Source: an uncultured Woeseiaceae bacterium (lineage in GTDB: Bacteria > Pseudomonadota > Gammaproteobacteria > Steroidobacterales > Woeseiaceae). Taken from it: a stretch of 43,977 bases of DNA. The stretch lies in assembly GCA_964522355.1 (NCBI GenBank), contig CAZFVT010000001.1:1-43977 (forward strand), given 5' to 3'. The notes below the pieces were generated by a model. The model was given only the letters and a program-made list of their open reading frames with translations, did not search any database and had not been told where the DNA came from. The translations under genes and the position numbers were made by a program. Positions 1 to 43,977 of the stretch are shown here, in pieces (position 1 is the first letter of the stretch; each line of letters opens with the position of its first letter).

Positions 1-1
1 T

Positions 2-325
2 GGCAGCGCCCGCATCGACCCTCGCCTGCTGCGCAGGCGCGAGTTTGCGACCGACGCTCGCGAGTTCAGCTATATCGATGTCGACGATAGCAGCGATTCC
101 CTCGCGCTCGCTGCCGGCAGCATCGCGTTTACCTGGTGCCAAGTGCCTTTCGTTTACTCGCTCGGCGACGATGCCGAGGTGACGGTAACTTACGACGACG
201 GCAGCCAGACCTCAGACGGCTCGCTGGCGCTACCCGCCGAGATCTGCCCGGATATCTTCACGCGCAGCGGACGCGTCCGTCGCGTTGAGGTTCGCATTCC
301 CGCGGGCCTTCTATTGACCGACTAA
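2..325 (+). CDS. 3' end of an unidentified gene that starts upstream of the window
   Basis: Frame 2 is open from the window edge to TAA at 323-325. It ends 19 nt before the GH17 start, so it is probably in the same operon. No recognisable motif in the 107 visible residues. Confidence 0.4.
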   Translation, partial: GSARIDPRLLRRREFATDAREFSYIDVDDSSDSLALAAGSIAFTWCQVPFVYSLGDDAEVTVTYDDGSQTSDGSLALPAEICPDIFTRSGRVRRVEVRIPAGLLLTD

Positions 326-344
326 AAAGATAAAAGGATTCGTC

Positions 345-1232
345 ATGTCCAATTTCTATCAGCGGCGCCTGTCGCTCGCCGGTATCGACGTTTCGGGAAT
401 GTCTCTCGAAGACCTGAAGGCACTTGTTCGCAAGATGCTGGAAGACAAGATCCATGGCATCTCGTTCAGCCCCTATACCGAAGGCCAGGGCCCCGGCACC
501 CAAGTCCAGGCAGACCAGATCAACAGCCGGCTGGACATCATCAAACCCTACACCCAGTGGATTCGTACCTTCTCCTGCAGCGAAGGCAACGAACTGATGC
601 CGGCCATCGCCAAGGAATCCGGCCTCAAGACGCTGGTTGGCGTGTGGCTTGACGCCGACAAGGAGCAAAACGAAATCGAGCTTGCCAATGCCATTGAGAT
701 TGCGCAGGCCGGGCATGCCGACATCCTTGGCGTTGGCAATGAGGTACTGCTCCGCGGCGACCTGACGGAAGACGAGATTCTTGAGTACATCGCCCGCGCC
801 AAGGAAGGAGCCCCGGGTGTTCCCGTCGGCTACGTCGATGCTTACTTCGAGTTCAACGACCACCCGCGCATCGCCGATGCCTGCGACGTTATTCTCGCCA
901 ACTGCTACCCCTTCTGGGAGGGCTGCCCGGCCGAGCACGCGCTTCTCTATATGAAAGAGATGTATCGGCGAGCGCAGCACGCGGGCAACGGCAAGAAGGT
1001 CATCATCAGTGAGACGGGCTGGCCGAACATCGGAACGGCGGAGCGCGGCGCGGTGCCCTCGGAGGTAAACGCGATCAAGTACTTTATCGACACCTACCGG
1101 TGGGCCGAGGAAGAGGGCATAGAGATCTTCTGGTTCTCGTCCTTCGACGAGGCCTGGAAGGTCGATGCAGAAGGCGATGTCGGCGCTTACTGGGGTCTGT
1201 GGGATAAAGACGGCGTGCCCAAGTACTTCTAG
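345..1232 (+). CDS. Glycoside hydrolase family 17 (beta-1,3-glucanase or glucanosyltransferase), no signal peptide
   Basis: ATG with AAAGGA about 8 nt upstream. Clan GH-A/GH17-type motifs LGVGNEVLL (acid/base NE) and VIISETGWP (nucleophile E). The N-terminus MSNFYQRRLSLAGIDV has no hydrophobic leader. Confidence 0.85.
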   Translation: MSNFYQRRLSLAGIDVSGMSLEDLKALVRKMLEDKIHGISFSPYTEGQGPGTQVQADQINSRLDIIKPYTQWIRTFSCSEGNELMPAIAKESGLKTLVGVWLDADKEQNEIELANAIEIAQAGHADILGVGNEVLLRGDLTEDEILEYIARAKEGAPGVPVGYVDAYFEFNDHPRIADACDVILANCYPFWEGCPAEHALLYMKEMYRRAQHAGNGKKVIISETGWPNIGTAERGAVPSEVNAIKYFIDTYRWAEEEGIEIFWFSSFDEAWKVDAEGDVGAYWGLWDKDGVPKYF

Positions 1233-1282
1233 GCACCTGTCGCTTTATTCACCCGCGACTCATCACAATAGAGACCAAGGCT

Positions 1283-2209
1283 ATGGAATTCCAGCACGGC
1301 AACGCCATCTGCTATTCAGGCTACCGCGAAGGCCAGAGCCCGATTGACGGCACTTATCCAACGCGCGACCAGATCCGGGAAGACCTGCTGATCCTTCAGG
1401 GTCACTGGCAGTATCTGCGGCTTTACGACTGCAGTCCTCACGCGCAGATGGTGCTCGAGATCATCCAGACCGAAGGGCTCAACTTCAAAGTCATGCTCGG
1501 TCTCGATATGGCCGCTGAGATGAGTAACCCACATTGCCCGTGGGGAGCGGATTTCAGCGACGACGTGCTCTACGCGAATCGCGAGAAGAATGGGCGAGAG
1601 GCGAAGCGGCTGACGGAGCTCGCCAATGAATTTGCCGACGTCGTTTTCTCCGTGTCGGTTGGCAATGAGGCCAGCGTCGAGTGGACCGACCACATGGTTC
1701 CGGTCGAGAGCCTGATCGGTTACGTGCACGACGTGCGAAAGGCAATTGATCAGCCAATCACCTTCTGCGAGAACTACGTCCCCTGGACCTACAAGCTGGC
1801 GCCGTTGGCGGACGAGCTGGACTTCATCGCCATTCACACCTACCCCGCCTGGGAATACCGCTCCATTGAAGATGCATTGGAGTTCACCAAGGAAAACTAC
1901 CAGTCGGTGGTCGATCATTATCCGGGCAAGCCGGTCGTCATCACCGAAGCAGGCTGGACGACCGCGGCCAACGGTCGTGGCATAGAGCCGCACAATGCGT
2001 CGCAGGAGCTGCAGGCCGCCTATTATGAGCAGCTCATGGAGTGGTCAAACGCCGAGAAGATCCTGACCTTCGTGTTCGAAGCTTTTGACGAGCCGTGGAA
2101 AGGTTCACCCGACCCATTGGAACCCGAGAAGCACTGGGGACTGTTCGATGTCCATCGCAAACCCAAGCTGGTGATGCGCGATCGCTTCCGTAATCTCGCA
2201 AGCGCCTGA
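1283..2209 (+). CDS. Second GH17-like glycoside hydrolase, no signal peptide
   Basis: Same motif layout as the upstream paralog: SVSVGNEASVEW and VVITEAGWTT, with a C-terminal EKHWGLFD. Leaderless N-terminus MEFQHGNAICYSGY. 50-nt gap from the previous gene. Confidence 0.75.
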   Translation: MEFQHGNAICYSGYREGQSPIDGTYPTRDQIREDLLILQGHWQYLRLYDCSPHAQMVLEIIQTEGLNFKVMLGLDMAAEMSNPHCPWGADFSDDVLYANREKNGREAKRLTELANEFADVVFSVSVGNEASVEWTDHMVPVESLIGYVHDVRKAIDQPITFCENYVPWTYKLAPLADELDFIAIHTYPAWEYRSIEDALEFTKENYQSVVDHYPGKPVVITEAGWTTAANGRGIEPHNASQELQAAYYEQLMEWSNAEKILTFVFEAFDEPWKGSPDPLEPEKHWGLFDVHRKPKLVMRDRFRNLASA

Positions 2210-2227
2210 GTTCGCCCGGACAGTCCG

Positions 2228-4051
2228 CTACTCGATGAAGCGTATGCTGTCGAGGTAGAAGGTCACGGGCGTCCGCCCGGCCACCGTCGTTACGACAAAG
2301 CCAGTTTTGATCGACGACAGGTCCTTGCCCCTGAGTGAAATCTCGTAGCGGGTCCACTCGTTGCTCAGCACGATGTTGTCTTCTTTGGCAATCGCCGAAT
2401 CGGAATAGTCGTTCGACTCATCGAGGAGACCGACTCCAAAGCTCACACGCTCGCCGCCGTACTGACCTCGTGCCCACAGCTCCAGCGCGCGTGCCTTGCC
2501 GAGATCGTAGCCCCCGTCCTGTTCTCCCCAGTTGTTGGGCGGGTTCTGCCAGGCAACGCCGACCCAGCCTGCCCGGCCCTCGTAGCGCATGCGAATGCTC
2601 CGATCGCCTTCGTAGACCTGCTCGGCGGAATCGCCGTCAACCGTCAGGTTGCCGGTATCACCCATCCAACCGGAGGGTGTCCAGGGCATGAAGTCGAAGC
2701 CGTCCTCGTAGACCGGGAACGGCAGCCTGGTCGTCACCTCTCCCTTCACGAGCAGTGGCAGGTTGGCCGTGCCGGCATTGCCGTCTTCATCGTAGACGTA
2801 ATAGAACAATCGATAGGGCCCGGGATAGCTCGGCAGCCGAACGGAAACTCCCGTCACGTCAGACTCCAGAATCGCACTCTCGATGTCTGGCATGTCGGGG
2901 CGGTAGTCGCCGCCCTGCGGAATATCAGGCGTTTCCGGCCGCAGTGCCCAGCGAGCCGTCAGCGCACCGCCCTCAGGGTCCGACGCCGTCGCAGACACGG
3001 TTATCTCATCACCCGGCTCAAGCTCAACCGGGCCTTCGTAGGTTAGCGGTTCGACGGCCGGTGCACGATTCGCGGGTGCCGTGCCGCTCCACAGCTCGGT
3101 CATGGTGTCGACGGCGGCGAGCCTGGCCCCATCTTTAAGGAACATGCCGAACCAGGTTTCCGTGACCTCCATCTTGTTGCCCCACAGGAAGGCGTAGCTT
3201 CCGAGGGCGACGTCGCTAGCCTCGAGAATGCCCTTCTCGTAGCTTTGACGATAGAAGTCGGCCTTCTGGCTGCTGGTGCCTTCGTAGGCAGCACCCCAGG
3301 CGGTCTCGCCGACTTCCCAGAACCCCAGCGGTCCGAACTCGCCAAGAATAAAGGGCTTTGTTGCGCCGCCGTCTCGCAGGAACTGCGGAACGACACCGGC
3401 GCCGCCGTACGCGTTCACTCCATGAATATCGATCGCCGGCGATTTGTGATGCAGATATTCGATCCGGCCGCCGTGAACGAAGGTCGTTACGCTCATGGTC
3501 GGATGGTTCGGGTCGACCTCCTTGACCATCGCCGCGATGTCGTTGACCGCTTGCCAGATGGCCGGGTCGTCACCGTCCTCAAAGCCCTCCATCTCATTGC
3601 CGATGCCCCACAGGAGCAACGCCGGGTGGTCCTTGTAGCGCAGCACAATGTCGCGCGCACGATTGAACTGGGTCTCAACCTGCTCAGGGTCGTTGTAGTC
3701 GAAGCCGTGACGTTCGTGGCCGAGCCAGATGCCGACCGTTACTGTCAGACCCAGCGCATGCGCCTCATCCAGGATTACGCCGACGTCTTCGTTGCCCCTT
3801 ACGTTCTCGGCGTCCCAGGTACGAACGGAGTTGCCACCGGCAGCGGCGAGTGCTTCAAGCGAGTGGTCGCCACCGGCCCCGCGAATGAAATAAGGCTCTC
3901 CGCCGCGGAAGAGCTGCCAGCCCTCGTCGGTTTTGCGGAGCTCTACAGGTACCGCCTCGGCCATAACCAACCCGGATGAAAAAAAAGGCCCTGCTAGAAG
4001 CAGGGCCTTCAGAATTACGAGACTCTTGTAACGACCAAAGAGTCTCCTCAT
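2228..4051 (-). CDS. Secreted clan GH-A-like glycoside hydrolase (TIM barrel) with an Ig-like middle domain and a C-terminal CBM-like beta-sandwich; CAZy family not assignable by eye
   Basis: Sec leader MRRLFGRYKSLVILKALLLAGPFFSSGLVMA/EA. NE pair in WGIGNEMEG (codons at 3593-3598) and candidate nucleophile in FILGEFGP (E at 3338-3340). The C-terminal 150 aa are rich in W, G and aromatics, like a carbohydrate-binding module. The ATG overlaps the stop of the upstream gene (ATGA at 4048-4051). Confidence 0.8.
   Translation of the reverse strand: MRRLFGRYKSLVILKALLLAGPFFSSGLVMAEAVPVELRKTDEGWQLFRGGEPYFIRGAGGDHSLEALAAAGGNSVRTWDAENVRGNEDVGVILDEAHALGLTVTVGIWLGHERHGFDYNDPEQVETQFNRARDIVLRYKDHPALLLWGIGNEMEGFEDGDDPAIWQAVNDIAAMVKEVDPNHPTMSVTTFVHGGRIEYLHHKSPAIDIHGVNAYGGAGVVPQFLRDGGATKPFILGEFGPLGFWEVGETAWGAAYEGTSSQKADFYRQSYEKGILEASDVALGSYAFLWGNKMEVTETWFGMFLKDGARLAAVDTMTELWSGTAPANRAPAVEPLTYEGPVELEPGDEITVSATASDPEGGALTARWALRPETPDIPQGGDYRPDMPDIESAILESDVTGVSVRLPSYPGPYRLFYYVYDEDGNAGTANLPLLVKGEVTTRLPFPVYEDGFDFMPWTPSGWMGDTGNLTVDGDSAEQVYEGDRSIRMRYEGRAGWVGVAWQNPPNNWGEQDGGYDLGKARALELWARGQYGGERVSFGVGLLDESNDYSDSAIAKEDNIVLSNEWTRYEISLRGKDLSSIKTGFVVTTVAGRTPVTFYLDSIRFIE
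3979..4009 (-). terminator. Intrinsic-terminator-like hairpin plus U8 tract, embedded in the signal-peptide codons of the 2228-4051 gene
   Basis: The minus-strand RNA reads AAGGCCCUGC-UUCUA-GCAGGGCCUU followed by UUUUUU(UU). The stem is 3985-4009 and the A-run on the + strand is 3979-3986. This is the only 8-nt homopolymer A/T run I found in the window. Confidence 0.45.
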
Positions 4052-4806
4052 AACTCGATGACCGAAACCACACCGTCGTTGAACAGCGGCGGGGTGGCCG
4101 GGAGGTAGTTGTATCCCCAGTCCAGTAACAGGCTCAGCACCAGGATTCGATCACCTTCGACGAGCGGCAGGAAACCGGTAGCTTCAGGTCGATAGAGATT
4201 ATCCGCGGTCAGCTGGTTGAGGCTGACGGGAAAGGGTACCGGCTCTCCATCCGGGCTGGATGCCGGACAGCAGGTGAAGACCGTCGCCGAACTGAAGAAG
4301 TTATCGAGAACAGACTGGTACGCCCTGAGCGCCTGCTCACGAATCAGCTCATCCTTGCTAAGCACGTTGCTGTTGGCGTCGAACAACTCGTGGAGTGCCA
4401 GCGCGGTGTAGAACTGATTCTCACCGGACTGTCTGCGTGCCAGTGCCGTTGCCCAGAAGTAGAAGCGCGCCTTGGCGCCCTGCGGTCCCGCCGGGATGGA
4501 GTTAAAGAGCTCGAACTTGTTCTCAGCGCCCGGGTTGTTCGGGTCAAACTCGCTGATTGGCGTGTTGGCGAACGGGTTTTCCGGATCTTCCAGAACGCAG
4601 GTTTCGTTGTAGATGCCTACGTCCGCGCAGTAGAGACCGAGTACGACGTCGGTCGGCAGGATGACCTGGTTGATGATCGTGCCGTCCGTTTCGTCGCGTT
4701 CCCCGTTGTTCTCACAACCGCTAATGCCCAGAACTGCCACCAGGACGATCGCAAGGAATCCCCTGGCGGAAGCCGACTGAGCCGTGAATCGATTAACGTT
4801 TTTCAT
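4048..4806 (-). CDS. Lipoprotein of unknown function, predicted mostly helical, encoded directly after the GH-barrel gene
   Basis: Start chosen at MKNVNRF (ATG 4804-4806; the ORF track starts at 4830). Lipobox VLGISG-C. No catalytic motif recognised. The stop overlaps the next start (ATGA). Confidence 0.7.
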   Translation of the reverse strand: MKNVNRFTAQSASARGFLAIVLVAVLGISGCENNGERDETDGTIINQVILPTDVVLGLYCADVGIYNETCVLEDPENPFANTPISEFDPNNPGAENKFELFNSIPAGPQGAKARFYFWATALARRQSGENQFYTALALHELFDANSNVLSKDELIREQALRAYQSVLDNFFSSATVFTCCPASSPDGEPVPFPVSLNQLTADNLYRPEATGFLPLVEGDRILVLSLLLDWGYNYLPATPPLFNDGVVSVIEL

Positions 4807-4840
4807 GATTGCATAACCTCGGCAAAGCAAGCTTCAAAGC

Positions 4841-7800
4841 TTAGAAGTTGTAAGTGAAGTAACCAAGAACCAGGAACGAGTAGTCGTTCTGGCCGTCGAG
4901 GAATTCCTCGTCCGGCGAGTTCTCGTCGCTGGTGCGGAAGGTCGTTCGAATGCCAATCCTGGTTGCCGTCTGCTCGGCAATAGCGTTCGACACCGCACCG
5001 AAACCTGCGCCCAGCCACATGGAGTAGTCCAGCTGGATCTGTTCCGGGAAGGTGATGTTGAACTGCCGGAAGAAGTCATAAGGACCAAATCCATCCTTCC
5101 GGAAGTAGCCGGTCAGCGTGTGCTTGCCGTTACCCCAGATAGCACGACCGCTGAGGTTCCAGAACTTGCGCGTGCCGCCGTTCGGATCACCAGTCGACTG
5201 CTGGAATCCGCGCTCAACCCGGAGGATGTAGCGGTTCTTGTTCGAGGTGTTCCAGATTGCCCGGCTCGATAGTGACCAAACGTCTTCAGCCGGGAGGCCC
5301 TGGCCGAACGGCGCGTTGGCACCCGCCGGCTCGAAGAAGAACAGCTCGGAGTCCGTCTGGGTCGGGAATTCGGTGTAGGTGCCGCCGAAGTTGAACGCGA
5401 AGCTCGCGTCCTCACGCCAGTCGTTGTCCCAGTCGTAGAACGGCGTTGCGCCGGTCGGATCCCAGGTGAAGTAGATCTCGGCCGAACGTGCTTCGCGGTT
5501 GCCGAGAACGGCGAACGGGTCGTCGTCTCGGTTACGCGGGCTGATGCCGGGATTCAGGACGCCATCGACAATCTCAGGCTCGATAAACGGATTGGCGTGT
5601 ACCAGGTTGTCGCGATACATGATGCGCGGGAAGATCATCCAGTTGCCCAGGAAGATCTGCGAGCCCAGCTGATATTCGACGCGGTTACCCAGTGCGCTGT
5701 AGGGCAGTCGGCTCGGATCGGTCACACCGTAGGTCGGGATAGCCGCAACGGCTTCCGATACCAGGCCGGCGTAGGTGCCTTCGAGGTAGGTCTGCGTTCC
5801 CATGAACGGGAACGACAGGCGGCCTTTAAACGACAGCGTGTCTTCGAAATCGATCTGGTCGATGAAGATGTTGCCCTGCCTGTCGACACGGTCGAAGGTC
5901 TCGTCGATACGCTCCGGTGCCGAAACCATGGCGCCGAACTCCAGCTCCATGCCGTTAGAGAACTCCTTGGCGCCTGCCAGGGTGGTCTGCCTGGACTGGC
6001 GAACCGTCGCCTGGGTGAAGTTTGCACCCTGACCGAGTCGCGCGACGTCTTCCGAGTGGATGAAGGTCCAGTCGATGCTACCCAGGTTGAAGTCATACTT
6101 GACGATGAACTTCGGGTTGGCACCCCAGTAGACCTCCGGGCCGACAACAACCTTGAGGTTGCTCCACTTGCCCTTGCCGGCAAATTCGATGCCCTGCGGC
6201 GCCTTGGCGTCCCAGATGTCGATGCCGACGATATCGGTGGCTTCGGCAACGAGGCCGAAGAAGTCACCCTCATACTTCCAGTGGAATCGTGGCGTGTGGT
6301 AGAACGCCGTCGCATCGAAGTTCTCACCTTCGTAGGTCGCCTCGAAGTCGTAAATTTCGACTCGCTCGCGGTCGCTGAAGGTTACCGTCTCTTCCTGTAC
6401 CTCGACGAGACCACCGAAGAAGTTGTTCACGGTCTCGGCCTGGATGGTCAACGGCAGGCCGCGGTCACCGTAGTTGAACTCCAGTGGACGCTTGCGAGCG
6501 ACGTTGCCCAGCAGGTTGACCGTGAACTGTCCGGAGAGGTTCTCGGTCGGGTTGAAACCGAAATCGAGGAAGACCATCTGGCCGTCGGAGAATTCGACGC
6601 CGTCTTCACCCAGCTCGGTAACCTCCTGCTCGCGACCGCGGAGGGCGAACTCACCCTGGAAGCGACCGCCGGTGAACTGCAGCTTCTTGCTGGCTTCGTA
6701 GTTTTCACTTTTCAGCTTGTCGACTTCACCGCGCAGCTCGAGGAACTCGAGATTCATGTCGGCGAAGGCAGCGTTGATCTGGCCTTTGCTGGAGCCGTAG
6801 GGATCGATGGCAAACGCCTCAGACAGCACGTGATAAGCCATACGCGGGCGGGCGATGGACACGCCTTCGGCGTTCGTCGGACCGAGGGCCACAACTCCGA
6901 ACCACTCTTCGTTCATGTTGTTCTGGCCGGGAGCCCAGTCGAACAGATAGGCCTGGTTGGACCAGGAGGCGTTGGTGTCCTGGGTCTCGAGGTTCTCGGT
7001 CTGCAGGTACTTCCACCACTCATCGCGCCATTCAAAGACGAAGGCGCCAATCGCGTTACCTTCCTCGCCGTTGCCCCAGGCCTTGTTATACATCTCCTGC
7101 CACTGGTCCTTGAGGATCAGTGCCTGGGAAACCTGGTCTTCCTGGAACTCGCGGGCGTTGAAGGCATCGCTGCCGAACTCGAAGAACGCGACCGGCAGGT
7201 CCAGCTTCTCATCAACGGTCGCCCAGAGGTCCGTGAAGCTCGGTCCGCGGTAGACGTTGCTGCCAAGAATATCGAGCGAGGGCATTAGCTCAGCGATCAG
7301 ATCGATGTACTGAACGTCACCGTTAACGATCGTGAACAGGTGATCGGGTGCAATGGACTTGCCTTCCTGGATGACCTCTTCGAACAGGCTGTACAGGAAG
7401 CGTGCCTTGGCCGTGTTCTGCTCGCCTTCCGGCAGGTTTTCGATCTCGAAGCTGGACCAGGACAGGCCGTAGTTACTTTCGTTACCGAAGGCAAACATGA
7501 TTACCCCGGGCGTGTCCTTGTAGCGGCGGACGAAGTCGCCCATGTCGCGCTTCAGGATTTCGCGGGTTGTCGGGTCCGAATAGTCGGTGAACGGCACCCA
7601 CTTGCCGTTAATCGTGTAGCCGTAGCGACCCATCAGCGGGTTGATCACCGACATGATGCCGTATTCGCGATAGATGTATTCCACCCACTGCGGCGGGATC
7701 ATCGTGAAGCTACGAATCGTATTGACGCCGGCGTCGCGCAGCAGGCTGAAGTCGTAGTCCAGGATGGCGCGAATCTGCTCGTCACTCTGGCCAAACAGGT

Positions 7801-8014
7801 TGTAGGTGTAAGTCTGCCCGCGCGGCGAGTAGCTCCACACCATGCCCTTCATGAAATAGTCCTCGCCGTCGACCTGCAAACGCCAGCCCTGGTCATCTTT
7901 GACGGTCTTGACGTCGTGATACTGCGCGTGGACTGCCGGGGCACTCAAAAACAGCATGAGCGCGAGAAGTCCCCCGACTTCTTTCATTCTCGCGATTGCC
8001 CGTGATTTCGCCAT
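4841..8014 (-). CDS. Fusion protein: N-terminal clan GH-A-like TIM-barrel domain plus a C-terminal ~600-aa outer-membrane beta-barrel-like region, with no TonB plug
   Basis: Start chosen at MAKSRAIARMKEVGG (8014; the ORF track starts at 8068; 7987 is also possible). Sec leader ends AVHA/QY. NE in FAFGNESNYG (7478-7483) and FEFG (E at 7178-7180) parallel the 2228-4051 enzyme. The C-terminal part shows alternating aromatic/hydrophilic strands and ends LVLGYFTYNF, a terminal Phe typical of OMPs. Confidence 0.8.
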   Translation of the reverse strand: MAKSRAIARMKEVGGLLALMLFLSAPAVHAQYHDVKTVKDDQGWRLQVDGEDYFMKGMVWSYSPRGQTYTYNLFGQSDEQIRAILDYDFSLLRDAGVNTIRSFTMIPPQWVEYIYREYGIMSVINPLMGRYGYTINGKWVPFTDYSDPTTREILKRDMGDFVRRYKDTPGVIMFAFGNESNYGLSWSSFEIENLPEGEQNTAKARFLYSLFEEVIQEGKSIAPDHLFTIVNGDVQYIDLIAELMPSLDILGSNVYRGPSFTDLWATVDEKLDLPVAFFEFGSDAFNAREFQEDQVSQALILKDQWQEMYNKAWGNGEEGNAIGAFVFEWRDEWWKYLQTENLETQDTNASWSNQAYLFDWAPGQNNMNEEWFGVVALGPTNAEGVSIARPRMAYHVLSEAFAIDPYGSSKGQINAAFADMNLEFLELRGEVDKLKSENYEASKKLQFTGGRFQGEFALRGREQEVTELGEDGVEFSDGQMVFLDFGFNPTENLSGQFTVNLLGNVARKRPLEFNYGDRGLPLTIQAETVNNFFGGLVEVQEETVTFSDRERVEIYDFEATYEGENFDATAFYHTPRFHWKYEGDFFGLVAEATDIVGIDIWDAKAPQGIEFAGKGKWSNLKVVVGPEVYWGANPKFIVKYDFNLGSIDWTFIHSEDVARLGQGANFTQATVRQSRQTTLAGAKEFSNGMELEFGAMVSAPERIDETFDRVDRQGNIFIDQIDFEDTLSFKGRLSFPFMGTQTYLEGTYAGLVSEAVAAIPTYGVTDPSRLPYSALGNRVEYQLGSQIFLGNWMIFPRIMYRDNLVHANPFIEPEIVDGVLNPGISPRNRDDDPFAVLGNREARSAEIYFTWDPTGATPFYDWDNDWREDASFAFNFGGTYTEFPTQTDSELFFFEPAGANAPFGQGLPAEDVWSLSSRAIWNTSNKNRYILRVERGFQQSTGDPNGGTRKFWNLSGRAIWGNGKHTLTGYFRKDGFGPYDFFRQFNITFPEQIQLDYSMWLGAGFGAVSNAIAEQTATRIGIRTTFRTSDENSPDEEFLDGQNDYSFLVLGYFTYNF

Positions 8015-8084
8015 AGCGACTACTCTTTTATGGAGTTGATTGTTGTGTTTGTCATTGGTTGCGCACATGTCTTCATCGCCCCCG

Positions 8085-10625
8085 TCAGTCGATCGTTATC
8101 GACACGTTGTCGATGTACATGTCCTGAGCGCAACCGACAACGTCACCGCAGGCTGCGATCCACTGAATCGTGATACCTCCGGACGCGTCAGGACCGGTTG
8201 TCACGTTGTAGGTGCGCGTCTCCCAGTTCGCGATGCTGGCGGTGATTGACTCAAGAAACTCGTTCGTTGGCGGGTTATTGCTGTCATTCTCGGTCAGAAA
8301 CTCGATGTTGAAAGCCGCGCCCGGCTGCGTGATCGTGCCGCGAACGTCAAAGCGGATGGTCAGGTCCTGATTGGCCTGCACGGTGCCGACAGCGATACGC
8401 TCGAACTTGGCGGTTGGCGCTGCTGGCGCCGGCCCCGAGCCCGAGTACGAGTTCACAAGGTTCAGCGAGTACGTCCCAGACGACGGGTTGTTGGTCGATA
8501 CCGCGATGGTTCCGTCGTTCGGGAAATTCGTCCAGCCACTCTCGTCACCGGTCTCGAGATCGCCGTTGGTAACCAGGTTTCCGCCCGGCGCCGGCGGAGT
8601 GCCGCCGCCGGAATCGTCCTCGATGAGGGTCACGTCATCAATATCGACCGTGCTGGCGACCGTGCCGAGGTCGAACAGTGCACGGCTCTCGGCAACGCCG
8701 ACGCCCGTGCCCGAGTTCAGTTCCAGCGTGTAGGTCTGCCATTCGGTGGTTATCGCCACGTCCTGCGTTACCGAAGTGAACGGTGCACCGCTGAGGCCAA
8801 TGCCCGCGACGATATTGCGGTCGACCGTCGCCCTGGCGCGGAACGTCAGGGTGTAGTCGGTCTCCGTCTCGATCGCGGCAACCTGGCTCAGATTGGTATC
8901 GAAGACGTTACCGCCGGCCGCGGTGTCGACACTATAGAAGTTGTTCGTCGCCACGCCTCCGGCGTTGTACCACGGTGCCTTGTCCATTGTGCTGGTCTGG
9001 AAGTCGCCGTTCGTAAGCAACTCTGCTCCTCCCCCGGCTGCCACGAAGGAAACGTCATCGATATTCACGGTGCTCGCTACGGTGCCAAGGTCGAACAGCA
9101 CGCGGCTCTCGACCGGACCAATGTCAGCGCCGGTGTTGACGTTAAGCGTATAGGTCTGCCACTCCGTGCCGATCGACACAACCTCGGTCACCGAGACGAA
9201 CGGCGCCCCGCTCTGCCCAATGCCCGCCACAATGTCGCGGGCGACTGACGCTTTCGCCCGGAAAGTCAGGACGTAATCCGTACTCGCAGTCATCGCTGCG
9301 ACCTGGCTAAGGTTGGTGTCGAACACATTGCCGCCATCGGCCGCGTCAACCGTATAGAAGTTGTTCACCACAACATCACCGGCGTTGTACCAAGGCGCCT
9401 TGTCGGTATCGCTATCCTCGAAGTCCCCGTTGCTCAGCAGCGAGGAAGGACCGGGACCCGGACCAGGCCCGGGGCCGGGACCTCCGCCGCCAGCGCCGAC
9501 GGCAAAATCGTCGAAGTAGTAGGTCTGCGCGCCCGCGGTGGCACCATCGGTCCCAAAGTTCGGGAAAATGGTGATCTTGTTGTAGACCGCGGCCGGATCG
9601 TAGGCCGGCGTGCCGGACGCCTGCATGGAGAAGTCGAATTCGAGCGTCTCCCAGGTATCCGCCATCGTCGTCAGGGCTTCGGTTTCGACCGCCACGTCCC
9701 CATCCAGGGCATTCTCGACTTTCAGCCGAATGGGAACGTTCATCCCCGGGCTGCGAACCCGGACATTCATCCGAGGATCGGAGTCGTCGAGCGGAATATC
9801 CGGTACCGCTTCGTTCGGGCCAAGGGAAACGACGGTGCCTGCGAACACTTCAGCAGAGTCTGAACGGTTGTGTCGAACGACTTGGTTTGCAGCATCGTCC
9901 GGATCCGCAACTATCGACGAATCGTCACCGCCAGCGAAGCCTCGAACGCTGTAGGTCAGATCAGGGTCATCGAAGGTTATCGTGCTCCAGGTTGGCGGCA
10001 GCACGGGCCCGCCTTCACATTCTTCGACCTGCAGAATGTCGTCGTAGAAGAACGTCCAGTTCATTGGGTCGGTGTCGGCCTGGCCCAGCGTGCCATCGTC
10101 AAAGATAAGCGTTAGCCCGGCGTTCGGAATGTCGTTCGTGCGGCCCGTAAAGTCGTAACAGAGCTCTTCCCATTCGCCGCTTCCACTGTGGCGGAGAACG
10201 TCCTCGACGTTTTGCTGATCGAGTTTGAAGGTCAGAGCAACCGAGCGCGGTGACCAGACCTTGATGGTGAACGCTGCGCCTTGCGAGAAGTCATACGGCG
10301 TCCCTGTGTCGAGTAGCGTTCCACCGAACACCTGGTCGGGAAATTTCTGCATCTGAGCAACAGTGTCACTCGGGTTCAGATCGTTTTGATCCGGGTTCGG
10401 AATGACGGTTGTCGCACCACCGTTGAAGTTGATGATGTTGACCGCATCGCAGAGGATCTCGAAGTTGATCGCGTCGCAGAAACCCGGCGGAATCGGCGGC
10501 AGTGGCGTTGCCGGTTCGTTGGGAATGGATACCGGCCCGTCACCCTGGCCGCAGGCGGCAAGGATCGAGAGGGCGGCTAAGGACGTCAGCGAGCGCTTCA
10601 GGCGCGAGATGGCTGGTGCGTGCAT
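8085..10625 (-). CDS. Non-catalytic multi-CBM surface glycan-binding lipoprotein candidate
   Basis: Start chosen at MHAPAISRLKRS (ATG 10623-10625, GAGAA upstream). Lipobox LSILAA-C. Two N-terminal CBM-like beta-sandwich modules are followed by a (GP)6 linker, two tandem 140-aa CBM4/9-like modules (NGDFE...W) and a third 164-aa module. No hydrolase motif was seen. Confidence 0.8.
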   Translation of the reverse strand: MHAPAISRLKRSLTSLAALSILAACGQGDGPVSIPNEPATPLPPIPPGFCDAINFEILCDAVNIINFNGGATTVIPNPDQNDLNPSDTVAQMQKFPDQVFGGTLLDTGTPYDFSQGAAFTIKVWSPRSVALTFKLDQQNVEDVLRHSGSGEWEELCYDFTGRTNDIPNAGLTLIFDDGTLGQADTDPMNWTFFYDDILQVEECEGGPVLPPTWSTITFDDPDLTYSVRGFAGGDDSSIVADPDDAANQVVRHNRSDSAEVFAGTVVSLGPNEAVPDIPLDDSDPRMNVRVRSPGMNVPIRLKVENALDGDVAVETEALTTMADTWETLEFDFSMQASGTPAYDPAAVYNKITIFPNFGTDGATAGAQTYYFDDFAVGAGGGGPGPGPGPGPGPSSLLSNGDFEDSDTDKAPWYNAGDVVVNNFYTVDAADGGNVFDTNLSQVAAMTASTDYVLTFRAKASVARDIVAGIGQSGAPFVSVTEVVSIGTEWQTYTLNVNTGADIGPVESRVLFDLGTVASTVNIDDVSFVAAGGGAELLTNGDFQTSTMDKAPWYNAGGVATNNFYSVDTAAGGNVFDTNLSQVAAIETETDYTLTFRARATVDRNIVAGIGLSGAPFTSVTQDVAITTEWQTYTLELNSGTGVGVAESRALFDLGTVASTVDIDDVTLIEDDSGGGTPPAPGGNLVTNGDLETGDESGWTNFPNDGTIAVSTNNPSSGTYSLNLVNSYSGSGPAPAAPTAKFERIAVGTVQANQDLTIRFDVRGTITQPGAAFNIEFLTENDSNNPPTNEFLESITASIANWETRTYNVTTGPDASGGITIQWIAACGDVVGCAQDMYIDNVSITID
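8607..9446 (-). repeat. In-frame tandem duplication of a 420-nt (140-aa) CBM-like module
   Basis: The Phe codon of NGDF(E/Q) is at 9420-9422 in unit 1 and 9000-9002 in unit 2, exactly 420 nt apart. Shared blocks include KAPWYNAG, NNFY-VD, GGNVFDTNLSQVAA, IVAGIG-SGAPF, TEWQTYTL and LFDLGTVASTV-IDDV. Confidence 0.85.
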
Positions 10626-10772
10626 GGTCGGATTCTCTAATTTGGTGTTTGAGTTTCTTGTGCGTCGTTCTGCGATGCCTGACTGAATTCCACCCTGCGG
10701 CGAAATCTGCCGCAGCACTCTGTTGGAAATCATCGATCCATCCCGACGATCTTCGGTTTCATGTTGCGGACA

Positions 10773-13307
10773 TCAATCGATCGTGATTGAAACGTTGTCG
10801 ACGAACATGTCTATTGAGCAGCCGTCGACATCACCACAGCCTGCGTTCATTTGCAGAGTCACGCTGGTTGCGTTCGGATCAGTCGTGATGTTGTAGGTTC
10901 GTGTTTCCCAGTCGGCGATGCTTTCAGTAATCGTTGCGAGAGTATCCGGAGGCGGAGCCGTTCCGGAGTCAACCTGCGTAAAGAGCAGTATGTTGAACGC
11001 CGCACCGGGCTGGTTGATTGTGCCGCGAACATCAATGGAAACCGTGATCGCCTGATTGCCTTCTATTACTCCCATGCCGACGTTTTCGTTTCTTGAGGTC
11101 GGAGACCCCGGCGCAGGTGCCGGCGAGCCTGCATAGGCAATGTTGTAGTTGAGCGAGTACATGCCGCTCGACGGGTTGTCGGTAGACACGCCGACAGTGC
11201 CGTCGCCCGCTCCGGTTACCCAACCGGTCGTGTCGCCGGTTTCCAGGTCGCCGTTAGTGACCAGGTTGCTGTCGCCTGCCCCGCCTTCGGTGGAGAAGTA
11301 CACGTCGTCGATATACACCGTGCCGAATGCCAGTGCGTCCATGCTGTCTTTCGGATTCCAGAAGCCGAGATTGGCCGCGGTATCGAAAGTCGTCGCCGGG
11401 AAATCGGCCAGCGGAATCGCATAGGTCGCCCAATTACCAGACATGACCGGCGTGTAGGCAGACAGCAGGACATTGGTGCCCGCCGCGCCGGCGCCCGGCG
11501 GTTCGATCTGCACGGTCAGGTCGCCGAAGTCGGCAATACCGGAGGTATCGATCGTGAAGTTCAAGGTGTCGTAGGCCGTCAGGTCCACGCTGCCGAAGCC
11601 AAGGAGAACGCCGCCGAAGGACGAGCCGCTGTCCTGGTAATCGACCTCGAGGACGACGCTGCCCTCAGGAGCAGGAACCGCCATGCTCATGGGGTTTGCA
11701 ACCGTATTGTTGCCGCCGAAATCGATGCTGTTGGTAAAGCCGGTCACGGTGATCGGCGCCTCGGTCATCGTTTCGGTGAATACGCCCGCAGTGCCTGGGC
11801 CGTGATCGGCGAAGAAGCCAGTGAAGCCGATGTCCGTTAGCAGATAGCTGAACGGCGCGCCCTGGTTACCCAGCGGTCCGATGAGGAAGCCGCTGTTGAC
11901 GGGCGTCGTGGCGATGAAATCAGACATCGGAATCTCGACTTGCAGCCAGCCGTCGCCGATATCAGTAGCGCCTTCGTAGGTAGTCAGGTCATAGACCACG
12001 CTGGTGTCGCCACCGTTGATGAACTTGACCTCCCATTCGTCGAGGTTCGCTTCGTCACCCTTGACCTTGAAGACCAGGTTTTCAAAGTTCTGAGCAAAGC
12101 CTTCGGCGTAACCATTAAAGGCGATGAAGCCGACATGAACGCCGGCGCCATAGCCTTCGCCGCTGGTTACCTGGATGGCCGGATTAAAGGCGTCATCCAT
12201 GGCGTAAGCGGTGTCAAATACCGCGCCGGAGCCGAAGTTATCGATGGCAGGCGGTGCCAGGTCTTCCTCAACGTCGGGATCCGTCGCGTAGACGACGCCT
12301 TCGGGCAGGATGTCGCCCGGGCGGCCGCCTGAGTAGACGCGAACATAGTCAACCTTCATCTCGGCCGGGAGGGCCAGGTCTGAATCCGGCTGGCCGGGGA
12401 ATTCACCGCCGACGGCCAGGTTCAGGAGAATGTGGAAGGGCTGGTCAAACGGTGCCGGGTACGGCGCTGCCGTAGAGAACCAGTTGTTCTGGACCGCGTA
12501 CAGCGTGTCGTTGAAGTACCAGCGGATCTCGTTCTCTTCCCACTCCACTGCGTACAGGTTGAAACCCGCGGTTACGTCTACCGAGGGCGTGAACTCCACG
12601 CTGGTGTTTTCCTGGTTGGGGAACTCGCCACCGTAGTAGATGGTGCCGAAAATGTTGTTGCCACCGCCCTTCGCGAACTCGGGCGGAACGTCCTGGCGTG
12701 GCACACCGCCCAGGTTGACGGCCTCCATGATGTCGATTTCGCCGGTTGCCGCCCAGCTGCCGTACGGGCTGTCCTGGGAAAGCATCCAGAATGCCGGCCA
12801 GAGGCCCTGGCCCGCCGGAAGCCGGATGCTGGCCTCAATTCGGCCGTACTTGAAGGCAAAACGGTCCTGCGTGTTCAACCTGGCAGAGGTGTAGTTAAAG
12901 CCGGCGATGCTCTCGCGCTGCGCGGTAATCGTGAGAATGCCGCCCTCGACGCTGGCGTTGTCAGGCAGGTAGTACTGCAGCTCGTTGTTGCCCCAGCCCG
13001 GCGGCAAGCCCTGCTCGTCGCCGTCGCCCGTAGCGAAGAACCACTTTTCCGGGTCAATGGAGTTGCCGTTGAACTCCTCGCTCCATACGAGCTCCGGTTC
13101 CTGGCCCATCATTACCGGGAAGGTCCGCGGAATCTCCAGCGTCGGATCGCTGATGTTCTGGTTGTTCTGCGGGATATCTGGCGTCGCGTCCGGAATCGGT
13201 GTTACCTGTGAAAACACCGGTTCGCGGCCGTTGTCGACACAGCCTAGCGTGAGTACGAGCGCGGAAATAGACAGCGCAACAGATGCGCGTCGTCGTAGAC
13301 GTAGCAT
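10773..13307 (-). CDS. GH16 endo-beta-1,3-glucanase (laminarinase) with three C-terminal CBM-like modules; probable lipoprotein
   Basis: Start chosen at MLRLRRRASV (ATG 13305-13307 with GGGGGGA upstream). The leader ends LTLG-C. Canonical GH16 catalytic motif TGEIDIME at 12723-12746, plus WPAFWML. The C-terminal 164 aa are paralogous to the end of the 8085-10625 protein. Confidence 0.92.
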   Translation of the reverse strand: MLRLRRRASVALSISALVLTLGCVDNGREPVFSQVTPIPDATPDIPQNNQNISDPTLEIPRTFPVMMGQEPELVWSEEFNGNSIDPEKWFFATGDGDEQGLPPGWGNNELQYYLPDNASVEGGILTITAQRESIAGFNYTSARLNTQDRFAFKYGRIEASIRLPAGQGLWPAFWMLSQDSPYGSWAATGEIDIMEAVNLGGVPRQDVPPEFAKGGGNNIFGTIYYGGEFPNQENTSVEFTPSVDVTAGFNLYAVEWEENEIRWYFNDTLYAVQNNWFSTAAPYPAPFDQPFHILLNLAVGGEFPGQPDSDLALPAEMKVDYVRVYSGGRPGDILPEGVVYATDPDVEEDLAPPAIDNFGSGAVFDTAYAMDDAFNPAIQVTSGEGYGAGVHVGFIAFNGYAEGFAQNFENLVFKVKGDEANLDEWEVKFINGGDTSVVYDLTTYEGATDIGDGWLQVEIPMSDFIATTPVNSGFLIGPLGNQGAPFSYLLTDIGFTGFFADHGPGTAGVFTETMTEAPITVTGFTNSIDFGGNNTVANPMSMAVPAPEGSVVLEVDYQDSGSSFGGVLLGFGSVDLTAYDTLNFTIDTSGIADFGDLTVQIEPPGAGAAGTNVLLSAYTPVMSGNWATYAIPLADFPATTFDTAANLGFWNPKDSMDALAFGTVYIDDVYFSTEGGAGDSNLVTNGDLETGDTTGWVTGAGDGTVGVSTDNPSSGMYSLNYNIAYAGSPAPAPGSPTSRNENVGMGVIEGNQAITVSIDVRGTINQPGAAFNILLFTQVDSGTAPPPDTLATITESIADWETRTYNITTDPNATSVTLQMNAGCGDVDGCSIDMFVDNVSITID

Positions 13308-13377
13308 TGAATCCCCCCAAATTGCACGAACAGAGAAGGTTCTGGGCCTTCTCGCTTTCGCTAGTGGTACCAAGTCA

Positions 13378-13391
13378 TGACAGCGTTGTCA
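13378..13391. promoter_or_regulatory. Operator-like palindrome TGACAGCGTTGTCA overlapping a minus-strand TTGACA box upstream of the GH16 operon
   Basis: 13 of 14 positions are palindromic. It lies about 70 nt upstream of the GH16 ATG. It is a near copy of the perfect palindrome at 14941-14954. On the minus strand it reads TTGACAACGCTGTCA. Confidence 0.5.
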
Positions 13392-13479
13392 ATAATTTTG
13401 GTTTTTCCGCGCCACGGGGTGAGGCCCCGGCGACGAATCGTCGGGGTCTCGAATTTGAGGTTTGGCGCTGGCCGACGGC

Positions 13480-13704
13480 TCAGGCGGTTCGACGCTGACC
13501 CGCGGTGAGGTATCGGGCGAGCAGGTCCTCGATTATCCAGGTAATGCGCGGCCGCTCCTGCTGCGGGTCTTTCCGCGCCTGGTCGAGGGCGTTGTTGATG
13601 GCGTCATCTGCGATAGCGGGTACAAAGGCGTACGAGTTCATCGCCGCCACTCCACGCAGGCTGAACGCATAAACGTTACGTGCCGGATTGGCTTTTGCAG
13701 ACAT
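13480..13704 (-). CDS. Small hypothetical protein (74 aa), possibly a ribbon-helix-helix-type DNA binder
   Basis: ATG at 13702-13704 preceded by GGAGAG at appropriate spacing. The C-terminal helix-like RITWIIEDLLARYL resembles RHH helix 2, but this is a weak resemblance only. Confidence 0.45.
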   Translation of the reverse strand: MSAKANPARNVYAFSLRGVAAMNSYAFVPAIADDAINNALDQARKDPQQERPRITWIIEDLLARYLTAGQRRTA

Positions 13705-13883
13705 GATTACTCTCCATAGTGAAATCGGCTCGGGGAGCCGGTCCATCCGTCGGCACCCTTGCCGACGCTGCAGATAGTGGGGATTTCACCCGTGCTTCAC
13801 AAAGGGAGAAAACTCATATCTCGGATGAGAAAATTTCACAGACCGGAGCAAAGCGTCGCTCTCAGGCGACATGACATAAGTGA

Positions 13884-14801
13884 CTACCTGCCCGCGGCCC
13901 GTGTCGGACTTTGCGGCTCAGCAAACCGCGCCAGTATCCAGTCGCGCAGGCCCGCGACGCGATCTGCGCTCTCGTCGGTGGCCTGCCAGACGAGGAAATA
14001 GCTCATGTCAGTAACGAGCGGCTCCTCGAAGAGGGGAACGATCGTCTTCTGGCGAAACCACTGCTCCGCAATGGGAATCGGCACCAGGGCGGCGCCAATG
14101 CCCTGCTCTGCGGCGCGCACGACGGCAATCATCGAATCCAGCCGTGTAGCCTTGCTGTCTTCGGGAAACTCGATGCCGGTCGCGACCGACCACTGGCTCC
14201 AGGCTTTGGGAAACGACTCGTGCACAATGATCGGGAAGCGGCTGTTAATGCGCTTCTCAGTCACTTTGAGAGATTTGCTGAAATCTCGGGATCCCGCCGG
14301 CATGAGCTTCAGCGGAAACAGCAGGCGCGATTCAACGTTCTTCGGTGGCGTCCGGAACAATCGGATGGAAAGGTCGGCGTCCGCGGGGTGACTTTCGGCA
14401 CTCTCATCGCTGGCGGACACATCGATGTCCAGATCCGGATTGGCGTCGGTGAACTCCCCCAACCGCGGCACGAAGAACTCGCTGGCGAAAAAAGGCTGCA
14501 CCGACACGCGTATCGAGCGACGCTTCGGCCCCTCGCGATAGTTGCTGACGACCCGATCCATCTGCTCGATCAGCGGACCCACTTCGGCATAGAGGGCCTG
14601 CCCGGTCGGCGTGAGCTTAAGCTCGCGAGCATGACGATCGAACAGGCGCTGCCCGAGCTCCTCCTCCAGGCTCTTGATCTGGTGGCTGACGGCAGACGGT
14701 GTGATGAACAGCGCATCACCGGCAGCACTGAAGCTCTCATGGCGCGCGGCGACGCAAAAGGTACGCAAGCCGCGGAGCGAAGTCGTTTGTCGTGTCTTCA
14801 T
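13884..14801 (-). CDS. LysR-family transcriptional regulator
   Basis: N-terminal wHTH LRTFCVAARHESFSAAGDALFITPSAVSHQIKSLEEELG and a C-terminal substrate-binding fold of typical length (305 aa). Divergent from the transporter gene. Confidence 0.9.
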   Translation of the reverse strand: MKTRQTTSLRGLRTFCVAARHESFSAAGDALFITPSAVSHQIKSLEEELGQRLFDRHARELKLTPTGQALYAEVGPLIEQMDRVVSNYREGPKRRSIRVSVQPFFASEFFVPRLGEFTDANPDLDIDVSASDESAESHPADADLSIRLFRTPPKNVESRLLFPLKLMPAGSRDFSKSLKVTEKRINSRFPIIVHESFPKAWSQWSVATGIEFPEDSKATRLDSMIAVVRAAEQGIGAALVPIPIAEQWFRQKTIVPLFEEPLVTDMSYFLVWQATDESADRVAGLRDWILARFAEPQSPTRAAGR

Positions 14802-14940
14802 CGCTGTCTTTCGGATCCGATTTAGCAGTCATCGCCGTGCAGACCGGCGCTTACACGCTCACCTTAAATGACGATGGTCTTAACCGCTGGACTCCCGCAC
14901 CCCGTCTCGTAGTGCGTTTCGATCATTATAGGCACATGTT

Positions 14941-14954
14941 TGACAGCGCTGTCA
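14941..14954. promoter_or_regulatory. Perfect 14-bp palindrome TGACAGCGCTGTCA overlapping a TTGACA -35-like box upstream of the GPH transporter
   Basis: Perfect dyad with a central CG. TTGACA is at 14940-14945. Candidate -10 elements (CAATAT or TATGAT) lie 17-20 nt downstream. The palindrome is 58 nt upstream of the ATG at 15012. Confidence 0.55.
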
Positions 14955-15011
14955 GGCTACCGCAATATGATTTGGCGGCGATCCGTCGCGGGGGGATAAG
15001 GCAAAACAATA

Positions 15012-16457
15012 ATGAGCGAAGGCACGCACTTCGAGACTGCTGCCGCCGATAGAATTCCGTTTCACCAGAAGCTGATCTACGGCCTCGGCGCATTCGTCAA
15101 TAACACGCTGGCTGCCGGCATCGGCAACATGATCATCGTTCTGAACCTCGGCCTCGGGATGAACCCGGCCCTCGTCGGCCTCCTGAGTTCCCTGCCGCGG
15201 CTGACCGATGCGATCACCGACCCGCTGATGGGTTACATCTCGGACAACACCCGCTCGCGCTGGGGACGTCGCCGGCCTTACATTTTCTTCGGCGCCATTA
15301 CCGTCGGCATTGTCTTCGCGTTGCTGTGGCAGCTGCCGCGCGGCATGAGCGAGTCCTTTTATTTCACCTACTTCCTGATCGGCTCGCTGATCTTCTTCCT
15401 CGCCTACACCGCCTTCGCCACCCCCTGGGTCGCGCTCGGCTACGAGATGACGCCCGACTACCACGAGCGCACTCGCCTCATGGGCGTGCAGAACTTTATC
15501 GGCAACATCGCTTACATGATTTCGCCGTACTTCCTGCCGTTCATGTATGCGCTCGGTACCTACTTCGATTCGGACGTGGTTACCGGCGCGGCGCGGCTCT
15601 CGATCATCATCGCCGTCGTGGTCATCGCGATGGGTATCCTGCCGGCAATCTTCCTGCGCGAACGCTTCAACGCGTCCGACGAAGAGGTGGACCCGAATGC
15701 GCCGAAGCGGACGCTGGGCGGCGAAATCATGAAGTTCCTGCGGGGCTTCGGCACGACGCTCAAGTTCAAGCCCTTCCTTAAACTGTGTATCGCGACGTTC
15801 CTGGTATTCAACGGCTTCATCATGATCGCCGCCTTCCAGTCGTACGTGATCATCTTCTACATCTTCGGCGGCGACCAGGCGGAAGGCGCCAACTGGGTCG
15901 GGCATTCCGGCCTCGTGCAGGCCATCTCGGGTTTCCTGGTCATCATCCTGATCACCTGGCTGGCAACCAAGATCGGCAAGCGCCGCGCTTTCTACGTTTC
16001 CACCGGCGTGTCGATGATCGGCTATGCGCTCAAATGGTTTTGCTACACGCCTGACAATCCGTGGCTGCTGCTGATTCCGGCACCGCTAATGGCCTTCGGT
16101 CTGGCCGGGCTCTTCACCCTGATGCCATCGATGGTTTGCGACGTCGTCGATGCCGACGAGCTCAATACCAACGAGCGACGTGAGGGCATGTACGGGTCCA
16201 TCTTCTGGTGGGTCGTGAAACTGGGGCAGGCCGCGGCATTTGCCGCCGGTGGTGTGCTGCTGAACCTGACGGGCTTCGATATTGATCTGGGCGGAAACCA
16301 GACGGCCGACGCCATCGTCAGGATGCGCCTGCTGGACGCGTTCGTGCCCTGCATCGCCTCCGCAATTGCTATCTGGGCCATCGCCAGCTACTCCATCACC
16401 GAGGAAAAGGCGCACGAAATGCGCCTCCAGCTCGAGGAGCGCCGCGGCGCAGCATAA
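15012..16457 (+). CDS. MFS glycoside-pentoside-hexuronide (GPH) family sugar:cation symporter
   Basis: GPH signature region LTDAITDPLMGYISDNTRSRWGRRRPYIFFG. About 12 hydrophobic segments. 481 aa. Confidence 0.9.
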   Translation: MSEGTHFETAAADRIPFHQKLIYGLGAFVNNTLAAGIGNMIIVLNLGLGMNPALVGLLSSLPRLTDAITDPLMGYISDNTRSRWGRRRPYIFFGAITVGIVFALLWQLPRGMSESFYFTYFLIGSLIFFLAYTAFATPWVALGYEMTPDYHERTRLMGVQNFIGNIAYMISPYFLPFMYALGTYFDSDVVTGAARLSIIIAVVVIAMGILPAIFLRERFNASDEEVDPNAPKRTLGGEIMKFLRGFGTTLKFKPFLKLCIATFLVFNGFIMIAAFQSYVIIFYIFGGDQAEGANWVGHSGLVQAISGFLVIILITWLATKIGKRRAFYVSTGVSMIGYALKWFCYTPDNPWLLLIPAPLMAFGLAGLFTLMPSMVCDVVDADELNTNERREGMYGSIFWWVVKLGQAAAFAAGGVLLNLTGFDIDLGGNQTADAIVRMRLLDAFVPCIASAIAIWAIASYSITEEKAHEMRLQLEERRGAA

Positions 16458-16609
16458 GCGGCCGGCCGACAGGCCTGCCGGGCGCAGAAGCGCGGCGGGC
16501 CTCCAAACTGACGGCAAATCCGCCTCGGGCGTTCTGTAAAACTGCGACCCGTGACCGGACGAGCCGGCCTCCAGATGTTGCAATACGGGACTGATTCCAG
16601 GACCCGTGC

Positions 16610-17527
16610 ATGCTGTTCATACCCTTCAAGTTCGATCTGAGCCTGTCGAAGATCCCCTACCTGACGATCGTTGTCTGTCTGATCTGCATCGGCGTTTATT
16701 CCCAGCAGTTCGCCAACGAGATCGAGTTTCACGAACAGACTTATGCCTATTGCGATCAGTCCATGTCGCATTCGCAGCGCATGTCCATGGAGAAGGCACT
16801 GGGTGACGGCAGCGCCGAGGGATGCGTGGCGTTGATGTATGAGCTCACGCTGGCAGACGATCCGAAGGAAGTAGTCAAGAGCTACGCCGCGAACGCTGAA
16901 AAGTTTGCGGCCTTCAGCAAGGAAGACAGCCGGCTATTTATCGAAGACTTTCTGATGCAGAAATACGAGGGCTATCTGCGCAACGTGCCGCCCTACCAGA
17001 CGAAATCTCTTTGGTATGTGCCGGACAGCTGGAATCCCGTGACGATGGTGACCTCAACCTTCTCGCACGGGAGTTGGGATCACCTCATTGGCAACCTGAT
17101 CTTCTTTTTCGCCTTTGCCGCGGCCGTCGAGCTAATCGTTGGTTCGCTGGCGTTTCTCGGCATCATCCTGTTTATGGCATTCGGCACCAACGTCGCCTAC
17201 TCGCTGGCGATGAGCTCGGTGGAGAACGCGCTGCCGACGGTCGGCCTCTCAGGCGTCGTCATGGGCATGATGGCGATGCTCGCCTACTTTATGCCGACGG
17301 CGAAGATTCGCTGTTTCTACTGGTTTCTTATCAAGATCGGCACCGTTGCCGTGTCGGCCTGGATTCTGGCGCTGGTTTACGTCGGTCTCGATGTATGGAC
17401 CCTGATGTCCCAGGATGAGATGGGTGGGGTAAACCTCGTCGCCCATGTGAGCGGTGCCGTAATTGGTGTACTGCTCGGAGCGACCCTGTTTCGCCGCCAG
17501 AAGCGAATGGTTGCCGTCGATCTCTAG
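16610..17527 (+). CDS. Rhomboid-family intramembrane serine protease
   Basis: HGSWDHLIGNLIFF, catalytic GLSGVVMG (GxSG) and AHVSGAVIG (His). A long loop follows TM1. Confidence 0.85.
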   Translation: MLFIPFKFDLSLSKIPYLTIVVCLICIGVYSQQFANEIEFHEQTYAYCDQSMSHSQRMSMEKALGDGSAEGCVALMYELTLADDPKEVVKSYAANAEKFAAFSKEDSRLFIEDFLMQKYEGYLRNVPPYQTKSLWYVPDSWNPVTMVTSTFSHGSWDHLIGNLIFFFAFAAAVELIVGSLAFLGIILFMAFGTNVAYSLAMSSVENALPTVGLSGVVMGMMAMLAYFMPTAKIRCFYWFLIKIGTVAVSAWILALVYVGLDVWTLMSQDEMGGVNLVAHVSGAVIGVLLGATLFRRQKRMVAVDL

Positions 17528-17545
17528 AACCCCCCCGGGTTCAGC

Positions 17546-18229
17546 TCATTCCTGGCAACGCCGGTCAGGGCGAATAGTGCCGAACCTGCGAATTGCCAGG
17601 GACGCCGGGCTGCCTTCCGCCGACCAGCCATATTCACCGTCAAGCTCTGCATAGACCGGCCCCTGGGGGTTTCCGGCGCGCCGCAGCTGGCGAATGTACA
17701 GCTGATACTCCGCACCGGTTTCGACCGGCGTTTCGAGGTCGGTGGCACACTCCGAGAAGAACGTCATATCGCCGCGACGCTCCAGCATGCCGATCAGGGA
17801 CAGGGACCCCGGGAAATCATCCGGCCGCACGCTCTTGTAAACACGGTGGTCACCACCGGTCTGCGCAATCATTTCGAGCACACCCGTTTCTGGCATGCTG
17901 AAGCGGCGCTCGGGCCCCCTCGCCTGCAGGACGAGCAGGTCGTCATCGGCAAACCAGGCCCAGCGACCCATAGCGCTGGCAGTCGACAGGGTCCCGGCGC
18001 TGCCGCTCAGGTATTCCTGCCGGCTGAAGAAATAGCCGTCCTCGTGCAACAGGACTTCGGCGGTGATTCCCGGGCAGCCGTCGCAGGGAAACGTGCCGGT
18101 GAAAAAACCGATCGGCCCCGGGTCGTCGGACGTCATCTCAACGGTCCCCGGGATTTCGCCACCGCAGGCGCTCAGCAATGAAAGCAGCGCGAGGCAGGTA
18201 CAAACCTCGCGAAAAGCGTTGCTCCGCAT
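17546..18229 (-). CDS. NlpE-like (copper-resistance/CXXC) lipoprotein
   Basis: Start chosen at MRSNAFREV (ATG 18227-18229 with GAGGAA upstream; the longer track ORF overlaps the upstream gene). Lipobox LSLLSA-C. FTGTFPCDGCPGI resembles the NlpE N-domain CXXC motif. Confidence 0.6.
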   Translation of the reverse strand: MRSNAFREVCTCLALLSLLSACGGEIPGTVEMTSDDPGPIGFFTGTFPCDGCPGITAEVLLHEDGYFFSRQEYLSGSAGTLSTASAMGRWAWFADDDLLVLQARGPERRFSMPETGVLEMIAQTGGDHRVYKSVRPDDFPGSLSLIGMLERRGDMTFFSECATDLETPVETGAEYQLYIRQLRRAGNPQGPVYAELDGEYGWSAEGSPASLAIRRFGTIRPDRRCQE

Positions 18230-18258
18230 CGAGATTCCTCGCATCGGCCTGTAGACGC

Positions 18259-20376
18259 TTACTTCGCGAGCGGGTCGGGGCGCATCTGGAAGTGCACCAC
18301 AATCGGTCGGGAGCCCTTGCCGTCTTCCTTGAGCCACGGCGTGCGACCGCCTTCCGGCACCCAGATTCCCCGGCCTTTCCAGCCGGCGTCCGGGTCATCG
18401 ATGCGGCCCTCAAAGCCCTTGGTATAGAAGCCCATCGGGTAAGGAATCCGCAGGGTGACAAACTCGCCGTCGACCAGCGCGTGTACACCGTCGAACTGGT
18501 TGCCGGTGGCAATTGGCACGTCTTCACCCAGCCCCAGGGTGTTGTGCTGGTCGACCCAGGTGTAATAGCTCGACTCAACGCTGAACTCGGGAAGCTCATC
18601 GAACCCGGGCCCGGGCAGGTCGTGCAGGGTCCAGCCTTCCGGGCAGTGATGGCCGGTCGCGTCCGGGCCGTTTAGCGGACCTTCGCACTTGCTGCGATCG
18701 AACTCGCCCAGGTGACCGCTGCCGAGCGAACTCCAGACCACGCCGTTCTTGTCGATATCCGCGCCGCGAACGCCAAAACCGGGCAACGGCGGGAAGTAGA
18801 TTTCCGACAGTGCGGTCTGCGGCGGATTGTCGCCAGGCGCGAGCCGGGTGATGGAGCCGGGATAACGGAACGCGTTGGATCCCCAGACCGCATCGCCGCG
18901 GGGTTCGGGCATGACCGCATAGAAGCCGTTGGGAACGCGGGCATCCATCTCCGGGTTGATGGGTTCGCCCGGCTCGGTCCAGTCATCGAGTTCGCCGTTG
19001 CCGTTCGTATCCAGCACCGTCGGTGCCCAGCCCTGCGCCAGCGCCGCATCGCCGGTTTCAAACAGGGTCGTCGAATCCACCCAGCCAACTACGTCGCCGC
19101 CGCCGCTGGTCCACAGTGTATTGCGGTCATCGTAGGCGAACTGCAGGTGATGGGTGCTGAAGCAGGTATCGACAAAGGTGTACTCGCCGGAGGCGGGGTC
19201 ATAGATGGACAGATGCCGGCCGGCGCGGTCCTTCGGATAGAGCGCCGCGGATGGGTGCTCCGAGCCTTCGCGACAGAAGTCCGGGTTTGCGGCCGCACGA
19301 ATCCGCGCCGTCAGCCAGACGCGACCATCCTGATCGAGCATCGGGTTGTGCACGTTGGCCTTCGAGTCCCAAATGCGTTCCTCGCCCCAGTACGGTGACG
19401 GGGCTATAACCGGGTCGTCATTCGTGGTCGGCGTGTCCTCGTCGCGTACCGGCAAGGTGTACACGGTATCGGTGTTGGCCACCGGATCGAGAATCGGCAT
19501 GTCGTCGGTGCTGAGTTCCGGAGCACCATAGAGTTTGCCGTAGCCGTTCACTGTGGGGTTACGGCGGTCGGTGCCCGACAGGTCGTGCATGTAGTACTTC
19601 GGGTCGGACCAGTCGCGAATCGTCGCCACGACGTTGCGCTCGAGACCCTGTGGCCGCTCCGGCACGTGCTTCGGCAGCTCGCCGTTGGCGATGCGCTCGG
19701 ACCATTGCGCCAGGTACTTGATCGGCAAGCCCTGCAGCATGTCACCGGCGATGCGGGTCATGTAGCCGCCGGCCTGGCCGGACGCAATCCGCCGTGCCCA
19801 GGCCTGCTGGTGGTCCTCGATGTCGCCCAGTGCCTCGGGGAGTTCGCGAGTTCGCTGATTGCCAATCTGGTGACAGCCCACGCAGCCCATGTTCTTGGTC
19901 CAGGTGAGGTAGGCGTTCAGTCCACCTTCGATGTCTGCCACCTCTTCTTCGGTCGGCAGGTCCATCATCGCGAACCAGTAGGCCGCGGGGTAAACGCTTG
20001 CCGCAATCGCGGGGTCGGTAGCAACCGTCGCTTCGAGATCGATACGTTCACCTATCGTGGCTGCAACCTTGGCCGAGTCTGCGAGGCCGTAGCCACGTAC
20101 CCAGAGCTGGTAGTTCGCCTCGGGCAGATCGGGAACCAGGTAGCGACCTTCATCATCGGTGACGACAATGCGCGCGAAGCGCGTTTCCAGATCGTCCGTC
20201 TCGGCGATAACCCAGACGCCCGCTTCCGGGCCTGTGCTGCTGGTGACAATACCGGCGATGTCGTCGCTGTCCATGGCGACGGCAGGTGCTGCAGCCTCGG
20301 GCGGCGCATCTCCACCGCATCCGGCGGCAAGGAGTGAAGACACGGTGACGGCGTAGAACAGGGGGCAGCGGATCAT
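18259..20376 (-). CDS. Lipoprotein with a carboxypeptidase-regulatory-like beta-sandwich, one CXXCH haem-c motif and a large C-terminal (propeller-like?) region; function unknown
   Basis: Lipobox SLLAAG-C. GIVTS...GVWVIAE...DDEGRYLVPDLPEANYQLWVRGYG is CarboxypepD_reg-like. NMGCVGCHQIG has its CXXCH codons at 19870-19884. Confidence 0.75.
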   Translation of the reverse strand: MIRCPLFYAVTVSSLLAAGCGGDAPPEAAAPAVAMDSDDIAGIVTSSTGPEAGVWVIAETDDLETRFARIVVTDDEGRYLVPDLPEANYQLWVRGYGLADSAKVAATIGERIDLEATVATDPAIAASVYPAAYWFAMMDLPTEEEVADIEGGLNAYLTWTKNMGCVGCHQIGNQRTRELPEALGDIEDHQQAWARRIASGQAGGYMTRIAGDMLQGLPIKYLAQWSERIANGELPKHVPERPQGLERNVVATIRDWSDPKYYMHDLSGTDRRNPTVNGYGKLYGAPELSTDDMPILDPVANTDTVYTLPVRDEDTPTTNDDPVIAPSPYWGEERIWDSKANVHNPMLDQDGRVWLTARIRAAANPDFCREGSEHPSAALYPKDRAGRHLSIYDPASGEYTFVDTCFSTHHLQFAYDDRNTLWTSGGGDVVGWVDSTTLFETGDAALAQGWAPTVLDTNGNGELDDWTEPGEPINPEMDARVPNGFYAVMPEPRGDAVWGSNAFRYPGSITRLAPGDNPPQTALSEIYFPPLPGFGVRGADIDKNGVVWSSLGSGHLGEFDRSKCEGPLNGPDATGHHCPEGWTLHDLPGPGFDELPEFSVESSYYTWVDQHNTLGLGEDVPIATGNQFDGVHALVDGEFVTLRIPYPMGFYTKGFEGRIDDPDAGWKGRGIWVPEGGRTPWLKEDGKGSRPIVVHFQMRPDPLAK

Positions 20377-20573
20377 GCGGATCTCCTCGTTCGCGGGTCG
20401 GCAATGCGGCGGAGTCCAATATACCGCTGTTGAGGTTCGATCGCCGAACGCCGATGAGGCCTGATCCGCTATTCCGGTCGCGCGGTTGCGAATACCGAAA
20501 ATCGAGGCGTAGAGTGCGCACCGGTAGCACGTACAATTACCGCCATGTCTGGACTTCGAACACCGCAGGAATC

Positions 20574-20687
20574 ATGTCGCGGGTAAACGAAAGCCCGCGA
20601 TGGCGTACGCGCTACGCTGCGGTCGCTGTTGCAACCATCGCCGTGATGCTCGCGCTCTACGCCTTCAGCAACTACTTCTCTGCCTGA
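20574..20687 (+). CDS. Small single-TM membrane protein (37 aa) preceding the symporter
   Basis: ATG with GCAGGAA just upstream. The sequence MSRVNESPRWRTRYAAVAVATIAVMLALYAFSNYFSA has one hydrophobic helix. The stop is 3 nt before the symporter GTG. This is analogous to the small ORFs that precede some SSS transporters. Confidence 0.4.
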   Translation: MSRVNESPRWRTRYAAVAVATIAVMLALYAFSNYFSA

Positions 20688-20690
20688 CCC

Positions 20691-22367
20691 GTGGCAACCC
20701 TCGACTGGGCAATCGTCGCCGCCTATCTCGGCTATATCCTGTGGACCGGGGTTCAAATGCGCCGCTCGGGAACCAGCGAGGCTTATTTCCTGGCCGGACG
20801 CAGCCTGCCGTGGTGGGCGGTCGGGTTGTCCGTGATGGCCACGCAGATGTCGGCAATCACGCTTATCGGCACGACCGGGCAGGCCTACGCCGACGGGATG
20901 CGCTTCATCCAGTTCTATTTCGGCCTGCCGCTCGCCATGATCATCCTGTGCGTGACTGCGGTGCCATTCTTTCATCGTGCCCGGGTATTCACCGCCTATG
21001 AATACCTTGAGCAGCGGTTTGATGCTCGCACCCGAACCCTGACGAGCTTCTTCTTCCTGGTTTCTCGCGGCCTTGGCGTCGGCGTCATCATCGCGGCGCC
21101 GTCGGTGGTCCTGTCGCTGGTCCTCGGCTGGGACGAGGTTGCGACAATTTTCGTCATCGGCCTGTCGACGACCGCCTATACGATGCTCGGCGGCGTGCAG
21201 GCGGTGACCTGGGCCGACGTGAAGCAGATGGGCATCATCTTCATCGGCCTGACCGGCTGCATCGTCGCGATCCTCGCCGGACTGCCGGATGGCGTCAGTC
21301 TCGGCGACGGACTGCACCTGGCCGGCGCCACAGGCATGCTCGATACGATGGACTTTCGTTTCGACCTCACGGAGCGCTACACGATCTGGTCCGGTCTTTT
21401 CGCCGCTCTTTTCCTGTTCCTTTCCTACTTCGGCTGCGACCAGAGCCAGGTGCAGCGATACCTGAGCGCGAAGTCCGCCGATGAGGGACGCGGGTCGCTG
21501 CTGATGTCGGCGTTCCTGAAAATACCGCTGCAGTTCGCGATTCTGCTCATTGGCGTGCTGGTCTTCATTTTCTATCAGTTTCAGCCGGCACCGATGATCT
21601 TCAATGACGTGGATGCGGCGCGAGCCGCCGCAAGACAGCCTGCGGCCTACGAAGCCCTCGCCGCCGACTTCGGGCAGGCAGATCGTGAGCGGCGATCGGC
21701 CGCGCTGCAGTATATCGAGCAACGGGAAACAGCCGGCGGCGAAAACGCCCTTGCCGCGTATCGACGGGCAGACGCCGCCTATCAGTCCAGGCGCCAGGCA
21801 GCCACGGAGTTCGTCCGTGAGACGAATGGCAACCGAAACTTCACCGACGTCAACTACGTCTTCCCCACCTTCATCATCCAGAACATGCCGGTAGGCCTCG
21901 TCGGCCTGCTGATTGCCGCCATCCTCGCCGCCGCCATGTCGAGCGTCGCCGCGGAGCTTAACTCGCTATCGACGGCGACCAGCATGGATTTCCTGAAGCG
22001 CCATTTCCGCCCGGACTGCAGCGAACGGGAGCTGGTCCGATTCGGGCGCCTGGCAACGGCGACCTGGGGCCTGTTCGCCTGCATTGTTGCGACCTTCGCC
22101 ACCAACCTCGGGTCTCTTATAGAAGTGGTAAACACCTTCGGCTCCTTCTTTTATGGCTCGCTGCTCGGCGTCTTCGTGCTCGCCTTTGCCGTTCCGCGTG
22201 CCAAACCGGCCGGCGCTTTTTACGGACTGCTGTTTGGTATCGTTGCCGTCTGGTTCGCGAGCTCGGGCACCGACATCGCGTTCCTCTGGTTTAACGTCGT
22301 CGGCTGCCTGGTTACGGTCGCCGCCGGCTTTCTGATCAGCCTGCTGCCCGGCGGAGCCAAAGCATGA
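20691..22367 (+). CDS. Sodium:solute symporter (SSS family) with a long hydrophilic internal loop
   Basis: GTG start. N-terminus [36 protein letters not shown] is typical of SSS. About 13 TM segments. An Ala/Arg/Gln-rich hydrophilic insertion of roughly 80 aa runs from [11 protein letters not shown] to NFTDVNY. Confidence 0.9.
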
Positions 22368-24973
22368 AGACACTCGTTGCAATCCTGGTCGTCGCGTTGT
22401 GCCTGTCGCTGTCGTCCCCCCCCGCCTCGGCCCAGGTGCGTGCCGAATACGACCGGGGCGCGGGCGAGCTGGCGAGGCTCTTGAGGAGACTGCAGACGAC
22501 AGCAAGCGTGTTACACACCGGCGCCCACCCGGACGATGAAGACTCCGCGCTGATTGCTTACCAAGCGCGGGCCGAGCACGCGCGGACGGCCTATCTGTCG
22601 CTCACCCGCGGCTCCGGCGGCCAAAACATCATCGGTCCGGAACTTGCCGATCTGCTGGGCGTTATCCGTACCGAGGAGCTGCTGCAGGCGAGACGATTCG
22701 ACGGTGCCGGACAGTACTTCACTCGCGCCGTGGACTTCGGCTTCTCGAAGCAACGGGAAGAGGGTCAGCGCATATGGGACGAACCGGTGCTGCTCGGCGA
22801 CATGGTAAGAACGATCCGGCAGTTCCGGCCAGACGTAGTGGTGTCCCGCTGGAACGGCACGCCGACTGACGGTCACGGTCATCATCAGTTCGCCGGTTAC
22901 CTGACGCCGCTGGCGGTTGAAGCGGCGGCCGACCCGAATCGGTATCCGGAGCAGCTTGCTGACGGCCTCAGCCCGTGGAAGGTTAAGAAGGTGTACGTTG
23001 GTGAACGTCGATCGATCGACAGCCTGTCGCGCGAGTTGCTGGCCATCGATACCGGCCAGCTCGATCCGGTCGCCGGACGAAGCTACTTCCAGATTGGCAT
23101 GCGCGGCCGCAGCCAGCAGAAGACCCAGCAGATGGGTTCACTGGAACTCCATGGGAGCCAGGAATCCCTGCTGCGGCGAACCGCTCCCACCATTGACGCG
23201 CTGGGAGCCGAGGAAAGCGTTTTTGACGGCATCGACACGAGTATTGCCGCGATCGCAGCCTTTGAGCCCAGCCCATCCGACGACTTCGTCGCCCGGCTTG
23301 ATGAACTGGAGGTCCTCGCGAGTGCCGCACTCGACGCTTACGATCCATTTGCACCTGCCGCCCTGATCGAACCGCTGGCCGCGGGTCTGCGTGCGGCGAA
23401 GGTGGCTCTCGACCTTGCTGAAGCAAGCGACAGTCGACGACTCCTCGAGGAGAAAATCGGCGAGTTTGGCGAGGCGCTGGTGCTGGCTGCCGGCATCACC
23501 GTTGACGCGCTCGCCGATACCGAGACCGCCGTCCCGGGCGACACGTTTAATGTCGCGGTACGCCTGTTCAACGCCAGCCACGGTTCCCTGGCCGCGGCCG
23601 GGCTGATCGTCCCCGGCGACTGGTCGGTCGAACGGCTCGATCAGGGCGCCCTGTCCAGCGAAGCCCGATGGCGGCGGCGCGAACAGCCCGACGCCGATCT
23701 CTACTTCACGGTCGGGGTACCAGCCGACGCAGCACCAAGCCAACCCTATTGGCTCCGGTACGCACGGCAGGGCGCTATGTATGACTGGTCGGCCGCCGTC
23801 GATGCCGCCACCGAACCCTTCGCGGCACCCCTCATTACCGCGGTTGTCGACCTGACGGTCGGTGGCGAGACGATACGGGTTGAGCGGGAGGTGCGGCACA
23901 GGCTCGTTGATCGGGTGCGCGGCGAGCTGCGACGGCGGTTCGATGTCGTCCCGGCAATCACCCTGGAGCCGGCGAACGATCTCGAGATCATCACAACATC
24001 GACTGCGCAGCGCCGCTATCCGATCAGCATTACCGTACAGAATCATTCGACCGCGCCGGTCGAGGGCAACGTAGCCTTAGACATGCCAGACGGCTGGAGC
24101 CTCGAGCCCGGGACCCGACGGTTTTCCCTGCCGCCCGCCCCCGCCAGCACCGCGGTCAGCTTCGAGCTCGTCCTGCCGGACGACGCACCGGCCGGCGATT
24201 ATCGACTGACAGCGAAGGCCACGGCGGCAGGCATCGACTACGAGCTGTCCCTGACCGAGATCGCCTATCCGCACATCGACACGCATCGGGTTTATGACCG
24301 CGCGACCAGCGTATTCACGCTCATCGACGTTGACGTGGCGCCAGTTCGAATCGGCTACGTCATGGGCAGTGGCGATGCGGTTGCCGAGTCGCTGCGAAAA
24401 CTCGGTCTCGATGTCAGCCTGATCGACGACGACACCTTGACCGGCGGCGACCTGTCCCAGTACGACACGATCGTCGTAGGCATCCGCGCCTCGCAAACGC
24501 GTGAGGCCTACGTCGCCGCGAACGGCCGGCTCCTTGAATTTGTCCGCGCCGGCGGAACGATGATCGTGCAGTATCAGCAGCCGGACTTTGCGGCGAAGAA
24601 CCTTGCGCCCTTCCCGGTGCAGATGGAGCGCAACGTTCGCGTCGTCGATGAAACGGCGCCGGTCAATCGCCTGGCTCCCGAGCATCCAGCCTGGAATTAT
24701 CCGAACCGGATAGCCGACGAGGACTTTGAAGGCTGGATCCAGGAACGCAATAACTACAACTGGACCGCCTTCGATCGGGATCGCTATGTGCCGCTGACCG
24801 AAAGCCACGACCCGGGCGAGCCCGAAAGCGACGGCGCGATGCTCTATGCAAAGCTCGGCGACGGCCACTACGTCTACACGGCCTATTCCTTCTTCCGCCA
24901 GTTACCGAACGGTACGCCCGGGGCCTATCGAATTTTCGCCAACCTGCTGAGCCTGTCTGCAGCGCCGGAGTAA
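22364..24973 (+). CDS. Secreted PIG-L/LmbE-family N-deacetylase, large multidomain form (869 aa)
   Basis: Sec leader ends PPASA/QV. The metal-binding motif AHPDDEDSA is followed by LTRGSGGQN. The C-terminal region (YVMGSGDAV...VVGIRAS...GGTMIVQYQ) looks like a class-I amidotransferase/ThuA-like fold. The ATG overlaps the symporter stop (ATGA 22364-22367). Confidence 0.85.
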
Positions 24974-24976
24974 CTC

Positions 24977-26449
24977 GTGAGCGACAAGTTTCCCGCAGAA
25001 CCCTATAAGAAGAACGTGCTCGCGGACTGCTTCGCAGACGCGAAGCGTTACTTCCTTGATGCCTACATCGCCGTCGACCGCGCGCACGCGATCATGCTCG
25101 GCGAGCAGGGGATCATCGACGAGGCCGCGACAAGAGCGATTCTGACGGCCATCGACCGGCTGGATGTTGAGAAGATCCGCGCCGCCGAGTACGACGGCAG
25201 CGTTGAGGACCTGTTCTTTTACCTGCAGCGCGAGATCGCAGCGAACTGCGACGACCCGGACGCCGCTACCCGCCTGCACACGGCGCGGAGCCGCAACGAT
25301 ATCGACGTGACCATCTACCGGCTCTATCTCCGCGAGCAGGTGCTGATCCTGATTGAAGCCTGCCAGCATCTGCGTGGGGTCTTCCTGTCGCTTGCCTCAC
25401 AGCACTACGATTCCCTGATGCCGGCCTATACCCACACCCAGCCGGCACAGCCTACGACGCTCGCGCATTACCTGCTGGCAATGGCCGAAAACGTCAGCCG
25501 CGATATCCGCCGACTCCAGCGCGCCTACGAAAACATGAACACCTGCCCGCTGGGTGCCTGCGCGATCACGACGACGGGCTTTCCGATCAACCGCGAACGA
25601 GTCGCGGAATTGCTCGGCTTCGATGGCCCCACCGAGAACTCCTACGCTTCTATCGCCTCGGTCGACTACTTCACCGAGTTTCTGGGTGCGAGCGCGGTAT
25701 TGATGATCAACATCGGCAAATTCGCCCAGGAGTTTTTATTGATGGCGATGATGGAGTTCGGCGTGATCCGTTTGCCTGATGGCTACGTACAGGCCTCTTC
25801 CATCATGCCGCAGAAGCGCAACCCGGTCGCGGTCGAACACGTTCGCGCCATCGCCAGCAAGGCGCACGGGCAGATGCTTGGTGTGCTGGCCGCCGTACAC
25901 AACACGCCCTTTGGTGACATCAACGACGTCGAGGATGACCTGCAGCCGCTAAACTTCAGTGCCGTTCGGGACGGCATCCGCGCCGTATCCTTGCTGGCGA
26001 ACACGCTGGAGGCGGCGGAGTTCGATCTGGAGCTGCTGGCCAGGCGCGCGGAGGACAACTTCATCACCATCACCGAGCTCGCCGACCGGCTGGTTCGCGA
26101 TGACGGCCTGTCCTTCAAGGCAGCACATGCCATCTGCGCCCGCTGCGTGGCCGCGGCGACCGAAGCCGACGGTGTTATCACCTATACGATGTTTCGTGAC
26201 GCGGCCAGGGACGTTGTTGGCGAAGTGACGTCCATGAGCGAGGACGCTTTTGCTGAAGCATTGTCGGCACGAAACTTCGTCGCCGTACGCGATGTCTTCG
26301 GCGGGCCTGCACTGGCACAAACCGCTGACGCGCTGGAGCGCCAGCGTGAGGCTGAACGGGCAGATGAAACCTGGCGAGACTTGGCACGTACCGGACTTGG
26401 CTCCAGCGTCGAACACGATCGTCAGCCTGTCGACAGGGTTTTGGGGTAG
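24977..26449 (+). CDS. Argininosuccinate lyase / fumarate-lyase superfamily paralog
   Basis: GTG with GGAG 9 nt upstream, 3 nt after the previous stop. Superfamily signature SSIMPQKRNP plus TARSRNDIDV and HTQPAQPTT. The N-terminus differs from canonical ArgH. No signal peptide. Confidence 0.85.
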   Translation: MSDKFPAEPYKKNVLADCFADAKRYFLDAYIAVDRAHAIMLGEQGIIDEAATRAILTAIDRLDVEKIRAAEYDGSVEDLFFYLQREIAANCDDPDAATRLHTARSRNDIDVTIYRLYLREQVLILIEACQHLRGVFLSLASQHYDSLMPAYTHTQPAQPTTLAHYLLAMAENVSRDIRRLQRAYENMNTCPLGACAITTTGFPINRERVAELLGFDGPTENSYASIASVDYFTEFLGASAVLMINIGKFAQEFLLMAMMEFGVIRLPDGYVQASSIMPQKRNPVAVEHVRAIASKAHGQMLGVLAAVHNTPFGDINDVEDDLQPLNFSAVRDGIRAVSLLANTLEAAEFDLELLARRAEDNFITITELADRLVRDDGLSFKAAHAICARCVAAATEADGVITYTMFRDAARDVVGEVTSMSEDAFAEALSARNFVAVRDVFGGPALAQTADALERQREAERADETWRDLARTGLGSSVEHDRQPVDRVLG

Positions 26450-26656
26450 CGCGCTCCCGGCGAGAGAACCTCCTGGGGCTTCCTGCGCCTCACACGTCGC
26501 AGTTCATTTCGCGGTTACACAAAGTTACCGTTTTGAGCCGAGACGGCGATGCCGTTGGGACAAATACGAGTATAGTTCGCGGCTGGCCTGCAACCTGGCA
26601 AGACGCGGACTGCACTCCCTGTAGAATCCGCAAAGCGCCGGCACGCCAAAAACCCA

Positions 26657-27211
26657 ATGACTCAGCACGAATACATCTTCATCGCGATTTCGGTCGTCCT
26701 TGGCCTTGCCATGGCGCGACTGCTGCACACGGCTGCCCTGCTCGTGCGCGCGCACACGCGCGTCCAGCATCACTGGGCGACGTCGCTGTGGGGCGCCTGC
26801 ATCCTGATCTATATCCTTCAGCTCTGGTGGGTTGGCTGGGAACTCCGTTCCTATCCTGACTGGTCGATCGTGGACTTTTTCGCGCTGGTCATCGGTTCGA
26901 TCTTCGTCTACGGCGCCGCTGAACTTGCGCTACCCACAGAAGACTTCGACATCACCGACGACACCGAGCTGGACTTCCTGCTTCACAGCCGGTCCCTCGG
27001 TCGTGTGTCCGCCGCATCGATGCTTGGCTACTTCGTCATCGGGCCCTACGTGAACATTGCCATGTTCAATAACCCGCCGCTCGCGTCCTATGGATTTCCT
27101 GCCGTGGGCGGATTGATGATGCTTGCCATGATCTTCCGGCCGCAGTGGTTCCGGTGGCTGACGGTGATATTTGCCGGCTATACGCTGTTGATCCTGTACC
27201 TGACTGCCTGA
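26657..27211 (+). CDS. Hypothetical integral membrane protein (about 5 TM)
   Basis: Hydrophobic segments run throughout. No recognisable motif. Weak RBS. Confidence 0.6.
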   Translation: MTQHEYIFIAISVVLGLAMARLLHTAALLVRAHTRVQHHWATSLWGACILIYILQLWWVGWELRSYPDWSIVDFFALVIGSIFVYGAAELALPTEDFDITDDTELDFLLHSRSLGRVSAASMLGYFVIGPYVNIAMFNNPPLASYGFPAVGGLMMLAMIFRPQWFRWLTVIFAGYTLLILYLTA

Positions 27212-27224
27212 ACGGCAGTCGTTG

Positions 27225-28271
27225 TCAGCCTTCAGGCAAAGAATTTCGCATAGCCTGCTTGCGGTAGGCCGTTCTCAGCAAAGGCCAACCGCGTGACACC
27301 AGCTTCAGTATGGCGGGACTGGTGTCACCGCCCGGCATAATTGAAAGGGGAAAGCGCCTGGAGGAAAGCTCCCGCATTGCCTTGTCATAGCAGTTGGCAG
27401 CCCGGTCAGAAACACCTGCCGAAAAGTACTTCATTGCCAGCACCATGAACTGATCGGCCAGCGAGAAACGGAGAATGTCGTGCTGTGATTCGGGCAGGTT
27501 GTTGAGCAACCAACGATACGGCGGCTCGACCAACGACTCGTACTGCTGCAGCATCTCGGATCCCGCAAAGCGCTGTGTCCAGGCGCCCGCATTGCCTACT
27601 CTGTAGGCCGAGAGTACGTCGGGAATAAAAAGGGCGCCGCCGGCGCTGGTAGCAATGATCTGGAAGAATTTGTCAGACACCGGCGCGATTTCGACGCAGC
27701 GCGAGATGGCAGGCAAATACTCGGCGCGCAGCATGACTGACGGTGTCGGGCAGAATCCACCGCCCCCCAGCACAACGCGTTCGAAGGGAACCCGGCATTC
27801 GTCGCTCGAGAGTTGACCGGACACCCCCGCATTGTCCGACTCGCCGCGGACACGCTGGACGGGGTGAAACGACAAGCCAACCTCAGGGTGCCGACGCATC
27901 GCGGCAACCTGCCGGGAGAGCTTGTCGGGTGACAGCCAGAAATCGTCACCTTCACAAAAAGCGACAAACTCACCGCGAGCAATCGGAAACAGGAACCGCG
28001 GCGCGATGATGGGCATTTTGCTGTACTGGTTTTCATCGTGATACACGACGCGAACGACGCCCGGGTACCGCGACTCGTAGTCCCGCAATATCTCCGTAGA
28101 GCCATCTGTAGACGCGTCGTCATTCAGCAGAATCTCGAAGCGCTCACCCTGTTGCGCAAGAAGACTGTCCAGCATCCTCGGTAGATTCTGCGCGTGATTG
28201 TAGACAGGACAGCAGATGCTGACCGTCGGCTGAAGACCTGCGCCCTCCGTCACGCCTGTGGCCTCCGACAC
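27225..28271 (-). CDS. Family 2 glycosyltransferase
   Basis: VSICCPVYNHAQNLPRMLDSLLAQQ...ILLNDDASTDGS is the GT2 N-terminal DxD-type region. GTG start 1 nt after the flippase stop. Confidence 0.85.
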   Translation of the reverse strand: MSEATGVTEGAGLQPTVSICCPVYNHAQNLPRMLDSLLAQQGERFEILLNDDASTDGSTEILRDYESRYPGVVRVVYHDENQYSKMPIIAPRFLFPIARGEFVAFCEGDDFWLSPDKLSRQVAAMRRHPEVGLSFHPVQRVRGESDNAGVSGQLSSDECRVPFERVVLGGGGFCPTPSVMLRAEYLPAISRCVEIAPVSDKFFQIIATSAGGALFIPDVLSAYRVGNAGAWTQRFAGSEMLQQYESLVEPPYRWLLNNLPESQHDILRFSLADQFMVLAMKYFSAGVSDRAANCYDKAMRELSSRRFPLSIMPGGDTSPAILKLVSRGWPLLRTAYRKQAMRNSLPEG

Positions 28272-28272
28272 A

Positions 28273-29787
28273 TCATGAATGCGTCACCGTACGGCGTAAG
28301 GCTCCCGCGCCCAGCTCACGCATCAGCGACGAACCCAGCGCGGTAACCAGGAGCTGAACGCCCCCCGCCAGGCAAAGAAGGCCAAGCTGATACGCCAGCG
28401 GCAGATCAACATCGATGCGAATGAAGTTCGCGAGGACAGCAGCCCCTGCAGCACCACTGAGGAATACCGGGAGCACGTCGCGCAGCAGCCACGTTCGATG
28501 CAATCCGGGAATGAGCGATGCATGGACGATAGCGGTCCAACCAACAAACCAGAGCAGCCGAACGACGAACCAGGCAATGCCCGCACCGACGGCGCCGTAT
28601 GTCAGGGCACCCGCCACCATCGCCGGAATCTGCACAACCGCTGACACGGTTGCTCCCTTGACGTGCAGCCGCAGGTCGCCCATGGCGTTCTGAAGGAAGT
28701 ACTGAAAGGCGGTGATCGCCAGCAATCCATGCCCCAGAGCAAACCAGAAGAGTACCGGGCCAGCCCAGGTAGCAGCCTCGGCATCGCCACTCCATACAAG
28801 GATGATCTGCGAACCGTATAGCGCCAGCACTGCAGCGATCGATACAGCGAACACCGCGACAACCTGCGTTGCCTTACCGTAGGTGTCGACGAGACCGTCG
28901 CGGTCGCCAGCCGCATGCAGACTGGTCAGCCTGGGCAGCAGCGCGTTGGCGATAGGCACGGTAACCATCGATAACGCGGTCGCTGCCAGGGCAACAAAAC
29001 TGAAGTAGCCGAATTCGGTCAACGACAGCACTTTGGAAAGGACCAGTCGATCTGTTTGGGTAACAGCCGTCCACACCGCCGTCGTATAACCGAGGCTGAG
29101 CGCAAACCGCCAAAGCGCAGGCTCTACGCCTTTTGTTGGCGACTCCGCATCGTCCGGCTCAGCTGAAACGATGCGTGCCACCCGCAGCCGGTATACGAGA
29201 ATTTCAACCACCGCGAGTGCCGCCTGAAACACGAAGAACGTCCCGAGATCAGGGGTCCAGATCAGCATCGCTGCGACGACGCCCAGGTACCGGGCCACGG
29301 CAAAAAGGGAATCAACAACCCCCAGCCATACCTGCTTTTCGCTGCCGATAATCGCCGCCCGATAGAGATAGGTCAGCATCCGTATAGCGAGCGTCAAGCC
29401 GATCAGGCGCACGGCCGTCAGCATTACCGATGCTTCGATCTCGCCCGGGTTAAGCCAGTTGAAGGCGATCTGTGAACTGCCAAGATAAACGCCGAAACAG
29501 ACCACCACGGCAATCGCAGTCACAACCCGCTCGAACGTCCGAAATATCGAGCGCAACTCCCGGCCTCCTCCGGGCTGCTCTTTCCAATAGGCAACCTGAC
29601 GCTGCAGCGTGGGGCTGAGACCAAGGTCAAACAGAACGATCCACGCCTGCCCCATCAGGAAAAAGCCCACCGCGCCGAAGGCCTCGCTGCCGAGCATGCG
29701 CAGGTAGAACGGCATCGCGACCACCGCGAGTGCGGTTGCGATCAGGCGGCTTGCCAGGTTTGCCGTTGCGTTTCTGCTGATGCTCAT
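28273..29787 (-). CDS. Wzx-like oligosaccharide flippase (MOP superfamily)
   Basis: 504 aa with about 12-14 TM segments. N-terminus SRNATANLASRLIATALAVVAMPFYLRMLGSEAFG is typical of polysaccharide biosynthesis (PST) flippases. Confidence 0.8.
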   Translation of the reverse strand: MSISRNATANLASRLIATALAVVAMPFYLRMLGSEAFGAVGFFLMGQAWIVLFDLGLSPTLQRQVAYWKEQPGGGRELRSIFRTFERVVTAIAVVVCFGVYLGSSQIAFNWLNPGEIEASVMLTAVRLIGLTLAIRMLTYLYRAAIIGSEKQVWLGVVDSLFAVARYLGVVAAMLIWTPDLGTFFVFQAALAVVEILVYRLRVARIVSAEPDDAESPTKGVEPALWRFALSLGYTTAVWTAVTQTDRLVLSKVLSLTEFGYFSFVALAATALSMVTVPIANALLPRLTSLHAAGDRDGLVDTYGKATQVVAVFAVSIAAVLALYGSQIILVWSGDAEAATWAGPVLFWFALGHGLLAITAFQYFLQNAMGDLRLHVKGATVSAVVQIPAMVAGALTYGAVGAGIAWFVVRLLWFVGWTAIVHASLIPGLHRTWLLRDVLPVFLSGAAGAAVLANFIRIDVDLPLAYQLGLLCLAGGVQLLVTALGSSLMRELGAGALRRTVTHS

Positions 29788-29876
29788 TCCGGATCCGGAT
29801 TGGTGCTGTATTCAGAAGATTACCGATCAATCAACGCGAAATCCCGAATCGCCGTCACGCGAGAACCTTTCGTCCC

Positions 29877-31817
29877 GTGACCCGGTTCCGAATCCCGACA
29901 ACCGGCCTGTCATTTCCCGGGGTGTTGTGTATCTTCGCGATTGTGAAAAGCGTCCTGATATTCACCGGTTTCAACACGCGAGCGGTCATTGCCTTTCTGC
30001 GGACTCTCGTGGCCCGCAATGTGCACTTCGTCCTGGTTGCCTCGTCACCGGAAGACCCGATATTCGAGACTGACTATGGCGAAGCGGTCGTCATCACGCG
30101 ACCAGACATAGCCCTGGATCAGACCGTATTCCGCAGCATCTTCAATGAAGTCACCAAACGCCATCCGGACCATGAGTTTCTGATTGCACCCACATCGGAG
30201 GCGCTGAATCGCTTCCTGCTCGTGAATCCGGAGCTTTATGAGGGAGGCGCGTTCACGCTGCCGCTCGCCGGGCAAGAGACCTACCTTTGCGTTTCAGACA
30301 AGCTGCCGTTTATAGAGCTTTGCCAGGAGTTTGATCTGCCGGTGCCGGAAGCGGTGTCTCTGGCGAGTGAGGGCTCATTCCCGATTGTTGCCAAGCCCCG
30401 GTATTACATCGGAGAACACACCGGCGCTTATCTGAAGCCGGAGATTCTCGAATCAGAGAGCGACGTTGATGCATTCCGTCGCAATCACGACGAAAGGGAG
30501 TTCATCTACCAGGCATTCGTCGACGGGCATAGCTTTTACCTGCTGATGTATTTGCCAAGACGAGGCAACCCGACGGTGATTTCCCAGGAGAACCTGGTGC
30601 AGCAGCCGGGCGGCGCATCGATCCTCGCCGCTGAGATCTCATACATCCATGAGCGCATCGATTGGCAGACCTATGCTGAAGCCCTGCGGCAGGTCGGCTT
30701 CCATGGCCTGATCATGATCGAACTTCGCGGCCGGGACGGTGACTACCGAATGATCGAGGCCAATCCGCGCTTCTGGGGCCCGTCGCAGCTTTTTGTCGAC
30801 GCCGGATGTAACCTCTTCGAGGCGCTGCTGGCCGACTACGGCCTGCTGCCGAGTCGATATGCTCGCCAGCCGAAGCCTGCTAAATGTCGTTACTTCTGGG
30901 ATGACGGCCATGCATTTAATGGCGACGAGATCGATCGCCTCGCCTTCCATCGCATCACGCAGCAGGCATTCCTGTCGGACTATGCCGAGTGGGACGCCTA
31001 TAATCTTTTCGACCGCCCGGACACGAGAGCGTTGTACACCCAGATGACAGAGAATTCGACGCCTGCTAGGCGAGCCAGGCTGAGGCGCCTGTACGAACAG
31101 TCGAGCAAACATTCCGGATACCAGTCACTGGCACCGTCGCTGACCACCATACTGGGTGCGTCTGCGATCGATGCGGCCGACAAGTATGAGAATGAGCGGC
31201 TGGCGTTCATTCAGTCCCACCTGTCGTTTGAGAACAAGCGAGTCGTCGACGTCGGCGGCAATACGGGCTTCTTTGCATTGACGGCGGCCGAGACCGCCTC
31301 ACGGGTAGACTACTTCGAAGGCAACGCCGACCACGCGGCGTTTGTTGACGAGGCCGTCTCCGCGCTGGGCCTGGGCGAACGTGTCAACGTACATGCCAGC
31401 TACCTGGAGTTCGACGACCTGCCGGAGACGCGTTACGACGTAATGCTCCTGCTAAACGTTCTGCATCATGTCGGCGATGACTTCGGCGACGGCGGCCTCT
31501 CACTGGAACAGGCGCACGATCAGATTATTCGTGACCTGAGAGCAGCCCTGCAGATCGCCGAAGTCATTGTCTTTCAGCTGGGCTTCAACTGGCAGGGCAA
31601 CGTTGCCCAACCGCTGTTTGCGGGCGGCACGAAAGCCGAGATGATTTCCTTCATCAAATCCGGCATCAATGACCTCGCCAGCTTAACCGCCATTGGGATA
31701 GCGACCGGAACGCGGTCGAAGGCCGTTTACGAACCTGTTGATGACGCGAACCTGGCTCGACGCGATGATCTGGGCGAGTTCCTCAACCGACCCATCTTCA
31801 TCCTTGAGCGCAAGTAG
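29877..31817 (+). CDS. Fusion of an ATP-grasp ligase domain and a class I SAM-dependent methyltransferase domain
   Basis: The ATP-grasp core runs from PIVAKPRYY through FHGLIMIELRGRDGDYRMIEANPRFWG. The C-terminal VVDVGGNTGFF...DVMLLLNVLHHV is a methyltransferase motif I/post-I. The start is uncertain: in-frame GTG at 29877, or GTG at 29943 giving (M)KSVLIFTGFN. Confidence 0.7.
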   Translation: MTRFRIPTTGLSFPGVLCIFAIVKSVLIFTGFNTRAVIAFLRTLVARNVHFVLVASSPEDPIFETDYGEAVVITRPDIALDQTVFRSIFNEVTKRHPDHEFLIAPTSEALNRFLLVNPELYEGGAFTLPLAGQETYLCVSDKLPFIELCQEFDLPVPEAVSLASEGSFPIVAKPRYYIGEHTGAYLKPEILESESDVDAFRRNHDEREFIYQAFVDGHSFYLLMYLPRRGNPTVISQENLVQQPGGASILAAEISYIHERIDWQTYAEALRQVGFHGLIMIELRGRDGDYRMIEANPRFWGPSQLFVDAGCNLFEALLADYGLLPSRYARQPKPAKCRYFWDDGHAFNGDEIDRLAFHRITQQAFLSDYAEWDAYNLFDRPDTRALYTQMTENSTPARRARLRRLYEQSSKHSGYQSLAPSLTTILGASAIDAADKYENERLAFIQSHLSFENKRVVDVGGNTGFFALTAAETASRVDYFEGNADHAAFVDEAVSALGLGERVNVHASYLEFDDLPETRYDVMLLLNVLHHVGDDFGDGGLSLEQAHDQIIRDLRAALQIAEVIVFQLGFNWQGNVAQPLFAGGTKAEMISFIKSGINDLASLTAIGIATGTRSKAVYEPVDDANLARRDDLGEFLNRPIFILERK

Positions 31818-31836
31818 CTGCCGGCCGCCGCCAACG

Positions 31837-32908
31837 CTACAAAGACCGGTTCACAATCTCCGCGATACGATCGACGTCAGCGTCGCTCAGCTGCGAGTCC
31901 ACGGGCAGGCACAGAATCCTCTCGCTGATGTTGGCGGCAACCGGTGTCGATGCTCTTGATGCCGGATCGCCTAAGCAAGGGTGAAAGTACTGGCGGGCGA
32001 TGATGTCGTTGTCGGCGAGCGCCCGCTGGGCACCTTCCCTCTGATCTGGCGTCTCGAATACCAGCGGGCAGTAGGCGCCGTTATCGGTTGCGTCCGCAGC
32101 CCGCGCCTGGAAAGCGATGGCGTCATCCAGTTGATGCCGGTATCGCGCCTTGACTTCGCAGCGGCGTTCCATGATCCGCGGCATCTCATCCAGCAGCGCA
32201 AGACCGTAGGCGGCGTGCAGTTCGCTGAGCTTTGCGTTCGTACCGACAAGCGTTGTGCCCTCTTGTTCGGAACGACGACCGAATCGGATGATGTCACGTG
32301 CCGCCTCCAGCGCTTCGTCATCGCGGAAGAGGACGGCTCCGCCTTCCACCGTGCTGAAGACCTTGGTTGCGTGAAAGCTCATCGTGGCGGCGTCGCCTTC
32401 GAGGAGAATGCTGCGACCATCCCGCTCAACACCAAAAGCATGGGCGGCGTCATACACGACTTTCGCCGAACTTACGGGCGTAGTCGTCGATTGCCGATGT
32501 ATCGCAGGGGTTTGAGAAAACGTGTACAGGTACCACGACGTCAGCATTCTCACCGTCGACATCGAGACCGTCGGCTGCCAGGTTCAGGCTGTGCGGGTCG
32601 ATATCCCGAAAACTGACGTTCAGCCCCTCCCAGAGGAGTGAGCTCTCGGTCGCGGCGAAGGTAAAGGGTGTGGTCAGCGCCGTCTTCCCGTTACCGCTCA
32701 GCGAAAGCGCGCGGTAAGCAACCTGCATCGCGAGCGTGCCGTTCGCCACCAGCAGCAGACCCTGGACGCCAAGGAATTCCTCAAGGCGCTCAGTCAGTTC
32801 GACCAGCAGCGGACCGTCATTGGTCAGCCGTGACCGGGACATCGCCGCATCGATGAGCCGGTCAAACTCACGTTTCGACGGTTCTTCCGGGCGACCGATG
32901 CTGATCAT
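31837..32908 (-). pseudogene. DegT/DnrJ/EryC1/StrS-family sugar aminotransferase disrupted by a frameshift
   Basis: The N-terminal 152 aa (32450-32908) and C-terminal part (31837-~32470) lie in different frames. They rejoin as ...IDDYARKFG / (A)KVVYDAAHAFG around 32464. The PLP-lysine motif SFHATK is present in the distal frame. The ATG overlaps the rfbA stop. Confidence 0.75.
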
Positions 32909-33771
32909 GACCGGATCAGGCTGAGCAGATAGTCGTCGTAGGGATTGCTCGGCGCGCCCTCGAGCATCGTTTCGATGTCGGCTGCAGAAAGCCAGCCCAT
33001 ACGCCAGGCGATCTCCTCGAGGCAGGCAATCTTGAAGCCCTGCCGGGCTTCGATGGTTCCCACGAAGTGCGCAGCATCAAGAAGACTGTCGCAGGTTCCG
33101 GTATCGAGCCAGGCAAACCCGCGGCCGAGCAGCTCGATGCGCAGATCGCCCCGATCAAGATATGCCTGGTTGACGGAGGTAATCTCGAGCTCACCGCGCG
33201 CCGACGGTTCAATACCTTTGGCGATTTCAACGACGTCATTGTCGTAGAAGTACAGGCCGGTAACCGCATACTGTGACTTCGGCTGTGCCGGCTTCTCTTC
33301 GATCGAGATCACACGCAGCGACTCGTCAAACTCCACTACGCCGAAGCGCTCAGGGTCTTTGACCTGGTAGCCGAAGATCGTCGCGCCGCTGTCCCGGCGG
33401 GCTGCCCCGCTTAACTTGCCACTGAACGCCTGGCCGTAGAACACGTTGTCGCCCAGCACCAGGCATACGCCGTCATTGCCGATAAACGACTCACCGATCA
33501 GAAGCGCTTGCGCGAGTCCGTCCGGGCTTGCCTGTTCCGCGTATTCGAGGTTCACGCCAAATCGCTCACCGTTACCAAGCAGCCGTTGATAGGCCTCGGT
33601 GTCCTGCGGTGTCGTGATGATCAGGATGTCGCGAATGCCCGCCAGCATCAGCACCGATAGCGGGTAATAGATCATCGGCTTGTCGTAGATCGGCAGCAGC
33701 TGTTTCGAGACTCCGCGCGTAATCGGGTAGAGCCGGGAGCCGCTGCCGCCAGCAAGAATGATGCCCTTCAT
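32905..33771 (-). CDS. rfbA: Glucose-1-phosphate thymidylyltransferase
   Basis: [55 protein letters not shown]. Start chosen at 33771, which overlaps the rfbB stop as ATGA. Confidence 0.95.
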
Positions 33772-34850
33772 CTGGAGACGCCCGCCGATCGGGTTGCAAA
33801 TCGAGCCACCGGTTCCTGCGCCTTGGAGGCGACGCGCTGGCACCACGCCAGGTTCTCGAGATACCAGGCTACGGTCTTGCGCAGGCCAGACTCGAAGCTC
33901 TCTGCCGGCGCCCAGCCGAGCTCTCGGCGAATTCGGGATGCGTCAATTGCGTAGCGAAGGTCGTGACCGGGACGGTCATCAACAAATGCGATGAGATCCT
34001 CATAAGCTTTCACACCGTCCGGCTTGTCAGGACGGAGTTCCTCCAGCAGCGCACAGATCATTCGTACAACGTCGATATTGGCGCACTCGGCGGAGCCGCC
34101 GATATTGAATGTCTCCCCAACCGGGCCCCGTCGAACGACTTCGTGCAAGGCGCGCGCGTGGTCTTCGACAAACAACCAGTCGCGACGCTGTAATCCATCT
34201 CCATAAACCGGCAGCTGCTCGCCGTTCAGGGCCTTCAGCAGAACCAGCGGAATCAGTTTTTCCGGGTACTGGTAAGGGCCGTAGTTGTTTGACGTATTGG
34301 TAATGATAGTAGGCAGCTTGTAGGTCCGCGCCCAGGCGCGGACCAGGTGATCCGCTCCCGCCTTGCTCGCCGCATACGGTGAACTCGGGGCGTATCGCGA
34401 AGTTTCCTCAAACGGCTCGTCGTCGGCCGGCAGGTCGCCGAAAACCTCATCTGTCGAAATGTGGTGCAGACGAAACGCCGATTGCCGCGTCTTGTCGAGC
34501 TCCGAAAAGTAGTCGCGACAGACTTCAAGCAGCTGAAAGGTGCCAAACAGATTCGTCTCGATGAAACCCGCAGGGCCACCGATAGATCGATCGACGTGGG
34601 TTTCGGCTGCCAGGTGCATGACCGAGTCGGGCTGGTGTTCGGCGAATACCGCACGCAGGGCGCGCTGGTCGCAGATATCGATCTGCTCAAACGCGTATCC
34701 CGGCAGCTCGCTGACCTCGCTCAGCGACTCGAGGTCACCCGCGTAGGTCAGCTTGTCGACGTTGACGACGGAGTCCGAGGTTGCTGTAAGGATGTGCCGT
34801 ATAACAGCCGAACCGATGAACCCGGCGCCGCCGGTAACCAGGATCTTCAT
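33768..34850 (-). CDS. rfbB: dTDP-glucose 4,6-dehydratase
   Basis: [16 protein letters not shown] (start chosen at 34850), [11 protein letters not shown] (YxxxK), and [18 protein letters not shown]. Confidence 0.95.
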
Positions 34851-35061
34851 GCTTTCGAGGTGCCTGCCCAGTAAGGCCGTCATTTGACCATAACCCGCTC
34901 TAAACCGTCGAAAACGGCGGTGGAAAGCGTGACGCAATCGACACCGCGATCAGGCCGAAAGCCGGGCGAATGCCGGCAGGCAGACGCTTTAATACGCGGC
35001 AGCCCTGGCTTTCAGCTCATACGACGCCCGGAAAAGACCCCGTCAAGGCGACAACGACCGG

Positions 35062-36519
35062 CTATTCCTTCGAGAAGTCGACGTCGAGCTCCGAAGCAAG
35101 GAAGAACACCGTCGCGTAGGTTGCCGTCAGGTAACGCATGTCTTCCGGGATGATCTTGTCGAAGGTGTCGTTGGGCGTGTGGTGGTAGTGGAAATAGTCG
35201 TTCGAGTTCTGGGTGAAGTTGAGCGCCGGCATCCCGGCACGTCCCAGGACGCTCATGTCCGAGGCGCCCAGCGCATCATTGGCATCGCTCCAGGCGATGC
35301 CCAGCGGTTCCACGAGCTTGTGCATCTCCCGAACCACCGGTACGGCGCTAACACCGACGCCGGAGGTCAGGGTATGAATCCGGCCGCCGCCGCTGTCGAC
35401 TTCGGCGCCGAGGATGTGATCGGCAATCTCATAGTTGTGCTGCTCGGCATACGCACGAACGCCAATGAGTCCAATCTCCTCCGCGCCGAAGAGCAGCACG
35501 CGAATGCTGCGCCGGGGCTGGCCAGTGAGATCCCTGATCAGGGCCGCCGCGGCCATCATTGAGCCAACGCCGGCGCCGTCGTCCAGCGCGCCCGTGCCCT
35601 CATCCCAGGAATCGAGATGGGCGCCGAGCACCAGGTAACGGCCCTCGTCCTCACGCCCGGTAATCTCGCCGATAACGTTCCGGCTGATGACCGGACCGGT
35701 GATCTCCGAGGTCATGTTGAGCCTGACCTGCACAGGCACGCCGCGCTTCAACATGTTCTGCAGCAGAATCGCGTCGGGCGCGGACACCGCCGCGGCCGGA
35801 ATTCTGCGCACCCCATCTTCATAACCGAAACCGCTGCCTGTGTGCGCCATGCGGCTGTCGTCCGTACCTACCGAGCGAATGATGACCGCTTCGGCGCCGC
35901 GTTTGGCCGCCTCAACGTGGCCGCGTCCGCGGGCCCGCGTGCCCTGCCCATAGCCGGACATCTGCGATGCGCCCTCGGGCGGTACGTAGTCCGCCATGCT
36001 GTAGGAGACGAAGGCGATTTTTCCGTCGAGGCTGTCGCCTTCCGGGACGGCCAACAGGTCATCGAATGTCTTGAACTCGACGATCTCGGCAACCAGGTCG
36101 CCGCCGGTGCCGACGCTGTAGCCCAGCGCGGTTGCCACCATTCGCTGCGGATAGGGTGACACAACCTCGGCGGTCACCTCGCCGCGGATCCAGCCCTGTT
36201 CAACCGGAAACTCCTCGGTCCAGACTCGATCGAACCCCAGCTCTTCAAACTTGGCAACCGCCCAGTCAACGGCTCGAGCATCTCCGGGTGTACCCACGCG
36301 CCGCGGTCCGACCTCAGTTGTCAGCGATTCGACGATGTCCACGGACAAATCGCTCTGCAGCGCCTGTTCGCGAAGCGTAGTCGCCCGGTCAACCAATGCC
36401 TGGGGAATCACGGAAGTGTCGACGGCTTCCGTCACGACCTCGCTTGCGGGCTCTTCCTGCGCGCAGGCGGCAACAAGAATGAGGGATACGGGCAAGAGCG
36501 TGGCGATACGGCGGTTCAT
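35062..36519 (-). CDS. M28-family metallo-aminopeptidase with PA domain; probable lipoprotein
   Basis: Lipobox LILVAA-C. Zinc-ligand regions GAHLDSWDEGTGALDDGAGV and FGAEEIGLIG. Confidence 0.85.
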   Translation of the reverse strand: MNRRIATLLPVSLILVAACAQEEPASEVVTEAVDTSVIPQALVDRATTLREQALQSDLSVDIVESLTTEVGPRRVGTPGDARAVDWAVAKFEELGFDRVWTEEFPVEQGWIRGEVTAEVVSPYPQRMVATALGYSVGTGGDLVAEIVEFKTFDDLLAVPEGDSLDGKIAFVSYSMADYVPPEGASQMSGYGQGTRARGRGHVEAAKRGAEAVIIRSVGTDDSRMAHTGSGFGYEDGVRRIPAAAVSAPDAILLQNMLKRGVPVQVRLNMTSEITGPVISRNVIGEITGREDEGRYLVLGAHLDSWDEGTGALDDGAGVGSMMAAAALIRDLTGQPRRSIRVLLFGAEEIGLIGVRAYAEQHNYEIADHILGAEVDSGGGRIHTLTSGVGVSAVPVVREMHKLVEPLGIAWSDANDALGASDMSVLGRAGMPALNFTQNSNDYFHYHHTPNDTFDKIIPEDMRYLTATYATVFFLASELDVDFSKE

Positions 36520-36690
36520 GCGGGGTACTCCGGTTCGATAGGCTGGCGTATTGTTCTGACGCCATTGTAATGGAACCGACGAGCCGGACCGGCTTGTTGC
36601 ACCGCTGGGCGATCCGGCCAGCCTTACCGTTCGACCCAGTGGCGGCGGTTTAGGTTAGGCTCTGCCGCTCTTTCCCTGCTGTGGGCACAG

Positions 36691-38193
36691 ATGAACGATC
36701 CGGCAAGCCAGTCACCGCCAGGACAGGGCCTCCGCCGTCAGCTTGGCCTCGCCGGGCTCGCCGCCACCGGCATCTGTTCGATGCTCGGCGCATCCGTTTA
36801 CGTCGTTCCGTTTATGATTCACAGGAACGTGCCGGGCATCGATAACTGGATTCTCCCGGCATTTCTGTTCGCGGCCGTACCCGCCTCCCTCGCTGCCTTG
36901 GCCTACGCGATATTGTCTTCAGCCATGCCCCGCGCCGGGGGCAGCTATCTCTACGCAAGCCGCGGGCTGCATCCCTATCTCGGTTTCATCGCCAGCTTCT
37001 CGCAGTGGTTCGGCCTGTCGATTGTTATCGGCGTCATTGCCTACATCATCGTTCCGTTTCTGCGCGATATCGCCGCGGCGCTGGGCTGGGCTGACCTCTC
37101 GTCCACGCTTGAAACCGGGGCCGTCCGCGTCGGCCTCGCGCTGGGCATGGTATGGCTGTTCGTGATCGTGAACCTGTACGGGGGGCGCTTCTATGAACGC
37201 ACCGTCCTGCCGCTGATGATCCTGATGTTCGGCCTCGGCGGGATCGTGATCGTCGCCGGCTTCTCTCTCGACCAGGAGACGTTCGTCAGCGCGCTGTCGA
37301 TGCAGGAAAACCGGAGCATTCCGGCCGCCGGTAAATCGCCCTTTGACCTGGCGACGTTTCTTGCCGCCGCCGCGGTCCTGTTCTCGAGCTTCATCGGCTT
37401 TGACTCGATTGCGCAGGCCGGCAGCGAAGCCCGGCGGCCCGAGCGCAACCTGCCGCTGGCGATCGGCCTGGCGATCGTGACGGTCGGGTCCTTCTACTTT
37501 CTGTTTACCGCAGCCGTGTACCACGCCGTGCCCTGGCCTTACGTGGCCGAGGAAGCGATGCAGCGGGACATCACGGCACCCGGCCTTTTTCGCTACCTGC
37601 TGCCCGAAGGCTGGACCGTTGCCATCGTTGCCGGCGCCGCCATCGCGCTCATCAACGACCTGCCGGCCATGCTGCTGGCCGTATCGCGACTGATGTTCGC
37701 CTGGGCGGAAGACGGCATCTTTCCGCGCGGTATCGCGGCGGTGCATCCGCGACTGCATACGCCGCATCGCGCAGTGCTGCTGAGCGGCGTCATGGCCAGC
37801 GTCGGGATTTTCGGCAGCCACTTCGCCGGCGACTTTTTCCTGGGCATCGACATCATGGTGACTTCGATGCTCGTCAACTTCCTGCTGATGTGCCTCGCGG
37901 TGCTTACCTTGCCGAAGGTTAATCCCACGCTTGCCCGCGGGGTCCGGGTGGTTACCTCGAGACGATGGCAACAAATCGCGTCCATCGCTGGCGTCGTTCT
38001 GCTGGCCGGTTTTCTCGTTATTCATATAACTCGCGATCTCTCCGCCGACGTCTCGGCGTGGTACTTTCACTCCACCCCGGTCTGGCTGATCGTCATGACG
38101 CTGGCGAGCGGCATCTACTTCCGTGAGCTGCGACGGCTAAAAAATCGGGGCGTCGACGTCAAAGCAATCTTTGACCGTCTGCCACCCGAGTAA
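36691..38193 (+). CDS. APC-superfamily amino acid permease
   Basis: 500 aa with about 12 TM segments. N-terminal GLAATGICSMLGASVYVVP and SFIGFDSIAQAGSEARRPERNLP are typical of APC transporters. Confidence 0.85.
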   Translation: MNDPASQSPPGQGLRRQLGLAGLAATGICSMLGASVYVVPFMIHRNVPGIDNWILPAFLFAAVPASLAALAYAILSSAMPRAGGSYLYASRGLHPYLGFIASFSQWFGLSIVIGVIAYIIVPFLRDIAAALGWADLSSTLETGAVRVGLALGMVWLFVIVNLYGGRFYERTVLPLMILMFGLGGIVIVAGFSLDQETFVSALSMQENRSIPAAGKSPFDLATFLAAAAVLFSSFIGFDSIAQAGSEARRPERNLPLAIGLAIVTVGSFYFLFTAAVYHAVPWPYVAEEAMQRDITAPGLFRYLLPEGWTVAIVAGAAIALINDLPAMLLAVSRLMFAWAEDGIFPRGIAAVHPRLHTPHRAVLLSGVMASVGIFGSHFAGDFFLGIDIMVTSMLVNFLLMCLAVLTLPKVNPTLARGVRVVTSRRWQQIASIAGVVLLAGFLVIHITRDLSADVSAWYFHSTPVWLIVMTLASGIYFRELRRLKNRGVDVKAIFDRLPPE

Positions 38194-38214
38194 CTGCTCC
38201 GCCCAGACACTTCT

Positions 38215-39675
38215 ATGCCCAGATCCACCGAACGCTACAGCCTCGCCGCAGACCTCGATATCAGCCGGGTGGTCACCGGGCTGTGGCAGGTGGCCGACAT
38301 GGAGCGCGACGGCCGCCAGCTCGACCTCGATGCGGCCGCGACCAGCATGTCGGCCTACGCAAACGCCGGACTGACAACCTTCGACATGGCAGACCACTAT
38401 GGCTCAGCGGAAGTCATTGCCGGCCGATTTGCCCGCAGCGAATCGACCGGACCGGTTCAGCTATTGACCAAGTGGGTGCCGGAACCGGGCGGCGCGTCGA
38501 AAGACGAAGTGCGAGAGGCCGTGCAGCGCTCGCTGGACCGGCTGCAGGCGGACAGCCTCGACCTGCTGCAATACCACGCCTGGAACTACGCCGATCCCAG
38601 CTACCTGGATGACCTGTTCCATCTCGATGAACTGCGCCGCGAAGGACTGATCCGCCATCTCGGCCTGACCAACTTCGACGCGGCACATCTGCGCGTAGTG
38701 CTCGACACCGGCATCGAGGTGGTCTCCAACCAGGTGTCCTACTCGTTGATAGACCAGCGCGCCGCCGGCGAGATGACCGATCTGTGCGTCGAACGTGGCG
38801 TCGGCCTGCTGGCCTACGGAACGCTGGCCGGCGGGCTCCTGACGGAGCGCTGGCTCGGCAAACCAGCGCCGGCCGCGGGCGAGCTCGCCACCTGGTCACA
38901 GATGAAATACCACCGCTTCATTAACGAGGCGGGTGGCTGGGAGGCCTTTCAAAACCTTCTGGCCGCGCTGGACAAGTCCGCCCGGCGGGAAGGAGTATCG
39001 ACGGCGAACCTCGCCAGTCGGTTCATTCTCGATCAGCCGGCCGTCGCAGCCGTGATCATCGGCGCCCGCCTCGGGCAAAGCGAACACATCGCCGATAACG
39101 TGCAGCTCCTCGGCGAATCGACGGCATCGACAGATTGGGATGAGCTTCGCTCGGCGCTCGACGCGTTGTCGGCGATACCCGGCGACTGTGGCGACGAGTA
39201 CCGCAAGCCGCCCTTTCTGACCGCCTCCGGTGACCTGAGCCATCACCTTGACGCGCTGCCAGCACCCTATCCCACCCGGCGTGTTGATGACGAGCGAACG
39301 CTGGCGCTGAGCGGCACCGTTTGGGAAGACCTTGCCGGCTTCTCGCGGGCCACCCGCCGCGGCAATCGAGTCTTCGTTTCCGGCACCACCGCAACCCACG
39401 GCGACCGGGTCATCGGCAGCGGCGACCCGCTGACCCAGACCGACTTCATCATCGACAAGATCGAGGGCGCCCTGCAGTCGCTGGGCGGAACCCTGGAGGA
39501 TGTCGTTCGTACCCGCATCTTCATCCGCAACGTCGATGACTGGGAACCCGTGTCCCGGGCCCACGGGCGGCGCTTCGGCCGTATCCAGCCGGCAAACACG
39601 CTGGTCCAGGCAGGCCTGGTCGGCGACGAGTACCTGGTCGAGATGGAGGCCGATGCCATTATCGGCGACGCCTGA
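38215..39675 (+). CDS. Aldo/keto reductase fused to a C-terminal RidA/YjgF-like domain
   Basis: AKR motifs TFDMADHYGSAE and LGLTNFD. The C-terminal ~125 aa (RRGNRVFVSGTTA...TRIFIRNVDDW...VEMEADAII) match the RidA/L-PSP pattern. Confidence 0.8.
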   Translation: MPRSTERYSLAADLDISRVVTGLWQVADMERDGRQLDLDAAATSMSAYANAGLTTFDMADHYGSAEVIAGRFARSESTGPVQLLTKWVPEPGGASKDEVREAVQRSLDRLQADSLDLLQYHAWNYADPSYLDDLFHLDELRREGLIRHLGLTNFDAAHLRVVLDTGIEVVSNQVSYSLIDQRAAGEMTDLCVERGVGLLAYGTLAGGLLTERWLGKPAPAAGELATWSQMKYHRFINEAGGWEAFQNLLAALDKSARREGVSTANLASRFILDQPAVAAVIIGARLGQSEHIADNVQLLGESTASTDWDELRSALDALSAIPGDCGDEYRKPPFLTASGDLSHHLDALPAPYPTRRVDDERTLALSGTVWEDLAGFSRATRRGNRVFVSGTTATHGDRVIGSGDPLTQTDFIIDKIEGALQSLGGTLEDVVRTRIFIRNVDDWEPVSRAHGRRFGRIQPANTLVQAGLVGDEYLVEMEADAIIGDA

Positions 39676-39768
39676 CGACAGCCCTGCCGCGACAGGCGCT
39701 GTTGGCCGCGACATCGCCGGTGCGCTCAGGCAGGATGAGGGTCTTCGAAAATCCTTGAGTACCAACGC

Positions 39769-41199
39769 ATGACGCAACTGGACACCGACTACCTCGTCAT
39801 TGGCACCGGCGCGATTGCCATGGCCTTCGTCGACACGATGCTGGACGAATCCGACGCAAACTTTGTCATGGTCGACCGTCATCACATGCCCGGCGGCCAC
39901 TGGAACGACGCCTATCCCTTTGTCCGACTGCATCAGCCGTCGGCATTCTACGGCGTTGCGTCGATGGAGCTCGGTTCGAACCGCATCGATGAGGTTGGCT
40001 CCAACAAGGGCTATTACGAACTGGCCTCCGGGCCCGAGGTGTCGGCCTATTTTGATCGGCTCATGCGCGAGCGTTTCCTGCCGTCGGGGCGGGTGCAGCA
40101 CTTCCCGATGTGTGACGTGACCGGCGACGGCGAATTCCGCTCGATGGTCTCCGACGCCACGTACTCGGTAAACGTCTCGCGGAAGACCGTGGACGGCACG
40201 TTCTTTAACACCTCTGTGCCCTCGACCCACAAGCGCAAGTACGCCGTCGATGAAGGCGTCGAGTGCATCGCGCCCAATCAGCTACCGCGCCGCGCGGGCA
40301 ACTATCGACGCTTCACCGTGGTCGGTGGCGGCAAGACCGGCATGGACACCCTGGTATGGCTGCTGGACTCCGGCGCTGACCCGTCAATGATTACCTGGAT
40401 CTGCCCGCGGGAGTCCTGGCTGATCAATCGCGACACCACCCAGCCGGGGCGACGGTTTGCCAGCAAAGGTGCCGGCAGTTTTGTCGCACAGCTCGAAGCC
40501 ATCCCGGACGCCGCTTCAGTGAACGAGATGTTCGAACGTTTCGAAGCCGCCGGCAGCATGCTGCGTATCAACCCGTCGATCACGCCAACGATGTTCCATT
40601 ACGCCACCATCTCGCACGGCGAGGTGGAGCAGCTTCGGCGGATCGAACAGGTCATTCGCGATCAGCACGTTGAGCGTATCGCGACAGACAAACTGATCAT
40701 GACCTCCGGTGACGAGCTGCCGGCAGATCCGGCCACGCTGTATATCGACTGCACCGCCACCGCCGTCGAGTTTCTTGGTGACCGAACGGTGCCGGTGTTC
40801 GCCGACAAGCGGATCACTCTGCAGGCGCTGCTCGCGCCGCTGGTAACGACGAGCGCCGCCATCACCGCCTTCGTGGAGGCGCACGTGCCCGACCCGACGA
40901 CCCAGAACGCGCTGTGCAAACCCGTGCCGCTGGCCGACAATCCGTATGAATGGATGACGTCGTTCCTCGGCAACGCCATGAACCAGGGCGCGTGGGCGAA
41001 GCATCCCGGCTTAAGAGACTGGTTCGCCCGCTGCCGACTGAACCCGAATCGACGCATGCCGGACGACGAGCCGCCCAGCGAGGAAGCGTCGGCCGCGGTA
41101 AACGCTGTGCGCGAACGCATCGGTCAGGCCATGGGCCCCGCAATGGAAGGCCTGCAGCGGCTGCTGGCCACCGAGGCGGCCAACTGGCCGTCGCGCTGA
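39769..41199 (+). CDS. FAD/NAD(P)-binding oxidoreductase (flavin monooxygenase-like)
   Basis: Two dinucleotide-binding motifs: DYLVIGTGAIAMAF and FTVVGGGKTGMDT. Confidence 0.7.
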   Translation: MTQLDTDYLVIGTGAIAMAFVDTMLDESDANFVMVDRHHMPGGHWNDAYPFVRLHQPSAFYGVASMELGSNRIDEVGSNKGYYELASGPEVSAYFDRLMRERFLPSGRVQHFPMCDVTGDGEFRSMVSDATYSVNVSRKTVDGTFFNTSVPSTHKRKYAVDEGVECIAPNQLPRRAGNYRRFTVVGGGKTGMDTLVWLLDSGADPSMITWICPRESWLINRDTTQPGRRFASKGAGSFVAQLEAIPDAASVNEMFERFEAAGSMLRINPSITPTMFHYATISHGEVEQLRRIEQVIRDQHVERIATDKLIMTSGDELPADPATLYIDCTATAVEFLGDRTVPVFADKRITLQALLAPLVTTSAAITAFVEAHVPDPTTQNALCKPVPLADNPYEWMTSFLGNAMNQGAWAKHPGLRDWFARCRLNPNRRMPDDEPPSEEASAAVNAVRERIGQAMGPAMEGLQRLLATEAANWPSR

Positions 41200-41224
41200 G
41201 CCGGACGTTGCCGGCAGCCGGTTC

Positions 41225-41806
41225 GTGCAGGTTTCATTGCGAACGTTTGCGCTGCTGGCGCTCTCAACACTTTTGATGCCGGCGAGAATCATGGCTTCGA
41301 ACGACGGGGATGCAATGCTGCTAACGGACTTCGCCACCGGCGGTGCCGAGTTCGACTGGTACGTGGTCAACGACGGCGTGATGGGCGGTCGCAGTGCCGG
41401 CGGTTTCGAGATCGTTGACGACAGCCTGTCTTTTGCCGGAACCACCAACACGCGCGGCGGCGGTTTCAGCTCCATCAGATCCGGCCGCATCGATCTAGAC
41501 CTCGGAACCTTCAGCGGCCTCCGTCTTAAAGTGTACGGCGACGGTCGCCGCTACACCTGGCGACTCGAGACTGACGCCCGCTGGCGCGGCGTGGCCGTCG
41601 GCTACTGGGCGAACTTCGAGACGGAAGACGGGCGGTGGTCCGTCGTCGATATTCCATTTGAGGCGTTTGTCCCGCAGGTCCGAGGCAGGCGCCTTGATGG
41701 ACCACCGCTGAACCTCGGTGCTATTGCCGGCATGGGCCTGATGATCTACGACGGCCGGGACGGGCCCTTTGAATTGCAGCTTTCCCGAGTCGAAGCCTAT
41801 AGATAG
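41225..41806 (+). CDS. CIA30-domain protein, secreted
   Basis: GTG start. Leader ends RIMA/SN. WYVVNDGVMGGRSAGGF and GGGFSSIRS match the CIA30 (complex I intermediate-associated 30-like) pattern. Confidence 0.7.
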   Translation: MQVSLRTFALLALSTLLMPARIMASNDGDAMLLTDFATGGAEFDWYVVNDGVMGGRSAGGFEIVDDSLSFAGTTNTRGGGFSSIRSGRIDLDLGTFSGLRLKVYGDGRRYTWRLETDARWRGVAVGYWANFETEDGRWSVVDIPFEAFVPQVRGRRLDGPPLNLGAIAGMGLMIYDGRDGPFELQLSRVEAYR

Positions 41807-41808
41807 CG

Positions 41809-42348
41809 CTAGGTGCGCCGCGAGTATTCCACCCTGCTCATGGGCGTCCAGCTCTCGCCAAGATCCAGCGAAATTTCAGCGCCCAGCGTAAAGCTGTCGG
41901 GATTCTCGGAGCCAAAGCGCCAGGTCAGGCGAAACGCCATCGGCTTACCGTTCTCGTTTCGATAAAACGTCTCGTGCGCCAGGTTCGTCATGGTCAGCAC
42001 GCCATCGACAAGCTGGCCTTCGTAGAGATCCATCATCCCGCCCGGCTGGTCGACGGCGGCCATCCGATAGACTCGTTTCTCGACATCCCAGGTCAGGAAG
42101 GTGCGCATCGGGAAGTCGATCCCGGTACCGAGGATCGTCATCGTTTCCTCGATCAACTGGCCGTCGAGCGCGACGTCGTACCTCGCGACGTTTTCACCTG
42201 TAAAGACCGCCTCTCCAGACGCATCGTACTGGTAGTAACGCGCCGCCCATTCACCCTCAAGAAACGCCATGCGCTGCATAGCCTCGGACGCCGCCAGGAC
42301 GGGCGCAAACGCCAGCAGCGCGATCGCTGTTATCCAACCCTTAATCAT
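41809..42348 (-). CDS. Secreted hypothetical protein (DUF1579-like lipocalin fold?)
   Basis: ATG at 42346-42348 with GGGGGTG upstream. Leader MIKGWITAIALLAFAPVLAA. The family call rests on weak recollection only. Confidence 0.5.
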   Translation of the reverse strand: MIKGWITAIALLAFAPVLAASEAMQRMAFLEGEWAARYYQYDASGEAVFTGENVARYDVALDGQLIEETMTILGTGIDFPMRTFLTWDVEKRVYRMAAVDQPGGMMDLYEGQLVDGVLTMTNLAHETFYRNENGKPMAFRLTWRFGSENPDSFTLGAEISLDLGESWTPMSRVEYSRRT

Positions 42349-42604
42349 GATCACCCCCAAAGATTCATCGTCAGCTCTGACAGCGGAACGGCCAAAGGGT
42401 TGCGCTGACGGCTCTCAGCATGAACGGTATTCCTGAGACAGTCGCGCAACCGCAGACACCCATAGGAACGGCTAGATATGCAGGAAGCATTAATGCCGCG
42501 AAGGCCATGGATGGCCGAGAGCGGTCCAGCCGCGATCCGGCCATCGGGAATCAAGTTGCGTAAACTGTCCCCAAACCGCCTGACCTTAATCAAAGGATCA
42601 ACCA

Positions 42605-43561
42605 ATGCTGAAAGCTCTTCGTTCGACGCTTCTCGCGCTGCTGACTGCGCCACTTTTTCTCACGACCGGCTTTGCCGCAGATGGCGACCAGAAAGCGGTA
42701 CTGGTCACCGGCGCCACCAGCGGTATCGGCCTGCGCATTGCGGAACGGCTAGCGTCTGAGGGTTACTTCGTCTACGCCGGCGCACGCAAGCAGGTCGACA
42801 TCGATCGGCTAAACATGATCGACAACGTGGAAGCCGTGCGCCTCGACGTTACGGTCCAGGACGACATCGATGCTGCGGTGAAACACATCAGTGAGGCCGG
42901 GCGTGGTCTCTGGGGCCTCGTCAATAACGCAGGCGTATTTATTGGCGGCCCGGTGACCGAGGTCAGCATCGAGGAAACGATGTGGTTATTTGACGTCAAC
43001 GTCTTCGGCGTTTATCGCGTCACCCAGGCGTTTGCACCGTTGATCATCGAGTCTCAAGGCAGAATAACGACCATCAGCTCCATTTCAGGCATTGGTTCCG
43101 GACTGTTCTTCAGCCAGTACTCGATGAGTAAACATGCCATGGAGGCATTCACCGACTCTCTGGCGCTCGAGATGGAGCGGTTCGGCGTTGGCGTCAGCGC
43201 CATCGAACCCGGTAACTACGATTCGAAGATCGTCGAGACCGCGTGGCAACGCATGCAGGACAAAGGCTACATCGATGAGGACTCACCTTATGCCGAGGAT
43301 CTCAGGGAATTGATGGAATGGCCGGCCGATCGCAGCATATACAAGGAGCCGGATGACGTCGCAGATGCGGCGATGCACGCGATGTTCAGCGACAAACCTA
43401 AGCGCCGTTACCTGACCGTGCCCAATGTGGAAGAAGCCCGCTGGGCGATTGGCTCAATGATTCGGGAGCTTGCCGAGCTTAATGACTGGCAGGCATATTC
43501 CTTTACGCAGGATGAGCTGGTGGCGATGCTTGAGGAGGCGATGAAGTACAACGCGGATTAG
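42605..43561 (+). CDS. Short-chain dehydrogenase/reductase with N-terminal signal or anchor
   Basis: VLVTGATSGIGLRIA (TGxxxGxG), NNAG, and catalytic YSMSKHA (YxxxK). Confidence 0.9.
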   Translation: MLKALRSTLLALLTAPLFLTTGFAADGDQKAVLVTGATSGIGLRIAERLASEGYFVYAGARKQVDIDRLNMIDNVEAVRLDVTVQDDIDAAVKHISEAGRGLWGLVNNAGVFIGGPVTEVSIEETMWLFDVNVFGVYRVTQAFAPLIIESQGRITTISSISGIGSGLFFSQYSMSKHAMEAFTDSLALEMERFGVGVSAIEPGNYDSKIVETAWQRMQDKGYIDEDSPYAEDLRELMEWPADRSIYKEPDDVADAAMHAMFSDKPKRRYLTVPNVEEARWAIGSMIRELAELNDWQAYSFTQDELVAMLEEAMKYNAD

Positions 43562-43653
43562 CGCCTGCGTCGCGCGGATCTGCAGGATTCAGACAAGTCC
43601 GCTGATCACGGCTGACCGTTATCGTGTCCGCCGATGTTGTCGCTTGTCTACCG

Positions 43654-43926
43654 CTACTCCGGCCTTACCCAGTGCACCGCACAGATCTTGTTGCCGTCAG
43701 GATCCCGCAGGTAGGCCAGGTAATAGCCGCCGCCGGCCTCGAGCGGACGCAGGCCCGGAGGGTCTTCGCAGGTAGAGCCACCGTTCCTTAGTCCCGCTTC
43801 GTGGAACTTGTTGACGGCGTCGGGGCTGTGCGCCGCGAAGCCGATGGTGCCGCCATTCGCGGCGGTAGACGGTTCACCGTCGATAGGTTCGGTAATGCCA
43901 AAAGAAAAGGCTTTGGCAACGGCGTT
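43654..43926 (-). pseudogene. 5'-truncated VOC (glyoxalase/bleomycin-resistance) family remnant
   Basis: My own translation of the minus strand gives ...FGITEPIDGEPSTAANGGTIGFAAHSPDAVNKFHEAGLRNGGSTCEDPPGLRPLEAGGGYYLAYLRDPDGNKICAVHWVRPE*. The open frame is bounded upstream by TGA (43927-43929). It has no in-frame ATG, GTG or TTG before the last few codons, and the N-terminal half of the fold is missing. Confidence 0.6.
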
Positions 43927-43977
43927 TCAGCAAGCAATCCGTGACGGCGACGTAGCCGAGTTGACCGCGCTGCTGAG
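43895..43977 (+). CDS. 5' end of an unidentified ORF running off the window
   Basis: ATG at 43895 opens MPKEKALATAFQQAIRDGDVAELTALL..., which looks like the start of an ankyrin-repeat protein. Only 27 codons are visible and the RBS is weak. It overlaps the VOC remnant on the other strand. Confidence 0.3.
   Translation, partial: MPKEKALATAFQQAIRDGDVAELTALL

Follow-up and report, generated by a model that had tools for sequence, protein, structure and literature searches.

A laminarin utilisation locus encoding a predicted outer-membrane barrel fused to a glucanase-like domain

How does a bacterium bring a beta-1,3-glucan across its outer membrane when the genes that break the glucan down are not accompanied by a TonB-dependent transporter (TBDT)? 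This question is raised by a gene cluster on a contig of an uncultured Woeseiaceae bacterium (GCA_964522355.1, contig CAZFVT010000001.1, positions 1 to 43,977; this whole stretch of about 44 kb is referred to here as the window). A preliminary description, made from sequence alone, proposed that five co-directional genes in this window form a Sus-like, TonB-independent operon for the capture of beta-1,3-glucans. The cluster is real, and its central gene encodes a glucanase-like enzyme domain fused to a very large, uncharacterised barrel, predicted to lie in the outer membrane, that is found in hundreds of species from many phyla. The locus is therefore a good candidate for a new way of taking sugar chains across the outer membrane, although that role is still inferred.

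The first step is to establish what the cluster contains. The five minus-strand genes, here called A to E, are present as described, and are listed with their neighbours in Table 1. The gaps between them depend on the start codon chosen, and are 39-147 nt between A and B, 16-70 nt between B and C, and 10-34 nt between C and D. There is one true ATGA overlap, at the D/E junction, so the earlier claim of several such overlaps is slightly overstated. The arrangement is not due to chance, as the gene content and order recur in dozens of genomes. The cluster also extends past the left edge of the window, into a phosphorylase gene of which only the 3' end is seen.

Table 1. Features of the glucan cluster and its flanks (L followed by a number denotes a relative; lipoboxes and signal peptides were read from the translations)
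Position	Strand	Feature	Evidence
2..322	+	3' end of a GH149 beta-1,3-oligosaccharide phosphorylase gene, cut by the window edge	tblastn of the 1153-aa neighbour from L001 matches here (42% identity, E = 1e-22); that protein matches PDB 6hq6, a beta-1,3-oligosaccharide phosphorylase, at E = 0
345..1232	+	GH17 beta-1,3-glucanase or transglycosylase, presumed cytoplasmic	Pfam Glyco_hydro_17, E = 2.8e-13; N-terminus MSNFYQRRLSLAG has no signal peptide on inspection
1283..2209	+	Second GH17	Pfam Glyco_hydro_17, E = 1.4e-6, just above the curated cut-off; no signal peptide on inspection
2228..4051	-	E: predicted secreted GH158 endo-beta-1,3-glucanase (TIM barrel plus Ig-like domain, residues 31-435) with C-terminal CBM-like module (residues 436-607)	phmmer to PDB GH158(Pro) 9oro, E = 9.4e-101 over residues 31-435, and to BuGH158 6pal, E = 5.3e-53; weak CBM_4_9 hit in the tail, E = 0.014; signal peptide ...GLVMA/EA
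3984..4010	-	Terminator-like hairpin (12-bp stem followed by T8), 38 nt after the D stop and inside E's signal-peptide codons	RNA fold of 3970-4060(-) gives -38.5 kcal/mol, z = -5.3; conserved in L084, L001, L003, L006 and L033, with arm changes GG..CC, AG..CU and AA..UU that preserve pairing
4048..4806	-	D: 252-aa lipoprotein of unknown fold (ORF 4048-4830, likely start 4806)	Lipobox LGISGC; four conserved non-lipobox Cys, with C60, C70, C179 and C180 invariant; 1100 homologues, all unnamed and without Pfam domains
4841..8014	-	C: 1057-aa secreted fusion protein (ORF of 1075 aa, 4841-8068; homologue consensus supports the start at 8014)	Signal peptide ...SAPAVHA/QY; more than 3176 full-length homologues; AlphaFold mean pLDDT 79.9; mature protein has no Cys
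6794..7921	-	C N-terminal domain (residues ~50-425): divergent GH158-like clan GH-A TIM barrel	HHalign of the C family against the E family, probability 99.0%, E = 5.7e-18; top Foldseek hits GH158 structures 9p26 and 6pal, E = 1e-11
6680..6793	-	C linker (residues 426-463), including a 22-residue helix (440-461) immediately before the first barrel strand	DSSP on the model; least conserved segment, mean column identity 0.36
4844..6679	-	C C-terminal domain (residues 464-1075): predicted large outer-membrane beta-barrel, about 28 long strands, ending in Phe	DSSP shows all-beta structure at high pLDDT; exists as a standalone secreted protein
8085..10625	-	B: lipoprotein made only of CBM-like modules (about five), no catalytic domain (ORF 8085-10733, likely start 10625)	Pfam CBM_4_9, E = 8e-16, two stretches; PDB 1gui, the beta-1,3-glucan-binding CBM4 of Thermotoga Lam16A, E = 5.5e-5; lipobox SILAAC; C-terminal 165 aa 58% identical to A's C-terminus
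10773..13307	-	A: GH16 laminarinase lipoprotein followed by three CBM-like modules (ORF 10773-13373, likely start ATG 13307)	Pfam GH16 (PF00722); PDB laminarinases 3azx, E = 3e-53, and 4dfs, E = 1e-52; intact ExDxxE catalytic motif (EIDIME, residues 212-217); lipobox LTLGC
13884..14801	-	LysR-family regulator, divergent from the MFS gene	Pfam HTH_1 plus LysR_substrate; conserved next to the cluster in relatives
15012..16457	+	MFS_2 (GPH-type) sugar symporter, presumed inner-membrane importer	Pfam MFS_2, E = 4.9e-65

Every assigned enzyme, binding and import gene in this set maps to beta-1,3-glucan chemistry. Protein E is a clear member of GH158, as its GNE (E153) and EFG (E238) motifs, the acid/base and nucleophile of clan GH-A, align with the corresponding motifs of both solved GH158 enzymes and are invariant in 17 homologues. 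The N-terminal domain of C is homologous to the GH158 catalytic domain and retains the catalytic pair, with G195-N196-E197 and E297-F298-G299 invariant in 72 of 72 homologues from at least eight phyla. However, single-sequence phmmer searches give only E = 0.003-0.02, and the Ig-like domain typical of GH158 is replaced by the linker helix and the barrel. The domain is thus best called a divergent GH158-like clade.

What, then, is the rest of protein C? Its C-terminal 610 residues meet the general description of an outer-membrane barrel protein, with a signal peptide on the whole protein, an all-beta domain predicted at high confidence, and a terminal residue that is Phe in 42 and Leu, Ile or Met in 25 of the 72 sequences. 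Foldseek gives a probability of 1.0 to TBDTs, LptD, MtrB, AlgE, OccAB3, chitoporin and FimD, but none is close (TM normalised by target ≤0.42). No Pfam hit was found at E ≤ 5, nor any NCBIfam relative, and a profile search of PDB sequences returned nothing at E ≤ 10. In particular, C has no Plug (PF07715) or TonB_dep_Rec (PF00593) signature and is not recognised as a TBDT or SusC; it has no Autotransporter signature; and it shows neither the Pfam signature of, nor a close structural match to, the sugar porins LamB, OprD/Occ, KdgM or chitoporin. The most conserved motifs of the barrel (H596, G601, D602, D617, D870, W880, D881, E886) lie outside the predicted strands.

The preliminary description had also suggested comparing related loci, and this comparison shows that the association of C with glucan degradation is general. 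At least 589 species genomes from at least eight phyla encode C, so the cluster type is not restricted to the proteobacterial background in which it was first noticed. GH16 is present in 41 of 41 loci with full flanks, MFS_2 in 21 of 41, and GH17 in 18 of 41. The neighbouring GH16 carries a lipobox in most of the non-gammaproteobacterial loci whose GH16 N-terminus could be read, across Cloacimonadota, Krumholzibacteriia, Gemmatimonadota, Desulfuromonadales and Myxococcota. The order of C followed by D is conserved in 47 of 67 loci, but D is missing from about 30% and is absent from Gemmatimonadota, Krumholzibacteriia and Fibrobacteraceae loci. Consequently, C plus GH16, rather than a barrel followed by a lipoprotein, is the universal core. 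The barrel also occurs on its own. Standalone versions of 575-600 aa with their own signal peptides sit between an SBP_bac_5 ABC importer with LacI and a GH16, in Marinobacterium sp. xm-a-152 and in a metagenome contig, which is the position expected of an uptake channel.

TBDTs, by contrast, are rarely found near C. No Plug or TonB_dep_Rec hit was detected in any window ORF of 200 aa or more, and a jackhmmer search seeded with two Pfam-confirmed TBDTs found none in the window. Among 80 loci, a TBDT lies within about 10 kb in three (L004, L061 and L070), and in L004 it is about 8 kb from C. Nevertheless, TonB-independence is an inference from 44 kb of one genome, and a TBDT encoded elsewhere could carry out uptake. 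A 2025 study reports a single SusC-type gene in 7 of 11 Woeseiaceae laminarin clusters (PMC12175321).

The interpretation first placed on the locus is therefore only partly supported. The evidence supports a beta-1,3-glucan catabolic cluster, an outer-membrane barrel plus lipoprotein pair built from parts unrelated to SusC/SusD, the lack of a TBDT in the window, and an outside-to-cytoplasm route that can be read from the genes. The terms ‘TonB-independent’ and ‘Sus-like’ are plausible but unproven, and surface exposure of A and B is likewise not shown. Protein D is not SusD-like by any test applied: it has no Pfam or NCBIfam hit, including SusD/RagB, its AlphaFold model has a pLDDT of 45, and Foldseek finds nothing at E < 1. 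Lastly, because a conserved terminator-like hairpin lies between D and E, the unit may be A-B-C-D with attenuated read-through into E, rather than a plain five-gene operon.

The explanation that best fits these observations, to which we give a probability of roughly 0.55, is that C is the glucan or oligosaccharide channel of the locus, with a tethered glucanase. In this view, the lipoproteins A and B would bind laminarin and cut it, and chains or oligosaccharides would cross the outer membrane through the C barrel. The tethered glucanase domain, most likely at the periplasmic mouth as for the N-terminal domains of other large barrels, and the soluble GH158 E would then shorten them, keeping an inward gradient without TonB. 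The MFS_2 symporter would import the products, the two GH17s and the GH149 phosphorylase would finish degradation in the cytoplasm, and D would be an accessory lipoprotein partner of C in most lineages. The analysis itself demonstrates the domain identities, the barrel fold at the level of a predicted model, the conservation of the catalytic motifs, the synteny, and the local absence of a TBDT. Channel function, the substrate, the orientation of the enzyme domain, contact between C and D, and independence from TonB are all inferred, since they rest on genomic association and on models rather than on functional data. A more far-reaching but doubtful possibility is that the C family is a new class of outer-membrane glycan translocon, in which whole laminarin chains or long oligosaccharides are threaded through the barrel and pulled or trapped by a periplasm-facing, possibly processive GH158-like domain, helped by CBM lipoproteins. 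Import would then be driven by hydrolysis and binding rather than by TonB, as an alternative to SusCD for ‘selfish’ polysaccharide uptake.

Other roles for C remain possible, though each appears less likely. The barrel could merely anchor or export the enzyme domain for display at the cell surface, in the manner of an autotransporter, with products entering through an unlinked TBDT or a general porin. This unlikely but not negligible alternative draws support from the helix directly before the first strand, which a type Va autotransporter passenger would also have, from the precedent of GluM, described as an outer-membrane beta-barrel protein with glucanase activity in Corallococcus, a non-Bacteroidota bacterium, and from the SusC-type genes in some Woeseiaceae clusters and the TBDTs near C in three relatives. 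However, a pure anchor would have no reason to persist alone, whereas barrels with no enzyme domain occupy the same kind of GH16/importer loci, and their non-strand motifs are strongly conserved even in standalone forms. Moreover, the barrel, with about 610 residues and about 28 predicted strands, is far larger than the 12-16 strands of type V translocators.

It is also conceivable, but improbable, that the genes form a loose cluster of carbohydrate-active enzymes in which C and D have a role unrelated to transport, such as moving A and B to the surface (Slam-like) or remodelling the cell envelope. The constant co-occurrence of C with a GH16 that is usually a lipoprotein, and the presence of D, a lipoprotein of unknown fold, are compatible with this. 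Yet the GH16 next to the standalone barrel in Marinobacterium-type loci has a type I signal peptide rather than a lipobox, and the idea does not explain why a catalytically conserved glucanase is fused to the barrel. Least likely of all is that C and D belong to a beta-glucan export apparatus analogous to PgaA/PgaB, BcsC/BcsZ or AlgE/AlgL, which pair a barrel and a lipoprotein with a hydrolase. The architecture is similar, AlgE is among the Foldseek hits, and GH17 enzymes can act as transglycosylases. Nonetheless, no synthase or glycosyltransferase appears in the operon or in any inspected neighbourhood, the GT2 and flippase at 27-30 kb of the window belong to a separate sugar-nucleotide cluster, and the neighbours of C are catabolic or import genes, namely GH149 phosphorylase, GH3, MFS or ABC importers, and LacI or LysR regulators.

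Laminarin is one of the largest carbon fluxes in the ocean, and how bacteria outside the Bacteroidota move such glycans across the outer membrane is poorly understood. The C family, which is uncurated, has thousands of members, ranges from Gammaproteobacteria to Cloacimonadota, Gemmatimonadota, Myxococcota and Fibrobacterota, and is genetically locked to GH16 laminarinases, could fill that gap. If the barrel is the uptake channel, prediction rules for polysaccharide utilisation loci that require SusC/D or a TBDT are missing a widespread system, and an enzyme fused to its own channel would be a new design for coupling depolymerisation to transport. Several cultured carriers exist, among them Lentisalinibacter orientalis YNA5901, Thioalkalivibrio sp. 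XN279 and Marinobacterium sp. xm-a-152.

Comparison with known systems helps to separate what is new from what is not. Laminarin clusters with GH16, GH17, GH149 and GH158 are already reported from sediment Gammaproteobacteria of the same family (PMC12175321). That work lists CAZy families and the presence of SusC, and no description of C or D was found in the passages searched; database homologues are labelled only ‘hypothetical’, ‘beta-galactosidase’ or ‘GH2 TIM barrel-domain containing’. Relative to the characterised GH158 endo-beta-1,3-glucanases (BuGH158, PDB 6pal; the processive GH158(Pro), PDB 9oro/9p26; PMC13195107), E is a full member, while the C domain shares the TIM-barrel fold and both catalytic Glu positions but is only about 26% identical in profile alignment, lacks the Ig-like domain, and carries three invariant family-specific insertions (residues 78-100, 198-217 and 348-389) that AlphaFold cannot place. 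GluM is the homologue of M. xanthus Oar, and C has no CarboxypepD_reg, Plug or TBDT-barrel Pfam signature, so the two are treated here as different families on the basis of these signatures rather than of a direct sequence comparison.

LptD/LptE and MtrB/MtrA, 26-strand barrels with a partner protein inside the lumen, give the highest query-normalised Foldseek TM scores (0.26) and are likewise very large barrels encoded next to a small lipoprotein or partner protein. No homology to them was found, their substrates are different, and no evidence places D inside C. The Bacteroidota SusC/SusD loci for beta-1,3-glucan, such as the Bacteroides uniformis locus with BuGH158 and GH16, share the division of labour and the enzyme families: a GH16 endo-glucanase lipoprotein, a non-catalytic glycan-binding lipoprotein, an outer-membrane barrel next to a lipoprotein gene, GH158, and an inner-membrane importer under a local regulator. 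They differ in that C shows no Plug, TonB box or TBDT-barrel signature, D has no SusD signature, and the barrel carries an enzyme domain. The substrate-specific sugar channels LamB/ScrY, chitoporin ChiP, CymA and KdgM/NanC are TonB-independent barrels encoded with the catabolic and import genes for one glycan, and the standalone barrel beside an SBP_bac_5 ABC importer is a comparable arrangement. No sequence or close structural relationship to these channels was found, and the C barrel is much larger, with about 28 predicted strands against 12-18, and in most members is fused to an enzyme.

Five minus-strand open reading frames, here designated A to E, fill positions 2228-13373. Protein A is a lipoprotein (lipobox LTLGC) with a GH16 domain that matches solved laminarinases at E 3e-53 and retains an intact EIDIME motif. 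This domain is followed by three modules, each ending in the CBM-like strand pattern, the last of which is a weak CBM_4_9 hit. Protein B is also a lipoprotein (ILAAC), and its only recognisable parts are CBM_4_9 modules, one of which matches the beta-1,3-glucan-binding CBM4 of Thermotoga Lam16A. A and B end in the same 165-aa module, which is 58% identical between them and carries a conserved Cys pair in each, suggesting module exchange or a shared docking or binding function. Protein C is a fusion of an enzyme-like domain and a predicted outer-membrane barrel, while D is a 252-aa lipoprotein (ISGC) with no family hit. Protein E is a secreted GH158, at E 9e-101 to the processive GH158(Pro) and 5e-53 to BuGH158, and carries a weak CBM_4_9-like tail. 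Gaps between the genes are 10-147 nt, depending on the start codons chosen, and D and E overlap by ATGA.

Other genes of the cluster lie on either side. Two GH17 genes without signal peptides are encoded on the other strand, and the very edge of the window encodes residues matching the last 109 aa of a GH149 beta-1,3-oligosaccharide phosphorylase, so the laminarin cluster continues beyond the window. A LysR regulator and a divergent MFS_2 symporter follow A. An NlpE-like lipoprotein and a rhomboid protease lie directly beside the MFS gene, without an established link to the locus. Further away, a sodium:solute symporter gene overlaps by 4 nt the gene for an 869-aa PIG-L deacetylase with an NPCBM_assoc domain, which may be a second, unrelated glycan or amino-sugar uptake pair. 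Rfam and tRNA scans of the window found nothing, and a scan of positions 1-17000 for sigma-70 promoters was uninformative, returning 0 sites against 3.9 expected by chance.

Coordinates of the features discussed in the text (positions refer to the window unless a comparison locus is named)
Feature	Position	Strand	Remarks
GH149 phosphorylase, C-terminal ~109 aa	2-322	+	Left edge of the window
E	2228-4051	-
Terminator-like hairpin	3984-4010	-
D	4048-4806	-
C	4841-8068	-	Likely start 8014
C, insertion at residues 348-389	6902-7027	-
C, insertion at residues 198-217	7417-7476	-
B	8085-10733	-	Likely start 10625
Module shared by A and B	8088-8582 and 10776-11270	-
A	10773-13373	-	Likely start 13307
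NlpE-like lipoprotein and rhomboid protease	17546-18337 (-) and 16610-17527 (+)
705-aa CarboxypepD_reg-like lipoprotein	18259-20376	-
Sodium:solute symporter and PIG-L deacetylase	20691-24973	+
E start region in L084	10238-10330		91%-identical relative
CBM9 + DUF5916 proteins	L066 7267-9618, L070 7519-9729, L075 6420-8801		Longimicrobiales loci

No open reading frame of 200 aa or more in the window has a Plug or TonB-receptor hit, and a jackhmmer search seeded with two Pfam-confirmed TonB-dependent transporters (TBDTs) likewise found none in the window. The 705-aa open reading frame has a CarboxypepD_reg hit and was considered as a hidden TBDT. However, it is a lipoprotein with a CxxCH haem-binding motif (GCVGCH) and has no barrel or Plug hit, so this reading was rejected. 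It has no PDB or NCBIfam relative. The observation made in the preliminary description, that of a beta-1,3-glucan gene block without a TBDT in the window, is therefore confirmed.

The block may nevertheless not be a plain five-gene operon, as had been claimed. A strong terminator-like structure, consisting of a 12-bp hairpin followed by T8, lies 38 nt after the D stop and within the codons of E's signal peptide. It recurs between D and E in L084 and in four further relatives (loci L001, L003, L006 and L033), with arm changes that preserve pairing. This suggests an A-B-C-D unit with partial termination before E, such that the hairpin may attenuate transcription into E. In L084, the gene caller started E 29 codons late and so removed the signal peptide, which is restored by an upstream GTG. 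Database annotations of the localisation of E-type GH158 proteins may therefore be unreliable.

The structure of C was predicted with AlphaFold2 using 77 homologues, which gave a mean pLDDT of 79.9. The model has three parts: a TIM-barrel domain (about residues 50-425); two helices, the second spanning residues 440-461; and, from residue 464 to the C-terminal Phe, about 28 long beta-strands at high confidence. Foldseek places the N-domain nearest the GH158 crystal structures (E 1e-11). The C-domain matches a broad set of outer-membrane barrels with probability 1.0, including TBDTs, LptD, MtrB, AlgE, Occ channels, chitoporin and FimD, but none is close, and the best query-normalised scores are for the 26-strand LptD and MtrB. 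Attempts to name the barrel found nothing: there is no Pfam hit even at E<=5, no NCBIfam hit, and no PDB relative in a search of PDB sequences with a 22-sequence profile. The barrel carries conserved aromatic and acidic motifs and a conserved loop at residues 591-624.

A profile-profile comparison of the C family with the E family gives 99.0% probability (E 5.7e-18) and shows three C-specific insertions. In 72 full-length homologues from all phyla sampled, G195-N196-E197 and E297-F298-G299, the positions of the GH158 acid/base and nucleophile, are invariant. Many aromatic and acidic residues of the insertions are also invariant. Two of the insertions (for example, SNYGLSW and NNMNEEW) are invariant across at least 8 phyla, yet AlphaFold cannot place them, as residues 198-217 and 348-389 have pLDDT below 50. 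They may be interaction or substrate-tunnel surfaces. Judged from sequence conservation, the enzyme domain is thus almost certainly active, and it has conserved surfaces of unknown purpose.

The family is widely distributed. More than 3176 proteins match C over its full length, all of them unnamed or misnamed, and at least 589 GTDB species genomes encode it. These include Woeseiaceae and other Gammaproteobacteria (Lentisalinibacter, Thiothrix, Leucothrix), Cloacimonadota, Fibrobacteraceae, Gemmatimonadota, Krumholzibacteriia, Myxococcota, Desulfuromonadales and Delongbacteria. Cultured carriers include Lentisalinibacter orientalis YNA5901, Thioalkalivibrio sp. XN279, Wenzhouxiangella sp. XN24 and Myxococcus or Corallococcus, as well as Marinobacterium sp. 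xm-a-152 for the standalone barrel. Among the 80 loci fetched, D lies directly downstream of C in 47 of the 67 where the position is visible. Among the 41 loci with at least 8 kb on both sides, GH16 is present in 41, D in 29, MFS_2 in 21, GH17 in 18, an E-type GH158 in 13 and a B-like protein in 13. GH149 and GH3 genes are frequent neighbours, whereas TBDT-like open reading frames occur in only 3 of the 80 loci. In Gemmatimonadota, and in Krumholzibacteriia and related phyla, D is absent, and C is followed by GH3, or by GH16 on the opposite strand. The universal core is therefore C plus GH16.

Among 27 non-gammaproteobacterial loci inspected, the neighbouring GH16 has a lipobox in most cases where its N-terminus could be read. 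In Cloacimonadota (loci L022-L031 and L038), the GH16 lipoproteins next to C begin with Cys-Asp followed by an acidic, Pro-rich stretch (for example, CDTMTDPDPVDD). This resembles the Bacteroidota lipoprotein surface-export signal and hints at surface exposure in that phylum. Longimicrobiales loci that carry C also encode nearby CBM9 + DUF5916 proteins ending in ...KAF, that is, a carbohydrate-binding module fused to an uncharacterised domain that, judging only from its C-terminal aromatic ending, may be an outer-membrane barrel.

The barrel is also an autonomous module. A search of 1.8 billion cluster representatives with residues 430-1075 of C found 287 clusters. Most are fusions of about 1000-1100 aa, but several are proteins of 560-620 aa that begin with their own signal peptide and run straight into the first barrel strand. 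A follow-up search shows this standalone subfamily in Marinobacterium sp. xm-a-152 and in marine MAGs. In two contigs, the gene order is an SBP_bac_5 ABC importer (five genes), LacI, the standalone barrel and then GH16, with no D and no TBDT, and the GH16 there has a type I signal peptide. A barrel that persists without the enzyme, in the slot between the importer and the glucanase, is best explained as the outer-membrane passage for the substrate.

The reading favoured here, with a probability of about 0.55, is that C is the glucan or oligosaccharide channel of the locus, with a tethered glucanase. The gene content, the conserved catalytic positions and the local absence of a TBDT emerge directly from the analysis, whereas the channel role, glucanase activity and TonB-independence are inferences, as are the orientation of the enzyme domain and any contact between C and D. 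The interpretation offered in the preliminary description, that of a TonB-independent, Sus-like uptake system, is thus supported only in part. In the channel reading, the enzyme domain is most likely periplasmic, as are the N-terminal soluble domains of large barrels such as BamA, LptD, the ushers, PgaA and BcsC. If so, cleavage at the exit would keep the permeant species scarce and could ratchet a threaded chain inward. The closest solved relative of E is an endo-processive enzyme that releases laminaribiose (PMC13195107). A and B could then act either on the surface, as originally proposed, or from the inner leaflet on imported chains. D is conserved at 66-88% identity among its 120 best-matching homologues, with four invariant Cys. 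It is probably a partner of C, although an AlphaFold model built with 46 homologues reached a pLDDT of only 45, and Foldseek found nothing significant.

Alternative readings carry less weight, but not all can be dismissed. A helix immediately upstream of strand 1 is also the autotransporter arrangement, so surface display of the enzyme domain cannot be excluded. The loop-length pattern in the DSSP string puts the start of strand 1 on the short-turn (periplasmic) side, but this fits both a periplasmic domain and a helix threaded through the pore, and so does not discriminate. The strongest argument against the barrel being a mere anchor is its persistence as a standalone protein. A role in exopolysaccharide export was rejected for lack of any synthase in the operon or in any inspected neighbourhood and because the neighbours are catabolic. 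A more far-reaching possibility, that C represents a glycan translocon driven by hydrolysis or binding, is held to be less likely than not, but would be categorically new.

The locus is of more interest than a routine CAZyme cluster, and this interest lies in protein C and its family rather than in the 'Sus-like' analogy. Woeseiaceae laminarin clusters with GH16, GH17, GH149 and GH158 were reported in 2025, with a SusC-type gene in 7 of 11 (PMC12175321), and the cluster as a laminarin locus is therefore already known. In contrast, no description of the barrel fusion, its partner D or the standalone barrel was found in the literature searched, and searches for an enzyme-barrel fusion, a laminarin porin or a TonB-independent PUL returned nothing relevant. 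GluM of Corallococcus, described as an outer-membrane barrel glucanase, was considered as a homologue of C. GluM is the homologue of Myxococcus xanthus Oar, and C has no CarboxypepD_reg, Plug or TBDT-barrel signature, so GluM is treated as an analogue only, on the basis of these signatures rather than of a sequence comparison. Functionally, the locus parallels the Bacteroides beta-1,3-glucan PUL (GH16, GH158, binding lipoproteins, and a barrel next to a lipoprotein), although C fails every TBDT test and D every SusD test. It also parallels sugar porin systems such as LamB, ChiP and CymA in being TonB-box-free and co-encoded with importers, but it is unrelated to them and much larger.

Follow-up and report, generated by a model that had tools for sequence, protein, structure and literature searches.

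Laminarin, an algal beta-1,3-glucan, ranks among the largest fluxes in marine carbon cycling, and current models of polysaccharide uptake across the outer membrane invoke either TonB-dependent SusC-like transporters or small porins that act after extracellular digestion. An outer-membrane barrel and a glucanase also come together in the myxobacterial GluM, an Oar-type outer-membrane beta-1,6-glucanase that Li et al. reportedly described in ISME J in 2019 and that PMC10800785 mentions; GluM is an Oar/TBDT-like barrel credited with glucanase activity, without a recognisable GH domain. The barrel-glucanase fusion described here shares that pairing, and we set the two apart, as unrelated in sequence, by GluM's description.

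Several other systems each resemble part of the fusion. It occupies the same locus position as SusC/SusD-type pairs, for instance in the beta-1,3-glucan locus of Bacteroides uniformis, which has GH16, GH158 and GH3 (PMC7157763): in both settings a lipoprotein gene comes after the gene for a large barrel, alongside GH16 and CBM lipoproteins, a GH158, an importer and a regulator. Unlike SusC, however, the fusion lacks a Plug domain, a TonB box and profile similarity to TonB-dependent transporters (TBDTs), and is not a homologous 22-strand barrel; its partner lipoprotein is about 250 aa, and its enzyme is covalently attached. Like LamB/ScrY, ChiP, CymA, KdgM/NanC and OprB it is probably an energy-independent channel within its substrate's catabolic locus, but it has no sequence relation to these glycan porins, has ~26-28 strands rather than 12-18, and in most family members is fused to a GH; barrels of the same family that stand alone resemble such substrate-specific, TonB-independent porins exactly in their locus setting. 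With LptD/LptE and MtrB/MtrA the fusion shares a very large barrel, a soluble domain at the N-terminus and genetic coupling to a lipoprotein. LptD, whose 26-strand barrel follows a periplasmic domain and is plugged by a lipoprotein, differs in substrate and transport direction; by analogy with LptD/LptE one may hypothesize a plug role for the partner lipoprotein. The order of signal peptide, enzyme, alpha-helix and C-terminal barrel is that of type V autotransporters such as EstA. Formosa FbGH17B, an MFS-GH17 fusion, is an inner-membrane laminarin transporter-CAZyme (PMC6246565) that joins transporter and beta-1,3-glucanase by the same logic for the same substrate, although it is alpha-helical and carries GH17, whereas here a GH158-like domain is joined to a barrel of the outer membrane. 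Finally, BuGH158 and GH158(Pro) match the enzyme domain in GH-A fold and Glu pair, with their Ig-like domain replaced in the fusion by linker and barrel.

The fusion gene lies in a 43,977-nt stretch of DNA from an uncultured Woeseiaceae bacterium, which we analysed whole and call the window. The gene and its parts are as follows.

4841..8014, minus strand: whole fusion gene, 1057 aa (ORF list, translation, full-length homologues)
7925..8014, minus strand: Sec (type I) signal peptide MAKSRAIARMKEVGGLLALMLFLSAPAVHA, predicted cut before QY (read from sequence)
6842..7924, minus strand: GH158-like enzyme domain with a (beta/alpha)8 fold, residues 31-391 (AF2, Foldseek, profile search)
7478..7480, minus strand: Glu179 (1057 numbering) in FAFGNES, predicted acid/base (alignment with GH158(Pro))
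7178..7180, minus strand: Glu279 in FFEFGS, predicted nucleophile (alignment with GH158(Pro))
6683..6841, minus strand: helical linker, residues 392-444 (DSSP of the AF2 model)
4844..6682, minus strand: putative C-terminal beta-barrel domain, residues 445-1057, of an unnamed family (AF2, Foldseek, composition)
6245..6304, minus strand: FYHTPRFHWKYEGDFFGLVA, a conserved stretch within a predicted loop of 34 residues (conservation; low pLDDT)
5405..5539, minus strand: highly conserved acidic/aromatic segments PRNRDDDPFAVLGNRE and DPTGATPFYDWDNDWREDA (conservation at 23-47% identity)
4844..4873, minus strand: C-terminal beta-signal LVLGYFTYNF (conservation)

The original prediction, made from the letters and their reading frames, had described a single uninterrupted 1057-aa frame, and the ORF list and translation bear this out: the minus-strand frame is open from 4841 to 8068, with its stop codon at 4841-4843. 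Starts at ATG 8014 and ATG 8068 would give 1057 and 1075 aa, respectively; the closest homologues are 1057-1058 aa long, and full-length homologues span 1050-1080 aa. The strand had gone unmentioned in that prediction; the plus-strand translation of 4841-8014 is riddled with stops. All the motifs it quoted (AVHA/QY, FAFGNESNYG, VAFFEFGS, LELRGEVDKLKSENYEASKK and the terminal YFTYNF) are present, in a protein that runs from a Sec leader through a GH158-like domain and a helical linker to a ~610-aa strand region ending in Y-x-F. By eye, the leader has a basic n-region, a hydrophobic core and an A-x-A-like HA site.

The proposed clan GH-A layout with two catalytic glutamates proved well founded. 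The AF2 model folds the N-terminal domain as a clan GH-A TIM barrel whose top Foldseek matches, 9p26 (E 1.6e-12) and 6pal (E 2.7e-12), are both GH158, and a diverse family profile matches GH158(Pro) (E 1.1e-12) as well as BuGH158 (E 4.1e-11), with GH2 at 6e-5 or weaker; the single fusion sequence matches GH158 weakly (E 0.003-0.02), and structural alignment gives ~13-15% identity to characterised members. The start of the mature protein aligns with the GH158 N-terminus, at its first strand. Collinearity with the soluble enzyme at 2228-4051 was likewise recovered by BLASTP (26% identity over 344 aa, E 2e-13). Glu179, unchanged across 38 homologues, aligns with the GNES glutamate of GH158(Pro), Glu143, and Glu279, also invariant, with the TEFG glutamate, Glu229 (PMC13195107); in GH158 the acid/base lies in the N-E motif and the nucleophile near strand 7 (PMC13195107, PMC7157763). 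Several insertions distinguish the domain from GH158, and in the model two short strands and three helices, with no Ig-like domain of the canonical kind (eight strands, packed on helices alpha7/alpha8), lie between the TIM barrel and the membrane barrel. On these sequence comparisons the domain is a distant GH158 member or a sister group, and it has the look of a working endo-beta-1,3-glucanase. Some relatives carry an N-terminal CBM4_9. Such modules are more usual on enzymes that meet polymer extracellularly.

A short charged helical linker had also been foreseen, and DSSP places helices at residues 392-401, 410-418 and 422-441, the last a 20-residue charged helix immediately preceding the first barrel strand. 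Beyond it, the model supports the large C-terminal barrel of the original prediction: a hairpin meander of ~26-28 long strands of 10-17 residues each, with strand number, closure and pore size read from DSSP and generic Foldseek matches. Every non-GH Foldseek match is an outer-membrane barrel at probability 1.00 (BtuB, AlgE, LptD, FimD, MtrB), these being generic matches with TM of only 0.22-0.40; the model has an overall pLDDT of 72.9 and pTM of 0.56, and several long segments fall below pLDDT 50. Composition is that of an outer-membrane protein, with dyad hydrophobicity, 9.6% Phe, 10.2% Gly and no Cys. F1057 is invariant and Y1052 and Y1055 are at least 90% conserved among homologues, while 38 of 39 distant relatives end in a hydrophobic or aromatic residue; Sec signal, amphipathic antiparallel meander and aromatic-ended beta-signal together make up the generic features of BAM-dependent outer-membrane proteins. 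The domain has no Pfam, NCBIfam or PDB sequence match. Specifically, Pfam gave no Autotransporter or POTRA match in the barrel and no TPR domain; the Pfam porin families (LamB, OprB, KdgM, OprD/ChiP) matched neither the barrel nor any of four distantly related proteins, even with E values up to 10 allowed; and the LptD C-terminal and OstA domains gave no Pfam or NCBIfam signal in the fusion protein. From the model, then, we infer that the C-terminal region is a membrane barrel of a new outer-membrane family. The GH158-like/barrel architecture is neither described nor named in the literature and databases searched, in keeping with the earlier suggestion of an undescribed class.

The claim that this barrel is plug-less held in part. 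Neither Plug nor TBDT families (PF07715/PF00593) match at E up to 10, there is no TonB box, and hhalign gives the barrel profile a probability of 0.1% against the genuine TBDT of locus L068; the long conserved loops or the lipoprotein partner could nevertheless gate or plug the pore. An open pore of 26-28 strands would leak; the gate is a proposal. The best-conserved motifs of the barrel domain fall in long predicted loops, a pattern unusual for an outer-membrane protein; among them, PRNRDDDPFAVLGNRE and DPTGATPFYDWDNDWREDA map to long predicted non-strand segments and form a candidate constriction or glycan-binding site. In the AF2 model, strand junctions 2-3, 4-5, 6-7 and onward are short turns and the junctions between them long loops, which fits a normal outer-membrane topology with strand 1 beginning on the periplasmic side.

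Around the fusion gene, the window encodes much of a beta-1,3-glucan pathway.

345..2209, plus strand: two GH17 genes, at 345-1232 and 1283-2209, neither with a signal peptide (Pfam GH17, N-termini)
2228..4051, minus strand: canonical GH158, 607 aa, type I signal peptide, secreted or periplasmic (phmmer, N-terminus)
4048..4806, minus strand: partner lipoprotein, 252 aa, lipobox LGISG|C (sequence)
8085..10733, minus strand: CBM4_9 lipoprotein, probable start 10625, lipobox LAA|C (Pfam CBM_4_9 8.3e-16)
10773..13373, minus strand: GH16 laminarinase-type lipoprotein with CBMs, probable start 13307, lipobox TLG|C (Pfam GH16 1.9e-18)
13884..14801, minus strand: LysR-family regulator (Pfam HTH_1 and LysR_substrate)
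15012..16457, plus strand: MFS_2 sugar transporter, the inner-membrane step (Pfam MFS_2 4.9e-65)

The partner lipoprotein starts 34 nt downstream of the fusion gene; it has no Pfam match, is not SusD-like by Pfam and gives a low-confidence AF2 model (pLDDT 41.8). A homologue lies directly downstream of the fusion in 48 of 68 evaluable loci. The soluble GH158 matches GH158(Pro) over residues 31-435 (phmmer, E 9.4e-101), the match extending across the Ig-like region, and the two GH17 enzymes are probably cytoplasmic, since they lack signal peptides. The GH16 and CBM lipoproteins could face either side of the membrane, which weakens the case for a periplasmic fused enzyme. Across related loci of at least 15 kb, 49 of 51 carry a GH16 gene and 28 an MFS_2; the context is always a beta-1,3-glucan locus, with GH16, GH17, GH3, GH30 or GH1 and MFS or ABC importers, exemplified by a Cloacimonadales locus with GH17, GH30, GH16, an MFS and a regulator and by a Gemmatimonadota locus with GH3 immediately 3' of the fusion. 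We found no TBDT anywhere in the 44-kb window, nor any further candidate for an outer-membrane protein of the pathway; a TBDT query matched only 2 of 84 sequences, and one Gemmatimonadota locus does carry one.

The family is large: more than 3176 homologous protein clusters align over 96-100% of the fusion's length, and full-length copies (match over residues 1-1057 or 35-1034) occur in the genomes of at least 589 species. Carriers belong to Gammaproteobacteria/Woeseiaceae, Cloacimonadota, Gemmatimonadota, Myxococcota and others, all within diderm phyla, and include the cultured Lentisalinibacter orientalis, Thioalkalivibrio sp. XN279, Corallococcus coralloides and Myxococcus sp. Y35; Wenzhouxiangella sp. 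XN24 has at least the partner lipoprotein. All fusion homologues are publicly annotated as hypothetical proteins. Barrels with a signal peptide of their own and no enzyme also occur in complete laminarin loci, together with a giant GH16 secreted through a T1SS, a second GH16 in the periplasm, GH1 and an ABC importer, indicating that the barrel has its own role and that a separate periplasmic glucanase can replace the fused one.

We consider it about an even bet (probability roughly 0.5) that the fusion is a beta-1,3-glucan channel that works independently of TonB and brings its own endoglucanase, the enzyme probably facing the periplasm. After Sec export, BAM would insert the ~610-residue C-terminal region as a ~26-28-strand barrel, which would serve as the route of laminarin across the outer membrane; having neither plug nor TonB box, it would allow passage without TonB energy. 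The linker would tie the enzyme to strand 1, which is predicted to begin periplasmically, so the enzyme would most likely sit at the periplasmic mouth and cleave chains or oligosaccharides as they exit, thereby maintaining an inward gradient; processivity like that of GH158(Pro), if present, would also ratchet the chain inward. The constriction or gate would probably be made by the conserved acidic/aromatic loops, joined in most lineages by the lipoprotein encoded next to the fusion, and products would pass to soluble GH158 or GH3, then to the MFS or ABC importer and finally to cytoplasmic GH17 or GH1. The analysis demonstrates the domain architecture, the conserved catalytic glutamates, the conservation of the fusion and its gene context; membrane barrel, channel role and periplasmic placement are presumptive, and gene context is what suggests the coupling of hydrolysis to translocation. 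More tentatively, the fusion may represent an unrecognised class of importer, in which the giant barrel, independent of TonB, threads whole laminarin chains past a gate of loops and lipoprotein, and the attached, possibly processive glucanase at the periplasmic exit pulls them inward as a hydrolysis-driven or Brownian ratchet.

The same parts could be arranged with the enzyme outside: the barrel would be mainly an autotransporter-like membrane anchor and secretion device with the helix running through its lumen, laminarin would be cut at the cell surface, and oligosaccharides would enter by this or another pore. The type V-like order of enzyme, helix and barrel in the AF2 model fits this arrangement, as do the extra CBM4_9 of some relatives, the one locus with a TBDT able to import, and the presumed cell-surface action of GH158 in Bacteroides (PMC7157763). 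The barrel, however, with ~26-28 strands and ~610 aa, is 2-2.5 times type V size, where every class has 12-16 strands, and lacks Autotransporter and POTRA signals; passenger-free barrels in similar loci argue for more than an anchor, and nearly all loci lack a TBDT. We therefore regard surface display as unlikely, though it merits serious weight. Export is improbable: here the barrel would release a self-made beta-glucan or help to place the GH16 and CBM lipoproteins on the surface, and a periplasmic glucanase would trim or clear polymer, as in BcsC/BcsZ, AlgE/AlgL and PgaA/PgaB. Synthase-dependent exopolysaccharide systems do typically pair a hydrolase with a porin, AlgE is among the Foldseek matches and three lipoproteins are encoded alongside, but a TPR domain is lacking, the conserved neighbours include neither a glucan synthase nor a glycosyltransferase, and in every phylum examined these neighbours are catabolic enzymes, importers and sugar-responsive regulators.

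It is highly improbable that the C-terminal region is instead a soluble beta-rich sandwich, propeller or solenoid in a secreted multidomain glucanase. The moderate model confidence with its low-pLDDT segments, the low TM-scores and the concentration of conservation in loops would suit such a domain; against it stand the exclusively outer-membrane Foldseek matches, some 28 successive strands with dyad hydrophobicity, the absence of Cys, the conserved terminal Y-x-F and the restriction to diderms. A missed stop or frameshift joining two genes, a concern raised at the outset, has a negligible chance of explaining the frame: we rejected it on finding that thousands of independent assemblies, among them complete chromosomes and genomes of cultured isolates, carry the same full-length fusion.

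An abundant family thus fills the transporter's slot in laminarin loci, almost always without a TBDT, and surveys built on SusC/D-type transporters would miss its barrel as an uptake component. If the fusion is a channel with a built-in hydrolase, it would account for laminarin use in the lineages that carry it, offer a testable, energy-independent mechanism of polymer import and provide a new outer-membrane barrel family for structural study. Should the more tentative importer class prove true, Woeseiaceae, Cloacimonadota, Gemmatimonadota and Myxococcota would have a 'selfish' mode of uptake independent of SusCD and TonB.

The fusion gene lies on the minus strand. The original prediction had described one uninterrupted 1057-aa frame, and a single open reading frame does span the region, but on the minus strand; a plus-strand gene at these coordinates was rejected, its translation being full of stops, and all the motifs that had been quoted were found in the minus-strand translation. 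The gene has two candidate starts:

4841-8068 (1075 aa) or, from the second ATG, 4841-8014 (1057 aa); minus strand; fusion gene, by open reading frame and translation

Since the nearest homologues in a protein cluster search are 1057-1058 aa long, we adopted the 1057-residue numbering. Inspection of the N-terminus, MAKSRAIARMKEVGGLLALMLFLSAPAVHA/QY, suggests a type I signal peptide, in line with the Sec leader proposed for it.

Pfam and NCBIfam scans of the whole fusion protein gave no match. Sequence and profile searches of the PDB matched only GH158 and GH2 entries, all to the N-terminal domain: the single sequence gave weak matches to two characterised GH158 endo-beta-1,3-glucanases, BuGH158 (6pal, E 0.0027) and GH158(Pro) (9oro, E 0.019); a profile from 38 close homologues improved the GH158(Pro) match to E 2.5e-5; and a profile of diverse relatives reached E 1.1e-12 for GH158(Pro) and 4.1e-11 for BuGH158, with the best GH2 at 6e-5. 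With the AlphaFold2 model of this domain (core pLDDT 80-90), the best Foldseek matches were 9p26 (E 1.6e-12) and 6pal (2.7e-12), both GH158, at a target-normalised TM of 0.54-0.58; GH2 glucuronidases ranked after the GH158 structures. Both glutamates singled out as catalytic by the original prediction, E179 (FAFGNES) and E279 (FFEFGS), align with the acid/base and nucleophile of GH158(Pro), Glu143 and Glu229 (PMC13195107), whose BuGH158 equivalents are E137 and E220 (PMC7157763), and both are invariant across the 38-sequence alignment. The proposed collinearity with the soluble enzyme at 2228-4051 also held: this 607-aa neighbour, which matches GH158(Pro) over residues 31-435 (E 9.4e-101), is a canonical GH158 and is 26% identical to the fused enzyme domain (E 2e-13). 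Most features expected of a GH158 member are present in the fused domain; the Ig-like domain is absent, its place after the TIM barrel being taken in the model by three helices (392-441). As a GH158 relative, the fused domain is divergent and has several insertions; because of the GH158 alignments and the invariant E179/E279 it looks catalytically competent.

From residue 445 onward, the AlphaFold2 model is an unbroken hairpin meander of about 30 strands, mostly of 10-17 residues; reading the model's DSSP string and discounting two short hairpins as likely loop elements, we estimate 26-28 transmembrane strands. In the model, junctions 2-3, 4-5 and 6-7 through 18-19 are short turns and the alternate junctions are long loops, which fits the usual outer-membrane protein pattern, in which strand 1 begins on the periplasmic side. 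Foldseek matches outside glycoside hydrolases were all to outer-membrane barrels (BtuB-type TonB-dependent transporters (TBDTs), AlgE, LptD, FimD, MOMP and MtrB) at E ~1e-7 over 640-735 aligned columns, with a TM of only 0.22-0.40; the resemblance is therefore generic, not specific. The composition of the domain is that of an outer-membrane protein (Phe 9.6%, Gly 10.2%, no Cys, hydrophobic runs of at most 5 residues), and many strands show dyad hydrophobicity. The anticipated terminal-Phe signature was confirmed, with F1057 invariant and the C-terminal Y-x-F kept in the 38-homologue alignment; in 38 of 39 distant relatives the last residue is hydrophobic or aromatic. As modelled, the C-terminal domain fits an outer-membrane barrel. 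That it is a soluble beta-rich domain is highly improbable: the structure check suggested with the original prediction returned a strand meander matching outer-membrane barrels only.

No sequence relative of this barrel turned up among named families. With the E threshold relaxed to 10, Pfam still matched neither the barrel alone nor any of four distant relatives, NCBIfam gave no match to the barrel, and a profile search found no matching PDB chain at E up to 5. A degenerate TBDT was rejected on the same Pfam result and on an hhalign probability of 0.1% between the barrel profile and a genuine TBDT. By their defining tests, the fusion is not a TBDT, an autotransporter, an LptD or a member of a known porin family. 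The mature N-terminus already aligns with the first GH158 strand and therefore leaves no room for a TonB box, as had been claimed. The accompanying description of the barrel as plug-less stands in so far as Pfam scans detected no Plug domain in the fusion; it is not established, because conserved segments may line or gate the lumen. Among relatives 23-47% identical, conservation peaks in long segments that are predicted to lie outside the strands and are rich in acidic and aromatic residues, all within the barrel domain:

FYHxPRxHWxYEGDFFGL, conserved non-strand segment
GPExYWGANP, conserved non-strand segment
PRNxxDDPFAVxGNRE, conserved non-strand segment
DPTxATxFYxWDNxxxEDA, conserved non-strand segment
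WGPYD, conserved non-strand segment

The fusion is real and general. Searching 5.8 billion proteins brought up more than 3176 homologous clusters, of which the best 120, nearly all unnamed or 'hypothetical', are 62-91% identical at a query coverage of 79-100% (96-100% except for two shorter entries), and with one genome per GTDB species at least 589 species encode a relative. The suspicion that two genes were artificially joined was thereby dispelled, and we regard an assembly or annotation artefact as practically negligible. Carriers among those listed include Gammaproteobacteria (Woeseiaceae, Lentisalinibacter orientalis, Thiothrix, Leucothrix and Chromatiaceae), Myxococcota (Myxococcus, Corallococcus, Pyxidicoccus and Archangium), Cloacimonadota, Gemmatimonadota, Fibrobacteraceae, Krumholzibacteriota, Delongbacteria and Desulfuromonadales. 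With just the barrel domain as query, an exhaustive HMMER search yielded only 285 clusters at 50% identity, mostly fusions of 1000-1130 aa, some with an extra N-terminal CBM4_9. Most apparent stand-alone barrels were rejected as N-terminally truncated metagenome fragments (relatives P0122, P0127, P0146, P0156, P0124 and P0147); we accepted them only from a clade with its own signal peptide (…A/RGPDLP; P0131, P0153, P0410 and P0444), whose members are 575-600 aa long.

In the window, the fusion sits in a tightly packed minus-strand run in the order GH16-CBM lipoprotein, CBM4_9 lipoprotein, fusion, 252-aa lipoprotein, GH158, with intergenic gaps of 39, 16-70 and 34 nt and a 4-nt overlap of the last pair. 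A LysR regulator is encoded on that strand some 0.5 kb upstream of the run, which has an MFS_2 transporter gene to one side and, to the other, two GH17 genes that lack signal peptides; no TBDT is encoded within the 44 kb. The AlphaFold2 model of the 252-aa partner lipoprotein was unusable (pLDDT 41.8). The CBM4_9 protein (8085-10733, minus) and the GH16 enzyme (10773-13373, minus) are both lipoproteins and share a near-identical C-terminal motif, GCGDVxGCxxDMxxDNVSITID; the face of the outer membrane on which these two sit bears on the uptake model. The tandem GH17 genes (345-1232 and 1283-2209, plus) encode no signal peptide, which is unusual among GH17 glucanases or transglycosylases; both enzymes are therefore probably cytoplasmic, which suggests intracellular processing of imported oligosaccharides.

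An intrinsic-terminator-like hairpin (3984-4010, minus; 12-bp perfect stem, 3-nt loop, T8) lies 38 nt past the lipoprotein stop codon, in the part of the GH158 gene that codes for the signal peptide. Its GCCCTGC…GCAGGGC stem and T-run are kept in seven related loci (L042, L014, L001, L033, L003, L015 and L006), where changes in the stem preserve pairing; it may be an attenuator separating barrel and lipoprotein expression from that of GH158. Elsewhere in the window, a 705-aa lipoprotein (18259-20376, minus) has as its only recognisable domain CarboxypepD_reg, the N-terminal module of Oar/SusC-like proteins, and no Plug or barrel was detected in it. A DegT/DnrJ aminotransferase ORF (31837-32562, minus) matches profile positions 140-359 only and is overlapped upstream by another ORF (32450-32908, minus); the pair may represent one gene that is frameshifted or split, within an O-antigen-like cluster (27225-34937).

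We surveyed the context of 80 related loci, counting gene presence in the 51 of at least 15 kb: a GH16 gene occurs in 49, MFS_2 in 28, GH17 in 22 and canonical GH158 in 19. The co-occurrence check on the partner lipoprotein was positive, a homologue lying directly downstream of the fusion in 48 of 68 evaluable loci, including all those from Gammaproteobacteria, Cloacimonadota, Desulfuromonadales and Myxococcota. One Cloacimonadales chromosome carries GH17, GH30, MFS_2, GH16, a regulator, the fusion and the lipoprotein; in a Gemmatimonadota clade (L064, L065, L069 and L073), GH3 beta-glucosidase genes directly after the fusion replace the lipoprotein. A locus of that clade, L068, additionally encodes a CarboxypepD_reg-Plug-TBDT (14305-17316). 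The idea that a TBDT is always nearby was rejected, this protein giving one other match, a weak one, in a crude, single-query tblastn test. Proteins of ~1100-1200 aa that Pfam does not match recur (L042 18757-22356, minus; L020 13923-17540, plus; L035 13794-17123, plus) and may be GH149-like beta-1,3-glucan phosphorylases. The stand-alone barrels (L081 10001-11767, L082 10001-11791 and L083 1568-3358) lie in complete laminarin loci with a LacI regulator, an SBP_bac_5 ABC importer, GH1 and a periplasmic GH16, and there a giant signal-peptide-less GH16 (1174-1417 aa) adjoins a type I secretion system.

We put at about one in two the probability that the fusion lets beta-1,3-glucan chains or oligosaccharides through the outer membrane as a channel independent of TonB, and holds an endoglucanase on a tether at the periplasmic mouth of that channel. 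The main rival, autotransporter-like surface display of the enzyme, is distinctly less probable; it draws on the helix just before the barrel, the relatives bearing a CBM and the surface role proposed for Bacteroides GH158. We favour the periplasmic side for the enzyme because the domain is joined to strand 1 of a barrel of normal topology, because type V secretion barrels are far smaller than this one, and because a separate signal-peptide-bearing GH16, probably periplasmic, holds the equivalent role in the stand-alone loci. An export role for the barrel is improbable, and we considered exopolysaccharide export in particular unlikely, as the conserved neighbours are all catabolic. For the uptake channel, we infer a mechanism in which hydrolysis at the pore exit would keep the gradient inward and the fused domain, if processive as reported for GH158(Pro) (PMC13195107), could also act as a ratchet that draws the chain in; candidate gates are the conserved loops and the partner lipoprotein.

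In function the fusion has parallels in SusC/SusD pairs and sugar-specific porins, and in architecture it resembles LptD/LptE and autotransporters. The Formosa MFS-GH17 fusion is a conceptual mirror, but at the inner membrane, and its authors knew of no other transporter-CAZyme fusion (PMC6246565). We found no description of the architecture in the full-text literature, a search outside which most subscription journals lay; a Woeseiaceae study listing GH158 in laminarin loci mentions neither barrel nor porin, and no GH158 was found in its supplements. The view that this is not a described transporter class thus agrees with the accessible literature, Pfam and NCBIfam. A substrate-specific channel in the outer membrane, encoded in a glycan utilisation locus, is in our rating a kind already known; the unnamed barrel family and the enzyme-barrel fusion we rate as new. 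Because it is found both fused and stand-alone in such loci, the barrel is the outer-membrane part that stays constant across beta-1,3-glucan loci free of a TBDT, whether or not an enzyme is fused to it.
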